From contig CAIOAT010000003.1 of assembly GCA_903856085.1 (NCBI GenBank), positions 173 to 64,172 on the forward strand: a DNA stretch of 64,000 nt, written 5' to 3'. The stretch comes from Candidatus Omnitrophota bacterium (lineage in GTDB: Bacteria > Omnitrophota > Omnitrophia > Omnitrophales > Aquincolibacteriaceae). Each line of letters opens with the position of its first letter. Within the stretch, counting starts at the first letter, position 1. Position numbers and translations under genes: made by a program. Positions 1 through 64,000 of this stretch are shown here, piece after piece. The notes beneath the pieces were generated by a model. The model worked only from the letters and a program-made list of their open reading frames with translations. It was not told the DNA's origin and made no database searches.

Positions 1-3000
1 TCATCGCTCTTACGACAGCCTTCGTATTCCTCTGGTCCATGTGTATCACTCCCGTGATGGCTGAGACCATCAACCTTCAGGGGGGCAGTGTTGAAGTGAA
101 TGTCCAGGACAACACGACGAACTGGAACGTGACGGGGAATCCGGTGTGGAATATGCCTGAGTTTAATGTCGCGCAGGGGAGTATTTTTAACATTGCCGGT
201 CTCGGGGCGGGTTCCAGCCTGGCGCTTCTTGTAAACGGCGGTTCGGCGTCCAATATTTTCGGGACCATGAATTTATCCAATATCGCTTTTATTCTCCAGA
301 ACATTGCAGGGATCAATATTGGCTCAAGCGCCATGATTAATCTCTCGAATGCTTCTCTTATTGCTTCCACGTTACCGCTCAACTTGAGCATGACGGATTT
401 TCTCAAAGAGAATTACCAGTTCAGCGGTCAGGGCGGGTTCCTATCGAACGAAGGCCATATTCTCGGCGGCAAAGGAGATCTTGTCGCACTGATCGCCAAC
501 GCCATTGAGAACAAGGGAACGATCGAAGTGCCGATGGGCACCGTGGCCCTGGCTGCCGGGAAGACCGTGACGGTTGGTATTTCAGGGGATGGTCTGGTGT
601 CGATCGGTGTGGACGAAGCGACCGCCAATGCTTTGGGTCTTAAAGACCAGATCAAGAACACGGGGACAATCCAGGCCAACGGCGGTCACGTGATCCTTAA
701 CGCCAAGGCCGTGGATGGTCTTTTTGAAAAGGCGATCAATATTGCAAAAGGAAGCAATTCAGTCGCCGCGGTCATCGCCGATGACGGGAAGATTGAATTC
801 GTAGCCCAAGGCGATGTCACGAACACCGGAACTCTTCAGGCGAAACGCGGGAAAATCGAGATGGATGTGAAAGGTGATATCGAAACGATGGGAAATCTCG
901 AAGCTGCTTACTTCCGAGAAAAAGCCGCAGCTTTCCGCATCGGCGGCGATTATCACGTCGATCAATCGTTTCATGACAACCTCGATAATGCTCTTACGTA
1001 TGTTGCGAACGCGAATGTTCATGGCACGATCAATGACATCGCCAATATCATTGTCAATGCCGAAGTCACGCTGACGTTGGATGCCGATACGACGTTCAAT
1101 GCGGACAGTGACGCCAACGGTACCGGAGCATTCCTGATGGACGCCACTGCGACAATCTTGGGCAGTGGTTACAATCTCACCTTCACGGCGAGTGAAACCT
1201 CCACATTCGGAAAGATCAGTAACATTGGAAATTTGACACTGAATGCTCAAAAGGATGTGGCAACGTATCAGGTCCGAAATGCAGTGCAGATGAATGGGGA
1301 CCTGACCGTGAATGTTGGTGCGACCTTCACCGGCGGCTATGATGTCACTGTGAATGGTGGCGATGTGACAGGCGACGGAACGATCGACTTGAGCGGCGGA
1401 ACATTTATTTTAACTGGGACCGGAAATTTCGGAGGAAAAACAAATTGGTCTTTTGCTGCGCTTAGATTTGGTGATGGCACTACCGAAGGAATTACCAAAA
1501 AAAACGGCCCCAATAAAGTAACAATTTTGGATGGACTAGATATCAAAGAAAAACATGAGCTTCAAGCAGGAACAAGCACCTGGGACCTTTCCTGGGGAGG
1601 TGGGTATTTGACGGATGTGATCCAAATCACTGCCGGGACTAACCATGCTCTGGCCTTGCTCGCATCAGGGATCGTCAAGGCCTGGGGCAACAACGAGGCG
1701 AGTCAGCTTGGAGATGGAACGACTCAAAATCGTTCGTCACCTATTACAGTGCCGGGGCTTTCCGGCGTCAAAAGCGTTGCAGCGGGAGGTAATTCATCTT
1801 TTGCCATTAAGGCGAGCGATGGAAGCGTTTGGGCGTGGGGTTTTGGCAACTGGGGACAACTCGGAGACGGAACAGGCGCAGATCATTCAAGCCCCGTTCA
1901 AATACCGGGTCTCTCAGGCGTTGCCAGCATCTCGGCAAATCTTTACCACACGCTTGCCCTCATGGCCGATGGCACCGTGAAATCTTGGGGATATAACGGA
2001 AACGGGCAACTCGGGGATGGAACAAACGCCTTTATCCGTTATTCGCCTGTCACGGTTGTGGGTTTATCCGGAGTCACTGCCATTGCAGCAGGCTTCTTCC
2101 ACTCACTTGCCCTTTTGTCTAACGGGACGGTTAAAGCCTGGGGGGATAACACGTATGGCCAGCTCGGAAATGGGACCAATACGAGCTCATCAAGTCCCGT
2201 AACTGTAGATGGAATTTCCACCGCCACCCAAATCGCTGCGGGAGAATACCACTCTCTTGCTCTTTTGTCAGGTGGCACTGTGCAAGCCTGGGGCGCCAAC
2301 AATACAGGACAGCTCGGAGATGGAACTAATACAAACAGAACAACGCCGGTGACCGTGCTTGACCTTTCTGGAGTCACCCAAATCGCGGCCGGTTCAAATT
2401 TTAATATTGCGCGTCTATCGGACGGCACTCTAAAAAGTTGGGGGAGTAACTTTGATGGGCAACTCGGAGATGGTACGACCACGGCACGATCAACACCTGT
2501 CACGGTACCTGGAATCTCAGGAGTGATCGGAATTGCCACGGCCTCTCGCGGGGGAGCCTTTTCACTGGCGCTTTTACCTAATGGGACAGTCAAAGGATGG
2601 GGTATGAATAATTGGGGTCAAATCGGAAATAACAGTCCCGTTAGTTTTGTCACTTCACCGAAGACCTCAGTATCGGGTTTGGGCGGAATCCATTTGACGG
2701 ACATCTCTCAGATTGTGGCGGGGGATGGCCATGCCTTGGCTCTCAAAACCGATGGTTCGCGGGTTTACGCTTGGGGAGACGGAGGGTCGGGTCAATTGGG
2801 CTATGGTCTGACAGATACCGCATTGACAGCTGTCGAAGTGATGAATCCGGACGGGACAGGTCCGTTGACTGGGGTTAAAAAAATTGCGGCGGGATTTTAT
2901 CATTCTCTGGCACTTATGTTCGATGGCACCGTTGTGAGTTGGGGACGAAATGATCGAGGCCAACTCGGAGACGGGACAACATCTAGCCGCCTTTTGCCGG

Positions 3001-4835
3001 TCGCTGTCCTCGGCCTTACGGGAGTTCTCGATATAGCCGCTGGCGCTTGGCATTCTCTCGCTCTAGTTGATGATGGAACAGGGCACAAAACGGGGACTGT
3101 CTCAGCTTGGGGGATTTTTGACGGTACATCACCGGTTATCATAGGGGGACTTTCCAGTGTCACAAGCATTGCGGCCAGTTACATGCACTCGCTGGCCCTT
3201 TTATCCGACGGCACAGTCAAAGCTTGGGGTTATAACACATACGGGGAACTTGGAGACGGAACTACGATCTCTCGGTGGAGCCCCGTGACCGTATCGGGGC
3301 TTTCCAATGTTAAAAGCATTGCGGCCGGCATGGATCATTCCATGGCTATTTTGAACGACGGTACCGTAAAAACTTGGGGACATAATAATTACGGTCAACT
3401 CGGTGACGGTACCACCACGGACCGGTTAACGCCCGTGACTGTCACGGATCTTTCCGGCCTTTCCGTTAAAAGCATTGTGGGTGGAGTTGAATATACCTTA
3501 GCCTGCTTGGAAGATGGCACCGTTAAAAGTTGGGGAGGCAATTGGTACGGTCAATTGGGTGACGGAACGACCGCTACCCAAACCAGACCGGTCACAGACT
3601 CAGCGCTTTCGGGTGTGACGGCTCTCGCGGCCGGAAATGGTTACTCCTTTGGGGTCTCTTCTTCCGATGATGTTAAGGCTTGGGGATTCAACTACTACGG
3701 GGCTCTTGGTATTAATCGAACCTCATTTCAGGAAGTTACCCCCCAGTATGTCGTCACGCTGACGCGAGCCCCTTTTATTAGCGAGGGCACTTTCACAGCG
3801 CAGGATTCCACGTTTACTTATTCAGGGGGCTATGCCTTTGGCCGTGTTGTTACCACGGTGGTGGCCAATGTGGAATACCATGACCTCGTTTTGAAGTACA
3901 CTCTGAATAATTACGTTCTTCCGCTCGTGGACAAAACGTTATTAAACAATCCGTCCGAATCAGATTTTGATCCCTTAGTGACGGGGAAATTGACGTTTTT
4001 GGGTGAACATCAATCGGTGTCTGATATTGATGTAGCGGCTGCGAGGCAGGCGCTTGCGGATAAAGATGCATCAGCCCGAGCGTTTGAGGCGATGATGCAG
4101 GCACACATGGGGGATAGATCTTTGGCGCTTGATTTCTTTTCGCAATTTTTCAGTCCGGATCGGGCGATGAATTTCACGACGGATGTCAGAGTCCAGGAAG
4201 GCGCGGTGTATACGCTGGACGGTTTGAGCGAGATGTCACTTTTGACGCAGGGGGAATCCTTGCGCGTAGCTTTCAAGGAAAAGAAATCGGAATTGACCCG
4301 GATGGAACCAAAAGAACTGGAGACGAAGCCCCTTCAGCCGGTTTCCAACCCTGTGATTGTTACGGGAGATAACCCGTTAGAGCCGAGGGATCTGTTGTCC
4401 GGACAGTCCAAGGCGGCCACGCCTGTAGTGATGCGAGATGATGAAACCGCCGGGCGTTACGGGACATTGAAGAATCCCGGAAAAGACGTGTTTGTAAAAT
4501 GTGCGGGAGGGGAATGGCAGGCCGCGAAGGACGGCATGGTAATTATGCCGGGCGATGTAGTGAAGACCGCCTCAGCTGGTTCCGTGGAAGTGATGCTGGA
4601 TGGCGGTAAGGTCGGGCACGTGGAGGTTAAGGCTGGGAGTTTATTCCGTATCAACAAAGCTGAGACGAATCCCGCGACGGGGGAGAAGACAACGCTTTTG
4701 GAATTAGCCGTCGGGAAATTGATCGCCCATGTCGAAAAACTTCAGGGCAATTCCAAGTTCGAGGTTCGCACTCCGACCGCACTCACCGGCGTCCGTGGCA
4801 CTGTTTTCGAAGTGGTGGTTAAAGAAAAAGCCTAA
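1..4835 (+). CDS. Large secreted protein, 5'-truncated by window edge: TPS/filamentous-haemagglutinin N-terminal domain + ~20 RCC1 (β-propeller) repeats + C-terminal FecR-like domain
   Basis: The frame is open from nt 3 (…IALTTAFVFLWSMCITPVMA|ETIN), which looks like the end of a signal peptide with an AXA cleavage site. The true start is therefore upstream of the window. N-terminal motifs match the FHA/TPS β-helix domain (W..FNV..G.IFNI…LVNGGSASNIFG…NIGSSAMINLSNASLIASTL). A long run of GxN..GQLGDGT…SPV repeats is classical RCC1. The C-terminus (…GDVVKT…GSLFRIN…FEVRTPTALTGVRGTVFEV) is FecR-like. Confidence 0.75.
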   Translation, partial: IALTTAFVFLWSMCITPVMAETINLQGGSVEVNVQDNTTNWNVTGNPVWNMPEFNVAQGSIFNIAGLGAGSSLALLVNGGSASNIFGTMNLSNIAFILQNIAGINIGSSAMINLSNASLIASTLPLNLSMTDFLKENYQFSGQGGFLSNEGHILGGKGDLVALIANAIENKGTIEVPMGTVALAAGKTVTVGISGDGLVSIGVDEATANALGLKDQIKNTGTIQANGGHVILNAKAVDGLFEKAINIAKGSNSVAAVIADDGKIEFVAQGDVTNTGTLQAKRGKIEMDVKGDIETMGNLEAAYFREKAAAFRIGGDYHVDQSFHDNLDNALTYVANANVHGTINDIANIIVNAEVTLTLDADTTFNADSDANGTGAFLMDATATILGSGYNLTFTASETSTFGKISNIGNLTLNAQKDVATYQVRNAVQMNGDLTVNVGATFTGGYDVTVNGGDVTGDGTIDLSGGTFILTGTGNFGGKTNWSFAALRFGDGTTEGITKKNGPNKVTILDGLDIKEKHELQAGTSTWDLSWGGGYLTDVIQITAGTNHALALLASGIVKAWGNNEASQLGDGTTQNRSSPITVPGLSGVKSVAAGGNSSFAIKASDGSVWAWGFGNWGQLGDGTGADHSSPVQIPGLSGVASISANLYHTLALMADGTVKSWGYNGNGQLGDGTNAFIRYSPVTVVGLSGVTAIAAGFFHSLALLSNGTVKAWGDNTYGQLGNGTNTSSSSPVTVDGISTATQIAAGEYHSLALLSGGTVQAWGANNTGQLGDGTNTNRTTPVTVLDLSGVTQIAAGSNFNIARLSDGTLKSWGSNFDGQLGDGTTTARSTPVTVPGISGVIGIATASRGGAFSLALLPNGTVKGWGMNNWGQIGNNSPVSFVTSPKTSVSGLGGIHLTDISQIVAGDGHALALKTDGSRVYAWGDGGSGQLGYGLTDTALTAVEVMNPDGTGPLTGVKKIAAGFYHSLALMFDGTVVSWGRNDRGQLGDGTTSSRLLPVAVLGLTGVLDIAAGAWHSLALVDDGTGHKTGTVSAWGIFDGTSPVIIGGLSSVTSIAASYMHSLALLSDGTVKAWGYNTYGELGDGTTISRWSPVTVSGLSNVKSIAAGMDHSMAILNDGTVKTWGHNNYGQLGDGTTTDRLTPVTVTDLSGLSVKSIVGGVEYTLACLEDGTVKSWGGNWYGQLGDGTTATQTRPVTDSALSGVTALAAGNGYSFGVSSSDDVKAWGFNYYGALGINRTSFQEVTPQYVVTLTRAPFISEGTFTAQDSTFTYSGGYAFGRVVTTVVANVEYHDLVLKYTLNNYVLPLVDKTLLNNPSESDFDPLVTGKLTFLGEHQSVSDIDVAAARQALADKDASARAFEAMMQAHMGDRSLALDFFSQFFSPDRAMNFTTDVRVQEGAVYTLDGLSEMSLLTQGESLRVAFKEKKSELTRMEPKELETKPLQPVSNPVIVTGDNPLEPRDLLSGQSKAATPVVMRDDETAGRYGTLKNPGKDVFVKCAGGEWQAAKDGMVIMPGDVVKTASAGSVEVMLDGGKVGHVEVKAGSLFRINKAETNPATGEKTTLLELAVGKLIAHVEKLQGNSKFEVRTPTALTGVRGTVFEVVVKEKA

Positions 4836-4988
4836 AACCGGGTAACGGGCAACGTTAGGCGCCAAAGCCTTTTTGTTGTTTTGCGTTTCCCGATTACCGT
4901 GTCAAAGTTCTTAAGTCCCCATGGTTTTCCACCGATATTAAGAGTACACGGCCCTTGTCTTGGATTCTAATTTTTAGATGGAAGGGCT

Positions 4989-5028
4989 GCCCCAATTTCA
5001 TTTTTAATGAAATTGATAGGAATTGGGA
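4989..5028. repeat. Hairpin repeat, H-type copy 3 (GCCCCAAT-stem-loop-stem-ATTGGGA)
   Basis: gccccaatttcatttttaatgaaattgataggaattggga. Same flanks as the copies at 16664 and 34123; the inner stem differs with compensatory changes. Confidence 0.5.
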
Positions 5029-5524
5029 TTGAAGTTGAAGCTGAGGTGTGCTTTTAACCTCGAGGGTCGGAAGCTATGGTAACTTTCCGGTCAATTCTTT
5101 CTCAGTGGATATTTACGGTAGCGATCTTTTGCGTCAGTTTTACTTCCTTGGGGGCTGCTTTTGCTCCTCTTAGTCCCTCTTTCTCAGGGTCTCTCGATTC
5201 GATGCGTTTGAGTTTTTCCATGGAGTTGAGGATCGTTTCGGGTCCAGGGGAGACCCAGTCTCCTTCTCGCCGCGACTCGGTTTTAAGTCGCTTGGAAGAA
5301 CGGATCCTGACTCATCGCGCAATCTCTGTTTCCGCTTAAGATTCGCTGGAATTTTCCTCAAAAAAAGTCATAATGACTGCCCAAGCCCACGTTTCTTTTT
5401 TTAGAGGGCGACTTGGGCTGTTCCACTGCTCATCAATCTCAGCAAAGTTGAAATTCGGTCAGTCCAAACTATGATTTGGAAAAGAAACAAAAAGTTCGGG
5501 CTGTCATAGTTACCCTTTTTCAAA

Positions 5525-6868
5525 ATGAAAGAGAATAATAACGCTATGTCTTATCGATTTGTTTGCAATCACTGCGGAAAAAAATTTGAACTCGAGAGCC
5601 CCGAGGCTAAGGAGTGTCCTTCCTGTTTTTGGAGTTCGTCCGTTAAAAGGGAGGACGAGTTAGCTTCTGAGAAAAAGGGCTTTTCCCGTTCTTCCAAAGA
5701 GGTCGCCTCAAAGCCAGGCCATAAAGTTTTTTTTGGGAATATAAAATATCTCTTCCGCGCATTGCTCTTCATCGTCCTTCTCGCTGCGGCCGGATTTTTA
5801 GCTTATAAAGCTTACAAGCTAGTCACCTCGTCTTCTCCTCAAAGTTGGAAAACCTTTTTGATCAAGCCGCAAAGGGATGACAAACAAGCCGAGGCTGTGG
5901 CGGCGGATCCTTCGGCGTTGCTTTCGCCGCAGGAAAAAGAGATGCTCTCCCGTGAAGTGACGATCCCAGTGGATCGCGCGCCCGATCCTGGCGAGCAAGA
6001 GATCCTTGGCCGGTCCATTCCTTTTCAAACGGGATGGACCGAAAAATTGCCTTCCGCGGTGTGGACGCTTGAACAATATCAAAAAATGATCGCGGATCAG
6101 GAATCCTTCTATAAAATGCCTTTCGCGAGGAGCTATAAGAAAAAACTCGAGGAATTATTTAAGAAAAAATATCTCGTGGCTGCGGACGCGTTCGTGAAAG
6201 GGGATGTGCTGGCGGCCCGGAATTTCTGGGTGGAATCCTTGGCGTTCCCGCTCTATTCCACGGACCTGAAAAAGCATCGTGCGGTCGCGCTTACCATGCT
6301 CCGGCCTTTCATCAATGACACCCTTTCAAAAGTGAGCGCTATGAACCAAAGCCTCCTGGACAGGGGGAAGAAGTCTAGGGAACAAGCTTTAAGCGTAGAA
6401 TATCAGAAACTCATCGGGCTGATCGCCCGAAAGCAATGGCAGGAGGCTTTGACGGTGATCGTTCAAATGATCTCGGAGACCGAGCTGCTGCGCAAGAACG
6501 CGATGCCTCAAGAAGCGCCGCCGCCTTATCCGGCTGCTTTCGGAACGATCGACTCAGATCTTCAGCGGCCGCTGATGGATTTGATGTCGCCGAGTCCTTC
6601 CTCAACGGCCGATCTTCAGCCTCTACAGCAGGACTTGGTCGAGAAGAAAGAAGTGATTGAGACTTTCACGGAGGCCTATTTGAAGAGTGCTAGGGAGGCT
6701 TATCAGTCGGCTCTGGAACTGATCCGTGATAAGAAGTGGCCGGAAGCGGCCCAGGCATTGGGATCCATTCAGGGACCGCAAGCGCTGCAGCAGGACGCGG
6801 CAGGGAAGATCGCCATTCTTGGAAAAATAACAGGGCGAACGCTTGATTCGTCCGGGAAAACCAGCTAA
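5525..6868 (+). CDS. Hypothetical membrane protein: N-terminal CxxC…CxxC zinc ribbon, one TM helix, ~350 aa helical (TPR-like) C-terminal domain
   Basis: Zinc-ribbon motif CNHCGKKFELESPEAKECPSCFW, then a hydrophobic segment LFRALLFIVLLAAAGFLAYKAY. Good coding periodicity. Architecture resembles zinc-finger anti-sigma or sensor proteins, but no homology is recognised. Confidence 0.6.
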   Translation: MKENNNAMSYRFVCNHCGKKFELESPEAKECPSCFWSSSVKREDELASEKKGFSRSSKEVASKPGHKVFFGNIKYLFRALLFIVLLAAAGFLAYKAYKLVTSSSPQSWKTFLIKPQRDDKQAEAVAADPSALLSPQEKEMLSREVTIPVDRAPDPGEQEILGRSIPFQTGWTEKLPSAVWTLEQYQKMIADQESFYKMPFARSYKKKLEELFKKKYLVAADAFVKGDVLAARNFWVESLAFPLYSTDLKKHRAVALTMLRPFINDTLSKVSAMNQSLLDRGKKSREQALSVEYQKLIGLIARKQWQEALTVIVQMISETELLRKNAMPQEAPPPYPAAFGTIDSDLQRPLMDLMSPSPSSTADLQPLQQDLVEKKEVIETFTEAYLKSAREAYQSALELIRDKKWPEAAQALGSIQGPQALQQDAAGKIAILGKITGRTLDSSGKTS

Positions 6869-6886
6869 GCTTCTGAAGAAGAGTGT

Positions 6887-7288
6887 ATGAGCCAGGTCGC
6901 GCTAGGTTTAGGGGCTATAAAAACGCGGCGAAGTGTTTTTGCTCTTGTGGTGGATATGGTTGCGGCAACTCAGATTGTTAAATGTGCGGCCGGACTTCAT
7001 ATCGGAGTAAGGAATTTTGATAGCGCGGAGAAACTGGTCGCGCAGGCCGCGATCGAGCGGCCGTTTCTCGTGATCCTCGACTTTGAAAAACGCGAGGCTG
7101 AGGCGTTTCGGGTGCTTAACGAATTGCATAAAAATGCCGATTTAAAGAATACCCCTGCGGTGGGATTTGTGACGCAGGCCAATGTGATGGTAAAACCGGA
7201 GGCCGAGAAGGCGGGTTGCTTCCGGGTCTATATGAAAACAGAGTTTGGCAGGGAACTGCCGGACCTGATCGCGAGGTATGCGGTATGA
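6887..7288 (+). CDS. Atypical single-domain CheY-like receiver protein
   Basis: REC-like pattern: ALVVDM, phosphoacceptor-position D in LVILDF, T in GFVT, K in YMKTEF. Its stop overlaps the next ORF in an ATGA. Confidence 0.5.
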   Translation: MSQVALGLGAIKTRRSVFALVVDMVAATQIVKCAAGLHIGVRNFDSAEKLVAQAAIERPFLVILDFEKREAEAFRVLNELHKNADLKNTPAVGFVTQANVMVKPEAEKAGCFRVYMKTEFGRELPDLIARYAV

Positions 7289-7584
7289 TCCTGCATGTGG
7301 GACATGATCTTCCTGTGAAAGAAGTGAGAACTCTGGACTGCGAGTCTCCGGGTTTCACATCGGAAGAGACGCGCATTATCAAGAGCCAGATCCGCAAGAA
7401 TATGGCGGTGATCGATCTTCACATCCGTCGGATCGATCTTTTTGTGAACCATGAACGTCACGCGTCACGCGCGGGCCTGATCGCGCAATTGCACGAACGT
7501 CTTCTTGTTTTGATGGAAGAGAACGATACTTTTCGAAAAGTCTTGTGGAAACAATACCAAAACCTGGGAGAGAATCTAACATGA
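7285..7584 (+). CDS. Hypothetical protein (99 aa), translationally coupled between the REC-like gene and glgC
   Basis: ATG at residue 24 of track ORF 7216..7584, overlapping the upstream stop (ATGA). Its own stop overlaps the glgC ATG. No recognisable domain. Confidence 0.4.
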   Translation: MILHVGHDLPVKEVRTLDCESPGFTSEETRIIKSQIRKNMAVIDLHIRRIDLFVNHERHASRAGLIAQLHERLLVLMEENDTFRKVLWKQYQNLGENLT

Positions 7585-8843
7585 GCCGACGCGTTACGAC
7601 CCTGATCCTTGGCGGTGGACAGGGGAAGAGACTCTTCCCGCTTACGAGTTATCGTTCCAAGCCCGCTGTTCCGATCGGCGGCAAATACCGTCTGGTCGAT
7701 ATTCCGATCTCCAATGCCATCAATTCGGCTCTCCGGCGTATCTTTGTTCTAACGCAGTTTAATTCGGCTTCGCTCCACCGCCATATCCACCGGACTTATC
7801 CGTATGAGGCGTTCACAAAAACGAGCGTGGAACTTCTCGCGGCCGAGCAGACGACTGAGAACACGGACTGGTTCCAGGGGACCGCCGACGCGGTCCGGAA
7901 ATGCATGCCGCATTATCGCGCGGACGCCACGGATGTTTTCCTGATTCTTTCCGGGGATCATCTTTACCGGATGAACTATCGTGAGATCTTGGGGTTCCAT
8001 GAGATGCAACGAGCAGATGTGACAGTTGCAACGGTTCCGGTCCCGGAGCGGCTCGTCAAGGGGTTCGGTGTCATGAAGCTCCAAAGAGATGGTCAGATCA
8101 CCGATTTTCTTGAAAAACCCACCAAGAATGATGATGTGGAATCCTACGCTATGCCCAAACCCCTTTGCGATCTTCATCGTGTGAAGGCCAAGGGCCCTAT
8201 GTATCTCGCATCGATGGGAATCTATGTTTTCAACCGCGATGTGCTTTTGGACGTGCTCTCCGGGAGCGAAAAAGATTTTGGTAGAGAGATTATCCCTAAG
8301 GCAATCAAGAACTACAAGGTCTTTGGCCACGTCTTCACGGGGTATTGGCGCGACATCGGGACGATCGGGAGTTTTTATGAGGCGAGTCTCGAACTCACGA
8401 ACGCGAACCCGCCGTTCAGTTTTCTTTCTCCGGAAGGGCGCATCTTTACCCGCCCCAGGTTCCTGCCGCCTTCCAAGATCCTCGGGACAGAACTGGATCA
8501 TGTCGTGATGTCCGAAGGTTGCATCTTGACGGGCGCTAAGATCCATCAATCGGTTGTGGGGCTGCGTTCGGTCGTAGGGTCAGGGACCGTGGTCCGCAAA
8601 AGTGTTCTGATGGGAAATGACTACTATGAGTGGCCGGACCCGTCTCAAGATTACCGGATCGGGGTTGGCAAGAACTGCGTGATCGAGAATTGCATTATCG
8701 ATAAAAATGTGTCGATCGGAGATGGCGTGAGCATCACGAACGCCAAAGCGATCGATGAGAAGGACGGCGATCATTATTACATCCGCGATGGGATCGTGAT
8801 CATTCCGAAGGGTGTTCACATTCCCTCTGGCACGAAGATCTAG
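7581..8843 (+). CDS. glgC: Glucose-1-phosphate adenylyltransferase
   Basis: MSRRVTTLILGGGQGKRLFPLTSYRSKPAVPIGGKYRLVDIPISNAINS… is the canonical GlgC N-terminus, with a C-terminal left-handed β-helix region. The track ORF starts at 7545; the internal ATG at 7581 fits GlgC family N-termini better. Confidence 0.9.
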   Translation: MSRRVTTLILGGGQGKRLFPLTSYRSKPAVPIGGKYRLVDIPISNAINSALRRIFVLTQFNSASLHRHIHRTYPYEAFTKTSVELLAAEQTTENTDWFQGTADAVRKCMPHYRADATDVFLILSGDHLYRMNYREILGFHEMQRADVTVATVPVPERLVKGFGVMKLQRDGQITDFLEKPTKNDDVESYAMPKPLCDLHRVKAKGPMYLASMGIYVFNRDVLLDVLSGSEKDFGREIIPKAIKNYKVFGHVFTGYWRDIGTIGSFYEASLELTNANPPFSFLSPEGRIFTRPRFLPPSKILGTELDHVVMSEGCILTGAKIHQSVVGLRSVVGSGTVVRKSVLMGNDYYEWPDPSQDYRIGVGKNCVIENCIIDKNVSIGDGVSITNAKAIDEKDGDHYYIRDGIVIIPKGVHIPSGTKI

Positions 8844-8985
8844 CCCGGCCTTTTTTGAAAAATGAGTAGGTCGGTTGGGACACTACGCCGAATGCTTGAA
8901 ATCAATTTAAACGCAGTGCTCGATTAAAAAAGGAAGTTGTTTGACCGAAGCGCATGCGAAAGCATGTTTTAACGCAGTGAAAATT

Positions 8986-9291
8986 ATGAGCACTAACCTA
9001 TTTAAAAAGCCGATAAGTTTTTATCTTTTTTGCCTCGTTTTTTTTCTCTCCCTTTTTCCCGTTGCATTCGCCCTGCAAAAGGTCGGGTCCGACGACCGCG
9101 GGCAAGAAGCTTCTGCGTCGCAGGCTCAAGCTACGATGGCCTCTCTTTTTGGACGTGGAGCGAAAATGCCGGTTATCCCGCAGATGCGCGGGACGATAGC
9201 GCTACCTTCTTTTGATAGTTCGAAAATGAAGGTCGATGAAGGGTCGTTGAATGCAGCTCAACGAAGGGAACATTCCTCGGGGAACGGGTAG
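8986..9291 (+). CDS. Hypothetical small secreted protein
   Basis: Signal-peptide-like N-terminus MSTNLFKKPISFYLFCLVFFLSLFPVAFA, then a low-complexity tail. Weak call. Confidence 0.3.
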   Translation: MSTNLFKKPISFYLFCLVFFLSLFPVAFALQKVGSDDRGQEASASQAQATMASLFGRGAKMPVIPQMRGTIALPSFDSSKMKVDEGSLNAAQRREHSSGNG

Positions 9292-9338
9292 CGGTAGGTT
9301 TTTTCGTTCTGCATTTCCCGGGATCTCGCTTCGGAAAA

Positions 9339-10436
9339 TCAGTAGTTGGCTTTTTCCAGCCTAAAAAGCGCGAATGTTGCGAAAAGGATATTCCCACCCC
9401 ATGCGCTAAAGAACGGTAAGAGTTTCCCAGCTTTTCCCATGGCGAGCAGGACCGCGTCGCATACATGGAATGCAAATACCATGGCTGCGCATACCAGAAC
9501 GCTCATGGCGATCGCCTTTCGGTTGCGTACGGTCCCCAGGAAGGGGATGGCGAGAAGCAGCATGACGAGGCCTTTCCAGGGTGAGGCCATGCGGTTGTAA
9601 AGATCCACTTTCTCTGCATACACGGCAATGCCGTTCTCTCTGAGCTTATTGATCGTGTATTTCAGTTCATGATAAGAAAGAAAAGCGCTGTCGCTCGCCG
9701 TGTTGATCAAGTCCCGTGGCGTGATCGTAACATCCAAATAACTTTTTTTCGGGATGATCAAGGGCTTTCCGAGGACATCGCCCTGGACGCCAGTTTGATA
9801 TTCCGTGATCCCCTCAAAAAGCCATTGATCGCCGGTCCAGGCGCCTCTTTGCGCGAAGATCTTTTGCGCGGTGTGATGCGTTACGGGATCCAGCCAGATG
9901 ATGATCGCGTCCTCGACGGTCTTGGGGCGTGGAGAGAATTTTCGGAAATAATAAAGTGTGTTGCCTCCGGAATAATAGGTGACGTTTTTGAAAACCTTTC
10001 GATCTTTGTTATCTTTTTTCTTCTCGATGTAGATCTCGAGGAGCTCGTTTGCCGTGCGGGAGGTTTTCGGCACCACGCGATCTGCGATAAGGAAGGTGAT
10101 GATGCCGAGCAACAGTCCGAGGAAGATCATCGGACGGACAATGGTGAGGATCTTGAGGCCAGCGGCCTTCATGGCCATCAGCTCGTTATGAAGGCCAAAT
10201 TGGACTAAAAGGAAAATGGTCCCGAGCCATACGGCCCACGCGATGGTCTGGGTGAACGAGATCGGGATGAGCGACAGATAATAGCGGAGGATGATCAGGA
10301 TCGGGGTCTTGTTCCTCAGAAGTTCATCGAGGTTATCAAAGAGGTCCGCCACCAGGATCAGGAAAATGAGTGTGAGAGAACAGAAAATGATCGGGAAGAT
10401 CAGTTCTCTTACAAGATATCGGTCCAGGACTTTCAA
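9339..10436 (-). CDS. LPS export ABC permease, LptF/LptG (YjgP/YjgQ) family
   Basis: The …LKVLDRYLVRELIFPIIF… start motif and multi-TM body are typical of LptF/LptG. Real start is probably the TTG at 10436, preceded by AAGGAG with an 8 nt spacer. The ORF-track extension to 10577 translates an intergenic repeat. Confidence 0.8.
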   Translation of the reverse strand: MKVLDRYLVRELIFPIIFCSLTLIFLILVADLFDNLDELLRNKTPILIILRYYLSLIPISFTQTIAWAVWLGTIFLLVQFGLHNELMAMKAAGLKILTIVRPMIFLGLLLGIITFLIADRVVPKTSRTANELLEIYIEKKKDNKDRKVFKNVTYYSGGNTLYYFRKFSPRPKTVEDAIIIWLDPVTHHTAQKIFAQRGAWTGDQWLFEGITEYQTGVQGDVLGKPLIIPKKSYLDVTITPRDLINTASDSAFLSYHELKYTINKLRENGIAVYAEKVDLYNRMASPWKGLVMLLLAIPFLGTVRNRKAIAMSVLVCAAMVFAFHVCDAVLLAMGKAGKLLPFFSAWGGNILFATFALFRLEKANY

Positions 10437-10497
10437 AAGGGATTCTCCTTGAGAGTTGAGTTGCGAAGCCAGCACCGTTTCAAGGTCGATTTTACAG

Positions 10498-10549
10498 GTG
10501 AACGGTACAGCCCTGCGAGCCATAAGAGCAATATAGACGCAGTGCAGTA
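10498..10549. repeat. Intergenic repeat, B-type copy (gaacggtacag…ctgcgag…cgcagt)
   Basis: gtgaacggtacagccctgcgagccataagagcaatatagacgcagtgcagta aligns with 37023..37072 and with the reverse complement of 16581..16630. Confidence 0.45.
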
Positions 10550-10628
10550 TCTTATCCGCGCGCGGGACGAATCTCAAACTGTTTTTGCGGGAGACATGGT
10601 TTGATGTGCCCCCTCATTCTGAAGGAGC

Positions 10629-11342
10629 TCAAAGGGCGGGGCCTAGGATTGTTGCTTTTTTGATGTTGGGGACAGCCCTTGCGAGTGCCAGAAAATCCAC
10701 GCGCTTGGCACCATGGAGTTTCAAAAGACGGGCGGCTTCGTTTGCGGTCGCTCCGGTGGTCAGGACATCGTCCAAAAGAAGAAAAGACCTGTTCCTAGCT
10801 TTCGCGGGGTGCTTGAGTTGGAAGGCGCCATAGACATTGATCGCACGCTCACACTGGCTGAGGAAAGTTTGACTCGGAATGGAGCGATGCTTGATCAAAA
10901 GGGATCTGTCGACAGGAGGCGTAAGCCAAGGTTTCAACATCGTCGCGAGGATCTCCGCCTGATTGAAATGTCTTTTCATGAGTTTAAGTCTATCGATAGG
11001 GATGGGAAGGATCGCGTTGTACCCGAAATCGGAAGTGACAGCTTGCGCAATCTCAAGGGCGTGTTTTTGACAGGCCTTGAAAAGATAATCTTTGCGTGCG
11101 TACTTGACGCCGCGCAGCAGCTCCCTGACTGGGGACCTGTAGGCATAAACGGTCCAGACATTGTCCAGGTGTTCAAAACGTTCGTCGACCAGGGCTTCTT
11201 CCATGGGCCAGGCAAGGGCGTCGAGATTCCCGGTGCAGCGCCGACAAAGGATTGTCTCCTCAAGGTCGAGATTGGCGCGGCACACTTCGCATGCTGCAGG
11301 ATAGAAAAGGCGGATAAAGGCTTCTTTGTAGTGATGAAGCAT
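10629..11342 (-). CDS. comFC: ComF family protein (ComFC-like phosphoribosyltransferase with N-terminal double zinc ribbon)
   Basis: CEVCRANL…CRRC zinc ribbons plus the PRTase motif LLLDDVLTTGATANEAARLL. Confidence 0.75.
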   Translation of the reverse strand: MLHHYKEAFIRLFYPAACEVCRANLDLEETILCRRCTGNLDALAWPMEEALVDERFEHLDNVWTVYAYRSPVRELLRGVKYARKDYLFKACQKHALEIAQAVTSDFGYNAILPIPIDRLKLMKRHFNQAEILATMLKPWLTPPVDRSLLIKHRSIPSQTFLSQCERAINVYGAFQLKHPAKARNRSFLLLDDVLTTGATANEAARLLKLHGAKRVDFLALARAVPNIKKATILGPAL

Positions 11343-11484
11343 AAAGATATTATATCATAAAAATAATGCAATAAAATCAAATGAGTCTTTTTCGCGTGCC
11401 ACGTTTCACGTCTCGCGCAACCCCTGCTCCGAGGGTAGTCGGATATGGCGCTTGGGACGTGGGACGATGTTGCCGTTATTTCCT

Positions 11485-11512
11485 TTGCCTCAGGGCGGGT
11501 TTTCCGTATAAT
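11485..11512 (+). promoter_or_regulatory. Putative sigma70 promoter for rpsU
   Basis: TTGCCT (11485-90), 16 nt spacer, perfect TATAAT (11507-12), about 42 nt upstream of the rpsU GTG. Confidence 0.4.
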
Positions 11513-11553
11513 ACCGCCTCCATTAATCCACATACGAGAGAGGGTGAAACCGA

Positions 11554-11733
11554 GTGCTAAAAGTTGACGTTGGAAATCACGAGCCGCTTGAGCGGGCCTT
11601 GAAGCGCCTGAAAAAAAAGTTGGAACGCGAAGGGATCATGAAGATCCTGAAGGCGCGGAAGAATTACGAAAAGCCCAGCGAGAAGAGGCGTCGTAAGTCC
11701 CGCATGAACAAATCCCGTAAATATAGCTTCTAA
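11554..11733 (+). CDS. rpsU: 30S ribosomal protein S21
   Basis: GTG start preceded by an AGAGAGGG RBS. (M)LKVDVGNHEPLERALKRLKKKLEREGIMKILKARKNYEKPSEKRRRKSRMNKSRKYSF is an S21 signature. Confidence 0.9.
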   Translation: MLKVDVGNHEPLERALKRLKKKLEREGIMKILKARKNYEKPSEKRRRKSRMNKSRKYSF

Positions 11734-11797
11734 TTGAGGCGCTATCCGAACGAGTTTTCCTTGTTAGCATCCGAAAGGGGACAGTCCCTCTGAAATT

Positions 11798-11827
11798 AAA
11801 GGGGATTGTCCCCTTTCTCTTTTTCGG
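11798..11827 (+). terminator. Rho-independent terminator after rpsU (second of two tandem hairpins)
   Basis: AAAGGGGA-ttg-TCCCCTTT stem-loop followed by CTCTTTTT. A similar hairpin, aggggacagtccct, lies just upstream at about 11776-11789. Confidence 0.55.
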
Positions 11828-11989
11828 CAAAGTGGAAATGCGCTTCTTCTTTTGATATGATGACGCCTGATTAACATTGATTTTTAAATGAAAATCAGTG
11901 CAGTCCCAATGACCCTTTATTCCTTGTTAGGACTTGGGATGCCCTGAAGCGTGAATCGTGCAGGACGAAAGGGCAGCACCCCACAACTT

Positions 11990-13261
11990 ATGACAGCAAA
12001 ATACCAGGGTTTCCCGGGGATGGAGGACATTCTTCCCGGCGAGATTGAAAAATGGCAATGGATCGAGGAAAAAGCGCGCATTTTCTTCGATGCCGCCGGA
12101 TTCAAAGAAATACGCACCCCTCTTCTCGAACCTACAGAACTTTTCGTCCGGTCCATTGGCGCGACCAGCGATATCGTCCACAAAGAGATGTTCTCCTTCA
12201 AGGATCGCGGGGAGCGGGATATGACGCTTCGTCCCGAGATGACCGCTTCGGTTGCGCGTGCCGTGATCGAAAAAGGTCTTCTCAAACAGGCGAAGTCCCT
12301 CCGGCTTTATTACATGGGTCCCATGTTTCGTGCCGAGCGTCCCCAAGCGGGTCGTAAACGTCAGTTCCATCAGATCGGCGCCGAGATCATCAATGAAGAT
12401 GTGGTGTCAGATTTTGAGATCATTGCGCTCCTCTATAAGTTTCTTCAATACGCAGGCCTCAAGAACATCCGGTTGAATCTGAACGATCTTGGCGAGGAGG
12501 CGGACCGTGCGCAAGTGCGCAAGTCGCTTACGGAACATTTTTCAGGAGAAAAAGCCAGGCTCTGCAAGGATTGCCAGTGGCGGCTGGAAAAGAACGTGCT
12601 TCGTGTGTTTGATTGCAAAGTTCCGGGATGTCAGCCGGTGATCGAGTCGGCGCCGTGGGAAGATTTTTTTCCGCTCAGTGACCGTTTCAAGACGCTGGGC
12701 TCAAAGCTTGAGGTTCATAGCATTCCTTATCATGTGAACCGGCGTCTCGTGCGCGGTCTTGACTATTACAACGGTGTGGTTTTCGAGATCACGGCCGAAG
12801 GGTTGGGGGCGCAGAATGCCGTGGCGGGCGGTGGGCGTTACAATAATCTTTATCAGGAACTCGGCGGAAGTGCCACGCCCTGTACGGGATTCAGCATCGG
12901 AATGGAACGGCTCTTGACCGCAATCGAGGCTCAGGATCCGAAGGCTTTTGAGGTGCTTCGTGCACGAAAAGTTTATTTTTCGCCGCTTGAAGATCATGCT
13001 GAAATCTTGCGGTTTTGCCTGGAAAAAGCGGTTTTGTTGCGCGAAGCGGGAGCCCGGCCCGAGACGACGCATGGCGTTTTTTCTCTGAGCCAGCACCTGA
13101 AGAAGGCGAATCAGTTGGGGCTTCGTTTTATGGTGATCGTAGGGCCGGACGAATTCGGGAAAAAGGTCGCGGTGGTAAAAGACCTTGAGAACAGGGTGCA
13201 GGAGGAAGTTGGCATCGAACAGATCGTGGCACATTTAAAAAAGGTGATGAATTTATGCTGA
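11990..13261 (+). CDS. hisS: Histidine--tRNA ligase
   Basis: Class II aaRS motifs (…RGLDYYNGVVFEI…GGGRYNNL…). Start moved to MTAKYQGF…, residue 14 of the track ORF. Overlaps the aspS start in ATGCTGA. Confidence 0.9.
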   Translation: MTAKYQGFPGMEDILPGEIEKWQWIEEKARIFFDAAGFKEIRTPLLEPTELFVRSIGATSDIVHKEMFSFKDRGERDMTLRPEMTASVARAVIEKGLLKQAKSLRLYYMGPMFRAERPQAGRKRQFHQIGAEIINEDVVSDFEIIALLYKFLQYAGLKNIRLNLNDLGEEADRAQVRKSLTEHFSGEKARLCKDCQWRLEKNVLRVFDCKVPGCQPVIESAPWEDFFPLSDRFKTLGSKLEVHSIPYHVNRRLVRGLDYYNGVVFEITAEGLGAQNAVAGGGRYNNLYQELGGSATPCTGFSIGMERLLTAIEAQDPKAFEVLRARKVYFSPLEDHAEILRFCLEKAVLLREAGARPETTHGVFSLSQHLKKANQLGLRFMVIVGPDEFGKKVAVVKDLENRVQEEVGIEQIVAHLKKVMNLC

Positions 13262-15030
13262 GGACAGTGACATGCGGTGAGCTGGACAAAAGTTTTGTTG
13301 GAAAAGAGGAGACCCTGACCGGATGGGTGGATACCCGGCGTGATCATGGGAATTTGATCTTTGTGGACCTTCGCGATCGTTGGGGCCTGACCCAGATCGT
13401 TTTGAATCCGCAAGCCAATCCTGAGATGCATAAAAAAGCGGAGTCGCTTCGGTCGGAATTCGTGATTCGCGTAAAGGGGAAAGTCGCCGCTCGTCCGGCC
13501 GGGACTGTAAATTCTAAGATCCCGACAGGGGAGATCGAACTTCAGGCCGAAGAACTCGAAATTCTGAACGCCTGTCTTCCGATGCCTTTTGAGCTTGAAG
13601 AAAAGAATGTGGGTGAGGAGCTCCGGCTCCAGTACCGGTTTTTGGATCTCCGCCGCAAGGAGATGATCCGCAATCTTACGCTCCGTCATCGCGTGACGAA
13701 GCTGGTACACGAATATCTGGACAAGCAGGGTTTTATCGAGGTCGAAACACCTTATCTGACGAAGAGCACGCCAGAAGGAGCCCGTGATTTTCTTGTGCCG
13801 TCGCGCTTGAATCCCGGAAGCTTTTACGCATTGCCGCAATCGCCACAGCTTTTTAAACAACTCCTTATGGTTGCGAATTATGACCGCTACTATCAGCTCG
13901 CCCGCTGTTTTCGCGACGAAGATCTTCGCAAGGATCGTCAGCCCGAACACACCCAGATCGATCTTGAGATGTCCTTCATTGATGAAGAAGACATTATGGG
14001 GATCGTGGAAGGGATGGTGGGGCATGTTTTCAAACACGCCAAGCAGCTCGATATCAAACTTCCCCTACGCCGTATGAGCTACAAGGAAGCCATGGAGAAG
14101 TACGGAAGCGACAAGCCCGATCTCCGGTACGGAATGGCGATCTCTGACCTTACGTCAGTTTTTGAAAAAAGCGGGTTCAAGATCTTTGATGAAACGATCG
14201 CCAATGGCGGCCAGATCCGTGGGCTTGCGTTCACGCCGCCAGCAGGTGTGGAATTCTCGCGCAAGGATTTTGATGATCTTACGCAGTGGATCAAGACCTA
14301 TGGGCCGAAAGGCCTGGCCTGGTTCAAGGTTCTCGGGCCGGATCAGGTTGAATCACCGATCCAAAAGTTCTTTGATACCGCGCGCATCGGAAAAATGATC
14401 GCGACCGTAGGCGCCAAACCTGGCGATATTGTTTTTATGGTTGCCGACAAGTTTAAGATCGCAGCCGTTGCGCTTGGAGCGCTTCGCTGCTTTCTTGCGG
14501 ATAAATACAAAATGATCCCGGAAGGGAAGTTCGAACTTCTTTGGATCGTGGATTTTCCTCTTTTCGACTGGAACGAGGAAGAGAAGCGCTGCGATGCTTG
14601 CCATCACCCGTTCACGTCGCCGAAGCCGGAGGATGTGCCGCTTCTTGAGACGGATCCTCTCAAAGTGAGGGCTCGTGCTTATGACCTGGTTTGTAACGGT
14701 ACAGAAATGGGCGGAGGTAGCATCCGTATCCATGACCGGGCGGTGCAGTCCAAGATCTTCAATCTTTTGAATCTGACGGCGGAACAAGCGGAACTGCAGT
14801 TTGGGTTCCTTCTGAAAGCGCTTTCTTTCGGGGCGCCGCCGCACGGAGGCCTCGCGATCGGGCTCGATCGTTTTGTGACGCTTCTCCTAGGTCTGGAATC
14901 GATCCGGGAAGTGATCGCGTTCCCCAAGACGCAAAAGGGCACCTGTCTGATGACCGATGCGCCCTCGACCGTGGATGAACGGCAGCTCAAAGAACTCAGC
15001 GTTGCGATAAAACTTAATCCCAAAACATAG
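13255..15030 (+). CDS. aspS: Aspartate--tRNA ligase
   Basis: [10 protein letters not shown]… N-terminal OB fold plus class II core (…FRDEDLR…GGGSIRIHD…GLDR…). Confidence 0.9.
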
Positions 15031-15043
15031 AAAGGGGTTCGCC

Positions 15044-16000
15044 TTGCAAAAACTGATCAAGCTGCACTCGAATGAAGAAGCGAAAGCTCTTTACGGCAAT
15101 CTGGATCAGAATGTCCGCCAGGCGGAGAAGGACCATCGCGTCAAGATCGTGGCGCGTAATGATCGGATGAAGATCATGGGCGATAAAAAGAATGTGGAAG
15201 AAGCTACCCGTTTCTTTGTCCGGATGCTTGAGATGATTCGCAAGGGCGGTCGCTTGCCGGAAAAGGCGAGCGCGGAAGCCAGCCCCAAGATCGAGGCTCG
15301 TGTGACGCCACCGCAAGGCGGGGGGATTCATTTCTTTCATCGCGGGAAAGTGATCCAGGCGCGAAGCGAGAACCAGCTGGCGTATTTGAAGGCTATGCAG
15401 ACGCATGATATCGTGATCTCCATCGGCCCTGCGGGGACTGGGAAAACCTATCTCGCTATGGCTGCGGCCATTGAGGCGCTCAAGAAAAAATATGTGGCCC
15501 GTATCATTCTGACACGTCCCGCGGTTGAGGCCGGAGAAAATCTCGGTTTTTTGCCCGGGGATCTTGCGGCGAAAGTAAATCCCTACCTCCGGCCGCTTTA
15601 CGATGCACTCTATGACATGCTCGAATTCGATGAAGTGGCCCGTTACACCGAGCGAGGGGCGATCGAGATCGCACCGATCGCGTACATGCGTGGACGGACG
15701 CTTAACGATTCCTATGTCATTCTTGATGAGGCTCAGAACTGTACGAACAGTCAGATGAAGATGTTCCTGACGCGTCTGGGACAGACCTCCAAGGTCGTGA
15801 TCACGGGGGATATCACGCAGATCGATCTGCCGTCGGCGAAGAAATCCGGGCTTGTCGAGATCCGTACGATCCTCGCCGATATTCCGGACATCCAGTTCAT
15901 CTATTTGAACGAGACAGACGTGGTGCGCCATCCCCTCGTGCAAGAGATCATCAAGGCATATGACAAACACGAACGCAAAAAAGCCCGGGAAGAATCCTAG
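15044..16000 (+). CDS. ybeZ: PhoH-like ATPase (PhoH/YbeZ) with N-terminal KH-like domain
   Basis: Walker [12 protein letters not shown] plus a conserved PhoH core. TTG start after an AAAGGGG RBS. Confidence 0.85.
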
Positions 16001-16097
16001 GGCTGCTTTCGTGGAATCCCACCCTTTCAGGACGCTGCTTTCGGGACAGACGGTCCATAAATATCAGACCCCTGAAGGTGCTTCTTGAGGTTTCCTT

Positions 16098-16580
16098 ATG
16101 GCGTATGAGATCTACCTGAAACAGGAGTGTCCTCGGATCAAGGTCTCGGAGGCCACGCTCAAAACAATTGCCACGAAGATCTTGAAAGACCTGGGTTTTA
16201 AAAGAGCGGTGTTGAGCGTGGTTCTCGTGGACGGTCCTGAGATGCGCAAGCTCAATCGCCGTTATCTCCGCCATGCATGGTCCACAGACGTGCTCGCGTT
16301 CAGCCAGCAGAAATCTCCGGGGCATTTGAAAGAAATGCTCCCCGCGCAAGTCCTTTGCCGCAAAGATATCGATTTTCTTGGGGATATCGCGCTTTGCCTT
16401 CCCACGATCCGTACACAAGCTAAGGAGTACGAACATACTTTTGAAGAAGAGCTTCACTATTGTCTCTGTCACGGGATCTTGCATCTTATGGGCTATGAGG
16501 ACAAGAATCGCGTCGCGTTCAAGAAGATGCATCGCAAGCAGAGCCAAATTCTCACGCGCGTGAAAAAGGAAAAAAACTAG
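16098..16580 (+). CDS. ybeY: Endoribonuclease YbeY (rRNA maturation factor)
   Basis: HxxxH…H zinc motif region (LCHGILHLMGYED). Conserved phoH-ybeY synteny. Confidence 0.85.
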   Translation: MAYEIYLKQECPRIKVSEATLKTIATKILKDLGFKRAVLSVVLVDGPEMRKLNRRYLRHAWSTDVLAFSQQKSPGHLKEMLPAQVLCRKDIDFLGDIALCLPTIRTQAKEYEHTFEEELHYCLCHGILHLMGYEDKNRVAFKKMHRKQSQILTRVKKEKN

Positions 16581-16742
16581 CACTGCGTTGTCATTCATTT
16601 TAAGGATTCGCAGCGCTAGCACCGTCCTAGTTTAATATTTCTTTTCGAGATCGTAGTTTGGGCGGCCCCAATCTCAGCGAAGCTGAGATTGATTGGTATT
16701 GGGACCGTTAACCCGTAAAAACAAATTGAGAACGGTACTAGT
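16581..16742. repeat. Composite intergenic repeat: B-type (reverse) + H-type hairpin + D-type module
   Basis: 16581-16630 reverse-complements to the B consensus. 16664-16706 is ggccccaatctcagcgaagctgagattgattggtattgggacc, a 10 bp perfect inner stem. 16703-16742 is gaccgttaacccgtaaaaacaaattgagaacggtactag, the D module also seen at 22282 and in reverse at 36995. Confidence 0.5.
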
Positions 16743-16744
16743 CA

Positions 16745-17506
16745 ATGAGCATCCACAAGACCGAAGCCCTTGTTTTAAAGACGATGCCGTTCCGTTCCAG
16801 TTCTCTCATCGTGACATTTTTTACCCCGAGACTCGGAAAAGTGCGCGGGGTAGTGAAGGGCGTGCATCGGGAAGGGGAGATCCGTCAGGCGGGTTTCGAG
16901 CTGTTCACCCACGCGGAGTACGTCTTCTACGAAAAAAAACGTTCGGATCTTCATCTGATCTCGGATGCTGCGATTCTTGAAAGCCACCACGCTCTTCGCG
17001 ATCGTTTGGAAGGGATCGCGTATGCCAGTTATTTTTGCGAGCTGGTGGACGAGTTGACCGAGGTTCAGGACCCGCACCCGAAGATCTTTGACCTGCTAAA
17101 GGAAAGTTTCCATTTTCTTCCCGTGATCCCTCCTCCGCGTCTTGAGACGGTTTTTGTGACGCAGCTCCTCAGGGAAATGGGCTGGCTCCCTTTTCTTGAG
17201 AGCTGCCTGCAGTGCGGCGCGAAACCGCTCGAAAAAGGTTTTTTTTCTATCGGTCACGGAGCGCTTCTTTGCGAGCGCTGTCGTTCGAAGGATACCGCCG
17301 CGCTTCCGGTGAGTTCCAGTGCGCTTGCGGTTCTGCGTTCTTACAGCAAGGATGCGCTGGCGGATTGTCTTCGCGTGTCCCACAGCTCCGCAATCGAGGG
17401 CCAGATCAAGACTCTCATAACTACCTTCGTCAATTATCGCCTTGGAAAGGTTCTCAAGACCCGCAAGTTCCTCGATTCCATCCGCACCGTTCTGAAGTCC
17501 GCTTAG
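16745..17506 (+). CDS. recO: DNA repair protein RecO
   Basis: N-terminal OB fold plus a C-terminal Cys4 zinc motif (CLQCG…CERC). Confidence 0.8.
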   Translation: MSIHKTEALVLKTMPFRSSSLIVTFFTPRLGKVRGVVKGVHREGEIRQAGFELFTHAEYVFYEKKRSDLHLISDAAILESHHALRDRLEGIAYASYFCELVDELTEVQDPHPKIFDLLKESFHFLPVIPPPRLETVFVTQLLREMGWLPFLESCLQCGAKPLEKGFFSIGHGALLCERCRSKDTAALPVSSSALAVLRSYSKDALADCLRVSHSSAIEGQIKTLITTFVNYRLGKVLKTRKFLDSIRTVLKSA

Positions 17507-17734
17507 TTCTTCCTCTAAAAAACAGACCCTTCGCAGTCAGAAAAAAATTCGACACATTAAAATTTTTTTTGTAAAGCTGTAACCTGTTTATCTGCAATGG
17601 CTTACGATGATTATAAACTTATCGCATGCATTTGACTTTTCTATATTGCCATGCTATGTTTCCAATAGAAGATAGAAATAACAAAAAATATGTAGATGTT
17701 ATATATTGCTATATTCTAAAAGGGGGGAACTCAG

Positions 17735-18532
17735 ATGGATGAGAACAAAACGCAGAATTTCGATGCGCCCTATCTGTATTTTGGTCTTTCGAGCGAGGAT
17801 CGAGAATCAGCCATCCACTTTCTTTTAGAGTCTATTTTGAAAGCCAAAGATCGCCCTCATGGCTTGTCCCGGAAGCTTTCTTTTGATGAAGATGTGAATA
17901 TTTATCTGGCCCATTTGCTTTTTGCCATCTCTCTCCCGGAGTATCATGATATGGCGGATCCCTTTCTTTCGACTAACACGGATGAGGTTTTTGAATGGGT
18001 TCGAGAGACCGAAGATCCGATGCTTCGGTATTTCATTTTTAAAGTCAATGCCGACCATTTGCTCGTACAGTCCACGATCTTCAACCCTAATCCTCAATTG
18101 GCCAAGCGGTTCTCGTTCAAAAAAGATGTAAAGGAGGAGACGAGCGAGGAACGTTTGGCCGCGATTCTTTATTACAATCAGGCCTCGCGTTGCCACGCCG
18201 GGGTTTATGATAAAAAGACCGGTGTGGGAGAGGTCCTCGGGAAGATCGCGGGTCAGTTCGACGTTTACCGGCATATTCTTACCGGCGTTAAAGAAGATTA
18301 TTTTAAGTTCATCGAGTGTTTCCGTGAGCAGGCGTTCCAGCAATTTCTCGTCAAGCTGAGCGGCTATGAAAGAGAACATCTTCGGGGTATGCGAATGGAA
18401 AAGTTTCTCGAGGTTTATCAGCAGTGGCTTACGACAAAGGCTCCGGAACTTAAAGCCAAGATACTTCATTTAACTCAGGAACTCAGTCAGTTAGACCCCC
18501 AGTTCTGTTTTGACGTCAGCAAACTCAACTAA
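17735..18532 (+). CDS. Hypothetical protein (265 aa)
   Basis: Strong coding signal and an AAAGGGGGG RBS. Preceded by an unusually AT-rich 190 nt region with a TTGACT-16-TATGTT promoter-like element (17633-17660). No recognised domain. Confidence 0.6.
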   Translation: MDENKTQNFDAPYLYFGLSSEDRESAIHFLLESILKAKDRPHGLSRKLSFDEDVNIYLAHLLFAISLPEYHDMADPFLSTNTDEVFEWVRETEDPMLRYFIFKVNADHLLVQSTIFNPNPQLAKRFSFKKDVKEETSEERLAAILYYNQASRCHAGVYDKKTGVGEVLGKIAGQFDVYRHILTGVKEDYFKFIECFREQAFQQFLVKLSGYEREHLRGMRMEKFLEVYQQWLTTKAPELKAKILHLTQELSQLDPQFCFDVSKLN

Positions 18533-18747
18533 TCAAGCCGAGGAAAGGTTGCTTTTCGGAGTCCGCAGGTCTTGTCCGGTGCTCGGCGTTGTTTGCGCCT
18601 GGCGGAGAGATTTGCGGGCTCCGTTTTTTTTGTCTCTAGCTCGAGCAACCTGATGCCGTGTGAAGGGGAGTGCTCCTGAGACCTGTGGTGGCGTCACGGT
18701 TCGATTCCTTGACTTGTGAACATTAAAGCATTAATATTTTTTCACTT

Positions 18748-19113
18748 ATGAGAGCTAATAAACTTTTTTTATTTTCAAATGGGGCGCGGGTCTTCGTGTT
18801 CGTCGCCTTTTTTTCTTTTTTGACAGGGACTGTTTATGCTGGGGTGTTTGAATCTAGCGAATGGACTCACGAGTCCACTTATCTCGGAAAGATCTCCCAA
18901 AAGTTAGGATTCGGGTTTCTCAATATCACAGTCGGTTGGACGGCTCTCTTCTATGAACCTGCCCGCGAGCAGAATTTTTTTGCGGGGGTTGCCAAGGGGA
19001 TCGGTTACACCTTCACGAATTCGGTGGGCGGAATTCTTCACGCGGCAACGTTCCCTTTGCCGCTTGATATTCCATTGCCTCACGGAGGGATTGCTTATGA
19101 ATACAAAAAATAG
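18748..19113 (+). CDS. Small secreted protein, paralog 1 (121 aa)
   Basis: Signal peptide, then shared motifs with the downstream paralog (LG.G..N…GWT…EPA…G.G.G…T..VGG….ATFP.P.DIP). Confidence 0.55.
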   Translation: MRANKLFLFSNGARVFVFVAFFSFLTGTVYAGVFESSEWTHESTYLGKISQKLGFGFLNITVGWTALFYEPAREQNFFAGVAKGIGYTFTNSVGGILHAATFPLPLDIPLPHGGIAYEYKK

Positions 19114-19492
19114 GCGGCCCTTTTTAGCACTCCTCGTGTCTGTCAGCCTTTTTCTGTCTGCCGTTACGTCTGTTTATGCGGCATCTCCCTGGATGGCAAA
19201 GCAGGGCTATGGGTCGAAAACTTGGGGGAAATTCTGCTTTGGCATTAAAAATTCTTTGCTGGGCTGGATGACGCCATGGGCCGAAGCTAAGAATCCGAAG
19301 TATCTCACCCAATGGAGTGGCTATTCGGCAGGAATCGGCGAAGGGGTGATCTATACGGTCGGAGGAGTGATCCAATTGGCTACTTTTTTCATCCCCGTGG
19401 ATTTTCCAGACATGGGTTATGGGTTACCGATTCCTGATCCGGAAAGAGCCAAGAACCCTCCCAAACCCTACGCTCCTTACAGCAAGAAATAG
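19097..19492 (+). CDS. Small secreted protein, paralog 2 (131 aa)
   Basis: Starts at ATG 19097, residue 49 of track ORF 18953. Signal peptide MNTKNRRPFLALLVSVSLFLSAVTSVYA. Paralogous to 18748..19113 and overlaps its 3' end in the same frame. Confidence 0.55.
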   Translation: MNTKNRRPFLALLVSVSLFLSAVTSVYAASPWMAKQGYGSKTWGKFCFGIKNSLLGWMTPWAEAKNPKYLTQWSGYSAGIGEGVIYTVGGVIQLATFFIPVDFPDMGYGLPIPDPERAKNPPKPYAPYSKK

Positions 19493-19631
19493 AAGCGTTC
19501 TGCCGTTTTTTCTTGTCATAGGAACAGAGTCGTTTGTCGTTTGGGCATCTTGTTTCCAAGCTTTCTGAAGTCTGGTATAATCCTCGCTCGATAGCACGGT
19601 CATTCTTCATCCTCTCCTAAGAAAGGATCTT

Positions 19632-20825
19632 ATGTTTAAACCGTTTACGGTCGAACCGACGGGACGTCTCCAAAAATTGCCGCCTTATCTTTTTGCGGAG
19701 ATCGACAAGAAAAAGCGCGAGCTCATCGCCAAGGGGAAGGATGTGATCGATCTTGGAGTTGGCGACCCGGATATCCCGACGGCGGATTTCATCATTGAGG
19801 CCCTGAACGCCGCGTCCAGGAATCCGCGAAATCATCGCTATGCCCTCGACCAGGGGATGCCTGAATTCCGTCATGCGATCCGCGACTGGTTCCAGCACCG
19901 CTTTGGCGTAAAGCTCGATCCAGATAAAGAAATTCTCCCCCTTATCGGTTCCAAAGAAGGTATCGGGCATTTGCCGCTGGCGGTGCTGAATCCAGGCCAG
20001 ACCTGTTTGATCCCGGATCCGGGTTATCCGGTCTACCGTTCCGGGACGCTTTTTGCGGAGGGTATTCCCTATGCGATGCCGCTTCTTGAAAAGAACCATT
20101 ATCTTCCGGATTTCGACGTGATCCCGGCGGATGTACTGAAGAACGCCAAGCTCATGTTCCTTAACTATCCGAACAATCCGACCTCGCAGGTCGCAGACAA
20201 GGCTTTTTTTGAAAAGGCCGTGGCGTTTGCGCATAAGCACGGCATTTTGATCGCGCATGACGCGGCCTATTCGGAGATGTGCTATGAGGGTTTGAAGTCC
20301 CCGAGCATTCTGGAGATCCCCGGAGCCAAAGAGATCGCGGTGGAGCTTTTCTCACTTTCAAAAACTTATAGCATGACTGGCTGGCGCGTGGGCTTCGCAG
20401 TCGGGAACGCTCAAGTCTTGGCACTTCTTGCGAAGGTGAAGTCAAACCTGGATTCCGGTATTTTTCAGGCGATTCAGATCGCAGGGATCAACGCGCTTCA
20501 GACTGGGCAAAAGGAGTTGGAAAAGAACCTCAAGATCTATCAGGAACGCCGGGATCTTTTGGTGCAAGGGTTCCGGGACCTTGGATGGAAGATCGAAGCG
20601 CCGAAAGCGACTTTTTACGTCTGGATCCAAGTTCCGCCGGGATATACCTCCTCGGAATTGGCGCTGAAATTTTTGGACGAATTGAATATCGTCGTGACTC
20701 CTGGGAACGGTTTCGGGCCGAACGGGGAAGGGTATTTTAGGATCTCGCTTACCGTGGCGGAGTCGCGGATCATGGAAGCCCTCGATCGTATCAAGAAAAG
20801 CCATCCGCATCATTCCAAGCTTTAA
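19632..20825 (+). CDS. dapL: LL-diaminopimelate aminotransferase-like class I aminotransferase
   Basis: LPPYLFAEID…GKDVIDLGVGDPD, FLNYPNNPT, PLP-lysine motif SLSKTYSMTGWRVGF. Confidence 0.6.
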   Translation: MFKPFTVEPTGRLQKLPPYLFAEIDKKKRELIAKGKDVIDLGVGDPDIPTADFIIEALNAASRNPRNHRYALDQGMPEFRHAIRDWFQHRFGVKLDPDKEILPLIGSKEGIGHLPLAVLNPGQTCLIPDPGYPVYRSGTLFAEGIPYAMPLLEKNHYLPDFDVIPADVLKNAKLMFLNYPNNPTSQVADKAFFEKAVAFAHKHGILIAHDAAYSEMCYEGLKSPSILEIPGAKEIAVELFSLSKTYSMTGWRVGFAVGNAQVLALLAKVKSNLDSGIFQAIQIAGINALQTGQKELEKNLKIYQERRDLLVQGFRDLGWKIEAPKATFYVWIQVPPGYTSSELALKFLDELNIVVTPGNGFGPNGEGYFRISLTVAESRIMEALDRIKKSHPHHSKL

Positions 20826-20841
20826 GACAGGCTTTTCCATT

Positions 20842-21390
20842 ATGCCCAAAGTCTTTGTCGGGGTCGGGTCCAATCTTGGGGACCGTGCGAGTTATCTCGA
20901 ATTCGCTCAAAAGGAACTTCTCTCGTGCGGCGTCACAGTCGCCGAATATTCTCCTGTCTATGAAACGGAGCCGGTGGAGGCTGAAGGCGGTCCCTTTCTG
21001 AATGCTGTTTGGAGTTTTGACACACAGCTTGCGGCACCAGTTCTTCTTGAAAAACTTCAACAGATTGAAGCTAAGGCAAATCGTCAGCGAAATAAGCTTC
21101 ACGAAGCACGGACGCTGGATCTCGATATCCTTTTCTACGGGGATCAGGTGATCCATGAGCCCGGATTCGTCGTACCGCACCCGAAGCTCCATGAACGGGC
21201 CTTCGTGCTCGTTCCGTTCTGTGATCTTGCTCCCGAATGGATGCATCCAGTCCTTGGAAGAACCATGAAACAGCTGCTCGAAGAACTTCATAGCCCGCAC
21301 GGAGTACGGCGTATCCCTCGGGGTTGCGTTGCTGAGGCGTACAGTGCAAAGCAATCTCCGAACACCATACCCCGTTGGCAGGACTCATGA
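20842..21390 (+). CDS. folK: 2-amino-4-hydroxy-6-hydroxymethyldihydropteridine pyrophosphokinase (HPPK)
   Basis: MPKVFVGVGSNLGDR…YETEPV…RTLDLDILFYG…PHP signature. Confidence 0.85.
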   Translation: MPKVFVGVGSNLGDRASYLEFAQKELLSCGVTVAEYSPVYETEPVEAEGGPFLNAVWSFDTQLAAPVLLEKLQQIEAKANRQRNKLHEARTLDLDILFYGDQVIHEPGFVVPHPKLHERAFVLVPFCDLAPEWMHPVLGRTMKQLLEELHSPHGVRRIPRGCVAEAYSAKQSPNTIPRWQDS

Positions 21391-22244
21391 TGAAACTCGT
21401 TCGGGATCCTGAAAAGCTTCAAAGAATGCTCCGGGAAGAACGTGCTCGTGGGAAATCCGTGGGTTTCGTTCCGACAATGGGCGCTTTGCATGAAGGACAT
21501 TTGTCGCTTGTGCGTGCCTCAAACCGCGAGAACGATATCACGATCGTGAGTATCTTCGTCAATCCCACGCAATTCGGGCCGAAAGAAGATCTCGCCAGGT
21601 ATCCTCGACCCACTCGCAGGGATCTCGACTTTCTCCGTGCGGCAAAAGTTGATTTTGTGTTCATGCCCTCTGTGGAAGCGATGTATCCTAAAGGACTGGC
21701 GGAACCTTTGAAGCTCAAAAACGCAAAGTGGCCGCGGCTTGCCAAAGGGCTTTGCGGGAAATTCAGGCCCGGGCATTTTTGCGGTGTGGCAACTGTCGTG
21801 ACGAAGCTCCTGAACATCACGGGGCTTTGCCGGCTCTATCTCGGTGCCAAGGATTTGCAGCAAGCTGCCGTTATCAGCCAACTCGTGCGTGATCTGGATA
21901 CAGATATCCAAGTGCGTGTAATGCCGACGGTGAGGGAGAAGGACGGACTTGCCATGAGTTCTCGGAACCGTTTTCTCAGTACGGATGAGCGGCGCCGCGC
22001 GCTTGCGATCTCGCGAATACTTTTCGGATTGAAACGCGAACTGCTGAGGAAGAGGTCTGTCGCCACTTTGAGGCTTCGAGCAATTCAGGAATTGAAGAAA
22101 AGCGTCGATCGGGTTCAGTATTTTGAGATCGTGGACCCTGGAACGCTTGTGCCGGTTAAAAAGCATCAAAAGAAAATGGCGGTAGCGACGGCCTGTTTTG
22201 TCGGCAAGACAAGGCTCATTGATAATGTTATAATTCGCGCCTAG
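21387..22244 (+). CDS. panC: Pantoate--beta-alanine ligase
   Basis: …VGFVPTMGALHEGHLSLV…, with HIGH-like and KMSKS-like regions. ATG overlaps the folK stop (ATGA). Confidence 0.9.
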   Translation: MMKLVRDPEKLQRMLREERARGKSVGFVPTMGALHEGHLSLVRASNRENDITIVSIFVNPTQFGPKEDLARYPRPTRRDLDFLRAAKVDFVFMPSVEAMYPKGLAEPLKLKNAKWPRLAKGLCGKFRPGHFCGVATVVTKLLNITGLCRLYLGAKDLQQAAVISQLVRDLDTDIQVRVMPTVREKDGLAMSSRNRFLSTDERRRALAISRILFGLKRELLRKRSVATLRLRAIQELKKSVDRVQYFEIVDPGTLVPVKKHQKKMAVATACFVGKTRLIDNVIIRA

Positions 22245-22281
22245 TACGGTGTTAGTACGGATTCTGAGAATTTGAACTCCT

Positions 22282-22320
22282 GGACCGTAACCCTACGAAA
22301 ACAAATAAAAACGGTGCCAG
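22282..22320. repeat. Intergenic repeat, D-type copy
   Basis: ggaccgtaaccctacgaaaacaaataaaaacggtgccag between panC and panD. Aligns to 16703..16742. Confidence 0.4.
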
Positions 22321-22365
22321 CGGACTACTGAAAACTGATCGCTGAAATCTAAAGATAGAGGATTT

Positions 22366-22725
22366 ATGCAGAAACAAATGTTGGGTGGAAAGATCCACCG
22401 CGTGACCGTGACCGAAGCGTGTATCGATTACCCCGGCAGTATCACGATCGACAAAAAACTCATGAAGAGGGCGGATATTTTTCCTCATGAGAAAGTCCTG
22501 ATCGCGAATCTCACCAATGGTTCTCGTATTGAAAGCTATGCCATTCCGGGTCCCGCGGGATCCGGTGTGATTTGCCTGAACGGTGGTGCGGCCAAGCACG
22601 GGAAAGCGGGCGATATTGTCATCATTCTGACCTTTGTGGTGCTCACGGCCGCGGAAGCCAAAAAGCACAGACCCAAGGTCGTTTATGTTGATTCCAAGAA
22701 CCGCATCGTAAAGAAGGGGAAATGA
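22366..22725 (+). CDS. panD: Aspartate 1-decarboxylase
   Basis: M.K.MLGGKIHRVTVT…YPGSITID… Pyruvoyl-dependent PanD signature; the GS cleavage site is present. Confidence 0.9.
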   Translation: MQKQMLGGKIHRVTVTEACIDYPGSITIDKKLMKRADIFPHEKVLIANLTNGSRIESYAIPGPAGSGVICLNGGAAKHGKAGDIVIILTFVVLTAAEAKKHRPKVVYVDSKNRIVKKGK

Positions 22726-23537
22726 AAAAAAAGATCAGGGTCGGGATCATCGGTGGGGGGACGATCGGAACGGCGCTTGCACAAGCCGTGGTGACAGACT
22801 TGAAGGCTTTTGCGCAGCTTAAGTTCCTGTGTGAAAAGCACAAGGAAAAGGCGGCTGCGCTTCAGGAAAAGTACAAATTTTTTGCCCGTCTGGTTCCGCT
22901 GACCGAACTGGTTCGCCGTTCAGATTTGATCATCGAGGCCGCATCCCCCAAGGTTGCGGCGCAGGTCGTGAGGCTTGCGTGCGAATGGAATAAAAAGGTT
23001 CTGATCATGAGTGTGGGAGGATTGCTCCAGCCGCAAGTGGTCGAACTTCTCAAAAAGAATCGGTCCCGGATCTTTTGCCCCTCCGGGGCGATTACGGGCG
23101 TGGACGGCGTTCTGGCCGCGGCGAACGGGAAGATCCGGAAGGTTCGGTTGATCACGCGCAAACCTCCCGAGGCGTTGATGGGCGCGGCATATTTTCTCAA
23201 GAAAAGATTCCCAGTTCTCAAGACTTTTTCTGAGGAGAAGCGTATCTTCCGCGGAGCGGCGATCGAAGCCATCGAGCATTTCCCGCAGAACATCAATGTT
23301 GCTGCGGTTCTGAGCCTCGCGGGGATCGGTCCCGAGCGCACGCAGGTGGAGATCTGGACCTCTCGCTCCTACAAAGGGAACCGACATGAGATCTTGGTAG
23401 AAGGGGATTTCGGTATGTTTACTACCGTTACGCAGAACAAACCGGCGCCTGGAAATCCCAAGACGAGCTATCTGGCCATTCTCTCCGCGATCGCCACGCT
23501 CAAAAAAGCCTTCGCTTCTGTCCGCGTCGGGACCTGA
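22722..23537 (+). CDS. nadX: L-aspartate dehydrogenase (NadX family)
   Basis: N-terminal Rossmann fold (IGGGTIGTA) plus a DUF108-type C-terminus (…[15 protein letters not shown]…[14 protein letters not shown]…), similar to Thermotoga NadX. ATGA overlap with panD. Confidence 0.7.
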
Positions 23538-23565
23538 ACGGGCCGGTTTGTAAGGAATCCCTCGC

Positions 23566-26433
23566 ATGGACGAATTCATTGAAGTTCGCGGGGCACGGGA
23601 ACACAATCTCAAGAATTTATCGCTCAAGATTCCTCGTAACAAGGTCACGGTCATTACCGGTCTTTCCGGTTCCGGAAAATCCTCGCTTGCGTTCGATACG
23701 ATCTACGCCGAAGGCCAGCGCCGTTATCTCGAAAGTCTTTCTTCTTACGCCAAGCAATTTCTCGAAAAACTCAAGAAGCCTGACGTGGATCATATCTCCG
23801 GGCTTTCTCCGGCCATTGCGATCGAACAGCGCTCCGTTACGCATAATCCGCGCTCGACCGTCGCCACCGTAACCGAAATTTATGATTATCTGAGGCTTCT
23901 TTTTGCCAAGGTCGGGATTCCTTATTGTCCCTCGTGTCATGAACCGCTTCAGAGTCAGACCCGTGAGGACCTTTTGAAGGATCTTCTTTCGCGTTTTGCG
24001 GGACGTGAAGTGCAGATCCTGGCGCCGCTTGCACGAGGACGTAAGGGGGAATTCCAGAAACTTTTCCAAGATGCCCTAAAAAAGGGTTTTGACCGGGCGC
24101 GTATCGACGGGAGTGTGAGGCTCATCAAGCAGGATATGAAGCTCCGGAAATCCGTGCGCCACGACATTGAGATCGTAATCGACGAACTAACACCTCTTCG
24201 GAGTGAGGACAAGCCCCATTCCCCGTCAAAGGATTCAAGGGTTAATGGAGCTAGCCCTAATCCTTTGTCAGAAGAAAATAGATGCCAGGACAAACGTTTT
24301 AGGAATTCCTTTATCTGCGCATTGGATTTCACCAAAGGACATGTTGCGATCCTGGAAAAGGAGGGGGTCGGCGAGGGGAAGCTTCATTTTTTTTCCACGA
24401 CCAAAACCTGCGCCAAGTGTCAGATCAGTTTGCCGGATCTTACGCCCAACATGTTCTCCTTCAACAGCCCTTACGGAGCCTGTCCGAAATGCAAAGGGCT
24501 CGGGAAGCTTTCGCAGATCTTCGTGAAGGGTGTGATCTCCTTCCCGCAGAAACCGCTTATGAGCGCGCTCAATAAAGACGTTTTTTTCTCGTTCAATAAA
24601 TATTTTTTCGAGGATCTCTTGCATGACCTCACGGAGAAATATAACTTTGAATGGGATACGCCGTATCGGGATTGGCCGGAAGACGCTCAAGAAGTCTTCT
24701 TTCTTGGAGATGGGGATATTTCCGGGCTTGTGGAAGAATGGGAACGACTTTTCCACGAGACGAATTCTGAGGAGGTGCGCGCGAAAGTCCGGAAATTTTT
24801 GCGCGAGGAGATCTGTCCGGAATGCGCAGGCAAACGGCTCCGAAAAGAAAGCCTCGGCGTCCTTATTCAGGGAAAAAATATCGCCGAGGTCACGGCTTTA
24901 CCCGTCGATGAAGCGGTGCCGTTTTTTCGGAGTCTGCGTTTTCAAAACACGCAGGAAGTGATCGCCGAACCCATTCTCAGGGAGGTCCGCGAACGGCTTT
25001 CGTTCCTACTTAATATCGGACTGGGGTATCTCGCGCTCGATCGCACCGTTGCGACTTTAGCCGGAGGGGAACTCCAGCGCATCCGGCTTGCGGCCCAGAT
25101 CGGACTTGGACTGACCGGCGTGCTCTATGTTTTGGATGAACCGAGCATCGGTCTGCATCCGCGTGATAACGGGAAGCTTTTGGACGCGCTTGAAAAACTT
25201 CGTGATCTCAAGAATACGGTGCTTGTGGTGGAACACGACGAGGAGACGATCCGGCGGGCCGATCATGTGATCGATCTTGGACCGGGGGCAGGCATCGAGG
25301 GCGGAGAGATTGTGGCGCAGGGAAAACTTGCCGAGATGAAGGATTGTCCCAAGTCGCTGACGCTCAAGTATCTTTCCGGCGAGCTTTCGATCGAGGTGCC
25401 CCGAGAGCGCAAGGACGGTCGTAAGGCCCCGAAACTGATTGTGAAAGGATGCCGTGAACATAATCTGAAAAATATCGATGTGGTCTTTCCCCTCGGGCTC
25501 TTTATTTGCGTGACCGGCGTCTCAGGTTCCGGTAAGAGTACGCTTGTTCACGATATTCTATACAAGGAAATCCATAACCGGATCTGGAAGACGCAATACA
25601 AGGTGGGTGCATTCGGGACACTCGAGGGAGCGGACCGGATCGATAAAATGATCGAGATCGACCAGGCGCCGATCGGCCGCACGCCGCGTTCCAACCCCGC
25701 AACCTACACGGATATTTTTGGTTTTATCCGGAAGCTTTATAGCGATATGGAGCTTTCCAAGCTCCGTCGTTATTCCCAGTCACGGTTCAGTTTTAATCTC
25801 AAAGGCGGGCGCTGCGAGAATTGCCGGGGAGCGGGATCGGAGAAACTCGAGATGAGTTTTATGCCGGACCTTTTTGTGGTTTGTGAATCTTGTCGCGGAA
25901 AGCGTTATAACGAGCCAACGCTCGAGGTTCGCTATCAAGGCAAGAACATTGCGGAGGTGTTGGACCTTTCGGTCCGCGAGGCGATCGGATTTTTTGCGAG
26001 GCTCTCCATGATCCGTGAGCGGTTGGAGGTTCTCGAAGCGGTCGGGCTGGGTTATCTGAAACTCGGACAATCGTCCACCACACTTTCAGGCGGGGAGGCC
26101 CAGAGAATCAAGATCGCTGCCGAGCTCATCAAGAAGGCGACGGGGAAAACGCTTTATCTTCTGGATGAACCCACGACCGGCCTTCACTTTGGGGATATCC
26201 AGCATCTTCTTAAGGCACTCTTTGATCTCCGGAGTCAGGGCAACACGGTCGTGGTAATCGAGCACAATCTGGATGTCATCAAGATGGCAGATTACGTGAT
26301 CGATCTGGGGCCTGAGGGCGGGAAGGAGGGGGGGCGTATTGTGGCCTGTGGCTCTCCAGAAGAGGTCGCCGGAGTTTCAAGCTCCTATACAGGGCGGTTT
26401 CTTCGCAAGGTTCTTGGAATAGAGGTCGGATGA
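23566..26433 (+). CDS. uvrA: Excinuclease ABC subunit A
   Basis: Two ABC ATPase modules ([14 protein letters not shown]…; [11 protein letters not shown]…), zinc fingers, and LSGGEAQR signature motifs. Confidence 0.95.
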
Positions 26434-26545
26434 ATGTTCGCGTTCGTTCAAAGGGAAAATAATAAAGTTCTTTTAAATGAAATCGTTCCTTGTTATATTA
26501 TGCATGTTCGTTTGATGTAAATTCTGTTTCAAAAGGAGCTCCCCC

Positions 26546-26749
26546 ATGATCATGGAAATCGGAATTGTTGCCGGAGAGATTTGGCATTTTCTTGATGATA
26601 AGAAAAGCGCCACCGCGGATGAACTTACCAAAGGATTAAAACGCCCTCGCGAACTCGTGATGATGAGCCTCGGTTGGCTTGCTCGTGAAGGTCACGTCAC
26701 CTTGGGGACTCCTGAAAGCGGTTACTCGGCGACGCTCAATCGAAAATAA
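26546..26749 (+). CDS. Hypothetical small winged-helix-like protein (67 aa)
   Basis: Good RBS (AAAAGGAG). The short helical protein …ATADELTKGLKRPRELVMMSLGWLAREGHV… resembles a wHTH DNA-binding fold. Confidence 0.4.
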   Translation: MIMEIGIVAGEIWHFLDDKKSATADELTKGLKRPRELVMMSLGWLAREGHVTLGTPESGYSATLNRK

Positions 26750-26758
26750 TCAACACGC

Positions 26759-27070
26759 GTGAAGTATTGCTGCGTTCTTAGCACCGTTCCCGATATTAAA
26801 AAGGCCCGCCAGTTGGCGGGCCTTTTAGTTTCCAGAAGGCTTGCGGCATGCGTTCAGATCCTTCCCGGTCTCGAATCCCATTACCGGTGGCGCGGCAAAA
26901 AAGAAACCTCCCGGGAAGTTCTCCTTCTTATTAAGACCAAAATCTCTGTCTATAAAAAGCTCGAGAAAGTCGTCCTTCAGAATCATCCCTATGAAGTCCC
27001 CGAAGTCATCTGCCTGCCCATTGCCAAGGGTAGTAAGGCTTATTTAGATTGGCTGGGCGAAGAGGTCTGA
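26759..27070 (+). CDS. cutA: Divalent-cation tolerance protein CutA
   Basis: …LAACVQILPGLESHYRWRGK…LLLIKT…HPYEVPEVICLPI..G…YLDWL is a CutA1 signature. Confidence 0.8.
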   Translation: MKYCCVLSTVPDIKKARQLAGLLVSRRLAACVQILPGLESHYRWRGKKETSREVLLLIKTKISVYKKLEKVVLQNHPYEVPEVICLPIAKGSKAYLDWLGEEV

Positions 27071-27115
27071 TATGTCCATGGGCGTTCGGTTTCAATCTCG
27101 GCCAGGTAACTTTTA

Positions 27116-29353
27116 ATGACACGAAAAAATAAAAATTCTCAAACCATAGTTGCGTCAAAGGCTACGGTAGCGGATCGACCGATAGCTTTTTCCTGGACAC
27201 GAACTGCGCTCATCTTGGGGTGCGTTCTTATCTTGGGGCTTGTGATCTATTCGAATACGTGGAAAGTTCCTTTCGTGTTCGATGACAATCCGATCATTGA
27301 GGAGAACACGTCGCTCCGAGATCTTACCCTCACGACCCTTCCCAAAATCTGGATTCTCAACGTGAAAACAAGGTTTTTGCCTTTTCTTTCACTTGCCGTG
27401 AATTGGGCATTGGGAGGGAAGCAGGTGACGGGCTATCACATTTTTAATTTCAGCGTGCATATGCTGAACGCGACCCTTGTCTTTTTTTTGATGTCTCTCA
27501 TTCTGGTGACGCCCAAGATGCGCGGGATTTATTCGCAGAAGGCGGCCCTTTATCTGGCCACCTTTAGTGCCCTAATCTTTATGGCCCATCCTCTCCAGAC
27601 ACAGGCTGTGACCTATATTGTCCAGCGCATGACTTCCATGGCCGCTTTTTTTTATCTTGGAGCGATTGTTTTATATCTTAAGGCGCGTTTCGGATCGGGA
27701 GGTTTGTACTATGGGGCGGCGCTCGGAATGGCTGTTGGGGCGATGTTCTGCAAAGAGAACGCAGCCACCCTGCCTTTTGCAATTCTCATGGTCGAATTCA
27801 TTTTTTTTGATCAAAAGGATGGAAAAGTAAAAACCCTTATACGGTTGGTTCCTTTTTTCGCAACGTTGATCATCATCCCTTATTTTGTTCATTCAGATAT
27901 TGCGTACCAAGGTTTTAATCAGCACGGGCTTATCCCGCTCGAAACGAAGGCCCTTCCTCGCGGAAAGTATTTTTTGACGCAGCTAAATGTCCTGGGCACT
28001 TACTTGCGCTTATTCCTTTTTCCGGTGAATCAGAATCTGGACTATGACTATCCGGTGGCCCATTCCCTCACGGAACTTAAGACGTTCGCGTCCGCTCTCA
28101 TGCTGTTGGGGTTAGGGGGGGCCGGGGTGGTTTTCCTCAAACAGAACCGGCTTGTATCTTTTGCGATCTTCTGGTTTTTTTTGACGCTGAGCGTGGAATC
28201 AAGCATCATGCCGATTCGAGATGTGATTTTTGAGCAACGCATGTATCTGCCATTGGCGGGTATGACGGTTTTGCTAGCGATAGGGCTGCTTTATTTTTTC
28301 GAGCAGTTGTCCTATGCCGTGATTGCTTGTGTTGTCGTGACCCTTGTTTTTTCTTCCATGACTTATGCCCGGAATAATGTCTGGCGGTCGGAGGCCACGC
28401 TTTGGGAAGATGCCATCCGTAAATCGCCGGAAAAAGCCAGGCCGTATAATAATCTTGGAACGACCTACGTGGAGCGCGGGAGACATAAAGAAGCACGGGC
28501 GCTCTTCGAAAAGGCGATCCAAAAAGATCCACGCTACGCGTCAGCCTATTTTAATCTCGCGAGCTCTTGTGATGCCCTGGGAGATCTCGGAAAAGCCGAG
28601 GAGTTTTATAAGAAGAGCCTGGAGCTCGATCCGGAGTATTTATCGCCTTATAACAATCTCGGAATTATTTATGGAAACAGAGGCGAGTATCAGAAAGCAA
28701 TTGAGATATTAGAGAAAGCCCTTAAGATTTCGCCCCAATTTGTTGTCGCCTATGACAATTTGGGGGTTTATTACGATCGCATGGGGGATGTTGCAAAGGG
28801 GATAACGTATTTTGAAAAAGCTATCAAAACGAATCCCTATTTTGTGCCGGCTCTTATTCATTTGGGGCAAGTCCTCGCCCACCAGAAAGCGGGGAGGCTG
28901 GACGAGGCGGTCAACACTTTTGAAAAAGCGATCAATCTGGCGCCGAATGATCCGGAACCTGTTTTGGAGCTTGGTAAGGTTTATCTCCGGAAAGGCGAAA
29001 AAGAGAAAGTAGAGGGGCAAATCCGGAGGCTTGAGGAAATGCATTTTCCGAAGCTAGCGCAAGAATTAAAAGCTCTGCTCGCGCAGGGGCCTGAATTTCT
29101 CGACACAGGTCTGCCGATGAAGAAATTTCGTGTTGTGGGGTCGAAACTGGAGGGGACGGGGGAGATGTCCGAGGAAGACAAAGAGCTCATGAATATCCTG
29201 GAGACAGCCAAAATAGTCGAAGATGGTAGACGGATCCAGGCGATTAGGAATCTGCCCAAAGCGATCCCTCCGGTCTTCCCAGTCACAGGCTTCGGCGGGC
29301 CGGCGTTTGTAAAAGAAAAACTTCAGAAAGCCGGCGCCGAAAAAAAAGCATAG
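27116..29353 (+). CDS. Polytopic membrane protein with C-terminal TPR repeats (TMTC/PMT-like glycosyltransferase-family 39-like architecture)
   Basis: N-terminal ~400 aa with many TM helices (…TWKVPFVFDDNPII…). This is followed by ≥8 TPR units (…YNNLGTTYVERGRHKEARALFEKAIQKDP…). Confidence 0.65.
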   Translation: MTRKNKNSQTIVASKATVADRPIAFSWTRTALILGCVLILGLVIYSNTWKVPFVFDDNPIIEENTSLRDLTLTTLPKIWILNVKTRFLPFLSLAVNWALGGKQVTGYHIFNFSVHMLNATLVFFLMSLILVTPKMRGIYSQKAALYLATFSALIFMAHPLQTQAVTYIVQRMTSMAAFFYLGAIVLYLKARFGSGGLYYGAALGMAVGAMFCKENAATLPFAILMVEFIFFDQKDGKVKTLIRLVPFFATLIIIPYFVHSDIAYQGFNQHGLIPLETKALPRGKYFLTQLNVLGTYLRLFLFPVNQNLDYDYPVAHSLTELKTFASALMLLGLGGAGVVFLKQNRLVSFAIFWFFLTLSVESSIMPIRDVIFEQRMYLPLAGMTVLLAIGLLYFFEQLSYAVIACVVVTLVFSSMTYARNNVWRSEATLWEDAIRKSPEKARPYNNLGTTYVERGRHKEARALFEKAIQKDPRYASAYFNLASSCDALGDLGKAEEFYKKSLELDPEYLSPYNNLGIIYGNRGEYQKAIEILEKALKISPQFVVAYDNLGVYYDRMGDVAKGITYFEKAIKTNPYFVPALIHLGQVLAHQKAGRLDEAVNTFEKAINLAPNDPEPVLELGKVYLRKGEKEKVEGQIRRLEEMHFPKLAQELKALLAQGPEFLDTGLPMKKFRVVGSKLEGTGEMSEEDKELMNILETAKIVEDGRRIQAIRNLPKAIPPVFPVTGFGGPAFVKEKLQKAGAEKKA

Positions 29354-29397
29354 TTTTTTTAGAAGTGTTAAGGCCGCGTTCGATGGATTTGAGGGAA

Positions 29398-29952
29398 TTA
29401 GATCTTAGAAGGTGAAACGGCGATGAAGACCCTGGCGGTCTTCTGGCCATCATTGACAATCTGATGGGGGAATGAGGCGTCGAAATAGAGAGTTTCCTGC
29501 GCCTTCAGCTCATATTCTTGAGTTTCAAGCTTAACCTTGACGTGCCCATCAAGGACCCACACGAATTTCTCAACGCCGCGTTCGTTATGCTCCTTCTCCG
29601 TCTTGCCCCCGCTCTGGAGAGTTAAGAGGAGTGGAGTGATCTTCTTCTTGGAGCTTTCCTGCGTGAGCACTTCCACATGAACGTCTTTGGTGTGATGTGT
29701 GGCCGCGCGCGCTTCCTTGGCCTGATGGCTGATCTGCTCGTAACGACGATCAACCCCGGTATAGAGTTCGGAAAGCCCAATGCCGAGCGTCTCGGCGATC
29801 TTTTCATGGCTCTCGACCGTTCCGATCATGGTGCCGGTCTCGATGCGGGAAAGAGTGGCCTGAGCGATGCCGGTTTTTTGAGAGATCTCGACTAAGGTGA
29901 GGCCTTTTTCCCTGCGAAGCGTTCGGATGCGTTGCCCTAAATTTTTCAGCAT
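29398..29952 (-). CDS. XRE-family HTH transcriptional regulator with C-terminal cupin domain
   Basis: HTH_3 (RIRTLRREKGLTLVEISQKTGIAQATLSRIETG) plus a cupin β-barrel at the C-terminus. Start is taken at the MLKNL ATG (29952); the track ORF starts 2 codons upstream. Confidence 0.7.
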   Translation of the reverse strand: MLKNLGQRIRTLRREKGLTLVEISQKTGIAQATLSRIETGTMIGTVESHEKIAETLGIGLSELYTGVDRRYEQISHQAKEARAATHHTKDVHVEVLTQESSKKKITPLLLTLQSGGKTEKEHNERGVEKFVWVLDGHVKVKLETQEYELKAQETLYFDASFPHQIVNDGQKTARVFIAVSPSKI

Positions 29953-29958
29953 GACCAT

Positions 29959-29986
29959 ATTTTAACGGAAGGGCCCCATCCGTCAA
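29959..29986 (-). promoter_or_regulatory. Putative sigma70 promoter for the XRE/cupin regulator, predicting a leaderless mRNA
   Basis: On the minus strand: TTGACG (29986-81), 16 nt spacer, TAAAAT (29964-59). The predicted TSS is about 7 nt downstream, at the A of the MLKNL ATG. Confidence 0.3.
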
Positions 29987-30098
29987 GTGTAATATAACAA
30001 TAATGAATAAAAAAGCTATATCAAAAATGAAATATAATATTGACATAAAATCATATTTATGTTACGCTCCTGTCAACGTCAAACAAGGAGGTGTCAAC

Positions 30099-30440
30099 AT
30101 GATGAACAGAACAGAAGTGAAGCGGGCTTTGGGAGTATTGGCCATTGCTGCATTTTTCTTCGGGGGTCTTTCCATGATCGCTGCGGAGAAGGTGCTGGCC
30201 AGTCAGCCTAAGGCGACTTTGCAGCTTCAAGGTCAGGACAAGCCTGCGGTGATGGTGAACATCAATAAAGCCACCACGGAAGAACTGATCAAGGTTCGGG
30301 GGATCGGACCGGTCATGGCCAAGCGGATCATCGAGCATCGCGATAAGAACGGCGCGTTTAAGTCGATCGACGATCTGACGCAAGTCCAGGGGATTGGTGG
30401 CAATAAGCTGCAGCGCATTAAAGATCAAATCATGGTCTAA
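30099..30440 (+). CDS. comEA: Competence protein ComEA (helix-hairpin-helix DNA-binding)
   Basis: Signal anchor, then HhH motifs (INKATTEELIKVRGIGPVMAKRIIEHR…QGIGGNKLQRIKD). AAGGAGG RBS 7 nt before the ATG at 30099. A TTGACA element at 30039-44 lies upstream. Confidence 0.75.
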   Translation: MMNRTEVKRALGVLAIAAFFFGGLSMIAAEKVLASQPKATLQLQGQDKPAVMVNINKATTEELIKVRGIGPVMAKRIIEHRDKNGAFKSIDDLTQVQGIGGNKLQRIKDQIMV

Positions 30441-30605
30441 AGCCTGATTGGAGACCCGTACGGAAAGGGGCAGATCCTGCATTTTGGGACTACCCCTCTT
30501 TCGCCGCCGTTTCTGGCTTCTGTTTAAATTTAAAAGTAGCCGGGCTTGTACGGACTCACCTGAGTGGAAGAAAAATGAGCATCAGCACGGAGGAAGGAGA
30601 TTGAT

Positions 30606-30929
30606 ATGGAATGCTTGCGACGGGGAAAAGATCAAAGCGTTGAAAATAGTTATCAGCGATGTCTTGCGAAAGCGATGGATAGGACTCATCAGTTGCTTCG
30701 CGAAAAGGAAGCGGCGCCTGATTATGAAAGGATCCATTCTGTGAAAGCCATTCTTTATGCGGCTATTGAACAGGCGGGAATGGAGACGGATCGGCTGATT
30801 TCGGCCCAGGAGTTGCTTCGCGAACTTTTGACGCTTGTTGCTTTGCAGGCCGACCCCGTCCGGTGTGAGAGGCACGAAGCGCTGAAGATCCTTGGGGAGC
30901 TCACGACTCGCCATCACCTGGGAGGGTGA
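30606..30929 (+). CDS. Hypothetical helical protein (107 aa)
   Basis: Open frame with moderate coding signal and no recognisable domain. An alternative overlapping ORF is 30448..30744. Confidence 0.3.
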   Translation: MECLRRGKDQSVENSYQRCLAKAMDRTHQLLREKEAAPDYERIHSVKAILYAAIEQAGMETDRLISAQELLRELLTLVALQADPVRCERHEALKILGELTTRHHLGG

Positions 30930-31049
30930 GATGAAAAGCGTTTTTTATCCGTAGCACGTCCTCAGCTTGATTCGCCATTGGGTTTTTGTTACAATGCCGC
31001 CTCTTTGAAGAACCGTTTTAAACCCGCTAAGGACCTTTCAGGGAAGACG

Positions 31050-31961
31050 ATGCCTAAACCTTTGACGTTCCAGGAGTTAATACAAAAGCTGAACGACTAT
31101 TGGGCGAAGCAGGGCTGCCTTGTGATGCAGCCGTACGATATCGAAGTCGGTGCCGGAACTTTTTCCCCGAATACATTTCTGCGGGCCCTGGGCCCCGAGC
31201 CCTGGAAAGCCGCCTATGTTGAGCCCTCTCGCAGGCCGACGGATGGCCGCTATGGTGAAAATCCCCACAGGACTCAGCATTATTATCAATACCAGGTCAT
31301 TTTGAAACCGTCCCCCGGGAATCCCCAGGAACTTTATCTGAATAGCCTTCGTGCGGTCGGTATCGATCCTCTTGCTCATGATATCCGTTTCGTGGAAGAC
31401 GACTGGGAATCTCCGACGCTTGGGGCGTGGGGGCTTGGTTGGGAAGTATGGCTCGACAGTCTTGAGATCACGCAATTCACTTATTTTCAGCAATGCGGTT
31501 CGATCGATCTGGATGTGATCTCTTGCGAGATTACCTATGGCTTGGAACGCATCGCCATGTTTCTGCAGCAAAAAGATTCTTTGTTCGATATCCAGTGGAA
31601 TGACAAGGTCACCTACGGCGATGTCCATTTGCAAGGAGAGCGGGAATTCTCGAAATTTAATTTCGAGGGATCAGACCCCGAGATCTACCGTCGCCATTTC
31701 GAGGATTATGAGAAACAGGCCGTGCGCTTACTCGAAGGAGGGATGGTCCTGCCGGCGTATGATTGCTGCCTCAAGACCTCGCATATTTTTAATCTTCTCG
31801 ATGCCCGCGGCGCCGTGAGCGTGAATGAACGTCCTCGGTATATTGCCCGCGTCCGGGCCCTGGCCCGCCGTTGTGCGGAAGGGTATCTTGAAAGCCGCAA
31901 GGCGCAGAATTTTCCACTGATTAAGCAAAAACCTGCCTACCGGCAGGCAGGGAAGAAATAA
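31050..31961 (+). CDS. glyQ: Glycine--tRNA ligase alpha subunit
   Basis: [23 protein letters not shown]…QPYD.EVGAGTF…. Start at residue 25 of the track ORF. Confidence 0.9.
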
Positions 31962-31963
31962 TC

Positions 31964-34063
31964 ATGCCCAATTTATTGATCGAGATCGGTGTCGAAGAAC
32001 TGCCGGTGGGAGCGCTGGACGTCATTTATGACGAGCTGGCCGCGAAGACACGTCAGAAACTGGTGGATGAACGCATCGCTTTTGCGGAAGTAAAAGTGGA
32101 AGCGACTCCTCGCCGCATTGCGCTTTTTGTCCAAGGCATTGCCGCGATGCAGCCGGACCGGGAACTCGAGATCTCGGGTCCTTCTTATGAGAAATGTTAT
32201 GACGTCCAGGGGAAATCCACGGTGGTGCTTCAAGGTTTTCTCAGAAGTAAACAGGCCGCGGAAAAAGATATCGAGGTCCGGGAAACGCCCAAGGGAAAAT
32301 TTATCTTTCTGAAGAAAAAAGAAAAAGGTGGGGTCGTGGCGACCCTTCTTCCGGGGCTGATCCAGGGACTGTTCGCCTCTCTTTCTTTCCCCAAGCTCAT
32401 GCGTTGGGAGCCGTCGGGATTCCGTTTTCCGCGTCCCATCCGGTGGCTGGTCGTTCTGATGGACACCAAAAAGATCCCGCTCATGCTTGCCGATGTGAAG
32501 TCCGGCAACAAGAGTTTGGGTCACCGTTTCCTTTCGCCGCAAAGTTTCACAATCCTGAAAGCCGATTGGAAGGCGTATGTCGCGCTTCTGAAAAAGAAAC
32601 ATGTTTCTCTGCCGATCGAAACGCGCGAGGCTTTGGTTCGCGGAACTCTTAAAAATCGCTTCAAGCAGAAACAGAGCGACGACGAATTAGCGCATATGAA
32701 TGCCCAGCTCGTGGAAGAGCCGTTCTTTTTGGAAGGGACTTTTTCGCAGGAATATCTCGAACTTCCCGCGGAAGTGCTTGCGAGTTGCATGAAAAAGAAC
32801 CAGAAGATCTTTGCTTGCTACGACCCCAAAGGGAAGATGCATAACCGTTTTGTGGCCGTGATGAACGGGAAACGGAACGGCCTTGCGAAGATCCGTTCGG
32901 ATTATGAAAATGTCCTGGATTCGCGATTAAAAGATGCCCGCTATTTTTATGAAATGGACACGCGCGAAACGTTCGAAAAGAAGAAGTCCAAACTTGCCGA
33001 GCTCGTTTATCTGGGTAAACTCGGTTCTGTGCTCGATAAGACCGAACGGCTTGAAAAATTGGCGCCGGAATTTTCGAAAGCGGTAGGCCATCCGGCGCTC
33101 GCAGAAGACCTCAAGCGAGTTGCCAGCCTTTCCAAGATCGATCTTGTGACCCATCTTGTTTATGAAATGCCGGATCTTCAGGGAATCGTGGGCCGGGAAT
33201 ACGCCCGTGAAGCTAAAGAAAAGGAAGAGGTGGCGTTAGCCATCGGCACTCAATACCTCCCCAAAAACCTGACGGAAGATCATTCGAAGGTTAAAAAGTC
33301 TATAAGCCTTCCCGGAGCGCTCTTCGGGATCATGGATCGGCTGGATCTTTTGGTCGGGGCGCTGGGCACGGGCATTGAACCTACGGGAAGCCAGGACCCG
33401 TTCGCGTTGCGCCGGGCCGGTGGCAATGTGGTGAAACTTATTCGTGCATTTGAGATCTCTTTCCCATTGGCCAAGGTAATCGATGAGGATGTGAAGTTGT
33501 ACGCTGAAAAGCTGTCCAAAAAGGACGATCTGAAATCAAGACTGCTTAAGTTCCTGCAGGAGCGTGTGTCCTTTGAATTGGGCGTGAAGCCCGGCACGAG
33601 GCCCTATGAGATCTTGCAGGCCGTTATGCGTTCATCCTTTGAGGATATCGCGGATGTGTTCAAAAGGTTTGAGGTTCTGACCGGGATGGATCAGAAAATT
33701 TTGATCAAGGCGGCTAAAGTGATCCAGCGCACGGCGAATATGTTGAAAGGTTATGGCAAAATGCCCGGGGAGCCGAAAGAGGAGCTTTTAGTCGAGGCGG
33801 AGGAGAAGAAGCTTTTCGAATTGTTCCGCACGAGGTCCAAAGACGTCGCCGAGCCCCTCGAAAAAGGGGAATATGAAAAGGCGACGCGGCTTTTCGCGGA
33901 CCTTTTTTCTGTGCCGCTGAATGATTTTTTTGACCATGTTCTGGTGAATGCGGAGGACGCGGTTTTACGTGAGAATCGGATGGCGCTTGTTGCCAGGGTA
34001 AACCATCTTTACACGGCCCGGATCGCCGATCTTTCGGCACTATCCAGAATTGACGAAGAGTGA
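31964..34063 (+). CDS. glyS: Glycine--tRNA ligase beta subunit
   Basis: MPNLLIEIGVEELPV… GlyS N-terminus, about 700 aa. Immediately downstream of glyQ. Confidence 0.9.
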   Translation: MPNLLIEIGVEELPVGALDVIYDELAAKTRQKLVDERIAFAEVKVEATPRRIALFVQGIAAMQPDRELEISGPSYEKCYDVQGKSTVVLQGFLRSKQAAEKDIEVRETPKGKFIFLKKKEKGGVVATLLPGLIQGLFASLSFPKLMRWEPSGFRFPRPIRWLVVLMDTKKIPLMLADVKSGNKSLGHRFLSPQSFTILKADWKAYVALLKKKHVSLPIETREALVRGTLKNRFKQKQSDDELAHMNAQLVEEPFFLEGTFSQEYLELPAEVLASCMKKNQKIFACYDPKGKMHNRFVAVMNGKRNGLAKIRSDYENVLDSRLKDARYFYEMDTRETFEKKKSKLAELVYLGKLGSVLDKTERLEKLAPEFSKAVGHPALAEDLKRVASLSKIDLVTHLVYEMPDLQGIVGREYAREAKEKEEVALAIGTQYLPKNLTEDHSKVKKSISLPGALFGIMDRLDLLVGALGTGIEPTGSQDPFALRRAGGNVVKLIRAFEISFPLAKVIDEDVKLYAEKLSKKDDLKSRLLKFLQERVSFELGVKPGTRPYEILQAVMRSSFEDIADVFKRFEVLTGMDQKILIKAAKVIQRTANMLKGYGKMPGEPKEELLVEAEEKKLFELFRTRSKDVAEPLEKGEYEKATRLFADLFSVPLNDFFDHVLVNAEDAVLRENRMALVARVNHLYTARIADLSALSRIDEE

Positions 34064-34122
34064 TATAATCCGCGCTCTTCCATCCTTGTCTGAGGCGTCA
34101 TTTCTAGAATATTGACAGGGAT

Positions 34123-34165
34123 GGCCCCAATTTCAACTTCGTTGAAATTGATAAGTATTGGGACC
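34123..34165. repeat. Hairpin repeat, H-type copy 2
   Basis: ggccccaatttcaacttcgttgaaattgataagtattgggacc. Same length and flanks as 16664..16706, with paired compensatory substitutions in the inner stem. Confidence 0.5.
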
Positions 34166-34302
34166 AGACCTCTTTTAAGACCCCTGAAGGTCCTTCAGAG
34201 GGGAGTGTTTTAACTGATTCGCCATATAACGTGGCGGATTAATTTCGCCCCGCCTTCTGCATATTGCAGAACGCAGCGGGGCTCATTTAAAAAGGAGCTA
34301 CC

Positions 34303-36981
<2,679 letters not shown>

Positions 36982-36994
36982 GCCCGCGTTCTTC

Positions 36995-37072
36995 TAGTAC
37001 CGTTTTTCGTTTGTTTTTATGGGTGAACGGTACAGTACTGCGAGCCCATAAAATCAATCGCAACGCAGTACT
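36995..37072. repeat. Composite intergenic repeat: D-type (reverse) overlapping B-type
   Basis: ctagtaccgtttttcgtttgtttttatgggtgaacggtac is the reverse complement of the D module. It is followed by gaacggtacagtactgcgagcccataaaatcaatcgcaacgcagtact (B module). Confidence 0.5.
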
Positions 37073-37125
37073 AGGAAATTGATCCTGAGCCCCTCCCCAA
37101 AGAGGGGCAGAGGAACCCTGATCTT

Positions 37126-38295
37126 ATGGTAGGTAAAAAAAAGAAAAAAAACGAGCTTCGTCCCGAGCGCGGGACTAGGCAGAAACATCTTCTGAAGAAA
37201 GCCGGGCGCGGACGCCTTAAGCGTTCCCGCCCTGTTTCTCACGTCCCCGAGTCTTCGCAGCCCAAGAAACATCCCAAGGCAAAATCTCTGGCTCCTCTCA
37301 AAGATACCGAGGCTCTTCTGCTCCGTGAAATAGAGCTTCAGAAAGAGGCGGAGAATATCCTCAAGGTTGAAGGGGGGCTTGACCGTCGCAAGAGTGAACG
37401 TGAGGATGATGAGCCGGATGCCCATGCGGATGACGCAATAGATCAAACTCTTGACCGTACGACCATGAGGATCTATCTCGATCAGATCGAGCATATCCCG
37501 CTCTTGACTCCTGAGGAAGAGATCTCTCTAGGAGAAAAAGTCCAGGCGGGCGGCGCGCGGGGTGAGGAGGCGCGGCTACGCATGATCCGCTCGAATCTCC
37601 GTTTGGTGATATTGCTCGCGAAGCGCTATGCCCACATGGGTCTTGCTTTTTCGGATCTCGTAGAAGAAGGCAATATCGGTCTCATGCGTGCGGTGGAAAA
37701 ATTCGATCCGAAAAGGGGCTACCGTTTTTCGACGTATGCTTCCTGGTGGATCAAACAGGGCATGATGCGCTCCCTTTCCAATCAGGGAAAAACGATCCGC
37801 ATTCCCGTTTATATGTACGGCATTATTTCCAAGTGGCGCCGGGTCCGGGATGCTTTAATGCAACGTCTCAGCCGGATGCCGACGCGGCGGGAAATCGCAA
37901 AAGTCCTTGAGATCCCGACTGCGAAAGTCAAAGAGATCGAAAGTATTGTGAACCGTCCGAGTTCGCTCAATACGCCGCTCAGTCTCGACGGTACGGCCGA
38001 ACTGATCGATATGCTCGAGGATGGCAAAGAACGCAATCCGGACTCGCAGGTCGGTGAAATGCTGAAAAGCGACCGGATTCGCAAGCTGTTGGGGGTTTTG
38101 GATGACCGGGAACGTGAGGTTTTGGAGCGCCGGTTCGGGCTGGTCCATCATGACCCGCATACGCTGGCCGAGGTCGCTCAACATTTCAATGTCACCCGGG
38201 AGCGTATCCGGCAGATCGAAGGCATCGTTCTCAAGAAAGTCCGCGCTCAGCTCGTTTTGGAAGGCGACCAGTTCGAGAATTATCTTCCGCACTAA
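37126..38295 (+). CDS. RNA polymerase sigma-70 family factor (RpoD-like, regions 1.2-4)
   Basis: Region 2 (…LVILLAKRYAHMGLAFSDLVEEGNIGLMRAVEKFDP.RGYRFSTYASWWIKQ…), region 3 and region 4 (…LTLAEVAQHFNVTRERIRQIE…). Confidence 0.85.
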   Translation: MVGKKKKKNELRPERGTRQKHLLKKAGRGRLKRSRPVSHVPESSQPKKHPKAKSLAPLKDTEALLLREIELQKEAENILKVEGGLDRRKSEREDDEPDAHADDAIDQTLDRTTMRIYLDQIEHIPLLTPEEEISLGEKVQAGGARGEEARLRMIRSNLRLVILLAKRYAHMGLAFSDLVEEGNIGLMRAVEKFDPKRGYRFSTYASWWIKQGMMRSLSNQGKTIRIPVYMYGIISKWRRVRDALMQRLSRMPTRREIAKVLEIPTAKVKEIESIVNRPSSLNTPLSLDGTAELIDMLEDGKERNPDSQVGEMLKSDRIRKLLGVLDDREREVLERRFGLVHHDPHTLAEVAQHFNVTRERIRQIEGIVLKKVRAQLVLEGDQFENYLPH

Positions 38296-38343
38296 GCCTT
38301 CTGCTTTTTCCAACGCTGTTTAAATATTTCAAAAGGAGTTCTC

Positions 38344-38865
38344 ATGGACCTGAAAGCGCTTAAATCCAAAGTTCGCAATATCCCCGATTTCCCCAAAAAA
38401 GGCATCCTTTTCCGGGATATCACACCGCTTCTCAAGGACTCGAAATCACTCCGGGAGATCATTGCCCGGTTGGCGCGGTCCTTGAAAGGGAAAAAGATCA
38501 GCGCGGTCGTGGGGATCGAATCGCGCGGTTTTATCTTTGGGACAGCGCTTGCGACGAAACTCGGGGTGGGTTTTATCCCGATCCGCAAGAAGGGAAAACT
38601 GCCTTGGAAGACCAAGCGGATCGCCTGCACGCTTGAATATGGCGAAGAGATCCTTGAGATCCATCAGGACGCGGTCAAGCGCGGCGAAAAGGTTGTGATC
38701 GTGGACGATCTTCTTGCGACGGGGGGAACGGCCGCGGCCGCCGCGGAGCTTGTGGAAAGCATTGGCGGAAAGGTGGCCAAGCTCGCGTTCGTCATCGAAT
38801 TGGGATTTCTCAACGGGCGTAAAAAACTGAAGAATCACGACGTATTTTCACTGATAAATTATTGA
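38344..38865 (+). CDS. apt: Adenine phosphoribosyltransferase
   Basis: …FRDITPLL…VVGIESRGFIFG…VIVDDLLATGGTA… PRTase motifs. Confidence 0.9.
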   Translation: MDLKALKSKVRNIPDFPKKGILFRDITPLLKDSKSLREIIARLARSLKGKKISAVVGIESRGFIFGTALATKLGVGFIPIRKKGKLPWKTKRIACTLEYGEEILEIHQDAVKRGEKVVIVDDLLATGGTAAAAAELVESIGGKVAKLAFVIELGFLNGRKKLKNHDVFSLINY

Positions 38866-38895
38866 AAACGGGGAACAGCGAGCGTTTTTTAAATT

Positions 38896-38969
38896 GCCCC
38901 CATAGCTCAATTGGATAGAGCATCGCCTTCCTAAGGCGAGGGTTGCATGTTCGATTCATGCTGGGGGCA
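38896..38969 (+). tRNA. tRNA-Arg (anticodon CCT)
   Basis: GCCCCCA acceptor stem with its TGGGGGC complement, D-arm GCTC…GAGC, anticodon stem-loop TCGCC-TTCCTAA-GGCGA (CCT), T-arm GCATG-TTCGATT-CATGC, discriminator A. No encoded CCA. Confidence 0.85.
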
Positions 38970-39081
38970 CTAAATCCGAATAAGTTAGTGTGGCGCCGTC
39001 GAATCCTAATGAAAGCCTCGTGCGGTGACCGTAGTGATTTTTTTCACGAAATATTATTCCAAAGAGCTCAAAAAGGCGGGA

Positions 39082-39612
39082 ATGGAAATGCGAAAATTTG
39101 AAAAAGTATCCTTTTTTTGGATCTTGGCCGCTCTTTTTTTGTTTCCGGTAGGAACTGCCATCGGTCAGGATGTGGCAGAGCCTTCGAGGAAAGCCGAAGA
39201 ACCGGCGCCGAAATCTGATCTTGATAAATTGAAGACGGAATGGGAAGCCGTTCGCGAGCAACAGATTCAGATGCTCCTCGAAAAAGAAAGGCAACTGGAA
39301 AAGCTCAAGGAAGAGATCTTTGCCAAGATGAAGGCCTTGAATGTTCCGGCAACGCCTCAATCCGGCAAGTCTCAACCTGTATCTGCGAGTGATCCCAGTC
39401 TCGTTCCTCAGGGTGAAACGGTTCCTGACAGCAGTTCCGAACTTGAGGTCCAAAAATCGTCTTTCCAGGCTGAACGTCAAAAGTTTTTTGCGGAAATGAG
39501 TCGCCAAAAAGAAAGTCTTCGCCAGCTTCAATCCTCTCTCGATCAAAAGGCCAAACAGCTTGCTGCGGAACGGGAACGTTTTGAACAGGAAAAAAAGACG
39601 GCAGGCCGTTAG
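39082..39612 (+). CDS. Hypothetical secreted coiled-coil protein (Gln/Glu/Lys-rich)
   Basis: Signal peptide MEMRKFEKVSFFWILAALFLFPVGTAIG, then a long charged helical region. Start at residue 20 of the track ORF after an AAGGCGGG RBS. Confidence 0.5.
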   Translation: MEMRKFEKVSFFWILAALFLFPVGTAIGQDVAEPSRKAEEPAPKSDLDKLKTEWEAVREQQIQMLLEKERQLEKLKEEIFAKMKALNVPATPQSGKSQPVSASDPSLVPQGETVPDSSSELEVQKSSFQAERQKFFAEMSRQKESLRQLQSSLDQKAKQLAAERERFEQEKKTAGR

Positions 39613-39624
39613 CCTTCCTCGCTC

Positions 39625-40167
39625 ATGCCGGATAAAACTTTCCTTAGAAAAGCACTCCTGGGAAAAATGAAAAATGTCCCGCTTCTTTCGCGGCACATGA
39701 AAAGCCGTCGGATCCTCCGGAAATTGTCCCAAGAACCCGTTTTCCGAAAAGCGGAACACGTTGCGTTTTATTATGGGATCGCCCCCGAGGTGGAGACGAA
39801 GCCTTACCTTAAAAAGATCTTGAAGGATAAAAGGATCTATCTTCCGAGGGTCGGTCCGAGGAAGTCCCTGACATTGCGCCGTGTTCGTTCGCTTTCCCGG
39901 GACCTGAAAAAAGGCGCTTACAACATCATGGAGCCTAAGGTGTTTTGTGAGAAACGGGCGGCGAACCAAATGGATCTCATCATTGTCCCCGGCGTGGCTT
40001 TTGACAAGAGAGGCGGGCGTCTGGGGCGGGGCGGTGGTTACTACGACCGGCTTCTCCGGAAGGCCGGGAAAGTCATCAAGGTCGGGTTGTGCTTCCGGGA
40101 ACAGCTTGTAAAAAAAGTTCCGATGCAAGCGCACGATATGAGAGTGGACAAAGTCATTACGGACTAG
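39625..40167 (+). CDS. 5-formyltetrahydrofolate cyclo-ligase
   Basis: …DLIIVPGVAFDKRGGRLGRGGGYYDRLL… hallmark of the MTHFS family. Confidence 0.8.
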   Translation: MPDKTFLRKALLGKMKNVPLLSRHMKSRRILRKLSQEPVFRKAEHVAFYYGIAPEVETKPYLKKILKDKRIYLPRVGPRKSLTLRRVRSLSRDLKKGAYNIMEPKVFCEKRAANQMDLIIVPGVAFDKRGGRLGRGGGYYDRLLRKAGKVIKVGLCFREQLVKKVPMQAHDMRVDKVITD

Positions 40168-40225
40168 TCTTAATGCTTATCAACCGGGTGTTTCTCGCCG
40201 CAGGTTTGAATTTACGGAGAAGAAA

Positions 40226-41464
40226 ATGTTGAAAAAAAACGATGGCTCGCTTTTCTGTGAAAACACGGAGGCCCGCCAGATCCTTACCGTCAGCCAGCTG
40301 AACCGGAAGAGCCGTTCGCTGCTGGAATCCCAGCTTTCCGGGGTTTGGGTGGAAGGGGAGATCTCGAATTTTAAGCATCATAGCTCCGGGCACATGTATC
40401 TGACGCTCAAAGACGAGAATGCGCAGATCTCCGCGGCTTTTTTCAGCCAGTATCAGCGCAATCTGAAATTTGAATTAAAAGATGGGCTCAAGATCCTGGC
40501 GTTCTGCCGTGTCTCCATTTACGAAGCGCGCGGGCAGTACCAGCTTTACATTGAACGTGTGGAGCCGCAGGGTGTCGGGGCGCTTCAGCTTGCCTTTCAG
40601 CAACTCAAAGAACGATTAGCCAAAGAGGGGCTGTTTAACGAAGAGCGGAAGCGGTCCATCCCCAGGTTCCCGAAGATCGTGGGCGTGGTCACTTCACCCA
40701 CCGGGGCTGCGATCCATGATATTTTAAACGTGGTGAACCGCCGGTTTTGTGGGACGCATGTGCTCCTCTATCCTGTCAAAGTGCAGGGCGAAGGTGCGGC
40801 CGGGGAGATTGCGGCGGCCATCGAGACAATGAACGAACGCTCCGAGGTCGACGTCCTGATCGTGGGACGAGGCGGCGGCAGCCTCGAGGATCTTTGGGCT
40901 TTTAACGAAGAGGCGGTTGCGCGCGCAGTTTTTGGATCGCATATTCCTGTGATCTCTGCGGTGGGGCATGAAAGTGATTGGACGATTTGTGATCTTGTCG
41001 CGGACCTTCGGGCGCCGACGCCATCGGCTGCTGCGGAACTTGTCGTTTCAAGCCGGCTTGAACTCGAAGAGCGTTTACGCGGGCGCAGGGAAAGATTGGA
41101 TTTCGCGATGAACGGGATGTTTGAGCGCTATCAGGAACAGCTCTCGAACCTTGCTTCCAGCGCGGCGTTCAGACAACCGCAGTATCTTCTGGATCAGTTT
41201 ACCGGACGGGTGGATGAACTGGGCCGGCAGATGGAAGGTCGTCTGGCGGGTCTTGTGGGCTCGAAGTCGCAGATCTTTCACGGCGTGACGGGACGATTGA
41301 ACGCGCTCAATCCGCTTGCGATCCTCGACCGCGGTTATTCCGTGAGTTTTAATGAAAAAGACGAGATCGTCAAAAATGTCCAGCAGGTTTCCGTGGGGGA
41401 TGTGATGCGGACCCGGCTTCATCAAGGTTCTTTGATCTCGAAAGTTACTGCCATCACCAAATAA
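40226..41464 (+). CDS. xseA: Exodeoxyribonuclease VII large subunit
   Basis: N-terminal OB fold (…GVWVEGEISNFK.HSSGHMYLTLKDE…) plus catalytic domain (…VVTSPTGAAIHDIL…). Confidence 0.9.
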   Translation: MLKKNDGSLFCENTEARQILTVSQLNRKSRSLLESQLSGVWVEGEISNFKHHSSGHMYLTLKDENAQISAAFFSQYQRNLKFELKDGLKILAFCRVSIYEARGQYQLYIERVEPQGVGALQLAFQQLKERLAKEGLFNEERKRSIPRFPKIVGVVTSPTGAAIHDILNVVNRRFCGTHVLLYPVKVQGEGAAGEIAAAIETMNERSEVDVLIVGRGGGSLEDLWAFNEEAVARAVFGSHIPVISAVGHESDWTICDLVADLRAPTPSAAAELVVSSRLELEERLRGRRERLDFAMNGMFERYQEQLSNLASSAAFRQPQYLLDQFTGRVDELGRQMEGRLAGLVGSKSQIFHGVTGRLNALNPLAILDRGYSVSFNEKDEIVKNVQQVSVGDVMRTRLHQGSLISKVTAITK

Positions 41465-41475
41465 GGGGATAGAAC

Positions 41476-41784
41476 ATGACCGAAAAATTTCAATTTGAGA
41501 AAGCATTGGAAGATCTTGAAAAGATCGTGGAAGCCATGGAAAGCGGGGAGCTGACGCTTGACCAGGCACTTAAGAAATACGAGGAAGGCGTCGGGTTGGT
41601 GCGGGCCTGTCAGTCGAAGCTCACCGAAACGGAAAAGAGGATCGAGGTGCTGACCAAGACCTTGGACGGTTCGCTTAAGAAAGAGGCGTTCGATCCTGAG
41701 GATGCGCCGCACGGTGCGGTGAAGACCAAAAAGAAGAAAGCTTCTTTCGAAGAGGGTGACGAGAAGCTTAGCGATGAGGATTAA
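41476..41784 (+). CDS. xseB: Exodeoxyribonuclease VII small subunit
   Basis: MTEKFQFEKALEDLEKIVEAMESGELTLDQALKKYEEGVGLVRACQ is an XseB signature. Sits right after xseA. Confidence 0.85.
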   Translation: MTEKFQFEKALEDLEKIVEAMESGELTLDQALKKYEEGVGLVRACQSKLTETEKRIEVLTKTLDGSLKKEAFDPEDAPHGAVKTKKKKASFEEGDEKLSDED

Positions 41785-41787
41785 CAC

Positions 41788-42609
41788 GTGACTTACGAGC
41801 AATGCTTCAAACGCCATCGGGCGTTCATAGAAAAAAAACTGAAGGGCATGCTGCGTGCTCAGGAAGCCCGTCCTCTGAGTATCCATAAGGCCATGCAGTA
41901 TGCGGTCTTTACGGGCGGGAAGAGATTCCGGCCGGTGCTGGTGCTGAGCGCTTGTGAGGCGTGCGGCGGGAAGCCTCAAGACGCCATGGGGGCGGCTCTG
42001 GCTGTCGAGTTGATCCATACTTATTCGCTGGTGCATGATGATCTTCCGGCGCTGGATAATGACGCTACCCGGCGTGGAAAACCCACCTGCCACAAAAAAT
42101 TCGGCGAAGCGAACGCGATCCTGGCGGGCGATGCTCTTTTGACTTTAGCGTTTGAGTTCATTGCCGGGATCAAGCCTGCGCAGCGGGCAGTCCAAGTCCT
42201 GCGCGAAGTAGCCATAGCCGCCGGGGTGCGTGGTATGATCGGCGGGCAAGTTGCGGACCTGGAAGCTCCTGCAAAGAAAAAGACGCTCGCGGAGCACGAC
42301 TTTATCAGCCGTTACAAGACGGGCGCTCTCATCCGCGTTAGCGCGGTGGCCGGAGCAATCGCTGCAGGTGCCGCCCCGCATGAACTCAAAGCCATGACCC
42401 GCTATGGAGAATGCTTAGGACTTGCGTTCCAGGTCGTAGATGATATTCTGGATGAGGACGGTTATTGTAAAGCGATGAGCATCCCGGCGGCTACCCAGAA
42501 AGCGGTCCGTCTTATCGGACAGGCGAAAAAAGAAGTAAAAATGTTGGGTCGTAAGGCGCAAGCCCTTAGGCTTTTAGCGGATTTTTTGATGCAAAGAATA
42601 CCCCAGTAA
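41788..42609 (+). CDS. ispA: (2E,6E)-farnesyl diphosphate synthase / geranyltranstransferase
   Basis: First DDxxD (LVHDDLPALDNDATRRGKPT) and second DDxxD (FQVVDDILD) motifs. GTG start. In the conserved xseB-ispA-dxs arrangement. Confidence 0.85.
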   Translation: MTYEQCFKRHRAFIEKKLKGMLRAQEARPLSIHKAMQYAVFTGGKRFRPVLVLSACEACGGKPQDAMGAALAVELIHTYSLVHDDLPALDNDATRRGKPTCHKKFGEANAILAGDALLTLAFEFIAGIKPAQRAVQVLREVAIAAGVRGMIGGQVADLEAPAKKKTLAEHDFISRYKTGALIRVSAVAGAIAAGAAPHELKAMTRYGECLGLAFQVVDDILDEDGYCKAMSIPAATQKAVRLIGQAKKEVKMLGRKAQALRLLADFLMQRIPQ

Positions 42610-42651
42610 TGCAATTTAAAGCAAAGTAGGATCGTTAGGAACGAGAGACGT

Positions 42652-44544
42652 ATGGAAATAAAATGGATCGATAAAATCAAGTGCCCGCAGGACCTCAAAC
42701 AGGTTCCTTTGGAAAAGCTTCCGGAGGTTGCCGAGGAGTACCGTCAATTTCTGATCGAATCCGTGGCCAAGACCGGCGGGCATTTGGGAGCGAGTCTCGG
42801 TGTTCTGGAGCTCTCGATCGCCCTGCATTATGTCCTGAATTCTCCCGAAGACAAGATCTGCTGGGATGTCGGGCATCAGGCCTATGTTCATAAAATGATC
42901 ACCGGACGTAAGGACCAGATGCACACCTTGCGCCAGCCCGGCGGGTTAAGTGGTTTTCCTGCTCCTTGGGAAAATATGCACGATCCTTTCATTGTCGGCC
43001 ATGCCGGAACCGCAATCTCACAGGCCCTCGGGCTTGCTGCTGCGCGTGATATCAAAAAAGGAAATGAAAAAGTCGTGGCTGTGGTCGGGGACGGTGCCAT
43101 GACCGCAGGACTTTCCTTCGAGGCGCTGAACAGCGCCGGCCAGCTGAAAAAGAATATGCTGATCATTCTCAATGACAATGAAATGTCGATCGCGAAGAAT
43201 GTGGGAGGGATGAGCCGTTATCTCAACCGTGTCATCACCAATCCCCTTTATAACCGCATCCGCGGGGAAGTTGAAAAACAGCTGAGCCGTTTTCCGCGAC
43301 TCAAGAAATTCTCAAACGTTTCCCTCGAGGGCATGAAACATCTTTTTGTGCCCGGGATTATTTTTGAGGAGTTGGGGTTTCGGTATTTCGGGCCTGCGGA
43401 CGGGCACGATGTTATTGGCTTGGTCAAGACCTTGCGCGATGTGCTTGCTCTCAACTCTTGCAGTTTTCTTCATGTCCTTACGAAAAAAGGGAGAGGTTGC
43501 GCGTTCGCGGAAAATGACGAGGAAAAGGGGCATGGGGTCGGGCCTTTCAACGTGAAGACCGGCGAGAAGATCGAGGTCTCATCTTCAAAAAATGATGGCG
43601 CGAGCGTGTCCTACACGCAAGCCTTCGCCGATGCTCTTTCCAAACAAGCGCGCCGGAATCCCAAGGTGGTCGCGATCACGGCGGCCATGCCGTCGGGTAC
43701 GGGGCTTTTGCATTTCCAGAAGGAATTTCCTGAGCGTTTCTTTGATGTCGGCATTGCGGAACAACATGCCGTATCTTTTGCGGGCGCTCTTGCGCGTGGC
43801 GGTTTGAAGCCGGTCGTCGCGATCTATTCGTCTTTCTTGCAACGCGCTCATGATTCGGTGATGCACGATGTGGCGCTGCAGAGACAAAGTATTGTGATGG
43901 GGATCGATCGAGCGGGTCTCGTCGGCGCCGATGGTGCCACCCACCAGGGGATCTTCGATCTCGCTTTTCTCGGATCCGTACCGGGCATTGTTCTCGCCTC
44001 GCCCATTGATGAGTATGAAATGGAAAAGATGATGGAGCTTGCCCTGAACCACCCAACGGCTTTCGCGATTCGCTATCCGCGTGCGAACATTCCCAAGATG
44101 TTCGACGCTTTTCCTAAGAAAGGCTTCGAGATCGGGGAAGGAGAGGTGCTCTTTGACGGCGAGGATGTGACGTTTCTTGCGCTCGGGAGCATGGTCGAAG
44201 CGGCCTGTAAAGCGCGTGCGCTTCTTGAAAAGGAAGGTGTTTCTGCCCGTGTTGTGAACATGCGTTTTGCCCGGCCTCTCGATGAACAACTGATCCTGGA
44301 TTCCCTCAAAAAAACGAAATTCCTTTTTACTCTGGAAGAACATGTTGCGACGGGCGGGTTCGGTTCCAAGGTTCTGGAGTTTTTAGAAGAAAAAAATATT
44401 CGGCATGTCCCGCTCAAACGCTTCGCCCTTCCGGATGAATTCATCGAACATGGCTCCCGCGATGCCCAGCTTGATGAATTCGGACTCTCTCCCGACAAGA
44501 TCACCGCGGCTGTTCTTAAAGAACTCAACCGCGTTATAAAATAG
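42652..44544 (+). CDS. dxs: 1-deoxy-D-xylulose-5-phosphate synthase
   Basis: TPP-binding region (…GHLGASLGVLELSIALHYV…GHQAY.HK…GDGAMTAG) and transketolase-like C-terminal domains. Confidence 0.9.
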   Translation: MEIKWIDKIKCPQDLKQVPLEKLPEVAEEYRQFLIESVAKTGGHLGASLGVLELSIALHYVLNSPEDKICWDVGHQAYVHKMITGRKDQMHTLRQPGGLSGFPAPWENMHDPFIVGHAGTAISQALGLAAARDIKKGNEKVVAVVGDGAMTAGLSFEALNSAGQLKKNMLIILNDNEMSIAKNVGGMSRYLNRVITNPLYNRIRGEVEKQLSRFPRLKKFSNVSLEGMKHLFVPGIIFEELGFRYFGPADGHDVIGLVKTLRDVLALNSCSFLHVLTKKGRGCAFAENDEEKGHGVGPFNVKTGEKIEVSSSKNDGASVSYTQAFADALSKQARRNPKVVAITAAMPSGTGLLHFQKEFPERFFDVGIAEQHAVSFAGALARGGLKPVVAIYSSFLQRAHDSVMHDVALQRQSIVMGIDRAGLVGADGATHQGIFDLAFLGSVPGIVLASPIDEYEMEKMMELALNHPTAFAIRYPRANIPKMFDAFPKKGFEIGEGEVLFDGEDVTFLALGSMVEAACKARALLEKEGVSARVVNMRFARPLDEQLILDSLKKTKFLFTLEEHVATGGFGSKVLEFLEEKNIRHVPLKRFALPDEFIEHGSRDAQLDEFGLSPDKITAAVLKELNRVIK

Positions 44545-44556
44545 GCGGCGACTTCG

Positions 44557-44769
44557 ATGGAAAAGATCTCTTTTTCGCTGGCGACGGAATTTATTGAGCT
44601 GTTCAAGCTTCTCAAGGTGACGGGCCTTTGCGATAGCGGGGGCATGGCGAAATGTGCCATCGCTCAATCGGAAGTGAAAGTGGACGGACAAGTTGAGACG
44701 CGCAAGGCTTGCAAGATCCGCAAGAGGCAGCAGGTGGAGTTTTGTGAGCAGATCATTTTTGTTGAATGA
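44557..44769 (+). CDS. S4-domain RNA-binding protein (YbcJ-like, ribosome-associated)
   Basis: …GGMAKCAIAQSEVKVDGQVETRKACKIRKRQQVEF… S4 fold, 70 aa. Confidence 0.55.
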   Translation: MEKISFSLATEFIELFKLLKVTGLCDSGGMAKCAIAQSEVKVDGQVETRKACKIRKRQQVEFCEQIIFVE

Positions 44770-44855
44770 GGTCGCGAATAAAAAGCTTTCTTGAAGGTGT
44801 GTCCAGGGAAGTTTAGAATAAAGCCGCTGTTATCTCTCAGAGGGGTGTTCACGAG

Positions 44856-45692
44856 ATGGAAAAAATTGGAATCGTCGTCAATCAGAAGAAAAAAGGCGCG
44901 CCGGAACTTTGCGAGAAACTCGAAGACTGGTTTGCGAAGCGGGATATTCCCGTCCAGGATTCTGCAACCGTATCGCTTGATGAGTTGATCGAAAGTTCAA
45001 CGCTTTTGGTCTGTCTCGGCGGGGATGGGACCATTCTTTCGGTGGTTAGCCGCATGAAAGTCCGCGTGGTGCCGATCCTCGGTGTGAATTTCGGGAAACT
45101 CGGATTTTTGACCGAGGCTAAGGCGGAAGAAATATTCGAAGAACTCAATGCGTATCTTCTTCAAAAGCCGGCGGTTGAGAAACGGCTTATGCTTTCCTGT
45201 ACCGTGAAGGGGAAAAAAACTGTTCAGGAACGGCGCTTTGTGGCGCTCAATGACATCGTGATCAGCCGTGAGGGATTGGCCCGTATTCTCCAGCTTGACG
45301 TTACGATTTCGGGAGAGAAGTTCACAAGCTTCCGGGGCGATGGGGTCGTGATCGCTTCGCCGACTGGTTCCACGGCCTATTCGCTTTCCGCGGGCGGTGC
45401 GGTGGTGCATCCCAAACTCGAAGCTATTCTCATTACACCCATATGTCCTCATGCCCTGAATCTGCGCGCTTTGGTAATCGGACCTGATGAGAAGATCACC
45501 ATCCGGATTCGTACGGAAAACCCCAACGAAAAAGCCCTCCTTACGGCTGACGGTCAAGAAAAGATCGAAATCGACGATAGCTATAGTGTCGAAGTAACCC
45601 GTTTCCACATGCCTCTGTCTTTGGTGAAGAGCACGAAGCGGAGTTATCTTCAGACGCTCAGGGAAAATTTCAAGTTCCCTGACTTCGAATAG
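44856..45692 (+). CDS. nadK: NAD kinase
   Basis: GGDGT motif (LVCLGGDGTILS), NE/D motif, conserved C-terminal …GSTAYSLSAGG…. Confidence 0.9.
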   Translation: MEKIGIVVNQKKKGAPELCEKLEDWFAKRDIPVQDSATVSLDELIESSTLLVCLGGDGTILSVVSRMKVRVVPILGVNFGKLGFLTEAKAEEIFEELNAYLLQKPAVEKRLMLSCTVKGKKTVQERRFVALNDIVISREGLARILQLDVTISGEKFTSFRGDGVVIASPTGSTAYSLSAGGAVVHPKLEAILITPICPHALNLRALVIGPDEKITIRIRTENPNEKALLTADGQEKIEIDDSYSVEVTRFHMPLSLVKSTKRSYLQTLRENFKFPDFE

Positions 45693-45748
45693 ACGGAAGC
45701 GTTTTCAGCACTTCCTCTCTCTAACGGGGTGAAGCCATCGTTAAACTG

Positions 45749-46105
45749 TTGATCGTCGATGACGAAAAAATGATCTGTGAGGAATTTCGCGAAACCCTCG
45801 AACAAGAAGGCCATCAGGTCGATTGCGCGCTAAACGGCAAAGAGGGCCTTCGGAAGATACAGACCAATCATTATAATCTCGTCTTTTTGGATTCCGCGAT
45901 GCCCTTTTTGGACGGGAAAAAGGTTCTGGAGCATATCCGGCATTTCAGTCGGGTGCCAGTGGCCCTGATCACCGGTTTTTTGACGGAATCCAAAGAAAAA
46001 GAGATTCTGCATCTTGGCGCGATGGTGTGCCTTCGCAAGCCCTTGGACCTTGACCGAGTCAAATCACTCATTCATACTGTGTCCCGCTCCACGCACCCTT
46101 CATAA
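45749..46105 (+). CDS. Single-domain response regulator (CheY-like receiver)
   Basis: LIVDDE…FLDSAMP…ALITG…LRKP. All canonical REC residues are present. Apparent TTG start. Confidence 0.75.
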   Translation: MIVDDEKMICEEFRETLEQEGHQVDCALNGKEGLRKIQTNHYNLVFLDSAMPFLDGKKVLEHIRHFSRVPVALITGFLTESKEKEILHLGAMVCLRKPLDLDRVKSLIHTVSRSTHPS

Positions 46106-46125
46106 ACGATAACCGATTATTGCCT

Positions 46126-47406
46126 ATGTCCGACATCCGAGTTCGTTTCGCGCCATCCCCGACAGGATACCTCCACATTGGAGGTGTCCGTACTGCACTT
46201 TTTAATTACCTTTATGCGCGTCAGCAGGGCGGAAAATTCCTGCTGCGCATTGAAGACACCGATCGTCAGCGCTCGACACCCGGATTTGAACAGGAAATCC
46301 TGGAATCGCTTCGCTGGCTCGGGCTTGAGTGGGATGAAGAACTGGTCCATCAAAGTAAGCGGCTTGACCGGTACCGTGAAATCGCTCAAGAGCTCGTCGC
46401 CAAAGGTCTTGCCTATGAATTTGAGGGAGCCATTAAGTTCAAGATCCCGCAGACCGTAGTCAAAGTCTATGACATCGTTCGCGGGGAAGTGACCTACGAC
46501 TCCAAAGAGTTCGATGACCTCGTGATCATGAAGTCTGACGGATATCCTGTCTTTCATCTGGCGGTGATCGTGGATGACCATGACATGGGGATCACGCACG
46601 TGGTGCGCGGGGAGGACCATCTGACCAATACGCCCCGGCATATCCTTCTTCAGCAGGCGCTCGGATGGAAATCGCCCAAGTACGCACATCTCCCGCTCAT
46701 TTTTGGTTCCGATGGTACTCCGCTTTCCAAGCGTCATGGCGCGGTTGCGGTGACAGAATATCGTAACAAGGGTTTTCTTCCGCAGGGGCTCATCAACTAT
46801 CTGGCGCTTCTTGGCTGGAATCCCGGGACGCCGCAGGAGATCTTTTCGCTTCCGGAACTTGTGAAGCAATTTTCTCTGAAGCGCGTGATCAAATCGAACG
46901 CGCAGTTCAATCCCGAAAAACTTCTCTGGGTGAATGGCCAGCATATTCGCGCGATCCCGGGAGAGGATTATGAAAAACAGATGACGGAATTTTGGAAGGA
47001 CAAGTTGGAGCCGATGCCGGAAGAAAAATGGCGGAAGCTGATCGCGCTTTACCGGCCACGTATCCAGACCTATGGTGAGTTGAAGGAGCAGGCGGTTTAT
47101 TGCTTTGCCAGCCCCGATTATAAAGACGCCGCCTTGATGGCCGAGATCAAAGGGAATGCCGTGACGGTGAAGTTGCTGGGTGAATTGCGCGATGTTCTCA
47201 GCGACCTTGGAGATTTTGAAGATGTGCAGATCCTGGATCAAAAGACAAAACAAGTGGCTGAGGCCGCGGGCCTGAAGCCCAAGGATATCATCCATCCCCT
47301 TCGCTTTGTCTTGACGGGCGGCACTGCGAGCCCCGGTATTTTTGAGCTCATGAGCCTTCTTGGAAAAGAGACCTGCTTAGAACGTCTCGTAAAATTCCTC
47401 ATTTAA
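46126..47406 (+). CDS. gltX: Glutamate--tRNA ligase
   Basis: RFAPSPTGYLHIGGVRTALFN… (HIGH) and a KMSKS-like LSKR region. ATG at residue 3 of the track ORF. Confidence 0.9.
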   Translation: MSDIRVRFAPSPTGYLHIGGVRTALFNYLYARQQGGKFLLRIEDTDRQRSTPGFEQEILESLRWLGLEWDEELVHQSKRLDRYREIAQELVAKGLAYEFEGAIKFKIPQTVVKVYDIVRGEVTYDSKEFDDLVIMKSDGYPVFHLAVIVDDHDMGITHVVRGEDHLTNTPRHILLQQALGWKSPKYAHLPLIFGSDGTPLSKRHGAVAVTEYRNKGFLPQGLINYLALLGWNPGTPQEIFSLPELVKQFSLKRVIKSNAQFNPEKLLWVNGQHIRAIPGEDYEKQMTEFWKDKLEPMPEEKWRKLIALYRPRIQTYGELKEQAVYCFASPDYKDAALMAEIKGNAVTVKLLGELRDVLSDLGDFEDVQILDQKTKQVAEAAGLKPKDIIHPLRFVLTGGTASPGIFELMSLLGKETCLERLVKFLI

Positions 47407-47473
47407 CCTGGTTTCAGTGTGCGTAGACCACACTGGGAGTGTGAAATAGGTCGTAATTTGATATAATCCATCC

Positions 47474-49159
47474 ATGGAAATGCCCACGACACCTTCTAAT
47501 TTCATACGCGATATTATTAATGCCGACATCGCGAGCGGCAAGAACAAGGGTCGCGTGCACACACGCTTTCCGCCCGAACCCAACGGTTACCTCCATATCG
47601 GTCACGCCAAGGCTATCTGCATCAGTTTCGGGATCGCCCGCGACTACCAAGGGCTCTGCAATCTCCGTTTTGACGATACCAATCCCGAAAAAGAGGAAGT
47701 CGAATACGTGGATTCCATCCGCGAGGATGTTCGCTGGCTCGGTTTTGATTGGGGTGAACGCGAGTATTATGCTTCGGATTATTTTGGTCAACTCTATGAA
47801 CACGCGCTCACGCTTATCAAAAATGGAAAAGCCTATGTCTGTGACCTAAGCCCGGACGAGCAGCGCCAGTATCGCGGGACTTTCAACGAGCCAGGCAGGA
47901 ACAGCCCTTTTCGTGATCGATCTCCGGAAGAAAACCTGAATCTTTTTGAAAGGATGAAAGCCGGGGAATTCCCAGATGGCGCGCGCGTTTTAAGAGCGAA
48001 GATCGATATGGCGTCTCCCAACATTACCATGCGCGATCCCACGATCTACCGGATCAAAAAGGCGTCGCATCATCGCACCGGCGACCAATGGTGCATCTAT
48101 CCGATGTATGACTTCACGCATTGTATCTCGGACTCCATCGAAGGGATCACGCATTCGATCTGCACGCTCGAGTTTGAGAATAACCGTCCGCTTTATGACT
48201 GGGTTCTCGACCAGCTTGGCATTCACCATCCTCAACAGATAGAGTTCGCCCGTCTCAACATCACTTACACACTCCTGAGCAAGCGAATTCTGTTGAAGCT
48301 TGTTCAACAGAAGATCGTGTCCGGCTGGAATGATCCGCGTATGCCCACGATTTCGGGATTCCGTCGGCGTGGCTATACGCCATCCGCTATCCGCGCGTTT
48401 TGTGACAAGATCGGCGTTGCGAAGTTCAACAGCACGATCGATATGGTATTGCTCGAGAATTCCATCAGGGAAGAACTCAATAAAACAGCGCCTCGCGTGA
48501 TGGCAGTCCTGGATCCTCTTAAGGTTGTTATCACGAATTATCCCGAGGGCAAGACCGAAGAAATGGAGGCCGTGAATAATCCCGAGGATCCGGCGGCCGG
48601 GACGCGCATACTGCCGTTCTCAAAAGAACTTTATATCGAGCGGGAAGATTTCCGTGAGGATGCGCCCAAGAAATTCTTCCGGCTTGTGCCGGGCGGGGAA
48701 GTACGACTGCGTTATGGGTATTTCATCAAATGCGAAAAGGTCGTCAAGGACGCAGCCGGCCGGATCACAGAACTTCACTGTACGTACGATCCCGAAACCC
48801 GCGGAGGGAATAATCCTCCGGACGGCCGGAAGGTGAAGGGTACGATCCATTGGGTTTCAGCTCACCATGCACTGAAGGCCGAAGTCCGGCTCTATGATCA
48901 TTTGTTTGCCGCAAAAGATCCAGGTGATGTTCCGGAAGGCCAGGATATTTTTGTGAATCTGAATCCTAAATCTCTGGAGACGGTTTCCGAGGCGCTTCTT
49001 GAGCCTAGCTTGAAGGATGCGAAACCCGGCGAGCGGTTCCAGTTCGAGCGGCTTGGCTATTTCTTCGCAGATCCCATCGATTCCAAGTCCGGTCACCCCG
49101 TTTTCAATCGCACCGTGACTTTACGCGATACGTGGGAGAAGATCGAGAAAAAGGGGTAA
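47474..49159 (+). CDS. glnS: Glutamine--tRNA ligase
   Basis: …[23 protein letters not shown]… (HIGH), plus a C-terminal anticodon-binding β-barrel region typical of GlnRS. Confidence 0.9.
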
Positions 49160-49225
49160 TTACGGCGCTTGCGCCTAGGGCTCAAGTACCGCTTTGTGGA
49201 AGCTTTGGGAATGCTATCGACGAAG

Positions 49226-49296
49226 CTGGGGGACTAGGATTTGAACCTAGACTAGGTGATCCAGAGTCACCGGTGCTACCGTTACACCATCCCCCA
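49226..49296 (-). tRNA. tRNA-Gln (anticodon CTG)
   Basis: Reverse complement: UGGGGGA acceptor stem, D-arm GUGU/GCAC, anticodon stem-loop GGUGA-CUCUGGA-UCACC (CUG), T-arm CUAGG-UUCAAAU-CCUAG, discriminator G. Convergent, 67 nt after glnS. Confidence 0.8.
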
Positions 49297-49458
49297 ACGA
49301 AGGATATGAGATCAAACGGCGGGAAAAATCACGGGGATTATAGCGGGTCTTCAGCCTACCGACAAGAATTCTTCTCGAAGAAACGAATTTGAAATGGCGT
49401 AGCTTTCTATTTCCTCGCAAGTAGTCTAAAGCAGGCAACAGACGTCAGGATGAATTGC

Positions 49459-49698
49459 ATGAAGATTGGTAAAGAAGAACTGCTCGAAAAGTTGAAGAAG
49501 GCGTATGAAATGGAGGAGGTCATGGCGAATCTTTTGACCGCCTTGGCTATGCCGCATGTTTTTACCAGTAAAATCCACGAACAGGACAGGCAAAAGGTCC
49601 ACAAAATGCTCGCGATCATTCACGCGGATACTCTCAAACATAAAAAAATCGTGTCCGGAATGATGAAAAATCTTTCAGGGGGATCCTTTGGAGGTTAG
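49459..49698 (+). CDS. Small helical protein, 'A-type' domain (79 aa); paralogous to the N-terminal domain of the PilZ protein at 57305
   Basis: MKIGKEELLEKLKKAYEMEEVMANLL…IIHADTLKHKK… Two predicted helices. Aligns with MFTKEDYDKYFEQIARVERKMIYGV…DDEVRHYGYVLKML at 57305. AGGA lies 8 nt before the ATG at 49459. Confidence 0.5.
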   Translation: MKIGKEELLEKLKKAYEMEEVMANLLTALAMPHVFTSKIHEQDRQKVHKMLAIIHADTLKHKKIVSGMMKNLSGGSFGG

Positions 49699-51199
49699 TT
49701 TGCTGCTCGAGCAGCTGCGCCAATTAAAAGTTGCGGACCAGAACGCGCTGGATATTTACACCGGCCTGCAGTCTAAGGTTGAGGATAAAAAGATTCTCCT
49801 GTCATTGCAGCAACTTGTCCGCGATGAGTTGAAACATGTGGCGATGGAAAAAGAAATCCTGGCTATTCTCAAACAAGAGCAGCGGGTCTTTTTCTGGGGA
49901 GGAAAGAAAGAGGCGGAGGAATTCAAAGGGCTCTTTTCCAGGGCCAGCATCTATTTTACAGCGGGTAGTAAAAAAGAGCTTTTTCCCGGGACGCGGGACG
50001 GGAGGCCTTTTGATCTTGTGGTCTTGGACCTGGATAGTGAAGGGCACGTGAGCAATCCCAAGGCTGTCGCAGGTCTTGTTGGAAAGATCAGGAAAGCTCA
50101 CAAAAAGGTTGTGATTCTTTCATGTCGCAGGGACTTTAAATTGATCCGTGCGGCTTTCGAGGCCGGAACAAGCGACTACATTCTCAAACCCTTTAATCAG
50201 CGCGAGCTCAGCGCGAGGATCCTCGCCATTCTCGAGGGTAAAAAAAGAATCTGCTGTCTCGGAGGCGGAACCGGCCTTTTCACTCTGTTGAGCGCTCTTA
50301 AGACGCTTCCTGATATTCTCTTGATCTCACTTGTGAATATGAGCGATGACGGAGGATCCTCAGGACGGCTTCGGTCGTCGTTCGGGATTCTTCCCCCTGG
50401 CGATATCCGGCGTAGTCTTGTTGCGCTTTCGAACGCTCCTGAGGTCATGAATGAGTTGATTCGCTATCGATTCGATCGTGGGGGGGAGCTCCGTGACCAT
50501 TCACTCGGGAATCTTCTCCTGACGGGTCTTGCCGGGATGAAGGGGTCTATGGCCGAAGCGGTTCGAGCGATGGGGGATATCCTGAACATCCAGGGGATCG
50601 TGCTCCCGATCACTCAAACCATGACAGAGTTTGTCGCCCGTTTTGAAAATGGAAAAGTAATCCGCGGAGAAAGTCGGATCAGTCTTTGTGCGGGAAGAGA
50701 CCCGGCTCTGAAGATCCGCAAAGTATGGCACGAACCTCACGCTGAATGCGATGCAAGCTCCTACGCATCGATCCTTCATGCAGATGTTGTTATCATCGGT
50801 CCAGGGGACCTTTTTACGAGCGTGATCACGAACCTGGTGATCAGGAAGGTCAGCGAGGCGATTTCTCTTTCGCGGGCAAAAAAGATCTATATCTGTAATC
50901 TCATGACGCGGCCGGGCGAGACCTCAGGTCTTGATGCACGGGCGCATGTCAAAAGGGTCGTCGATGTGCTGGGAAGAGACCGCCTGAATTATGTCCTTGT
51001 TTCAAATACCCGGTTCTCCAAAGCCGCGATCGCGCGTTATGCAAAGCTAGACCAGCATCCGGTTTTGATAAATGAAAAAGAGGGGCTAGCGGGAATCACA
51101 AAGGCTAAGGAAATTCTTGCCGATATTGCCGACCAAAAGGAATTGGTCCGCCACGATCTTCAGAAGCTTCGTAATCAGCTTCTCCTGCTTCTTTCTTGA
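49688..51199 (+). CDS. Three-domain protein: N-terminal 'B-type' helical ExxH domain + atypical receiver (REC) + YvcK/GlmR/CofD-family (UPF0052) domain
   Basis: TTG start after GGGGGA. The N-terminus (M)EVSLLLEQLRQLKVADQNALDIYTGLQSK…VRDELKHVAMEKEIL is homologous to the small protein at 57079. REC-like FDLVVLDLD…ILSC…ILKPF lacks the N-terminal acidic pair. The YvcK domain has the hallmark CLGGGTGLFTLL…MSDDGGSSGRLR…PPGDIRRSLVALS. Confidence 0.7.
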   Translation: MEVSLLLEQLRQLKVADQNALDIYTGLQSKVEDKKILLSLQQLVRDELKHVAMEKEILAILKQEQRVFFWGGKKEAEEFKGLFSRASIYFTAGSKKELFPGTRDGRPFDLVVLDLDSEGHVSNPKAVAGLVGKIRKAHKKVVILSCRRDFKLIRAAFEAGTSDYILKPFNQRELSARILAILEGKKRICCLGGGTGLFTLLSALKTLPDILLISLVNMSDDGGSSGRLRSSFGILPPGDIRRSLVALSNAPEVMNELIRYRFDRGGELRDHSLGNLLLTGLAGMKGSMAEAVRAMGDILNIQGIVLPITQTMTEFVARFENGKVIRGESRISLCAGRDPALKIRKVWHEPHAECDASSYASILHADVVIIGPGDLFTSVITNLVIRKVSEAISLSRAKKIYICNLMTRPGETSGLDARAHVKRVVDVLGRDRLNYVLVSNTRFSKAAIARYAKLDQHPVLINEKEGLAGITKAKEILADIADQKELVRHDLQKLRNQLLLLLS

Positions 51200-51232
51200 C
51201 GCCCCGGCATGCAGCGCGCGCGATGAGCGTTA

Positions 51233-51904
51233 TTAGAGACACATCCGGTCATTGATATTGCGCAGGACGCGCAATCCCCTAAAACCTTCCGCATAGTGGA
51301 CCCGGCCCTGGACCCCTCTGAATGTTGCGTAGGCTCTGGCAATCTCCGTAATTTTCAGATTCTCGATGCTCGTTTTCTCAATTTGTGAGGCGTGTAATTC
51401 GAGCAGTTTGATCTTTTCAGGGAGGATGTCGGTGATATCAACGAAGATGTCAGGGATGAAATCCAGGCAACTAGGGGATTCATAAAAAAGGACCTCCTTG
51501 ACGTTGCGTGTTGCGGCGATCGTTGCGCGAGAGGCTGCGCGGTGGTCCTGATGGCTGTCATCAAAATGGTTGATCAAGACAATGTCTGGAGATACCGCCG
51601 TGACCGCGCCCTCGATCGTTCTTATGAGGTTCCTATCGTCATGCAATTCAGTATCGTGGTAGCCGCCCCAAATAATCTTTTTGACGCCAAGAGCTGCTGC
51701 GGCTCCTTCTTGTTCCAGTTTACGCGTTGCCGGATCTCCACCGACACATCCGTCGGTCAGGATTAACTGGTAGATCTGATTTCCCGCTTGTCCGTATCTT
51801 ACGAGAGTTCCGCCGCAGCCAAATTCAATATCATCCGGATGTGGACCGATCGCGAGAATATTCATGCCGGTTTTTTTTGGGGATAGCTCATGGTGTGATT
51901 CCAC
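51233..51904 (-). CDS. PIG-L/LmbE-family N-acetylglucosaminyl deacetylase
   Basis: AIGPHPDDIEFGCGGTL…HQDH… is a zinc-deacetylase signature. Cytoplasmic, with no signal peptide. GTG start in the track; an alternative ATG (MNIL…) is at 51865. Divergent from the EPS operon. Confidence 0.75.
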   Translation of the reverse strand: MESHHELSPKKTGMNILAIGPHPDDIEFGCGGTLVRYGQAGNQIYQLILTDGCVGGDPATRKLEQEGAAAALGVKKIIWGGYHDTELHDDRNLIRTIEGAVTAVSPDIVLINHFDDSHQDHRAASRATIAATRNVKEVLFYESPSCLDFIPDIFVDITDILPEKIKLLELHASQIEKTSIENLKITEIARAYATFRGVQGRVHYAEGFRGLRVLRNINDRMCL

Positions 51905-52077
51905 AGCGGGGTCCTCCGTTTGCGAGTGACAATAAAAGACAGCGCAGGATTATAGCATTAGCGTGTATAAGTTTTTAATCAAAAAAACAGCCATCGTTTA
52001 AGGTGCGCTTGTGTATAATGCAACATTCACATTTGACGGGTGTTTTGCCGTTCAACTATCGGGTAACGAAAACCCCT

Positions 52078-52683
52078 ATGAAGAAGGTCTTTTTTGGAGC
52101 GATGCTGGTTTTGATAGCGGCCGCCACGACGGGTGTTTATTACCTCACCCAAAAAGCCGACATCTACTACTACAAAGGGCATGATCTTTTCGTCAAGGCA
52201 AAGTATAAAGCCGCTGTTCAGCCCTTCCTTCAGTCCCTCTCAGAGGATCCGAAACGTTCCAAAACGCTAACGGAGCTCGGGTATTCTTACCTCTGGGCCG
52301 GAGATTATCCGGAGGCCATCCAAGTGTTCCAGAAACTGGTCGCACTTGAACCCGGAGCTTTTCGGGTGAAAAAATCATTGGCCAGCGCTTACTCCTGGAA
52401 TAAAGAATATGCGAAGGCCGAGGCGATTTTCCGGGAGGTTATTCGCGGAGACAAGAACGACCGGGATGCCCAAAAGGGATTGGCCGAGATTTATATTTGG
52501 GACAATCAATTTGACAAGGCAAAAGAGATCTTAACGGCCTTGCTCAAAAGCAATGCCGGGGACGCCCAGGCGAAGTTCCTTTACGGAAAAGCGCTGCTTT
52601 ATTCCGGGCACACGAAAGAAGCCCTCAAGATTTTCGAGGAGCTCTCAGGTGGTTCAAAACCCATCGCAAGGAAAACTCCATGA
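52078..52683 (+). CDS. TPR-repeat protein with N-terminal membrane anchor or signal peptide (first gene of EPS operon)
   Basis: MKKVFFGAMLVLIAAATTGVYYL, then about 4 TPR units. Its stop overlaps the next start (ATGA). Confidence 0.6.
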   Translation: MKKVFFGAMLVLIAAATTGVYYLTQKADIYYYKGHDLFVKAKYKAAVQPFLQSLSEDPKRSKTLTELGYSYLWAGDYPEAIQVFQKLVALEPGAFRVKKSLASAYSWNKEYAKAEAIFREVIRGDKNDRDAQKGLAEIYIWDNQFDKAKEILTALLKSNAGDAQAKFLYGKALLYSGHTKEALKIFEELSGGSKPIARKTP

Positions 52684-54602
52684 AAAAAATTCTCCTCGGT
52701 ATCGTCGGTCTCATGATCGTGAGCGGCCCCTTATTTGCGGAAGGCGGGGTGAGCCAGAAAGAGTTGAAGGAATTGATGGGTGACAGCTACATGATCGAGC
52801 AGGATTATGATAGCTCCGTCAAACAGTACAGGGAAGTTCTCGCCAAGGATCCGCAGAATGTAAAGGCCAGGGTGTCGCTCGCGGACGTGTTGAGTTGGCA
52901 GCAAAAATACGAGGAGGCTGTCACGGAATATCTGCAAGCTCTGAAATACCAGGAGACTTCGGAAGAGGCCCTTGAAGTCAAAAAGAAACTGGCGGGTGTT
53001 TATGTCTGGAAGAAAGACTATCTTAAAGCCGAAGCCCTGTATCAGGAACTGATAGCGCAGAATCCGGGCAATTCAAAAGACGCGGTTGCGCTTGCGGAAG
53101 TCTTTTTGCGTCTTGGAAAACCGGAAGCATCCAAGCAATTGTTGCAAGGCGTTTTGGAGAAAGATCCTCAAAATAGGGATGCCAAAATTCTTCTGGGGGA
53201 TGTCTACGCAGAGAACGAAGATTTTAAGAAAGCCCTGGAGCTTTTCCGGGAAGTTCTTGATGCAAAATACGATCGCAAGGTCAAAGCGAAAGTTGGGGAT
53301 GTGCTGAGTTGGACCCGGCACTACCGCGAAGCGCTGAAGATCTACGATGAACTTTTGGTCGAGAAGGATGACAAGGCGTTAAGGATTCAAAAGGCCCGGA
53401 TCCTCGGTTGGGAAAAGGAGTATGGCCGTTCGAGGAAAGAATACCAGGAGATTCTGAGGAGGGGGCCTGATGAGCTTGTGAAAGAGGAAATGGACGCCAA
53501 GGAATTCTACTGGAGAAACAGGGTCAAACGCGCGATCACGGCGTATAAGAAACTGATCAGCAAGGCTCCGGAAAATGCGGAAGCGATGTTTGACCTTAGC
53601 CAGATCTATTCTTACCAGGCCATGTGGCATGAGGCGATCGATCAATACAAGAAACTTCTCGGTGTTTTTGAGGAGCATTCCAGGGCCAAAGAAGGATTGC
53701 AGAAGGCGGAGTTGTTTTTGAGTCACCCCATGCTTACCTCCGGGTATGAATTCTTTAAGGCCCACAGCGGCGCTCGTGGGGTCGATATCCATAAAAATGT
53801 TTTTACAAGCTTGCTCGACATCCCGCTTAATGCGCAGACAGTTTTGGGATTGGGATACAACCTCACCCGGCGGTCCTTTTTGGATTTTCATGATCTGACC
53901 GAGAACCATGCTCGCGTGGCGCTCAGTTATCAGAAAAGTCCCGACTGGTCGACGGGCGCTTTTTTAAATCTGATCACTTACAATCGGAGTGTGGCCCCCG
54001 TCTACGAGTTCGGTGGACAGTTTGCGGTCAGGACCTTTGATGTCGGACAGCTGACGCTTTCGCAGGAACAGCAGCGGCTTGAGAACAACAGCACCGTGAT
54101 CCGTCGCAGGCTCTTTCAGGATAATTTTAAGGTTCGGCAGGACATTGACCTCACAAAACGGTGGAAGGCGGGTACCGATTACACTTTCTCTTATTTCTCT
54201 GACCACAATCGATGCAGCGAAGTGGCGGCGGATACTCTGTATTACTTCTCCCTCGAACCGAGAGCGTTTTATGTGAAATACCGTTATGCCTTCCGCAATT
54301 TCCGGAAGATCGAAACGGACTACTTTTCGCCGCAGGAATATTCCCTCCACACGCTCTCACTGCGGTGGAAACATTTCCTCAATAAAGAGGAGATCTTTTT
54401 TGGCGCGAACGATCTTTATTATGAAGCCGGCTATGACATTTCGTTCGATTCCCAGGGCATTACCAGCCATCAGATCATGGGCGGGCTTACTTGGGATATC
54501 ACCAAGCGTCTTCAGATCAAAGGCGAAGGGCAGTATACGATCGCATCGACAAAGATCTACGAGGACGCAGGGGCCAAGGCCTCTGTAAAATACTTCTTCT
54601 AA
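52680..54602 (+). CDS. Outer-membrane polysaccharide export protein: N-terminal TPR array + C-terminal β-barrel (BcsC/PgaA/PelB/NfrA-like architecture)
   Basis: Signal peptide MKKILLGIVGLMIVSGPLFA, then about 330 aa of TPRs and a ~300 aa C-terminal region with alternating β-strand character. It ends …ASVKYFF, the aromatic C-terminal OMP signature. Confidence 0.6.
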   Translation: MKKILLGIVGLMIVSGPLFAEGGVSQKELKELMGDSYMIEQDYDSSVKQYREVLAKDPQNVKARVSLADVLSWQQKYEEAVTEYLQALKYQETSEEALEVKKKLAGVYVWKKDYLKAEALYQELIAQNPGNSKDAVALAEVFLRLGKPEASKQLLQGVLEKDPQNRDAKILLGDVYAENEDFKKALELFREVLDAKYDRKVKAKVGDVLSWTRHYREALKIYDELLVEKDDKALRIQKARILGWEKEYGRSRKEYQEILRRGPDELVKEEMDAKEFYWRNRVKRAITAYKKLISKAPENAEAMFDLSQIYSYQAMWHEAIDQYKKLLGVFEEHSRAKEGLQKAELFLSHPMLTSGYEFFKAHSGARGVDIHKNVFTSLLDIPLNAQTVLGLGYNLTRRSFLDFHDLTENHARVALSYQKSPDWSTGAFLNLITYNRSVAPVYEFGGQFAVRTFDVGQLTLSQEQQRLENNSTVIRRRLFQDNFKVRQDIDLTKRWKAGTDYTFSYFSDHNRCSEVAADTLYYFSLEPRAFYVKYRYAFRNFRKIETDYFSPQEYSLHTLSLRWKHFLNKEEIFFGANDLYYEAGYDISFDSQGITSHQIMGGLTWDITKRLQIKGEGQYTIASTKIYEDAGAKASVKYFF

Positions 54603-56147
54603 ATGAAAAACAAACAAGAACCGCAATCCAGTATTGTGCTTGAGACGCTCGGGGTTCTCGCGATCCTGGCGGCGATGACGTATTTAATTGTTCGCGGAGT
54701 TCTGCTTGAGCGCGCTAAATACTCCGTAGTGGACGGTATTTTTGCGATCCTTATCCTTTTGGCAGAAGCTTTTATCCTCTTCCATGGCATCGGTTATGCG
54801 GTCGCGATCCTCTGGAGTAAGAAGAAAGCTCGTAGCCTATCGGTTATCTCCCAGGGCATCCCTCCGCTCGCGGAACAGAATCAGCCCTCTGTTGCGATCC
54901 TCATTCCCGCCCGCCACGAACCCAAAGAGGTTCTTGAAAAGACCTTTATCACGGTCGACAACATCGAGTATAAGAACAAGCGGGTTTATTTCCTGGATGA
55001 CAGTATCAAAGAGGAATATCACAAAGAAGCCGAAGAGCTTGCGCGGGAGTATCACCTGACGCTTTTTCGTCGCACCAAGCCATGGCATGGCGCGAAGGCC
55101 GGGATCATTAATGATTTCCTGGAACAAATGACGGAAAAGTACGTGGTGATCTTTGATGCGGACAGTAACCCGATGCCTGATTTCCTCGGGCCACTTGTTC
55201 CGATCATGGAAGCGAACGTGAAACTGGGGTTTGTCCAAACGCCGCAATTTTATACGAATATTGAAGACAGCCGGATCGCGCGGGCGGCGGTACTTCAGCA
55301 GGCAGTTTTTTACGAGTACATCTGCGACGGGAAGGGGATCGTGGATTCGATGTTTTGTTGCGGGACCAACGTGATCTTGCGGGCCAGCGCCCTCAAGGCT
55401 ATCGGAGGGATGGATGAAAGGACGGTGACGGAGGATTTCGCGACCTCTCTCAAGCTTCACACACACGGTTTTTCTTCGCTTTATTACAATCACGTTTGTG
55501 TTTTTGGAATGGGTCCTGAGGATCTGATCGGTTATTTTACGCAGCAGTTCCGTTGGACCGCGGGGACCCTCCAGGTCTTGAGAAGTCTTGTCGCCCAGTT
55601 CTTCACAAAACCTTTTTCGCTCAGCCCAGGGCAATGGTTCCAGTATTTTCTCTCCGGCACTTACTATCTGGTGGGATTTGCGTACTTCATATTGATCCTG
55701 GGGCCTCTTCTTTACATTTTCTTCAGGGTGCCGTCTTTTTTTATCCGACCCGAAGTCTATTTTCTTTTCTTCCTCCCTTACATGTTGTTGTCGACGAGCG
55801 TTTTTTATTTTTCATTACAAAAAAGAAATTATAAACCTCGCGATCTTATGCTCGGGCAGCTTCTGGGGGCATCGAGTTGTTTCGTTTACATGAAAGCCGC
55901 GTTGGCGGCCCTTTTGGGCTTCAAGATTTCATTCGGGGTGACTTCGAAGGCCAAGGGAGGATCGGTATCTCTTCGCGTGATTTGGCCGCAGCTCGCAGTG
56001 ATGGCGGCAACTTTTATCGCGCTGGTGTGGGCCGTGAATCGCTTTGTTTATGAACATGAACCGGCGTTGCTCATCAATGGTTTTTGGACCTTTTACCAGT
56101 TTCTTATCTTTTCCAGCATTTTTTATTTTAACCAAGGATCAAAGTGA
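54603..56147 (+). CDS. Processive family-2 glycosyltransferase, polysaccharide synthase (cellulose-synthase/PgaC-like, no PilZ domain)
   Basis: N-terminal TM helices. Motifs DDS, DADSNP (DxD), TEDF (TED) and QQFRWTAGTL (QxxRW). C-terminal TM helices. Start is adjacent to the upstream stop. Confidence 0.8.
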   Translation: MKNKQEPQSSIVLETLGVLAILAAMTYLIVRGVLLERAKYSVVDGIFAILILLAEAFILFHGIGYAVAILWSKKKARSLSVISQGIPPLAEQNQPSVAILIPARHEPKEVLEKTFITVDNIEYKNKRVYFLDDSIKEEYHKEAEELAREYHLTLFRRTKPWHGAKAGIINDFLEQMTEKYVVIFDADSNPMPDFLGPLVPIMEANVKLGFVQTPQFYTNIEDSRIARAAVLQQAVFYEYICDGKGIVDSMFCCGTNVILRASALKAIGGMDERTVTEDFATSLKLHTHGFSSLYYNHVCVFGMGPEDLIGYFTQQFRWTAGTLQVLRSLVAQFFTKPFSLSPGQWFQYFLSGTYYLVGFAYFILILGPLLYIFFRVPSFFIRPEVYFLFFLPYMLLSTSVFYFSLQKRNYKPRDLMLGQLLGASSCFVYMKAALAALLGFKISFGVTSKAKGGSVSLRVIWPQLAVMAATFIALVWAVNRFVYEHEPALLINGFWTFYQFLIFSSIFYFNQGSK

Positions 56148-57079
56148 AAAGAGCAGCCCCTATTATTTTAGCGTTGGGAGCGTGCGTGCTGTTCGGCTCT
56201 TGTGACGGGCAAAAGGAAAAAGGGTGCTTGACCGGGGCCTTTCTGGCGGATATGCCCAAGGCTGCTTTGATCGAAAAGTTCGCGGTCGATTATGGCAAAC
56301 GGCCGGCTTTCGTACTGATTTTTTTAGATTGGGGAAAGTTTCCAGACGAAACCGTGGTCCGCGATGTCTATGCCAGTGGAAGCATTTTGATGGTGACCTG
56401 GGAACCCTGGCGTGCAGTCCAGAAGGTCGCAATTGATTATGGCGCTCTGCTCAGCGGCAGGGATGACGCGTATATCCGTGACTTTGCGCTGAGGCTGAAA
56501 GCGGTCGGGAAGCCTGTTTTTTTAAGGTTCGCGCATGAGATGAACGGGGACTGGTATCCCTGGTCCGGCCGGAAGCTCGGAAAAGAAACTTATATTGGGA
56601 TGTTCCGGCATATCCGTAAAGTGTTTGACGAAGCCGGTGCCCGCAATGTTCGCTGGGTATTTTCGATCAATGCGGAGAATGTTCCGCCGGAAAATACCTA
56701 TGCCGATTGTTATCCGGGCGACCGTTATGTGGATTATATCGGGCTGGATGGATATAATTGGGGTGCTACCCAGGCATGGAGCCGATGGAGGAGTTTTGAG
56801 GATGTCTTTTCCGGCGTTTATGAAGAGACCGTCCGGCGTTACAAAAAGCCGGTAATTCTTTCGGAATTCAGTTCGTCCTCGGTCGGGGGAGATAAGGTTC
56901 GCTGGATCGATGAGGCGCTTCAAGAAATAAGAAAAATGCCCGCGGTGAAAGGTTTTATTCTTTTTAACATCGACAAAGAGACGGATTGGCGGTTTCCGCC
57001 GGATGCGGCAAGCGGCCAAGAATTAAAGACAGGCCTCAGGAATGCTTATTTTAAGGAAGCCCGAGAAGAGGAGCTTTAA
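56144..57079 (+). CDS. Secreted clan GH-A glycoside hydrolase, family 26-like (β-mannanase-like)
   Basis: Signal peptide or lipobox-like MKRAAPIILALGACVLFGSC. FAHEMNGDWYPW (HEMN acid/base motif of GH26) and …PVILSEFSS (nucleophile Glu region). GTGA overlap with the GT2 stop. Confidence 0.65.
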   Translation: MKRAAPIILALGACVLFGSCDGQKEKGCLTGAFLADMPKAALIEKFAVDYGKRPAFVLIFLDWGKFPDETVVRDVYASGSILMVTWEPWRAVQKVAIDYGALLSGRDDAYIRDFALRLKAVGKPVFLRFAHEMNGDWYPWSGRKLGKETYIGMFRHIRKVFDEAGARNVRWVFSINAENVPPENTYADCYPGDRYVDYIGLDGYNWGATQAWSRWRSFEDVFSGVYEETVRRYKKPVILSEFSSSSVGGDKVRWIDEALQEIRKMPAVKGFILFNIDKETDWRFPPDAASGQELKTGLRNAYFKEAREEEL

Positions 57080-57315
57080 TGACCAAAGACGAACTTATCG
57101 CCCGATTAAACCAACTTCATAACGAAGAAGAACTGGCGATCCCGATCTACACCAAGCATCTGGAGAGCACTTTTTTTCTTTCCCGCATCAAGCCCGAGGC
57201 CAAGAAAGAGATCCAAGAGATGCTTTTGACTTTGGCTATGGAATCGGAAGTGCACGCCCGGATGTTTGATGCCACCATTAAGAAAGTGCAGGAGTCAAAG
57301 CGCGATGTTTACTAA
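57079..57315 (+). CDS. Small helical protein, 'B-type' ExxH domain (78 aa); paralogous to the N-terminus of the REC-YvcK protein
   Basis: MTKDELIARLNQLHNEEELAIPIYTKHLES…EIQEMLLTLAMESEVHARMF aligns with LLLEQLRQLKVADQNALDIYTGLQSK…LVRDELKHVAMEKEIL at 49688. ATG overlaps the upstream stop (TAATG). Confidence 0.5.
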   Translation: MTKDELIARLNQLHNEEELAIPIYTKHLESTFFLSRIKPEAKKEIQEMLLTLAMESEVHARMFDATIKKVQESKRDVY

Positions 57316-57784
57316 AGAAGACTACGATAAATATTTTGAGCAGATCGCGCGTGTGGAGAGAAAAATGATCTACGGGGTTTATGACCTTGGCCGCGAAATC
57401 GATGATCCTTTGATTACGAATGTTTTAAAAAAGATCGGGGATGATGAGGTGCGGCACTATGGTTATGTCCTGAAGATGCTTAAGGCGACCGAAGCGGCAG
57501 GGCAGCTCGAGAATCGCCGTGAGGTCCGGGAGCATTATCTTGGCACAGTTCGTTTGTGGCGTTCTCAGGATCCGTCGCGAGCCGAGATCAGTGCTCGTTG
57601 TGTAAATCTATCAAAGATCGGGATTTGCCTGGAATGCGCAGAGAATCTTTCGTCCTCTGGAGTTTGGGATATCGAGATCCGCTTATTTGATAAAGAAAAA
57701 GTGATCGTTTGTCAGGGGCGGGTCGTTTGGAGCAAAGAGGTGGAGCCGGATTTCCATATCAGCGGAATTGAATTCAATGCGTGA
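57305..57784 (+). CDS. PilZ-domain c-di-GMP receptor with N-terminal 'A-type' helical domain
   Basis: C-terminal PilZ motifs: RREVR (RxxxR), then 28 aa later NLSKIG (D/NxSxxG), then …GRVVWSKE…GIEF. The N-terminal 70 aa are paralogous to 49459..49698. The ATG at 57305 overlaps the previous stop. Confidence 0.7.
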   Translation: MFTKEDYDKYFEQIARVERKMIYGVYDLGREIDDPLITNVLKKIGDDEVRHYGYVLKMLKATEAAGQLENRREVREHYLGTVRLWRSQDPSRAEISARCVNLSKIGICLECAENLSSSGVWDIEIRLFDKEKVIVCQGRVVWSKEVEPDFHISGIEFNA

Positions 57785-57862
57785 AGTTTTTTTCGAGCAC
57801 GGATCCCCCCTGATCATTAACATGAATCAGGCCTCCCGGGAGTATTTCCCTCTATTTTAATC

Positions 57863-58315
57863 ATGAGAAAAAATAAGAGCATTCGATTCATGCAGGAAGC
57901 AATCCATGAGGCCCGGAAGGGGCTAAGGGAAGGGGGTATCCCCATCGGATCGGTGCTCGTTAAAGACGGAAAGATCATTGGCCGTGGGCATAACCGCAGG
58001 ATCCAAAAAGGCTCAGCCATTCTTCATGCGGAAATGGATTGCCTGGAAAATGCCGGTCGCCTCAAGGCCAAGGATTATCAGAAGTGCGTGATCTATTCGA
58101 CGCTTTCGCCGTGCGACATGTGCACCGGGGCCATTCTCCTTTATAAGATTCCCGTTGTAGTCATTGGGGAGAACAAGACCTTCAAAGGCCCCGAGGTTCA
58201 TTCCAAGAAGCGCGGCGTGAAATTGATCAATCTAAACCTTCTTGAATGCAAAAAAATGATGAAGGATTTCATCGCGGCCAAGCCCAAACTCTGGAATGAA
58301 GATATCGGAGAATAA
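57863..58315 (+). CDS. Cytosine deaminase, CDA-fold (yeast Fcy1-like)
   Basis: HAEMDC…TLSPCDMCTGAILLYKIPVVVIGEN…ECKKMMKDFIAAKPKLWNEDIGE. Zinc ligands H/C/C and a C-terminal tail closely resemble my recollection of S. cerevisiae Fcy1. Confidence 0.65.
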   Translation: MRKNKSIRFMQEAIHEARKGLREGGIPIGSVLVKDGKIIGRGHNRRIQKGSAILHAEMDCLENAGRLKAKDYQKCVIYSTLSPCDMCTGAILLYKIPVVVIGENKTFKGPEVHSKKRGVKLINLNLLECKKMMKDFIAAKPKLWNEDIGE

Positions 58316-58321
58316 CGTTCT

Positions 58322-58684
58322 ATGTTTATCCGTCAACTCAAAGATTGTCCGGAATTCGTTGCGGGGGATGCCTGCCATCTCCGCGAACTTCTGAACGCCA
58401 AGACCGATAAGCGTGCTTACCGCTATAGTTTGGCTCACGCCATTGTGAGGCCTGGCATCAAGACAAAACCTCATTCTTTGAAGACGTCGGAAGTTTATTA
58501 CATCCTCGAAGGGCAAGGGCGCATGCATGTGGATCATGAGACCGCAGAAGTGGGTCTCGGGGCTGTGATCGATATTCCTCCGCACTCAGCTCAATGGATT
58601 GAAAATATTGGTAAAGTTGATCTTGCTTTTCTCTGCATCGTTGATCCCGCTTGGTGTGCGGCGGATGAGAAAGTTTTAAAATGA
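58322..58684 (+). CDS. Cupin-domain protein
   Basis: β-barrel region with the conserved cupin His/Glu pattern (…SEVYYILEGQGRMHVDHE…IENIGK…). Confidence 0.5.
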   Translation: MFIRQLKDCPEFVAGDACHLRELLNAKTDKRAYRYSLAHAIVRPGIKTKPHSLKTSEVYYILEGQGRMHVDHETAEVGLGAVIDIPPHSAQWIENIGKVDLAFLCIVDPAWCAADEKVLK

Positions 58685-58754
58685 AATCCATTTTTTAAAA
58701 GTTCTTTAATACGGGCCGATTCACATATACTTCATCCTCAGGAGAGGACATTTT

Positions 58755-59582
58755 ATGTACCCCATTCTTGAAAAGAAAAATCTGAACAACAATGTGGAAG
58801 AAATGGTGATCCTTGCGCCCTATGTCGCGAGGCATTGCGAGCCGGGCCAGTTCATCATCCTTCGTGTGGATGCGGAAGGGGAGCGCGTTCCCCTTACTAT
58901 TGCGGAATATGACCGTCAGAGGGGCTCGGTTTCTATCATCTATCAGGTGGCTGGCTACACGACCCGGAAACTTAGTGAGAAAAAAGTGGGGGAAGGGATC
59001 GAGGATTTTGTGGGCCCTCTGGGTCAGCCCACGGAACTTCATCCCCTCAAGCGCGTGATCGGGATCGGCGGTGGAGTCGGAGCGGCGCCGCTTTACCCCC
59101 AACTCAAGCGGCTAAGTGAGATGGGGACTTCGGTGGACGTTATCCTCGGAGCGCGCAGCAAAGATTTTATTATCCTCGAAGAAAAGTTCTCTAAGTTCTG
59201 CAAGAATGTTTATGTGACGACCGATGACGGAAGTTATGGGGTCAAGGGCCTTGTCACCGAGAAGCTCAAGGCGCTTGTTGAAGCGGGTGAAAAATATGAT
59301 GAGGTCATTGCGATCGGGCCTGTGATCATGATGAAATTCGTGAGCCTTCTGACCAAGCCGTGGGGTCTGAAGACCAATGTCTCTTTAAATCCCATCATGG
59401 TGGACGGGACTGGCATGTGCGGGGGGTGCCGCGTGACGGTTGGGGGGCAAACAAAATTCGCCTGTGTCGACGGGCCGGATTTTGACGGTCATCAGGTGGA
59501 TTATGATGAATTGATGCGGCGACAGAGCATGTATAAAACGGAAGAAGCCCATTCCTGCAAGATCGGCTTGAAGGCAGCTTAA
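58755..59582 (+). CDS. nfnA: NADH-dependent reduced ferredoxin:NADP+ oxidoreductase subunit A (NfnA / SudB; PyrK-like FAD/NAD(P) + [2Fe-2S])
   Basis: PyrK-like ferredoxin-reductase fold plus a C-terminal MVDGTGMCGGCRV…FACVDGP cluster motif. Confidence 0.75.
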   Translation: MYPILEKKNLNNNVEEMVILAPYVARHCEPGQFIILRVDAEGERVPLTIAEYDRQRGSVSIIYQVAGYTTRKLSEKKVGEGIEDFVGPLGQPTELHPLKRVIGIGGGVGAAPLYPQLKRLSEMGTSVDVILGARSKDFIILEEKFSKFCKNVYVTTDDGSYGVKGLVTEKLKALVEAGEKYDEVIAIGPVIMMKFVSLLTKPWGLKTNVSLNPIMVDGTGMCGGCRVTVGGQTKFACVDGPDFDGHQVDYDELMRRQSMYKTEEAHSCKIGLKAA

Positions 59583-59583
59583 G

Positions 59584-60981
59584 ATGGCGCCTAACATGAG
59601 CCTCAAGAAAGTTCCCATCCCAGAGCAGGCACCTCAGGAGCGGATCAAGAATTTTAGGGAGGTCGCTTTGGGTTATACGCCGGAGCAGGCCAAAGAAGAA
59701 GCTCTCCGGTGTCTGCAGTGCAAGCCCCGTCCTTGTGTGGCGGGTTGTCCGGTCAATGTTAAGATTCCTGAATTTATTAAAAAAGTGGCTGAAGGGGATT
59801 TTGATGAGGCTTTCCGCATCCTCGTGAGCGAGAATTGTCTTCCCGCGGTTTGCGGCCGTGTATGCCCGCAGGAAACCCAATGCGAGATCCTCTGTGTTCG
59901 TGGTAAAAAAGGAGAGCCCGTGGCGATCGGCCGTCTGGAACGTTTTGTGGCGGATCACGCGATGGAGCATATGACGCAGGAGATTCCCGAGATCAAAAAG
60001 AACGGCATCAAAGTCGCGATCGCTGGAGGAGGGCCGGCCGGACTTACTTGTGCCGGAGAGCTCGCACGCATGGGGTACGATGTGACAATCTTTGAGGCGC
60101 TTCACGCTTTAGGCGGTGTCTTGATGTACGGGATCCCGGAATTTCGGTTGCCGAAAAGGCTTGTTGCCAAAGAGATCGCGAATGCTCTTAATCTGGGTGT
60201 CAGGATCGAGAAAAATGTGATCATCGGAAAATCGATCAAGGTGGATGAACTTTTCACGGAAGGTTTTCGAGCTGTTTTTATCGGATGCGGTGCCGGTCTC
60301 CCTTCGTTCATGAAAATCGAAGGGGAGAATCTAAACGGTGTTTATTCCGCCAATGAATTTCTGACACGCGCCAATCTGATGAAAGCCTATGATTTCCCGA
60401 ATGTTCCGACACCGGTTAAGATCGGAAAACGAGTTGCGGTGGTCGGCGGCGGGAATGTAGCCATGGACGCGGCTCGAACCGCCAAGCGTCTTGGGGCGGA
60501 AGAAGTTTATATTGTTTACCGCCGGAGTGAAACCGAACTTCCGGCTCGCGCGGAGGAGGTTCATCATGCGAAAGAGGAGGGGATCATTTTTCGGCTTCTT
60601 CGAAATCCCGTGAAGATCCTAGGGAAAGAGGGTTGGGTCACAGGAATGGAGTGCGTGGAAATGGAGCTGGGAGAACCCGATGAGTCCGGTCGCCGGCGTC
60701 CTGTTGTGAAGAAAGGAAGCAATTTTGATTTTCCGGTCGAGACGGTCATCATTGCGATTGGCGGAACTCCCAACCCTTTAATCCGACAGACCACGCCGGG
60801 GCTCGAAGTGCAGAAATGGGGCGGTATTATCGTCGACGAAGCAACCATGAAAACTTCCAAGGACGGTGTTTATGCCGGCGGCGATATCGTAACCGGAGCC
60901 GCGACTGTGATCCTCGCCATGGGGGCTGGAAAAAAAGCCGCCCAAGCGATCCACGGAGCTCTACAGAAAAAAACGCAGTAA
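59584..60981 (+). CDS. nfnB: NfnB / glutamate-synthase small-subunit-like (GltD-like) NADPH oxidoreductase
   Basis: N-terminal 2×[4Fe-4S] Cys clusters (CLQCKPRPCVAGCPV…; CGRVCPQETQCE), then Rossmann KVAIAGGGPAGLTCAGELARMGYDVTIFEA and a second GGGNVAMD site. Starts 2 nt after nfnA. Confidence 0.8.
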   Translation: MAPNMSLKKVPIPEQAPQERIKNFREVALGYTPEQAKEEALRCLQCKPRPCVAGCPVNVKIPEFIKKVAEGDFDEAFRILVSENCLPAVCGRVCPQETQCEILCVRGKKGEPVAIGRLERFVADHAMEHMTQEIPEIKKNGIKVAIAGGGPAGLTCAGELARMGYDVTIFEALHALGGVLMYGIPEFRLPKRLVAKEIANALNLGVRIEKNVIIGKSIKVDELFTEGFRAVFIGCGAGLPSFMKIEGENLNGVYSANEFLTRANLMKAYDFPNVPTPVKIGKRVAVVGGGNVAMDAARTAKRLGAEEVYIVYRRSETELPARAEEVHHAKEEGIIFRLLRNPVKILGKEGWVTGMECVEMELGEPDESGRRRPVVKKGSNFDFPVETVIIAIGGTPNPLIRQTTPGLEVQKWGGIIVDEATMKTSKDGVYAGGDIVTGAATVILAMGAGKKAAQAIHGALQKKTQ

Positions 60982-61058
60982 AACCTGCCAGCTGTATTCG
61001 TGCAGATTTTCGAGAGGTATTTGACATTTGGATGAAAAGTAATAGGATATCTTCTCAA

Positions 61059-61076
61059 TTGTTCTAAATTTCACAA
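61059..61076 (+). promoter_or_regulatory. Candidate Rex-type operator (TTGTTCTAAATTTCACAA) upstream of the nuoE-like gene
   Basis: The right half-site TTCACAA is perfect. The left half TTGTTCT matches 4/7 of the Rex consensus TTGTGAAnnnnTTCACAA. It contains the inverted repeat CTAAATT/AATTTAG, 15 nt before the start codon. A TTGACA lies at 61021-61026. Confidence 0.25.
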
Positions 61077-61090
61077 TTTAGAGAGGCCGG

Positions 61091-61660
61091 ATGGACGCTT
61101 CGTCGCAGAAAACCAAAAGCCTGGGAGCGGCACAAGGGACTTGCTGCTCCTGCCAGCCTTCCGAAGAAGAAATGCTCCGCAGTCTCGATGTAGTCATTGA
61201 CGGGTTCGCCAAGACCGAAGGCGCGCTGATTCCGATCCTCCAAACCGCTCAAAATCTTTTTGGTTATCTCCCCAAGAGCGTTCTCAAACACATCAGCCTC
61301 CAGCTCAAGATTCCCTACAGTGAAGTGACCGGCGTGGTTACTTTTTATTCATTTTTTTCAACTGTTCCCCGCGGCAAACATGTCGTGCGCGTTTGTCTTG
61401 GAACAGCCTGCTACGTTCGGGGGGGTGGGCAGGTACTGGACGCTTTGAGAAAGCGGCTGGCAATCAATGTGAACCAGACGACAGATGATCGTATGTTCAC
61501 TTTGGAAGTGGCGCGCTGTTTTGGCGCGTGCGGGCTGGCACCGACAATGTCTATCGACGATGTTGTCTTCAAGAGAGTTCGTCCGGGCAAGATCGCGGAA
61601 ATTATTGATGGGTTTTATTCTAAAGGCGAGAACGTGAAAGAGGGCGTGCGCCATGCCTGA
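61091..61660 (+). CDS. NuoE/HydC/StnC-like [2Fe-2S] thioredoxin-fold subunit
   Basis: CLGTACYVRGG…CFGACGLAPTMSIDD is the 24 kDa-subunit cluster motif. Confidence 0.8.
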   Translation: MDASSQKTKSLGAAQGTCCSCQPSEEEMLRSLDVVIDGFAKTEGALIPILQTAQNLFGYLPKSVLKHISLQLKIPYSEVTGVVTFYSFFSTVPRGKHVVRVCLGTACYVRGGGQVLDALRKRLAINVNQTTDDRMFTLEVARCFGACGLAPTMSIDDVVFKRVRPGKIAEIIDGFYSKGENVKEGVRHA

Positions 61661-64000
61661 TGACAAGATTCTTTCCTTAAGAGATCTAGAGCGCATCAAA
61701 CAGGGCGTGGCGGGTCTTTTGGCGGTTCGTGACGATACCACTATTGCTCCGGGGGATGGACGTTACCACGTCATGCTGTGTTTTGGCACGGGATGCATCT
61801 CGTCCGGTGTCCGTGAGGTCAAGGAAGCATTTTCCCGGGAGCTGGCAAAACGGAATTTGACGGAAAAGATCACGTTGGTCGAGACGGGTTGCAACGGCTT
61901 TTGCGCCGGTGGGCCCATCGTGGTGGTTTATCCAGGCGGTATTTTTTATAATAAAGTCGCGGCCGAAGACGCTGTGGAGATCGTGTCCGAACATCTTGCG
62001 GGCGGTCGGCCGGTGGAGCGATTGATGTTCCGCAATCCGGTTACCGGAGAGATCATCCCTCAGTATCAGCAAATCGAATTTTTTTCGCGGCAGAACCTGC
62101 GAGTGCTCCACAATAAAGGCCGTATCTCGGCCGAGAGCATCGAAGAGTATATTGGACGCGGCGGTTACTTCGCCCTAGCCAAGGCTCTAGGCGAAATGAC
62201 GCCCGAACAGATCATTGCGGAAGTCAAAGCCTCGGGGTTGCGCGGCCGTGGCGGTGCAGGATTTTTGACGGGTCTGAAGTGGGAATTTTGTCGCAAGGCC
62301 GCGGGAGATGTGAAATACGTGCTTTGTAATGCGGACGAAGGCGATCCTGGCGCTTTTATGGACCGGAGTTTGATCGAGTCCGACCCGCATGTGGTGCTTG
62401 AGGGAATGATCATTGCTGCGCGTGCCATTGGGGCGGCTCATGGCTACATTTACTGCAGGGCAGAATATCCGTTGGCTCTGGAGCGTCTTCATAATGGAAT
62501 TGAGGAGTGTCGACGACGAGGGCTTCTGGGTGGCGATATCCTTGGGTCCGGATTTTCATTTGATCTGACTATCTCGAAAGGCAGCGGGGCGTTTGTGTGC
62601 GGAGAAGAAACGGCACTCATGCGTTCGATCGAAGGCAAGCGTGGCGAGCCATCGCCACGGCCGCCATTTCCAGCGAACAAAGGCCTGTTTGGCAAGCCGT
62701 CGGTGCTAAACAATGTTGAAACGTTCGGGAATGTGCCGCTCATTATTCGCAATGGGGCGGTGTGGTACCGCAGCGTGGGGACAGAAAAATCGCCTGGGAC
62801 CAAGATTTTTGCGCTGACTGGAAAGGTCAGCAACGTCGGGCTCGTGGAAGTCAACATGGGAACACCGCTGGGAGATATCATCTATGATATTGGTGGCGGT
62901 ATCCCGAATGGGAAGCGTTTTAAGGCCGCACAGATTGGCGGTCCTTCCGGCGGTTGTATTCCCAAGGAACATTTGAATGTGCCCGTGGATTATGAAGCCA
63001 TTGCCACGCTTGGAGCGATCATGGGATCGGGTGGTCTTATCGTTATGGATGAGGACTCTTGCATGGTGGATATGGCGCGGTTTTTCCTGGAATTTATTCA
63101 GGAAGAATCGTGCGGAAAATGTGTTCCCTGCCGGGTTGGGACCAAGCGCATGCTCGAGATCCTGGAGCGTATTTGCAGAGGCGAAGGTGAGGAAGGGGAT
63201 ATTGAAAAATTAATCAAGTTGGGTAGCCAGATCAAAGAAACTTCGCTTTGCGGCCTTGGGCAAACGGCTCCGAATCCGGTGCTTTCCACGATCCGTCATT
63301 TCCGGAAGGAGTACGATCAGCATATTCGCGAACATCACTGCGAAGCCGGTGTTTGCCCTTCGTTGGTCCGTGCGCCCTGCCAGAGCGCGTGCCCGGCTGG
63401 TGTTGATGTTCCGGGGTTTGTGTCGCTTGTCGGCGAGAAACGTTATACCGAAGCTCTCAAGCTCCACCGGGAACGGAATCCTTTTGCCGCGGTTTGCGCG
63501 CGCGTTTGTTTTCATACGTGTGAAGATAAATGCCGGCGGGCAAGCCTCGATAATTCCGTATCGATCCGCGGGATCAAACGTTTCATGGTGGACCAGGAAG
63601 TTGTTATGCAGCTTCCCGAGATACGGCATAACGAGCAGAACGCTAACCGGAAGATTGCGATCATTGGCGGCGGACCGTCGGGACTTTCCTGCGCTTATTT
63701 TTTGGCAAGGCTCGGCTATCGTCCCACGGTCTTTGAGGCCGAGCCTCGTCCAGGCGGGATGCTGGTCCAAACGATCCCGGCTTATCGGTTGCCCCGGGAA
63801 ACGTTGGCGCGTGAAATACGGATGATCGAGCAATTAGGCGTGACGATTGAAACAAACAAACGTCTTGGAAAGGATTTTACGCTCCAAGCACTGCGTGACA
63901 AAAAGTATGACGCGATTTTTATCGGCATCGGAGCACCCGAGTCTTTTGGACTTGGAATCATGGGCGAGGATGCCGACGGGGTCGTTATGGCCCTTCCATT
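61653..64000 (+). CDS. NuoF/HydB-like flavoprotein fused to a GltD-like NAD(P)H oxidoreductase domain (3'-truncated by window edge); Stn/bifurcating-complex-like
   Basis: ATG overlaps the upstream stop (ATGCCTGA). The N-terminal extra [2Fe-2S] domain reads CFGTGC…CNGFCAGGP. NuoF FMN/NADH motifs are GLRGRGGAGFLTGLKWEF and ESCGKCVPCR. Two ferredoxin-type clusters read CPSLVRAPCQSACPAGV and CARVCFHTCEDKCRR. A GltD-like Rossmann domain, KIAIIGGGPSGLSCAYFLARLGYRPTVFEA, follows. The frame is still open at nt 64000. Confidence 0.8.
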   Translation, partial: MPDDKILSLRDLERIKQGVAGLLAVRDDTTIAPGDGRYHVMLCFGTGCISSGVREVKEAFSRELAKRNLTEKITLVETGCNGFCAGGPIVVVYPGGIFYNKVAAEDAVEIVSEHLAGGRPVERLMFRNPVTGEIIPQYQQIEFFSRQNLRVLHNKGRISAESIEEYIGRGGYFALAKALGEMTPEQIIAEVKASGLRGRGGAGFLTGLKWEFCRKAAGDVKYVLCNADEGDPGAFMDRSLIESDPHVVLEGMIIAARAIGAAHGYIYCRAEYPLALERLHNGIEECRRRGLLGGDILGSGFSFDLTISKGSGAFVCGEETALMRSIEGKRGEPSPRPPFPANKGLFGKPSVLNNVETFGNVPLIIRNGAVWYRSVGTEKSPGTKIFALTGKVSNVGLVEVNMGTPLGDIIYDIGGGIPNGKRFKAAQIGGPSGGCIPKEHLNVPVDYEAIATLGAIMGSGGLIVMDEDSCMVDMARFFLEFIQEESCGKCVPCRVGTKRMLEILERICRGEGEEGDIEKLIKLGSQIKETSLCGLGQTAPNPVLSTIRHFRKEYDQHIREHHCEAGVCPSLVRAPCQSACPAGVDVPGFVSLVGEKRYTEALKLHRERNPFAAVCARVCFHTCEDKCRRASLDNSVSIRGIKRFMVDQEVVMQLPEIRHNEQNANRKIAIIGGGPSGLSCAYFLARLGYRPTVFEAEPRPGGMLVQTIPAYRLPRETLAREIRMIEQLGVTIETNKRLGKDFTLQALRDKKYDAIFIGIGAPESFGLGIMGEDADGVVMALP

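What the first reader, a model, noticed from the sequence alone, without database searches (positions are those of the whole stretch)
1..4835. Giant exoprotein combining a TPS/FHA secretion domain, an RCC1 β-propeller array and a C-terminal FecR domain
N-terminal TPS domains normally head filamentous adhesins or toxins exported by a TpsB partner. Here the passenger is about 20 RCC1 repeats, at least two β-propellers, followed by about 350 aa of unknown sequence and a FecR-like domain. FecR domains are typical of periplasmic anti-sigma or sensor proteins. This combination is unusual and could be a surface-displayed binding or sensing protein. The gene runs off the 5' edge of the window; only the signal-peptide end (…FVFLWSMCITPVMA|ET) is visible. 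The TpsB transporter gene should therefore lie just upstream of the window.
Basis: partly seen in the sequence, partly recalled or inferred. Interest (0 to 1): 0.55.

Follow-up and report, generated by a model that had tools for sequence, protein, structure and literature searches.

The report
Omnitrophota TPS adhesin with FecR tail
A 1,664-residue surface protein of an uncultured Omnitrophota bacterium joins a divergent two-partner-secretion head, two RCC1 propellers and a FecR-like tail; the design recurs across the phylum, has no transporter gene next to it, and the tail probably stays in the periplasm and tethers the protein.

Summary
One ORF (window 3-4835, + strand) lacks only its first 54 codons. 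The full protein is 1,664 aa. It has an extended signal peptide and a divergent but genuine TPS domain: Pfam PF05860 fails, but phmmer hits the EtpA TPS structure at 8.6e-11 and the AF2 model's 15 best PDB matches are all TPS domains. Next come a beta-helix stalk, 14 RCC1 blades (two 7-bladed propellers, not about 20 repeats), a mostly disordered linker and a C-terminal FecR domain.

The predicted TpsB just upstream is not supported. The syntenic ortholog has a GGDEF-EAL response regulator there, and about 20 paralog loci and the 64-kb window contain no TpsB. TpsB genes are nevertheless common in Omnitrophota.

The gene belongs to a multi-copy Omnitrophota family (at least 5-8 copies per genome, 1,400-5,900 aa). 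The TPS head and FecR tail are conserved and the passenger varies (RCC1 or Glug). In three of four canonical relatives, TpsA, TpsB and a separate FecR gene are neighbours, so this protein looks like a fusion of functional partners.

The tail weakly resembles the LapA/MpIBP retention module. My best reading, an inference, is a periplasmic C-terminal tether or plug. I classify it as a new variant of a known kind.

The parts
1..4835 (+). Gene for the TPS-RCC1-FecR exoprotein. The window holds codons 55-1664 plus the stop. The first 54 codons (start MEKENLTTQ...) lie 160 nt upstream of the window.
   Evidence: Open frame 3. Full gene is L001:13-5007. In-frame TGA upstream in L033. Identical 1,664-aa product on other contigs.
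3..62 (+). C-terminal part of an extended signal peptide: h-region IIALTTAFVFLWSMCIT and c-region PVMA, with predicted cleavage A|ETI. The ~50-aa N-terminal extension lies outside the window.
   Evidence: The extension motif M(K/E)xENLxTQ and the PVMA|ETI junction are conserved in paralogs.
63..902 (+). Divergent TPS (two-partner secretion) domain, window aa 21-300. The canonical NPNG motif reads NIAG, with the N and G retained.
   Evidence: phmmer against EtpA 8cpk at 8.6e-11 and HMW1 2odl at 1e-4. AF2 pLDDT above 90 over most of it. Foldseek top 15 matches are all TPS domains. PF05860 gives no hit and TIGR01901 is sub-threshold. N80 and G83 are invariant across 26 homologs.
903..1610 (+). 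Beta-helix stalk extending the TPS domain (window aa ~301-536). Model confidence falls after aa ~490.
   Evidence: The AF2 model is all-beta and continuous with the TPS helix. Homologous to the same region of P0009/L003, L019 and P0085.
1611..2717 (+). RCC1 propeller 1, blades 1-7 (WG motifs at window aa 561, 612, 662, 713, 763, 813, 866).
   Evidence: Pfam WD40_RLD, RCC1 and RCC1_2 hits at E 1e-114 to 1e-161. Blade count.
2718..3788 (+). RCC1 propeller 2, blades 8-14 (WG motifs at window aa 924, 980, 1036 [degenerate], 1075, 1125, 1177, 1227).
   Evidence: There is no DNA-level tandem repeat, so the repeats are old and diverged.
3789..4448 (+). Linker region (window aa 1263-1482), mostly low-confidence or disordered. 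It contains one helix (aa ~1344-1380), a small beta unit (aa ~1391-1424, 'TTDVRVQEGAVY...') and a Pro-rich disordered stretch (aa ~1429-1480). From aa 1377 onward it belongs to the conserved C-terminal module.
   Evidence: AF2 C-terminal model. The HMM of the conserved module aligns to window aa 1377-1609. The module is shared by 28 Omnitrophota proteins at more than 180 bits.
4449..4832 (+). C-terminal FecR-like beta domain (window aa 1483-1610). Proposed to be a periplasmic retention or coupling module.
   Evidence: PF04773 scores 32.3 bits against GA 24. AF2 pLDDT 91-98. Best PDB fold match is 5ix9, the MpIBP 'cell surface anchoring domain' (prob 1.0, TM 0.69, rmsd 1.9 A, 63 columns). Weak NCBIfam retention_LapA hit. 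hhalign P=0.002. Homologous to the 155-aa FecR gene next to the TpsB in L025 (3.8e-41).

Best explanation
This is a type Vb (two-partner secretion) exoprotein of an uncultured Omnitrophota bacterium. It belongs to a multi-copy family of 'orphan' TpsA genes.

Proposed route: a long, extended signal peptide sends it through Sec. The divergent N-terminal TPS domain docks on a TpsB transporter encoded elsewhere in the genome. The chain is then threaded out N-terminus first. Outside the cell it folds into a beta-helix stalk carrying two seven-bladed RCC1 propellers, which act as the ligand-binding head, probably for attachment to prey, host or a surface.

The last ~130 residues form a FecR-like beta domain that folds in the periplasm and cannot pass the pore. 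The ~50-residue disordered, Pro-rich segment before it would span the barrel. The protein would therefore stay tethered across the outer membrane by a periplasmic plug. [quoted passage not shown]

Shown here: the architecture, the TPS and FecR homologies, the family, the absence of an adjacent TpsB, and the gene-neighbour link between TPS, TpsB and FecR.

Inferred: TpsB dependence, the periplasmic location and plug role of the tail, and the adhesive role of the propellers.
For: TPS head. It matches solved TPS domains by sequence and by predicted fold. Progressively more distant homologs carry PF05860.

Extended signal peptide. It is conserved among paralogs, as is typical of type V substrates.

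Family. There are at least 5 copies in MAG CAYZYT01 and at least 8 in CAZSFZ01. Eleven 50%-identity clusters of 1,409-5,861 aa combine an N-terminal TPS domain with the C-terminal FecR module. Passengers are RCC1 or Glug. A 47%-identical collinear ortholog sits in the same synteny.

Functional link between TPS and FecR. In the nearest canonical (PF05860) loci, a separate FecR gene sits beside the TpsA and TpsB genes:
- L025/L026 (Omnitrophica): FecR 155 aa | TpsB | ... | TPS | TPS.
- L027: TpsB | TPS | LysM-FecR | CHASE2 cyclase.
- L031: TPS | TpsB | FecR.
 The tail is homologous to those proteins (3.8e-41, 1.8e-12, 3.9e-13). LysM implies a periplasmic, peptidoglycan-bound location for the stand-alone partner.

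Retention-module resemblance. Three weak, independent pointers agree: Foldseek best hit 5ix9, NCBIfam NF033682 at E=0.0067 and hhalign at P=0.002.

Geometry. The tail sits at the end that leaves the cell last and follows a disordered linker.

Precedents. The FhaB prodomain is retained in the periplasm (PMC4542190). The LapA retention module anchors that adhesin in its outer-membrane channel (PMC10990149).

Trans-acting TpsB. A ~700-aa POTRA_2+ShlB family is widespread, and every hit that carries a name is from Omnitrophota.
Against: - No TpsB could be tied to this genome. None lies in the window, in the syntenic ortholog or in about 20 paralog loci.
- The NPNG motif is degenerate (NIAG), and the curated TPS models do not reach threshold.
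- The retention-module similarity is weak. Foldseek E is 1.3e-2, the NCBIfam score is 16.6 bits against a cutoff of 50, hhalign probability is 14%, and a profile search of PDB sequences found nothing significant. It covers only the first ~45-63 residues of the domain.
- No LapG-type di-alanine site is conserved before the domain, and no LapG/LapD-like gene was seen in the window.
- Not all family members end in FecR: L018, a complete 2,793-aa protein, lacks it.
- FecR-domain proteins of Leptospira (Lsa33, LipL45) are described as surface or peripheral proteins, so an extracellular location for the tail is possible.
- Topology and secretion route are untested.
Confidence: 0.5

Rival explanations
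1. The whole protein, FecR tail included, is exported and either released or displayed. The FecR-like domain is then an extracellular binding or oligomerisation module that works together with the RCC1 propellers.
For: The tail's best NCBIfam matches are Leptospira Lsa33 (E=2.4e-12) and LipL45, which are named as surface adhesin and lipoprotein. A second large class of proteins carries two N-terminal FecR domains followed by 800-3,600 aa of unknown sequence, so the domain is used in varied positions. Some family members lack the tail.
Against: Stand-alone homologs sit next to TpsB or are fused to LysM, which binds peptidoglycan and so implies a periplasmic location. The tail is always at the extreme C-terminus, after a disordered linker. 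That placement is what a last-to-exit plug predicts. A binding head would not need it.
Confidence: 0.2
2. The periplasmic FecR tail is mainly a signalling device rather than a plug. Ligand binding or tension on the external RCC1 head would be relayed through the chain in the TpsB pore to the tail. The tail would then contact a periplasmic or inner-membrane sensor, as LysM-FecR proteins do with CHASE2 kinases and cyclases, and alter c-di-GMP or cNMP levels.
For: L027 has TpsB | TPS | LysM-FecR | CHASE2-guanylate cyclase | GAF | cNMP-binding genes. RR-FecR-CHASE2 operons occur in Burkholderiales (PMC5192318). A response-regulator-PAS-GGDEF-EAL gene lies immediately upstream of the syntenic ortholog and of paralogs L009 and L014. 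Classical FecR relays a signal from an outer-membrane protein.
Against: No CHASE2 protein is encoded in the window or in the Omnitrophota loci examined. The GGDEF-EAL neighbour is cytoplasmic, with no membrane sensor domain detected. The GGDEF-EAL neighbour is confined to one syntenic position (L034, L009 and L014); the other paralog loci have unrelated upstream genes.
Confidence: 0.15
3. The protein does not depend on TpsB. The TPS-like beta-helix has been kept only as a structural stalk, and export uses another route, for example the type II/IV-like systems reported next to other Omnitrophota giant genes.
For: No TpsB is adjacent in any of more than 20 loci. The NPNG motif reads NIAG, and the curated TPS models fail. 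West-Roberts et al. report T2SS-like loci upstream of Omnitrophota giant genes (bioRxiv 10.1101/2023.11.21.568195).
Against: The TPS region is the most conserved part of the family, at 67-79% identity with long invariant runs. That level of conservation argues for a recognition function. It sits directly after the signal peptide, as in all TpsA proteins. TpsB genes are widespread in the phylum. No T2SS genes lie near this gene or its paralogs.
Confidence: 0.12

Closest known systems
FhaB/FHA of Bordetella (TpsA) with FhaC (TpsB)
   Same: It has an N-terminal TPS domain after an extended signal peptide, a beta-helix stalk and a distal functional domain. [quoted passage not shown]
   Different: No sequence similarity exists outside the TPS domain. 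The tail here is a compact FecR-like domain of ~130 aa, whereas the FhaB prodomain is ~1,200 aa. The passenger head is RCC1 propellers. No adjacent TpsB is present. NPNG reads NIAG.
EtpA (ETEC) and HMW1 (H. influenzae) TPS adhesins
   Same: These are the best sequence and fold matches for the N-terminal 300-500 aa. They are secreted beta-helical adhesins.
   Different: Both are encoded in operons with their TpsB (and a glycosyltransferase). They have no RCC1 or FecR modules, and they carry the canonical NPNG motif.
LapA / MpIBP RTX adhesins (type 1 secretion) with an N-terminal retention module
   Same: These are giant surface adhesins held in an outer-membrane channel by a small beta domain at the end that leaves last (PMC10990149). 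The tail's best PDB fold match is the MpIBP anchoring domain 5ix9.
   Different: The secretion system differs (T1SS, C-terminus first) and the polarity is opposite. The similarity is weak and partial. No LapG cleavage site and no LapG/LapD genes were found here.
FecR/PupR-type anti-sigma regulators of cell-surface signalling
   Same: They share the PF04773 domain, which in those proteins is periplasmic and contacts an outer-membrane protein.
   Different: This protein has no cytoplasmic anti-sigma domain and no membrane anchor before the domain. It has no C-terminal STN-binding subdomain. No ECF sigma or TonB-dependent transducer gene is nearby.
LysM-FecR (COG4254) plus CHASE2 sensor operons
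   Same: The stand-alone FecR proteins there are homologous to the tail. In L027 such a pair directly follows tpsB-tpsA. The operon is described in PMC5192318.
   Different: In those operons FecR is a separate periplasmic protein paired with a CHASE2 sensor. Here it is fused to the TpsA C-terminus and no CHASE2 gene is nearby.
Omnitrophota giant proteins (West-Roberts et al. 2023 preprint)
   Same: They come from the same phylum and are very long, with multi-domain surface-attachment themes and c-di-GMP genes nearby.
   Different: Those giants (30,000-85,000 aa) carry SecA-like, peptidase and dockerin modules and lie beside T2SS-like loci. A term search of that paper found no mention of hemagglutinin, two-partner secretion, TpsB or FecR, and RCC1 only for Clostridia giants. 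The 2026 Omnitrophota preprint likewise contains none of these terms.

Membership tests
TpsA / TPS domain (PF05860, TIGR01901) | Domain sits at the N-terminus directly after a Sec signal peptide, often an extended one | tested here: met
   Signal peptide ...PVMA|ETI is followed at once by the domain. A ~50-aa N-terminal extension is conserved in paralogs.
TpsA / TPS domain (PF05860, TIGR01901) | Scores above the curated HMM thresholds | tested here: not met
   PF05860 gives no hit even when the N-terminal 526 aa are scanned alone at E<=10. TIGR01901 scores 18.3 bits against a cutoff of 29.1.
TpsA / TPS domain (PF05860, TIGR01901) | Sequence homology to experimentally defined TPS domains | tested here: met
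   phmmer against PDB: EtpA 8cpk at E=8.6e-11 over aa 33-292, and HMW1 2odl at 1e-4. Homolog search links it to PF05860 proteins.
TpsA / TPS domain (PF05860, TIGR01901) | Right-handed beta-helix TPS fold | tested here: met
   AF2 pLDDT 84 and pTM 0.85. The 15 best Foldseek PDB matches are HMW1, EtpA, HxuA, FHA and HpmA TPS domains.
TpsA / TPS domain (PF05860, TIGR01901) | Conserved NPNG(I) motif | tested here: not met
   The motif reads N-I-A-G-I (ILQNIAGINIG), invariant among the Omnitrophota paralogs apart from one QNLAG. Only the first N and the G are kept.
TpsA / TPS domain (PF05860, TIGR01901) | Cognate TpsB (POTRA + ShlB barrel) gene in the same locus | tested here: not met
   No TpsB in the window, in the syntenic ortholog L034, or in about 20 paralog loci. 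Canonical relatives all have one adjacent. A TpsB family is present in the phylum.
TpsA / TPS domain (PF05860, TIGR01901) | Secretion depends on TpsB | not testable with these tools
   Needs genetics or heterologous reconstitution.
RCC1-like beta-propeller | Seven RCC1 blades per propeller, scoring above Pfam thresholds | tested here: met
   PF00415 412.6 bits, PF13540 369.2 bits, PF25390 537 bits. 14 blades were counted. Structure of this part was not modelled.
FecR-type anti-sigma factor / cell-surface signalling regulator | FecR domain PF04773 above the gathering score | tested here: met
   32.3 bits against 24, at aa 1518-1605.
FecR-type anti-sigma factor / cell-surface signalling regulator | N-terminal cytoplasmic anti-sigma domain, then a membrane anchor, then the periplasmic FecR domain; partner ECF sigma and TonB-dependent transducer genes nearby | tested here: not met
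   The domain is at the extreme C-terminus of a secreted 1,664-aa protein. The only sigma factor in the window, at 37126-38295, has regions 1.2 to 4 and so is not ECF-type. No TonB-dependent receptor gene was found.
LapA/MpIBP retention module (NF033682) | Scores above the NCBIfam cutoff | tested here: not met
   16.6 bits against a cutoff of 50, E=0.0067, aa 1495-1542.
LapA/MpIBP retention module (NF033682) | Fold similarity to the solved retention/anchoring domain | tested here: inconclusive
   The best PDB match of the C-terminal model is 5ix9 (E=1.3e-2, prob 1.0, TM 0.69 normalised by the target, rmsd 1.9 A, 63 columns, 25% identity). hhalign gives P=0.002 but only 14% probability. The PDB sequence-profile search was negative.
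LapA/MpIBP retention module (NF033682) | Adjacent di-alanine LapG site, plus LapG/LapD and T1SS genes | tested here: not met
   'KAAT' before the domain is not conserved in homologs. No such genes lie in the window.

The most novel reading that the evidence does not exclude
FecR-like domains are the dedicated periplasmic partners of a widespread subclass of two-partner secretion systems. In most bacteria they would act as separate small or LysM-linked proteins beside TpsA and TpsB. In Omnitrophota they are fused to the C-terminus of the TpsA, where they would act as a plug that converts a secreted protein into a stably anchored surface adhesin. That anchoring might be releasable or able to signal. 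This would be a type Vb counterpart of the Lap retention system, built with the opposite polarity from a related beta domain.
Probability: 0.3. Interest if true: 0.75.

Novelty: new variant of a known kind. Interest (0 to 1): 0.55.

Why it matters
How TpsA proteins are held at the cell surface, rather than released, is understood only for FhaB and CdiA. Each of those uses its own idiosyncratic periplasmic segment. A small, modular, recognisable C-terminal domain that does this job would be a general and portable solution. The same domain also occurs as a separate gene next to TpsA/TpsB pairs in other phyla. If the reading is right, it would also give a function to the many unexplained non-anti-sigma FecR-domain proteins.

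For Omnitrophota, which are ultra-small bacteria suspected of host- or prey-dependent lifestyles, the family is a set of 5-8 or more large surface proteins per genome. They share a constant export head and tail and swap their binding passengers (RCC1 or Glug). That pattern is what a variable attachment repertoire would look like. The idea can be tested directly with heterologous secretion assays.

Tried and rejected
- Pfam and NCBIfam alone would have rejected the TPS call. This was overruled by the PDB sequence match and the fold match.
- Direct recovery of the upstream DNA failed. Both metagenome contigs holding the gene end 12-15 nt before the start codon. Synteny with L034 was used instead.
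- I searched for a conserved neighbour of the paralogs by all-vs-all BLAST of flanking ORFs. Nothing is shared beyond local synteny groups. The upstream genes are unrelated housekeeping or regulatory genes.
- A profile search of the FecR tail against PDB sequences gave only MtxA at E=0.18.
- Literature searches for FecR together with CHASE2 and hemagglutinin, with the phrase 'retention module', and for 'FecR domain' with POTRA returned nothing. The FecR + two-partner secretion and FecR + ShlB searches returned only papers that appeared unrelated from their titles and abstracts (the former included the P. aeruginosa VreI/VreR work).
- I tried to widen the TPS-FecR neighbourhood statistics with plasmid records. 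The FecR query found RR-FecR-CHASE2 operons without TPS. The TPS query found enteric EtpA-like adhesins and an uninformative Azospirillum locus. That collection therefore added no support.
- Horizontal acquisition was considered and rejected. The GC content of the gene (0.51) equals that of the rest of the window, and the locus is syntenic in a 47%-identical relative.
- A recent repeat expansion of RCC1 was considered and rejected. There are no DNA tandem repeats, and blades are only 10-69% identical to one another.
Full report
**What is in the sequence**

Frame 3 of the + strand is open from window base 3 to a stop at 4833-4835. A neighbouring-gene look-up recovered the same locus on JGI contig Ga0114951_10002600 (L001; window position = L001 position minus 172). 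There the gene is called at 13-5007, giving 1,664 aa.

A second contig, Ga0209083_1001819 (L033), begins three bases earlier with an in-frame TGA. The ORF is therefore closed upstream and the start is MEKENLTTQ.... The identical 1,664-aa product is also on record from contigs of up to about 224 kb. The window thus lacks only the first 54 codons.

Those codons are a ~50-residue N-terminal extension. Its motif, M(K/E)xENLxTQ, is conserved in paralogs. A classical signal peptide follows, ending PVMA|ETI. This is an extended signal peptide, as is common in type V substrates.

**Domains**

- **RCC1.** Pfam gives overwhelming RCC1 signals. Counting the WG...GQLG motif gives 14 blades, i.e. two seven-bladed propellers, rather than about 20 repeats. 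There is no DNA-level repeat.
- **FecR.** PF04773 scores 32.3 bits against a gathering score of 24, at window aa 1518-1605.
- **TPS head.** The curated TPS models fail. PF05860 gives no hit and TIGR01901 scores 18.3 bits against 29.1. However, phmmer against PDB chains aligns aa 33-292 to the EtpA secretion domain (E=8.6e-11) and to HMW1 (1e-4).
- **TPS fold.** An AF2 model of aa 21-545 (pLDDT 84, pTM 0.85) is a continuous beta-helix. Its 15 best PDB matches are all TPS domains: HMW1, EtpA, HxuA, FHA and HpmA.
- **TPS motif.** The canonical NPNG reads NIAG. The N and G are invariant across 26 homologs. That probably explains why the HMMs miss it.

The TPS call is therefore right, but for a divergent subfamily.

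**The C-terminal region**

AF2 on aa 1216-1610 is confident only for the last ~128 residues (pLDDT 91-98), for one helix and for a small beta unit. About 50 Pro-rich residues just before the final domain are predicted to be disordered.

**The family**

- The N-terminal region finds Candidatus Omnitrophota proteins at 58-79% identity. More distant hits carry PF05860.
- A scan of species-representative genomes found 21 loci. At least 5 are in one MAG (CAYZYT01) and at least 8 in another (CAZSFZ01).
- The encoded proteins run from about 1,000 to more than 3,800 aa.
- The C-terminal ~230 aa is a module shared by dozens of Omnitrophota proteins.
- A profile search of 1.8 billion representatives found 261 proteins at E<=1e-30. 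Among the hits of at least 800 aa that carry the module at the C-terminus, eleven clusters (1,409-5,861 aa) also start with the TPS domain.
- Their passengers are Glug repeats or RCC1 propellers.
- Two other clusters (P0076, P0085) share the full TPS-RCC1-FecR design. P0085 is 47% identical and collinear with this protein.
- Not every member has the tail. L018, a complete 2,793-aa protein, does not.

**The TpsB prediction**

- The syntenic ortholog locus L034 carries the same downstream genes as the window: four small unknown ORFs, GlgC-like, LptF/G, a phosphoribosyltransferase, S21, HisRS, AspRS and PhoH. Upstream it has a response-regulator-PAS-GGDEF-EAL gene and then a 324-aa gene on the other strand.
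- The same upstream pair precedes paralogs L009 and L014.
- phmmer with two TpsB seeds, which detect each other across phyla at 1e-18, finds no TpsB within the up to 10 kb of sequence held upstream of any paralog, in L034, or in the window.
- Every window ORF of at least 447 aa, and most smaller ones, is a housekeeping gene.
- By contrast, all four canonical PF05860 relatives examined have a TpsB next to them.
- TpsB itself is not missing from the phylum. The Omnitrophica TpsB of L025 has 290 homolog clusters at E<=1e-10. The top 120 are 43-72% identical and about 700 aa long. Every one that carries a name is from Omnitrophota.

The most economical reading is a set of orphan TpsA genes served in trans by a TpsB encoded elsewhere. 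I could not verify this for the source genome.

**The link between TPS and FecR**

The nearest canonical loci look like this:

| Locus | Gene order |
|---|---|
| L025/L026 (Omnitrophica) | FecR (155 aa), divergent from TpsB, then two TPS genes and a Glug protein |
| L027 | TpsB, TPS, LysM-FecR, CHASE2-cyclase |
| L031 | TPS, TpsB, then a FecR ORF cut by the contig end |

An HMM of the tail module hits these stand-alone proteins at 3.8e-41, 1.8e-12 and 3.9e-13. Small ~150-170-aa FecR proteins of this type are numerous. Stand-alone 246- and 423-aa versions exist in Omnitrophota.

The TPS-FecR protein therefore looks like a gene fusion of partners that are separate neighbours elsewhere. The LysM fusion in L027, and the known LysM-FecR/CHASE2 operons (PMC5192318), place the stand-alone partner in the periplasm.

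**How it probably works**

The best PDB fold match of the C-terminal model is 5ix9, the 'cell surface anchoring domain' of the Marinomonas ice-binding adhesin (prob 1.0, TM 0.69, rmsd 1.9 A over 63 columns, 25% identity, E=1.3e-2). NCBIfam independently gives a weak hit to the LapA retention-module model. A profile-sequence comparison with 5ix9 residues 14-73 gives P=0.002. These three signals are individually weak, but they agree.

In LapA-type adhesins, secretion is C-terminus first. A small N-terminal beta domain cannot pass the outer-membrane channel and so anchors the adhesin (PMC10990149). Two-partner secretion runs N-terminus first, so the equivalent plug would have to sit at the C-terminus, after a spacer able to span the barrel. 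That is the arrangement seen here.

FhaB sets the precedent that a TpsA C-terminal region stays in the periplasm and governs the fate of the surface part (PMC4542190).

I therefore propose the following sequence of events:

1. Sec export.
2. TPS-TpsB docking.
3. Extrusion and folding of the stalk and the two propellers.
4. Arrest by the periplasmic FecR-like tail.

The TPS and FecR homologies and the architecture are shown. The secretion route, the periplasmic location of the tail and the adhesive role of the propellers are inferred. The adjacent GGDEF-EAL regulator at this syntenic position hints at c-di-GMP control, but this is speculative.

**Rivals**

- The tail may be extracellular. Leptospira FecR-domain proteins are the best NCBIfam matches.
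- The tail may act mainly as a signalling coupler to a sensor, as in the CHASE2 context of L027.
- The protein may use another export route. The motif is degenerate, no TpsB lies nearby, and T2SS-like loci occur near other Omnitrophota giants.

Each is weighed in the rival section of this report.

**Novelty**

Neither of the two Omnitrophota giant-protein papers contains the terms hemagglutinin, two-partner or FecR. Searches combining FecR with two-partner secretion, ShlB, POTRA, CHASE2 plus hemagglutinin, or 'retention module' found no paper describing such a link.

The components are all known kinds. What appears undescribed is the fusion, the orphan multi-copy organisation and the implied role of FecR domains in type Vb secretion. 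I rate it a new variant of a known kind, of moderate interest, with a testable and more interesting reading at about 30% probability.

Noticed in passing
L001:1-12 and L033:1-24 (immediately upstream of window position 1 minus 160 nt): Two independent metagenome assemblies (contigs of 20,195 and 22,521 nt) both end within 3 nt of each other, 12-15 nt upstream of the gene's start codon. This suggests a repeat or a strain-variable junction there. Longer contigs (224-281 kb) carrying the same protein exist but could not be fetched.
   Followed up: partly
L034:1395-3560; L009:7428-9581; L014:1695-3848: A response-regulator-PAS-GGDEF-EAL gene (717-721 aa) lies directly upstream, on the same strand, of the TPS giant at this syntenic position in three genomes. 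This may reflect c-di-GMP control of the adhesin.
   Followed up: partly
window 7545-8843 (GlgC-like); L004:7292-8980, L008:7665-9353, L005:6996-9488, L021:7186-9708, L013:295-2787 (GH57); L012:6414-7910 (GlgA): Glycogen-metabolism genes recur next to different paralogs of the TPS family, as if the giant genes were scattered through a former glycogen gene cluster. This may be coincidental.
   Followed up: no
window 5076-7584: Four ORFs with no Pfam family are syntenic with L034 downstream of the TPS gene. They are an 87-aa ORF (84 aa in L034); a 447-aa protein with an N-terminal zinc ribbon, one transmembrane helix and a helical periplasmic part; a 133-aa receiver-like protein; and a ~99-aa protein. 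Whether they are functionally linked to the adhesin is unknown.
   Followed up: partly
proteins P0092, P0103, P0130, P0164, P0194 and about 35 more: A second large protein class has a signal peptide, two N-terminal FecR domains (aa ~25-135 and ~210-345), and then 800-3,600 aa with no Pfam match. Their taxonomy and secretion route were not examined.
   Followed up: partly
L019 (JAKQQT010000433.1, 1,992 nt): A 2-kb contig binned as Armatimonadota carries a 65%-identical TPS plus RCC1 homolog of this Omnitrophota family. It is probably a mis-binned contig.
   Followed up: no
L009:3-6068 and L009:18027-20873; contig of P0006: Family members occur in tandem. L009 has partial giants on both sides of the 2,755-aa copy. 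P0006 lies 245 nt downstream of a protein of more than 5,027 aa that ends in a FecR domain.
   Followed up: no
window 38956-40134 (- strand) and tRNA-Arg at 38896-38970: A 392-aa ORF with no Pfam match overlaps the 3' end of tRNA-Arg(CCT) by 15 nt on the opposite strand. It may be spurious or mis-started.
   Followed up: no
window 46120-47406 and 47474-49159: Two class I Glu/Gln-type tRNA synthetase genes lie side by side. One is 428 aa (catalytic domain plus Anticodon_2) and the other is a 561-aa GlnRS-type. tRNA-Gln(CTG) lies just downstream at 49225-49296 on the opposite strand.
   Followed up: no

Follow-up and report, generated by a model that had tools for sequence, protein, structure and literature searches.

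In Firmicutes, YvcK is controlled by RapZ/YvcJ, by PrkC through Ser/Thr phosphorylation, and by UDP-GlcNAc. Among receiver domains, FrzS, the KaiA N-terminal domain, HP1043 and ChxR are examples of atypical or pseudo-receivers. In the literature, yvcK is seemingly always associated with yvcJ (PMC7525490), and the function of YvcK/GlmR outside Gram-positive bacteria is little known (2026 GlmR paper, PMC13046274). Set beside described YvcK/GlmR proteins (B. subtilis GlmR; BH3568, 2O2Z/2HZB; M. tuberculosis CuvA; E. coli YbhK), the 503-aa product of the gene at 49688–51199 (+ strand) of the window (the whole 64,000-nucleotide stretch of Omnitrophota DNA analysed) has the same fold over its C-terminal 318 aa, at 38–39% identity, and conserves GGGTG, the catalytic DD, and the Tyr and Arg equivalents required for UDP-GlcNAc binding. 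In contrast to those proteins, it has ~185 additional N-terminal residues comprising a hairpin and a receiver-like (REC-like) domain, Leu at the PrkC phosphosite (T304 equivalent), and no yvcJ/rapZ or whiA neighbour, and its gene sits in an exopolysaccharide (EPS) locus of a diderm candidate phylum. No description of REC-YvcK, REC-CofD or an Omnitrophota YvcK was found in the literature searched. We posit, with a probability of about 0.5 for the reading as a whole, that this is an Omnitrophota YvcK/GlmR with a built-in REC-like regulator, in which two helical hairpins (A and B) would link YvcK to the EPS synthase.

A three-module gene and its YvcK/GlmR domain

The gene is a complete open reading frame that opens with TTG and encodes hairpin B (aa 1–62), the REC-like domain (aa 66–185) and the YvcK/GlmR domain (aa 186–503). 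Close homologues begin at the same position, several of them with M, which is informative in that the database prints non-ATG starts as V or L, and AGGGGGA is located 4 nt 5′ of the TTG. The same architecture recurs in 14 clusters of 502–510 aa (74–98% identity) from different samples and sources, and the AlphaFold model of the protein has a mean pLDDT of 86.7, with every domain junction confident. On the ORF list, the gene is preceded by a 79-aa small ORF, hairpin A (49459–49698, + strand; 82 aa if the alternative ATG at 49450 is used), which runs 11 nt into the start of the 503-aa gene. A promoter and terminator scan of 49100–52100 stayed near shuffle expectation (4 promoter-like hits versus a mean of 2.5, and 5 terminator-like hits versus 3.6).

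The C-terminal module (aa 186–503; 50243–51196, + strand) belongs to the YvcK/GlmR proteins of the CofD superfamily. Pfam placed CofD (PF01933) at aa 188–464 (E 2.5e-80), the YvcK subfamily model TIGR01826 (NCBIfam) spanned aa 189–500 with 285.7 bits over a cutoff of 196, PDB 2o2z was matched in sequence at E 2e-62, and Foldseek matched the model to 2o2z at E 2e-31 with a target-normalised TM of 0.93 and an rmsd of 2.0 Å. The sequence-only reading had recognised this domain from the motifs GGGTG, DDGGSSGRLR and PPGDIRR, all three of which were found, and had named the lack of a YvcK fold as the observation that would count against it; the fold is present both in the model and by Foldseek. Mapped through BH3568, whose residue numbering served as the bridge and agrees with that of B. 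subtilis at T14, residues T195 (within GGGTG), D220–D221 (50345–50350), Y451 (51038–51040) and R488 (51149–51151) correspond to B. subtilis T14, D38, D39, Y265 and R301. The equivalents of the catalytic Asp pair and the UDP-sugar-binding Tyr and Arg are invariant or at least 90% conserved among 114 homologues, the functional roles of D38, D39, Y265 and R301 being those given for B. subtilis (PMC7525490, PMC13046274). By this alignment, the YvcK module is intact at each residue known to be important for function, and the 503-aa protein is predicted to be a UDP-GlcNAc-binding accessory uridyltransferase and hexosamine-flux regulator.

The TTG start and the 11-nt overlap with the upstream ORF are features that an artefact might leave, be it an assembly or frameshift join or a single gene read as two ORFs. 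However, the 14 clusters share the architecture across samples and sources, the 79-aa ORF and its 11-nt overlap are kept in relatives at 75–81% identity, hairpins A and B are separate genes in other genomes (with an 11-nt overlap or a 1–2 nt gap), and the model is confident over all domain junctions. We rejected the frameshift or single-gene reading because the two-gene layout is conserved and the two hairpins are separate genes elsewhere, and we consider an artefact of any kind highly improbable. The C-terminal domain could also be taken for a CofD/FbiA-type 2-phospho-L-lactate transferase of F420 biosynthesis or a GAK-system CofD-like protein, as its Pfam family is CofD and Foldseek also returns CofD and FbiA, but those enzymes share 14–16% identity with it and superpose at a target-normalised TM of 0.55–0.68 and an rmsd of 6–8.5 Å, far from the TM of 0.93 and 38–39% identity of the YvcK structures. 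The subfamily model for YvcK scores over its cutoff whereas the GAK model TIGR04357 reaches only 89.9 bits against 340, and this assignment is almost certainly wrong. On the alignments and the structural model, the 503-aa gene is real, and its product is YvcK/GlmR in its Omnitrophota form, joined to a degenerate receiver domain.

The receiver-like domain and its spread in Omnitrophota

The middle module (aa 66–185; 49883–50242, + strand) matched PF00072 weakly, at aa 107–178 with 26.1 bits versus a gathering score of 30.2 (E 1e-5) and over profile positions 42–110 only; PF00072 was found in 20 of 28 species representatives at E ≤ 0.01. Structurally, DSSP on the AlphaFold model outlined a complete (βα)5 CheY-like domain at aa 66–182, a folded segment and not the unstructured linker that had been named as the other outcome, and Foldseek aligned ~122 residues with the receiver domains of PmrA, KdpE and ArlR (target-normalised TM 0.75–0.82, rmsd 2.2–2.9 Å). 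Sequence matches of the segment were to genuine OmpR/PhoB-type receivers; used alone as a query, it drew 657 generic receivers but missed the ~440-aa relatives, an outcome that points to REC homology and rapid divergence and cannot serve to size the family. The positions of the acidic pair are held by G71–G72 (49898–49903), part of a W70-G71-G72 stretch that lies at the β1–α1 loop in either register and does not supply the Mg2+ ligands, whereas D114 (50027–50029), S145 (50120–50122) and K167–P168 (50186–50191) are present, the same pattern of kept and missing residues that the sequence-only reading had described. The conserved surface of the domain is the β5–α5 region (P168, R172, E173), which runs directly into YvcK; P168 is kept in 26 of 27 species representatives, and the family-invariant R172 (50201–50203) in 27 of 27.

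An N-terminal extension was found in 29 of 29 Omnitrophota-type loci sampled from species-representative genomes, and ~50 YvcKs from other phyla had no such extension, so the earlier statement that YvcK normally stands alone holds outside Omnitrophota but fails within the phylum. The GGGTG motif lies at aa 99–195 in all 29 Omnitrophota-type loci versus aa 7–53 in non-Omnitrophota loci, the exceptions to this split being one DPANN protein with a hydrophobic, non-REC extension and one locus (L073) in which the motif was not located. Because all 29 loci carry the extension, the REC-YvcK fusion alone is not special to the locus studied here; as judged from the proteins compared, it is the normal form throughout Omnitrophota, and the PF00072+PF01933 architecture is already listed for many database entries.

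The REC-YvcKs of the sister clade lie within Wza/Wzc-type polysaccharide clusters and the more distant ones in housekeeping contexts, with no neighbour conserved across the phylum (26 species loci). As for the control elements of the Firmicutes type, none of the neighbourhoods examined contained RapZ/YvcJ, and conservation does not extend to the PrkC phosphosite; there was no RapZ-like Walker A ORF in the 64-kb window, and PF03668 was absent from all contexts examined and from the 25 commonest neighbour families of the 26 species loci. An acylphosphatase gene directly 3′ of REC-YvcK, considered as a possible dephosphorylation partner, was discarded, being confined to L004 and L006 and present in 0 of 29 Omnitrophota loci.

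Paired hairpins and the exopolysaccharide locus

In the AlphaFold model, hairpin B (aa 1–62; 49688–49873, + strand) is a confident two-helix hairpin (H2–28 and H34–61), in keeping with the helical domain that had been called ahead of the REC segment. It bears the signature of a ferritin-like half-site, namely D17, a Tyr seven residues on (Y24), and E47-x-x-H50 with the flanking D46 and K49, and these six residues align with E10, Y17, D35, E36, K38 and H39 of DF1 (D17, Y24, D46, E47, K49 and H50, respectively). Across 24 hairpin B sequences, Y24, E47 and H50 are invariant, and D17 and D46 are invariant or nearly so. A profile search of the PDB matched a designed 4Glu-2His bundle (1.5e-9), DFsc (5e-6) and DF1 (9.7e-5), and among natural proteins bacterioferritin (9.5e-5), with encapsulated ferritin, a rubrerythrin-like protein, DesA2 and R2lox more weakly (0.09–1.6); no Pfam family matched, DUF455 reaching E 0.079 with hairpin B alone and 0.008 with both hairpins concatenated. 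Stand-alone hairpin B homologues are genes of 63–68 aa, and, among the sequences compared, fusion of hairpin B to REC-YvcK is found in this small clade only. JGI annotation carries the label 'rubrerythrin' on one hairpin B member and 'Mn-containing catalase' on one hairpin A.

Hairpin A homologues fall in 13 clusters, all of 79–81 aa, and the AlphaFold model (pLDDT 85) has helices H5–35 and H41–73. Its invariant residues are E17, E19, E20, D57, T58 and H61, the last three forming D57-T58-x-x-H61 with Thr in place of Glu. Neither the PDB sequence search nor Foldseek gave a specific match for hairpin A (structural matches E > 1). Kinship of hairpins A and B is supported by motif register and an intermediate sequence, A′, only; their paralogy by profile–profile comparison was dropped, the result not being significant (probability <1%). 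In stand-alone cassettes, hairpin B follows hairpin A and sits directly 5′ of a GT2 synthase gene, an order seen in 4 of 4 independent contexts, with the two hairpin genes overlapping by 11 nt or lying 1–2 nt apart and a partner hairpin gene of 74–79 aa, and one of the four contexts shares the upstream synteny of the window (NAD kinase, REC, gltX, glnS). At L093, a UDP-sugar pyrophosphorylase gene lies 5′ of the hairpin cassette.

A convergent gene for a PIG-L/LmbE-family deacetylase (51233–51904, − strand; PF02585, 88 bits), syntenic in close relatives, lies 33 nt downstream of the 503-aa gene; its assignment is at family level only, because the score against BshB1 TIGR04001 (101 bits) is under the cutoff of 182. 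The synthase-type EPS operon that follows (52003–57784 including its hairpin and PilZ genes, + strand) encodes a TPR protein (52003–52683), a second TPR protein with weak matches to PgaA/BcsC export-porin models (52680–54602), a BcsA-like GT2 without PilZ (54603–56147) and a GH26-like hydrolase (56144–57079). Cellulose synthase BcsA, rather than PgaC, is the best match of the GT2 synthase, with a score of 215 bits that falls short of the cutoff. Orthology of the GT2 synthase with the GT2s beside the stand-alone cassettes was rejected at 18–22% identity; because these GT2s share so little identity, the EPS operon appears to have been replaced and not simply expanded.

A second hairpin pair lies at the end of the EPS operon opposite the 503-aa gene. 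The 78-aa small ORF A′ (57079–57315, + strand), a hairpin A paralogue, ranks second among the 833 segments of the window searched with the hairpin A profile (E 7.4e-5); it aligns over its full length (18.7–21 bits) and has features of both hairpin families. It overlaps by 11 nt the gene for B′::PilZ (57305–57784, + strand), a 159-aa protein from ATG 57305 (alternative TTG 57266) with a PilZ domain (PF07238), and both the A′ ORF and the overlap are conserved in two other loci (L002 and L003). The B′ N-terminus ('...IGDDEVRHYG') scores highest, the self-match aside, when the window is searched with the hairpin B profile (E 0.005), and it also matches the designed 4Glu-2His bundle 9u78 (E 7e-11).

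That the gene is placed beside an EPS locus and a deacetylase, as the sequence-only reading had it, is borne out. The coupling of UDP-sugar supply to polymer synthesis drawn from that placement stands in part, and on evidence that differs from the evidence first offered: it is supported for this clade only, because a hairpin cassette precedes GT2 and a second pair lies in the same operon, with the polysaccharide clusters of the sister clade pointing the same way, but it does not extend beyond those clades to the distant REC-YvcKs in housekeeping contexts. A rationale specific to UDP-GlcNAc is weakened, because the adjacent BcsA-like synthase would use UDP-glucose.

Regulatory readings and comparison with known systems

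If the REC domain worked as a phospho-receiver, with an orphan histidine kinase or acetyl phosphate as the phosphoryl donor to D114, phosphorylation would switch YvcK activity or oligomerisation, and the protein would count as a true response regulator whose output domain is YvcK. D114, S145 and K167–P168 are all retained in the 503-aa protein and the segment does match genuine OmpR/PhoB-type receivers; a canonical single-domain REC is, moreover, the commonest neighbour family (6 of 98 neighbouring genes), and one such gene lies 3.6 kb upstream (45749–46105). Among 27 species representatives, however, acidic position 1 is acidic in none and position 2 in six (here W70-G71-G72 in either register), and the Lys is kept in 11, is Arg in a further 8, and is lost to T, N, S, A, M, D or G in 8, including a relative at 80% identity (L012) with Asn in its place. 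The Asp and the Ser/Thr are each retained in 23/27, with S, T or E replacing the Asp in the other four, and a second Asp of a conserved D-x-D (D116, 21/27) could serve as a substitute metal ligand; against this, a histidine kinase was never adjacent among the contexts examined, and the Pfam score is under the gathering threshold. Because acidic position 1 is never acidic across the phylum and the Lys is often lost, the domain is, by its residues, a pseudo- or atypical receiver, and we regard canonical phosphotransfer as unlikely. A rewired phospho-site or a cation site may be present, since D114, the Ser/Thr and D116 are more conserved than a dead site needs.

The hairpins pose a comparable choice. 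They could be plain coiled-coil docking or dimerisation modules without a metal site, their di-iron likeness arising from heptad convergence and a short DExxH-like motif, which we hold to be possible though doubtful. For hairpin A, the PDB search by sequence drew no match and structure comparison gave generic helical hairpins (E > 1), the Glu of ExxH is Thr in hairpin A and Ser in A′, and Pfam yields only DUF455 (E 0.008–0.08). The strongest PDB matches are short repetitive designed peptides, so that the summed scores are inflated, but natural ferritin-like proteins match as well (bacterioferritin at 9.5e-5, others weaker), and the DF1/ferritin-like metal-binding or site-supporting residues (D17, Y24, D46, E47, H50) are invariant or nearly so in the 24 hairpin B sequences. 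Hairpin A, too, has an invariant acidic cluster (E17, E19, E20) along with D57 and H61, and the JGI labels 'rubrerythrin' and 'Mn-containing catalase' were given independently.

Returning to the built-in regulator and the paired hairpins, we posit that the REC-like domain acts as a regulatory or dimerisation module independent of canonical phosphotransfer. Hairpin B and the co-translated 79-aa hairpin A would form a four-helix bundle, possibly round a metal site, their physical pairing being suggested by gene coupling alone. This A:B bundle could tether or gate YvcK within the machinery that regulates the adjacent, c-di-GMP-linked EPS synthase, with the net effect that UDP-sugar supply would be matched to polymer synthesis. 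A more specific proposal, which on present sequence data we judge quite improbable, is that A:B and A′:B′ are natural heterodimeric 'due ferri'-type bundles, Fe/Mn- or redox-dependent, which work as a modular switch recruiting or activating the hairpin-B-fused domain (YvcK or the c-di-GMP-binding PilZ) at a polysaccharide synthase; if so, Omnitrophota EPS production would answer jointly to metal or redox status, to c-di-GMP and to the supply of UDP-sugars.

Functionally, a whole uncultured phylum would have replaced the Gram-positive control arrangement with a permanently fused degenerate receiver domain, which adds YvcK to the output partners of the receiver fold and offers a natural system in which to study YvcK gating. 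The clade-specific hairpin fusion could likewise serve as a Rosetta-stone link between a ferritin-like hairpin cassette and sugar-nucleotide metabolism, c-di-GMP (through PilZ) and synthase-dependent EPS. All three modules are small and soluble, and the predictions are thus open to heterologous expression without culturing.

Relative to known atypical and pseudo-receivers, the REC-like domain shares the receiver fold, the incomplete set of residues for phospho-chemistry and, probably, use as a phosphorylation-independent regulatory or dimerisation module; it differs in being fused to YvcK, and in that the Asp and Ser/Thr are mostly kept while the Mg2+ ligands are absent in every member. The EPS operon resembles the BcsA-PilZ c-di-GMP-gated synthase systems (Bcs, Pga) in its BcsA-like GT2, TPR protein with weak PgaA/BcsC matches, glycoside hydrolase and PilZ. 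Unlike in Bcs, the PilZ domain here does not form the C-terminus of the synthase but belongs to a protein of its own, headed by a hairpin, and the hydrolase is GH26-like, whereas the usual Bcs hydrolase, BcsZ, is GH8; every family score in the operon is below its curated cutoff. With EncFtn, whose assembly at a dimer interface is metal-dependent (PMC5012862), as with the designed 'due ferri' proteins DF1, DFsc and 4EH2, hairpin B shares a two-helix fold bearing the residue pattern (acidic…Tyr…D-E-x-K-H) of half a carboxylate-bridged di-metal site, a site that could be completed only by two hairpins pairing into a four-helix bundle. In contrast to these, the putative pairing here is heterodimeric, with a partner that has Thr for the ExxH Glu; there is no encapsulin context as for EncFtn, and the hairpin is instead fused to signalling and metabolic domains (REC-YvcK, PilZ) and linked to glycosyltransferase operons.

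YvcK domain and receiver-like domain

The open reading frame at 49688-51199 on the forward strand encodes a 503-aa protein whose AlphaFold2 model, built from 114 homologues (mean pLDDT 86.7, pTM 0.82), contains three modules: a helical hairpin (H2-28/H34-61), a complete (beta-alpha)5 domain (aa 66-182) and a YvcK domain (aa 186-502). Its TTG start is backed by the same start position in close homologues, several of which open with M where non-ATG starts print as V or L, together with an AGGGGGA 4 nt upstream. All of the YvcK motifs named in the sequence-only reading are present in the protein, which matches CofD in Pfam (PF01933, aa 188-464, E 2.5e-80) and, in NCBIfam, the YvcK subfamily (TIGR01826, 285.7 bits, cutoff 196). 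Foldseek against the PDB ranked B. halodurans BH3568 first (2o2z/2hzb; E 2e-31, target-normalised TM 0.93, rmsd 2.0 A), with CofD and FbiA far behind (TM 0.55-0.68, 14-16% identity), so the C-terminal domain does have the YvcK fold that had been proposed. In B. subtilis GlmR, experiments have assigned D38/D39 to catalysis and Y265 and R301 to UDP-GlcNAc binding (PMC7525490, PMC13046274). These residues align with D220/D221, Y451 and R488 of the window protein (phmmer alignment to BH3568, whose numbering equals that of GlmR at T14 of GGGTG and at D38 D39), all of them either invariant or kept in no fewer than 90% of 114 homologues, and the PrkC phosphosite T304 falls on L491. Judged by sequence, the YvcK module is intact, and it is predicted to bind or make UDP-GlcNAc.

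The receiver-like (REC) domain is more divergent. In Pfam its Response_reg match is partial, at aa 107-178, and scores 26.1 bits where the gathering threshold is 30.2. Searched by itself, the segment brings up 657 ordinary receiver proteins (E <= 1e-3), which indicates homology, but fast divergence. Structurally, the receiver domains of PmrA, KdpE, ArlR and PhoP match it with TM values of 0.75-0.82 and an rmsd of 2.2-2.9 A across ~122 residues (Foldseek against the PDB), and the model shows a complete (beta-alpha)5 domain rather than an unstructured linker. Over 27 species representatives, the first acidic position is never acidic (0/27, mostly Gly) and the second is acidic in 6. The phosphoacceptor-position Asp is kept in 23 of the 27, the Asp two residues after it in 21 and the Ser/Thr in 23; the Lys position holds Lys in 11, Arg in 8 and a different residue in the remaining 8, with Asn in a relative 80% identical to the window protein. 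P168 (26/27) and R172 (27/27) are nearly or fully invariant. In the modelled window protein, W70-G71-G72 fill the beta1-alpha1 loop and therefore no register shift would supply an acidic residue; alignment and model thus show the loss of the acidic pair already noted from the sequence.

In our reading the domain is a pseudo- or atypical receiver and would serve as a phosphorylation-independent regulatory or dimerisation module via its conserved beta5-alpha5 face. The main rival, a genuine phospho-switch through D114, we consider unlikely given the missing acidic pair, and a rewired site is conceivable, since the Asp, the Ser/Thr and the D-x-D are retained.

Distribution of the fusion and its neighbourhoods

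Homologue searches returned 14 near relatives of ~503 aa (74-98% identity) and about 100 further proteins of ~440 aa (45-62% identity) spanning both the REC and YvcK parts, the named ones among the latter all being labelled Candidatus Omnitrophota/Omnitrophica except for one Candidatus Eisenbacteria. In a scan of species-representative genomes, a sample of loci rather than a census, GGGTG lies at aa 99-195 in all of at least 29 Omnitrophota-type loci (a few of them MAGs labelled Kofleriaceae, Planctomycetia or "uncultured"), giving each an N-terminal extension of 90-190 aa, and at aa 7-53 in at least about 50 loci from Patescibacteria, DPANN archaea, Nitrospira and other groups. The scan had two exceptions: L073, where the motif position was not located, and a Nanoarchaeia homologue (L083:3563-4945) whose apparent ~145-aa N-terminal extension, from a putative start, is hydrophobic, membrane-anchor-like and not REC-like. 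The survey shows a REC-YvcK fusion that is phylum-wide in Omnitrophota. The architecture itself is already visible in public annotation, with PF00072 and PF01933 on many of the homologues; a search of a literature library found no mention of receiver-YvcK, receiver-CofD or Omnitrophota YvcK.

In a sister clade, REC-YvcKs with ~60% identity to the window protein and without the hairpin lie inside other polysaccharide clusters, with Bac_transf, GH20, Wza, Wzc-like, ABC-transporter and epimerase genes (L094:3933-6393 and contig P0017). At L094 the start of REC-YvcK lies 11 nt inside the GH20 hexosaminidase gene; on P0017 REC-YvcK is followed by epimerase genes and, ~0.6 kb 3' of these, by an unannotated 65-aa ORF that could be a hairpin like that of the window protein. 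More distant REC-YvcKs have housekeeping neighbourhoods, and among the 98 genes counted next to REC-YvcK at 26 species loci no partner dominates (REC 6, GT2 5, TPR 5). The proposed link to exopolysaccharide (EPS) synthesis therefore appears real for the window sub-lineage, where the cassette origin and PilZ pair described below and the sister-clade clusters favour it, but not for the fusion as such. An acylphosphatase gene lies directly 3' of REC-YvcK in two related genomes (L004:8427-8663, L006:8326-8628); it adjoins REC-YvcK in none of 29 species-representative loci and is probably not a functional partner. In Firmicutes, yvcK "seems always associated" with yvcJ (PMC7525490), whereas RapZ/YvcJ was found neither in the window, nor in the related contexts examined, nor among the 25 commonest neighbour families of the 26 species loci.

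Origin of the hairpin and a second pair with PilZ

Directly upstream, a 79-aa ORF at 49459-49698 (hairpin A) overlaps the main-gene start by 11 nt, an arrangement kept in relatives that are 75-81% identical; its homologues fall into just 13 clusters, every one of 79-81 aa, and its predicted structure is a helix-loop-helix (H5-35/H41-73, pLDDT 85). The main protein's N-terminal hairpin (hairpin B, aa 1-62), used as a profile, matches stand-alone 63-68-aa proteins in other Omnitrophota, one of which bears the JGI label "rubrerythrin". Four independent contexts (L008/L009, L010/L011, L092, L093) share one gene order: hairpin A (74-79 aa, homologous to that of the window), hairpin B (63-67 aa, with an 11-nt overlap or a 1-2 nt gap to A) and a glycosyltransferase family 2 (GT2) gene (418-448 aa), usually then a TPR/PgaA-barrel protein and a dCMP deaminase. 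Because NAD kinase, REC, gltX and glnS lie upstream both in L092 and in the window, the window clade descends from this cassette arrangement; hairpin B became fused to REC-YvcK, and the EPS genes were replaced, since the window GT2 is only 18-22% identical to the cassette GT2s. These loci show that the N-terminal hairpin came from a two-gene cassette associated with GT2 and was acquired by gene fusion; the cassette is the most original element of the finding. A programmed frameshift joining A and B is unlikely, since 1-2 nt separate them in other genomes.

A conserved block at 45749-49296, syntenic in relatives including L092, contains a canonical single-domain receiver (118 aa, PF00072, 79 bits), gltX and glnS; tRNA-Gln(CTG) lies in it at 49225-49296 on the opposite strand, and the GlnRS gene therefore adjoins a tRNA-Gln gene. 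At L093:3284-4666 a eukaryote-type UDP-sugar pyrophosphorylase gene (PF01704, E 1e-37) lies directly 5' of hairpin A, hairpin B and GT2, paralleling the YvcK fusion of the window clade. Overlaps of exactly 11 nt recur at 49688-49698, 57305-57315, L094:4969-4979 and L010:5001-5011, between A/B, A'/B' (a second pair) and GH20/REC-YvcK genes.

When both hairpin profiles were run on all fetched DNA and then on the window alone, with agreeing results, the best non-self matches lay at the far end of the synthase-type EPS operon (52003-57079). There, the hairpin A profile aligns with the whole of a 78-aa ORF at 57079-57315 (A'; E 7.4e-5 in a search of 833 window segments), and the first helix of A' matches hairpin B as well. 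The ORF overlaps by 11 nt a PilZ gene ending at 57784 (likely start ATG 57305; TTG 57266 in the ORF list), whose ~60-aa hairpin-B-like N-terminus (B', "…IGDDEVRHYG") is the best non-self hairpin B match in the window (E 0.005) and matches the designed 4Glu-2His bundle 9u78 at E 7e-11. The arrangement is kept in L002 and L003. The operon thus has a paralogous hairpin pair with PilZ, and the locus two translationally coupled pairs, A with B::REC-YvcK and A' with B'::PilZ. Between the two pairs lie genes for a PIG-L deacetylase, for two TPR proteins, of which the larger weakly matches the PgaA/BcsC export-porin models, for a BcsA-like GT2 that falls below the TIGR03030 cutoff (215 bits against 699) and lacks a PilZ domain of its own, and for a GH26-like hydrolase; the usual Bcs hydrolase is GH8.

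Likeness of the hairpins to di-metal proteins

Searched against PDB sequences, the hairpin B profile (24 sequences) matched the designed metal bundle 9u78 (E 1.5e-9), the single-chain "due ferri" design DFsc (E 5e-6), bacterioferritin 9viw (E 9.5e-5) and the related design DF1 (E 9.7e-5), and more weakly (E 0.09-1.6) an encapsulated-ferritin domain, a rubrerythrin-like protein, DesA2, R2lox and another bacterioferritin. The sole unrelated match is a splicing factor (E 0.5, weak), the remainder being ferritin-like di-metal proteins, an encapsulin-type particle protein or designed mimics of these. Hairpin A found no match among PDB sequences, its Foldseek matches are non-specific and profile comparison gives no significant similarity to hairpin B; its invariant residues are E17, E19, E20, D57, T58 and H61, with Thr at the expected Glu of ExxH. 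Hairpins A and B may together form a four-helix bundle, possibly metal-dependent, which would couple the synthase machinery to YvcK and, in parallel, to PilZ. In DF1, the metal ligands and second shell, E10, Y17 and D35-E36-x-K38-H39, align with D17, Y24 and D46-E47-x-K49-H50 of hairpin B, where Y24, E47 and H50 never vary and conservation of D17 and D46 is at least 90%. A natural precedent for a two-helix hairpin with half a di-iron site is encapsulated ferritin, a two-helix protein whose site is completed only at the dimer interface (PMC5012862).

Follow-up and report, generated by a model that had tools for sequence, protein, structure and literature searches.

What polymer is made by the gene cluster at 52003–57784 (plus strand) of the window analysed here, a 64,000-nucleotide stretch of a Candidatus Omnitrophota bacterium contig, and are its parts those of a known exopolysaccharide system? 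Most likely the product is a beta-glucan slime exported under c-di-GMP control and made with an unusual set of parts. An initial annotation had proposed a synthase-dependent exopolysaccharide system of six coupled genes with a divergent PIG-L gene, and the ORFs, domain matches, sequence motifs, a barrel model and the gene order kept across related loci bear this out (Table 1). Its proposal that the polymer is a beta-mannan, a glucomannan or an N-acetyl-hexosamine-containing chain fared less well.

Table 1. Features of the locus, with coordinates in the window.
Feature	Coordinates	Strand	Evidence
PIG-L/LmbE-family (CE14-type) cytoplasmic deacetylase	51233..51904	-	PF02585, E 7e-25
Small TPR protein, one N-terminal hydrophobic helix	52078..52683	+	TPR families, TPR_19 E 4e-20
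TPR solenoid + C-terminal 16-stranded outer-membrane beta-barrel	52680..54602	+	AlphaFold2, Foldseek
Processive GT2 synthase, BcsA/BgsA/CrdS type	54603..56147	+	TIGR03030, PDB BcsA, motifs
GH26 glycoside hydrolase, lichenase (CtLic26A) type	56144..57079	+	PF02156, PDB 2bv9
78-aa cytoplasmic helical-hairpin protein	57079..57315	+	Weak Rubrerythrin match, conserved residues
Helical hairpin + PilZ, c-di-GMP receptor candidate	57305..57784	+	PF07238, AlphaFold2

An ORF check of the window placed all seven genes as initially annotated, six of them closely spaced. The ATGA, GTGA and TAATG overlaps described for the cluster are present at 52680 (ATGA, small TPR and TPR-porin genes), 56144 (GTGA, where the GH26 gene shares 4 nt with the synthase stop codon) and 57079 (TAATG, GH26 and 78-aa genes), but at 54602/54603 the TAA of the TPR-porin gene merely adjoins the ATG of the GT2 gene. 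For the PilZ gene, the most likely start is ATG 57305 rather than TTG 57266: an AGGAG lies 11 nt upstream of it, and the resulting 159-aa product is identical to a recorded protein (P0140); from this start the gene shares 11 nt with the 78-aa gene. ATG 52078 is the most likely start of the first TPR gene, whose product then has 201 aa, in line with the orthologues (195–201 aa); the mechanical ORF runs from 52003. Promoter and terminator scans of the locus returned sites no more numerous than in shuffled sequence, and the operon boundaries are thus based on gene spacing and synteny only.

The six-gene operon is real and conserved in the uncultured phylum Omnitrophota. Ten more Omnitrophota loci were found to hold the cassette, their synthases being as little as 54% identical, and five additional loci are truncated or variant; this recurrence indicates that the arrangement is not due to chance. 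The full cassette is present in L002, L003, L004, L008, L020 and L026, variations of it in L006, L024 and L025, and L001 and L005 have it with the upstream end cut off. The order TPR, TPR-porin, GT2, GH26, 78-aa protein and PilZ is kept at 57–88% synthase identity, including in the complete genome CP070655.1, and in rearranged loci the porin, GT2, GH26 and small helical proteins are still together. Neither BcsB nor GH8 was found in any of the cassette loci compared across Omnitrophota, and no paper in the literature searched describes such a combination of parts.

Both TPR proteins match TPR families in a Pfam search. The smaller one has a single hydrophobic segment (residues 29–47 of the long ORF) and is probably anchored in the inner membrane, facing the periplasm. 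L007 and L021 encode it fused to the porin protein, as single products of 817 aa and 1304 aa, respectively; the pair of TPR genes here is such a gene in divided form. The TPR-porin protein has a signal-peptide-like N-terminus and ends in KYFF. As initially proposed, it carries a C-terminal beta-barrel: the AlphaFold2 model (mean pLDDT 85.3) shows TPR helices at 26–348 and 16 strands at 351–639, and Foldseek matched it to BcsC (9b8a, 9b8h, 6tzk), PelB (9h80_M) and PgaA (4y25), the last with a TM-score of 0.78 on the target and an rmsd of 4.0. Searched by sequence, the barrel matched neither a Pfam family nor a PDB entry. The modelled barrel would be the polysaccharide export channel. The PgaA and PelB porins likewise join a TPR domain to a 16-stranded barrel, and that of PgaA superposes on the window barrel, but neither has detectable sequence similarity to it, and the PNAG and Pel systems partner their porins with a synthase and a hydrolase from other families.

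The synthase matches GT2 families in a Pfam search and is cellulose-synthase-like (TIGR03030 CelA, E 1e-63) rather than PgaC-like (PgaC/IcaA model, 1.6e-19; NodC, 1e-7), although its 215 bits on the CelA model are far under the equivalog cut-off of 699. Its closest solved relative is BcsA (PDB 4hg6/5ej1, E 1e-33 over residues 88–472), and a pairwise test against S. meliloti BgsA gave 29% identity (E 2e-39); because it is about equally far from both, phylogeny leaves the product undecided. The motifs of a processive enzyme (D132, D185-A-D187, T276-E-D278, Q314-Q-F-R-W318) and the gating-loop motif F444-G-V-T-S-K449 (FxVTxK) are invariant or near-invariant among 114 homologues. With two N-terminal and at least four C-terminal hydrophobic segments, the protein would combine polymerase and translocation channel in one inner-membrane protein; it stops directly after the last membrane helix, with no cytoplasmic C-terminal tail and, as the initial annotation had noted, no fused PilZ domain. 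We read the linkage-associated positions from a computational study (PMC6821405). Gln215, Gln233 and Lys244, invariant in the 114 homologues, stand at H276, N298 and L309 of RsBcsA, where CrdS has Q, Q, K and BgsA has Q, Q, R; three of the four positions are therefore of CrdS/BgsA type, and the fourth, Tyr237, matches BcsA Tyr302. The membrane-helix positions in the BcsA alignment matched neither linkage type. BcsA-like GT2 enzymes make mixed-linkage glucan in S. meliloti (PMC5567048) and Romboutsia (PMC10374906).

Bcs systems and this locus have in common a GT2 enzyme that is processive and shows D,D,D,QxxRW, FxVTxK and an FFCGS-like motif; they also share a TPR protein with a terminal 16-stranded porin, an operon-encoded periplasmic endo-glucanase, and a PilZ receptor whose closest PDB folds are PilZ domains of BcsA (5ej1, 4p00, 4hg6). 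Unlike Bcs, it has no BcsB, two N-terminal membrane helices in the synthase instead of the four of BcsA, a separate PilZ protein fused to a helical hairpin, a lichenase-type GH26 in place of the GH8 enzyme BcsZ, and a TPR/porin protein divided over two genes. Rhizobial BgsA of the mixed-linkage beta-glucan system BgsBA/TolC (PMC5567048; PMC13438883) resembles the window synthase in its few N-terminal helices, the FCCG variant of FFCGS, the lack of a fused PilZ domain and an expected c-di-GMP control, besides the Gln residues at the BcsA His276 and Asn298 positions and the basic residue at Leu309. In BgsA, c-di-GMP is bound by the enzyme's C-terminal tail of ~140 residues, whereas the window synthase is tail-less; export there goes through a membrane-fusion protein and TolC rather than a BcsC/PgaA-type TPR-porin, and bgsBA encodes no hydrolase, in contrast to the GH26 encoded here.

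The GH26 hydrolase, initially predicted in place of a GH8 or GH114 enzyme, was recovered with PF02156 (52.8 bits, cut-off 20.2) and with PDB 2bv9, the GH26 module of C. thermocellum CelH, i.e., CtLic26A (E 3e-64). The two are 44% identical over 269 columns, through the whole catalytic domain, and the specificity is extrapolated from this single characterised enzyme. The best GH26 mannanase match in the PDB search reached only E 7e-10, and a beta-1,3-xylanase 5e-5. The catalytic pair, acid/base E132 and nucleophile E241, is present and, with H131, invariant in 14 orthologues and CtLic26A; 52 columns are invariant over this set, many aromatic residues included. CtLic26A is the sole beta-1,3/1,4-glucanase described in GH26 (PMC10470212), and because it is the nearest characterised enzyme, we infer a beta-glucan substrate. 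The GH26 N-termini close with a lipobox-like ...SC or ...AC, and the protein is probably a periplasmic lipoprotein. Unlike CtLic26A, which is a module of a secreted cellulosomal feeding enzyme, it is a predicted single-domain lipoprotein in a biosynthetic operon; by analogy, its role may be polymer trimming, the counterpart of BcsZ for cellulose.

The PIG-L protein scores 101 bits against the BshB1 equivalog (cut-off 182.5), among solved structures it is closest to archaeal diacetylchitobiose deacetylases (E 5e-21), and the metal-site motifs H22-P-D-D and H118-Q-D-H are present; a sequence scan found no hydrophobic segment and no signal peptide. The description of a predicted cytoplasmic deacetylase encoded divergently stands, but its membership of the system is inconsistent: the gene is divergent and adjoining in L002, L003, L006, L008 and L025, lies inside the operon on the same strand in L007, and is missing next to the cassette in at least five loci (L004, L020, L021, L024 and L026). 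In L007, PIG-L may in reality belong with a second, PgaC-like GT2 encoded just upstream. PIG-L is at best an accessory part of the system, and the link is uncertain. If it does belong, a substrate with GlcNAc would suit it better than a plain glucan would.

We consider it reasonably likely that this locus, a conserved Omnitrophota feature, makes and secretes an extracellular beta-glucan with, most probably, mixed beta-1,3/1,4 linkages. The combination of a lichenase-type GH26 and a CelA-like synthase makes the polymer first proposed, a beta-mannan/glucomannan or an N-acetyl-hexosamine-containing chain with PIG-L as its deacetylase, less likely than a beta-glucan with 1,3 links. We regard it as quite improbable, even though most characterised GH26 enzymes are mannanases, PIG-L adjoins the cassette in five relatives and sits in the operon of L007, and the nearest solved PIG-L relatives deacetylate GlcNAc oligomers. 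The hydrolase matches the lichenase (E 3e-64) far better than any GH26 mannanase (E 7e-10 or worse), the synthase is far closer to cellulose synthase than to PgaC/IcaA or NodC, five loci have no PIG-L beside the cassette, and the one in L007 may serve the upstream GT2. Moreover, PIG-L has no signal peptide and could not reach a polymer exported during synthesis.

Cellulose, a pure beta-1,4-glucan on whose links GH26 would stand in for BcsZ, deserves more weight but is still unlikely. The TIGR03030 score (215 bits) is well short of the cut-off (699), no locus has BcsB or GH8, the window synthase has no fused PilZ, three of four linkage-associated positions are of CrdS/BgsA type, and the co-encoded hydrolase is closest to a lichenase that reportedly requires a beta-1,3 link at subsites -2/-1. 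On the side of cellulose are the top synthase profile (TIGR03030) and top solved relative (BcsA), the BcsC-like porin and the match of Tyr237 to BcsA Tyr302, as well as the inability of cellulose-synthase models to tell cellulose from mixed-linkage synthases, according to the authors of the Romboutsia study (PMC10374906). A pure, curdlan-like beta-1,3-glucan is hard to credit: the synthase has the CrdS residues at Gln215, Gln233 and Lys244 and two N-terminal helices against four in BcsA, but Tyr237 is BcsA-like, no CrdA/CrdC-type partners were seen, and the hydrolase is closest to a beta-1,3/1,4-glucanase, which cleaves a beta-1,4 bond. It is least probable of all that GH26 serves for feeding on glucans of plants or lichens and merely neighbours an unrelated synthase. 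CtLic26A itself belongs to a plant-cell-wall-degrading cellulosome enzyme; however, the GH26 gene overlaps the synthase stop codon and stays with the synthase in every sufficiently long locus examined, even rearranged ones, its leader is lipoprotein-type, it has no dockerin or binding modules, and no sugar-uptake genes adjoin it.

For a mixed-linkage beta-glucan, the inner-membrane GT2 would polymerise UDP-glucose and itself provide the channel through which the chain is driven; the locus encodes no BcsB partner. TPR scaffolds in the periplasm, one anchored in the inner membrane and the other joined to the porin, would then hand on the chain, which would exit via the modelled 16-stranded outer-membrane barrel. 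The GH26 lipoprotein may cut the same polymer in the periplasm, clearing or trimming chains like BcsZ, PelA and PgaB. Because the synthase has the gating-loop motif but no regulatory tail, it would be controlled in trans by the PilZ protein.

The stand-alone PilZ protein initially described proved canonical (PF07238, 28.6 bits, cut-off 22.5). Its motifs R71-x-x-x-R75, in the linker, and N101-x-S103-x-x-G106 are conserved among orthologues, and with both binding motifs the protein is a c-di-GMP receptor candidate. Its AlphaFold2 model (pLDDT 86.4) shows helices 4–31 and 35–61 and a barrel at 80–157. None of the ORFs in the 64-kb window contains a GG[DE]EF diguanylate cyclase motif. The hairpin residues E18 and D47-E48-x-x-H51-Y52 are invariant or nearly so, and in L021, L024 and L025 the hairpin is a separate 62–64-aa protein. 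Sister loci have a PilZ-like domain as a C-terminal fusion on the synthase itself, and there the hairpin stands alone.

Neither the small helical protein nor the "novel A-type domain" of the initial annotation is an unrelated oddity, as the two jointly match ferritin-like/rubrerythrin profiles. Taken alone, the 78-aa protein has no family match except a weak one to Rubrerythrin (E 0.005). Among 1.84 billion proteins, its family accounts for 58 clusters, which with one exception are 72–87 aa long and stand-alone; its gene lies in or beside every cassette read across that region, and E18, Y24, H27 and [E/D]55-S-x-x-H59 are largely conserved. Fused in silico to the PilZ hairpin, it matched Pfam Rubrerythrin end to end (28.8 bits, cut-off 22.8, positions 20–135 of 137), and the joined L020 pair matched Ferritin_2 (31.4 bits, cut-off 24.7), matches that depend on the artificial fusion of two proteins, either half alone being below threshold. 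A nine-pair profile gave weak PDB matches (E 0.1–1), all to di-iron or designed di-metal bundles, and one stronger match (E 3e-10) to a designed repeat with the same DEVRH helix. The 78-aa protein (helices A and B) and the PilZ hairpin (C and D) thus look like a split ferritin/rubrerythrin-like four-helix bundle, with a near-canonical putative ligand set of four carboxylates and two histidines. As in rubrerythrin and encapsulin half-ferritins, Glu would lie on helices A and C and Glu/His pairs on B and D; unlike those bundles, the putative bundle has its halves encoded by separate genes, with PilZ fused to one half, and helix B is spaced E-x-x-x-H instead of the canonical E-x-x-H. Most putative metal ligands are lost in loci with the synthase-fused PilZ-like domain. 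The bundle might either dock PilZ onto the synthase or supply metal, oxygen or redox input. Encapsulin half-ferritins recur in weak EncB/encapsulated-ferritin matches to the PilZ hairpin.

The six plus-strand genes very probably constitute a real and conserved operon for synthase-dependent polysaccharide secretion. An ORF listing returned the gene set described by the initial annotation, with one minus-strand gene (PIG-L) and six plus-strand genes encoding a TPR protein, a TPR-porin, a GT2 synthase, a GH26 hydrolase, a 78-aa helical protein and a PilZ protein. The translational coupling through ATGA, GTGA and TAATG overlaps that it also described was found, except between the TPR-porin and synthase genes, where the stop and start codons abut without overlap. 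The PilZ start in the table has AGGAG 11 nt upstream and gives a 159-aa product, whose identical sequence is on record from 25 public contigs (P0140, the record of the PilZ protein). Housekeeping genes (aminoacyl-tRNA synthetases, UvrA, PPDK, DXS and a GlgC-like enzyme) fill the rest of the window and the GC content is flat over the cassette region at ~0.50; thus, the cassette is not an island. Promoter and terminator scans gave hits no more numerous than in shuffled sequence, and no diguanylate cyclase motifs were found among all window ORFs.

Coordinates of the cassette, its junctions and neighboring or related features
Feature	Position	Strand	Remark
RCC1-repeat ORF	3-4835	+	>1610 aa, runs off the window start
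GlgC-like nucleotidyltransferase gene	7455-8843	+	
Second two-gene helical module	49450-51199	+	upstream of the cassette
PIG-L gene	51233-51904	-	divergent, adjoins the cassette
Six cassette genes	52003-57784	+	
First TPR gene, probable start	52078	+	ATG; 201 aa, matching orthologue length
Junction TPR/TPR-porin	52680	+	ATGA overlap
Junction TPR-porin/GT2	54602/54603	+	TAA, ATG immediately after
Junction GT2/GH26	56144	+	GTGA overlap
Junction GH26/78-aa gene	57079	+	TAATG overlap
Junction 78-aa gene/PilZ gene	57305-57315	+	11-nt overlap if PilZ start is ATG 57305
Deaminase and cupin genes	57863-58684	+	3' of the PilZ gene
L006, both regulatory sets	8659-13085		
L025, both regulatory sets	8001-12427		
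L007, more distant locus	4429-11685		
L024, third small protein	10952-11188		78 aa

Several other genes in the window deserve mention. The GlgC-like gene encodes a glucose-1-phosphate nucleotidyltransferase (NTP_transferase plus GlgC beta-helix); among the ORFs scanned in the window, none was recognized as a UDP-glucose pyrophosphorylase. The huge ORF at the window start is rich in RCC1 repeats (E 3.5e-161 for the RCC1-like domain) and has a FecR domain at its C-terminus. Downstream of the cassette, a gene of the cytidine/dCMP-deaminase family and a 120-aa cupin, which weakly matches the C-terminal domain of mannose-6-phosphate isomerase (E 0.002), hold the same position in L001, L002, L003, L006, L008 and L025 (among the loci fetched for comparison, L001-L026); in L026, the cupin directly follows PilZ.

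The cassette is widely kept within the phylum. The synthase has >1000 relatives; of the named ones, the closest all come from MAGs of Candidatus Omnitrophota. In tblastn searches with the window proteins, the order TPR, TPR-porin, GT2, GH26, 78-aa protein and PilZ recurred in L002, L003, L004 and L008 (synthase identity 75-88%), the downstream part was found in L001 and L005, both of which are cut upstream, and L006 had extra genes between the synthase and GH26. The same order occurs in L026 (synthase identity 64%) and in L020, from the complete genome CP070655.1 (57%). Rearranged loci still hold the core genes together: L021/L022 encode a 1304-aa TPR-porin, a 610-aa synthase, 79-aa and 62-aa proteins, a receiver, an Hpt protein and GH26; L024 encodes the porin, synthase, GH26 and three small proteins without PilZ; and L025 encodes a 618-aa synthase, a first small-protein pair, a receiver, GH26 and a second pair with PilZ on its second member. 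In this light, the two TPR genes of the window are a split form of one gene. The small helical proteins are as constant across loci as the synthase.

Some of these loci are instructive in their own right. L025 and L006 (76% synthase identity) contain both regulatory sets, one comprising a long synthase with a PilZ-like tail, 79-aa and 64-aa proteins and a receiver, and the other, 3' of GH26, a 78-aa protein and a hairpin-PilZ protein, in which PilZ follows an N-terminal two-helix hairpin; the window appears to have kept only the latter. The third small protein of the PilZ-less L024, located after the helical pair, matches no family and does not resemble the hairpins. The more distant L007 (synthase identity 56%) encodes a 467-aa PgaC/IcaA-like GT2 (QRNRW), a fused 817-aa TPR-porin, a same-strand PIG-L, a 613-aa synthase whose PilZ-like tail is degenerate, a 79-aa helical protein and a receiver. 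Its remaining 1.5 kb holds no GH26, and the locus may represent a variant that makes two polymers or one containing GlcNAc. Outside Omnitrophota, the relatives nearest to the synthase within the genome collection (L010-L016) are archaeal (Bathyarchaeota, 38% identity; Methanoculleus, ~30%), and tblastn detected no GH26, helical pair or PilZ nearby.

The synthase resembles cellulose synthases but scores below their curated models. Its best-matching models are TIGR03030 (E 1e-63; 215.2 bits, cut-off 699.1) and PRK11498 (139.8 bits, cut-off 992), and residues 88-472 align with BcsA structures at E 1e-33. The PgaC/IcaA model gave 1.6e-19 and PgaC ~1e-8 by tblastn, and MdoH and NodC were much weaker than the cellulose synthase models. 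The motifs D132, D185-A-D187, T276-E-D278, Q314-Q-F-R-W318 and the gating-loop F444-G-V-T-S-K449 show little or no variation across 114 Omnitrophota homologues. Two N-terminal hydrophobic helices were found, compared with four in BcsA and two or three in BgsA, the mixed-linkage synthase (PMC6821405). The final hydrophobic stretch runs up to the end of the protein (residue 514) and no cytoplasmic tail follows, in agreement with the earlier proposal of a synthase lacking a fused PilZ; related synthases of 606-618 aa carry a PilZ-like tail with neither c-di-GMP motif (Pfam E 0.02). The BgsA of S. meliloti, recovered from pSymB, where it adjoins a membrane-fusion gene and a diguanylate cyclase gene, shares 29% identity with the window synthase (E 2e-39), which is thus roughly as distant from BgsA as from BcsA. 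A computational study compared bacterial synthases forming beta-1,4 and beta-1,3 linkages and listed positions at which they differ (PMC6821405). Assigned from the alignment to BcsA structures, RsBcsA His276, Asn298 and Leu309 correspond to window Gln215, Gln233 and Lys244 (Gln, Gln and Lys in the curdlan synthase CrdS; Gln, Gln and Arg in BgsA), and RsBcsA Tyr302 corresponds to Tyr237 (Phe in both CrdS and BgsA). The family (n = 114) shows no variation at any of these four window residues, whose bearing on product linkage is suggestive only. Two other indicators were set aside. The salt-bridge partner BcsA Glu371, considered as a sign of PilZ autoinhibition, was dropped, as the corresponding Glu306 is kept in only 61/92 short and 18/22 long homologues; the membrane-helix positions Asn412 and Trp417 (BcsA versus CrdS) were unused, as window Leu350 and Tyr355 fit neither and the alignment there is unreliable.

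The export protein is predicted to end in an outer-membrane beta-barrel. The 640-aa TPR-porin has a signal-peptide-like N-terminus and many TPR matches; its last 300 residues matched no Pfam family, and a sequence search with residues 341-640 found nothing in the PDB. A word-based homologue search returned only 19 relatives, all from Omnitrophota where the source names the organism. The barrel claim thus rests on a model and a fold search. The AlphaFold2 model (20 sequences; mean pLDDT 85.3) has ~20 helices (26-348) followed by 16 strands (351-639). Foldseek against the PDB returned TPR proteins and, over the barrel, BcsC (9b8a, 9b8h, 6tzk), PelB (9h80_M) and PgaA (4y25; target TM-score 0.78, rmsd 4.0 Å). 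BcsC, PelB and PgaA serve as the outer-membrane channels for cellulose, Pel and PNAG, respectively, and the model supports the barrel proposed initially.

The hydrolase is the strongest clue to the polymer. It matches PF02156 at 52.8 bits (cut-off 20.2) and aligns with CtLic26A, the GH26 lichenase module of C. thermocellum CelH (PDB 2bv9), at E 3e-64, with 44% identity over 269 columns (BLASTP); GH26 mannanases reached 7e-10 at best and a beta-1,3-xylanase 5e-5. In the alignment, E132 and E241 take the places of the CtLic26A acid/base (Glu109) and nucleophile (Glu222). Neither they nor H131 vary among CtLic26A and 14 Omnitrophota orthologues, and 49 further columns are equally constant. As its profile score exceeds the threshold and it has the catalytic Glu pair of strands 4 and 7, the protein falls in GH26, as had been suggested, on the lichenase branch, and not in GH8. 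The orthologues carry a lipobox-like ...SC or ...AC at the end of the N-terminal segment; thus, the enzyme is probably a periplasmic lipoprotein. CtLic26A is the only beta-1,3/1,4-glucanase described in GH26 (PMC10470212). From the proximity of the two proteins, the window enzyme is predicted to hydrolyze beta-1,3/1,4-glucan. In every well-studied synthase-dependent system, as far as is known, the co-encoded hydrolase cuts the polymer of its own system (BcsZ, PgaB, PelA, AlgL), and the product here should therefore be a glucan cleavable by a lichenase-type enzyme. We consider a beta-glucan probable, and a specifically mixed-linkage one close to an even call.

The cassette follows the same overall logic as Bcs, Pga and Pel, and the closest comparisons are with Bcs and Bgs. 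The catalytic motifs of Bcs synthases are all present, and the modeled export protein resembles the BcsC-type TPR protein with its 16-stranded outer-membrane barrel, in fold only. However, no BcsB partner occurs in the cassette or the related loci inspected, the synthase falls below the curated cellulose synthase cut-off and lacks the PilZ domain fused to the C-terminus of the Bcs enzyme, and the hydrolase is a GH26 enzyme instead of the GH8 endoglucanase BcsZ. By membership, therefore, the cassette is not Bcs. The Bgs system makes a mixed-linkage glucan; its BgsA (664 aa) has a C-terminal c-di-GMP-binding tail, whereas the alignment with the window protein ends at residue 457 of the latter and no tail follows. 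Bgs further relies on the membrane-fusion partner BgsB; an adaptor-type gene precedes bgsA on pSymB, and none is in the cassette. The published Bgs export route differs from that of the window cassette (PMC5567048; PMC13438883). For these reasons, the cassette is not Bgs either. No description of its arrangement was found in the literature searched, which excludes most subscription journals.

Synthase-dependent secretion is known in a few well-studied forms, namely cellulose, PNAG, Pel and alginate, plus the efflux-like Bgs route. The cassette represents a further, phylum-wide combination, in which a BcsA/BgsA-like synthase without BcsB is joined to BcsC/PgaA-type porin export and a GH26 of the lichenase type encoded alongside. 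Were the product a mixed-linkage glucan, it would be the first such polymer tied to porin-type export, and the GH26 enzyme would be only the second characterized GH26 lichenase. Omnitrophota are uncultured and thought to depend on other cells, and the cassette would offer a handle on their surface biology. The functional statements, all of them predictions, are directly testable.

PIG-L is possibly an accessory gene and not a core part of the system. The family match is clear (PF02585, 88.4 bits; cut-off 28.2), the metal-site motifs HPDD and HQDH are present, and no leader sequence was found, consistent with the cytoplasmic location initially assigned. A role in making a bacillithiol-like thiol was considered but not favored, as the protein scores below both BshB equivalog cut-offs (BshB1, 101 bits against 182.5; BshB2, 54 against 195) and is nearer to archaeal diacetylchitobiose deacetylases, its nearest solved relatives (E 5e-21). 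The gene is divergent and adjacent in L002, L003, L006, L008 and L025, and absent in L004, L020, L021, L024 and L026. In L007, it is part of the operon, flanked by the porin and synthase genes at distances of 14 and 10 nt, and the second GT2 just upstream, PgaC-like (E 1e-28, below cut-off), may be its true partner there.

The PilZ protein is a candidate c-di-GMP receptor. It matches PF07238 at 28.6-28.9 bits (cut-off 22.5), the RxxxR and [D/N]xSxxG motifs are conserved in nine orthologues, and R71, R75, N101, S103 and G106 are conserved in a 37-sequence alignment. The model (pLDDT 86.4) consists of long helices 4-31 and 35-61, a flexible linker with RxxxR, and a beta-barrel at 80-157, and the PDB entries closest to it in fold are of BcsA's own PilZ domain. 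The stand-alone PilZ of the initial annotation is thereby upheld, and control of the synthase by PilZ in trans is likely.

The 78-aa protein (helices A and B) and the PilZ hairpin (C and D) are a conserved pair that, when joined, has a ferritin-like profile. The 78-aa family comprises 58 clusters among 1.84 billion representatives, and all but one of the matches are stand-alone proteins of 72-87 aa. Where the synthase is C-terminally extended, the hairpin is a separate 62-64-aa protein starting MFTK(D/E)D; thus, the two hairpins travel as a pair and PilZ swaps partners. Fused in silico, the window pair matched Pfam Rubrerythrin (28.8 bits, cut-off 22.8; positions 20-135 of 137) and the L020 pair matched Ferritin_2 (31.4 bits, cut-off 24.7); the L022 pair matched neither, and single halves stay below the ferritin-like and rubrerythrin cut-offs, so that only the artificial fusion passes. 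A nine-pair profile retrieved from the PDB only di-iron or designed di-metal bundles with weak E-values, the one stronger match being a designed repeat with the same DEVRH helix. A ferritin-like or rubrerythrin assignment calls for a profile score over threshold and a four-helix bundle with E, ExxH, E and ExxH ligands. Polar residues are conserved in all four helices, namely E18 (with Y24 and H27) in helix A, [E/D]55-S-x-x-H59 in B, E18' in C and E48'-x-x-H51' in D, a putative ligand set of four carboxylates and two histidines with a non-canonical E-x-x-x-H in helix B. Most of these residues are lost in pairs linked to a long synthase.

We infer that the 78-aa protein and the PilZ hairpin form one bundle and bind metal. 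That such a split ferritin-like bundle serves as a metal or redox sensor is doubtful, and the full reading, in which a split di-metal (di-iron-type) bundle is a sensor for oxygen, peroxide or iron and gates a PilZ protein that acts in trans, is equally speculative. Under that reading, an anaerobic Omnitrophota cell would secrete mixed-linkage beta-glucan only when c-di-GMP and a redox or metal signal are both present, and in the paralogous pair upstream of the cassette, a sensor of this kind would be linked to a YvcK-type UDP-sugar-binding protein. If true, the pair would be a previously undescribed, reusable two-gene sensor module, and PilZ fused to a ferritin-like half-bundle would be a testable c-di-GMP receptor that may integrate two signals.

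The upstream pair consists of an 82-aa protein that matches the 78-aa family profile (E 7e-10) and a second gene overlapping it by 11 nt. The latter encodes a helical N-terminus, which is the best non-self match of the PilZ-hairpin profile (E 0.37), a receiver-like domain that scores under its cut-off (26.1 against 30.2 bits) and a UDP-GlcNAc-binding domain of the YvcK/CofD type (E 5e-85). One kind of sensor-like pair thus seems to serve two different outputs. The upstream pair is absent in L002, L006 and L025 and present in L003 and L008.
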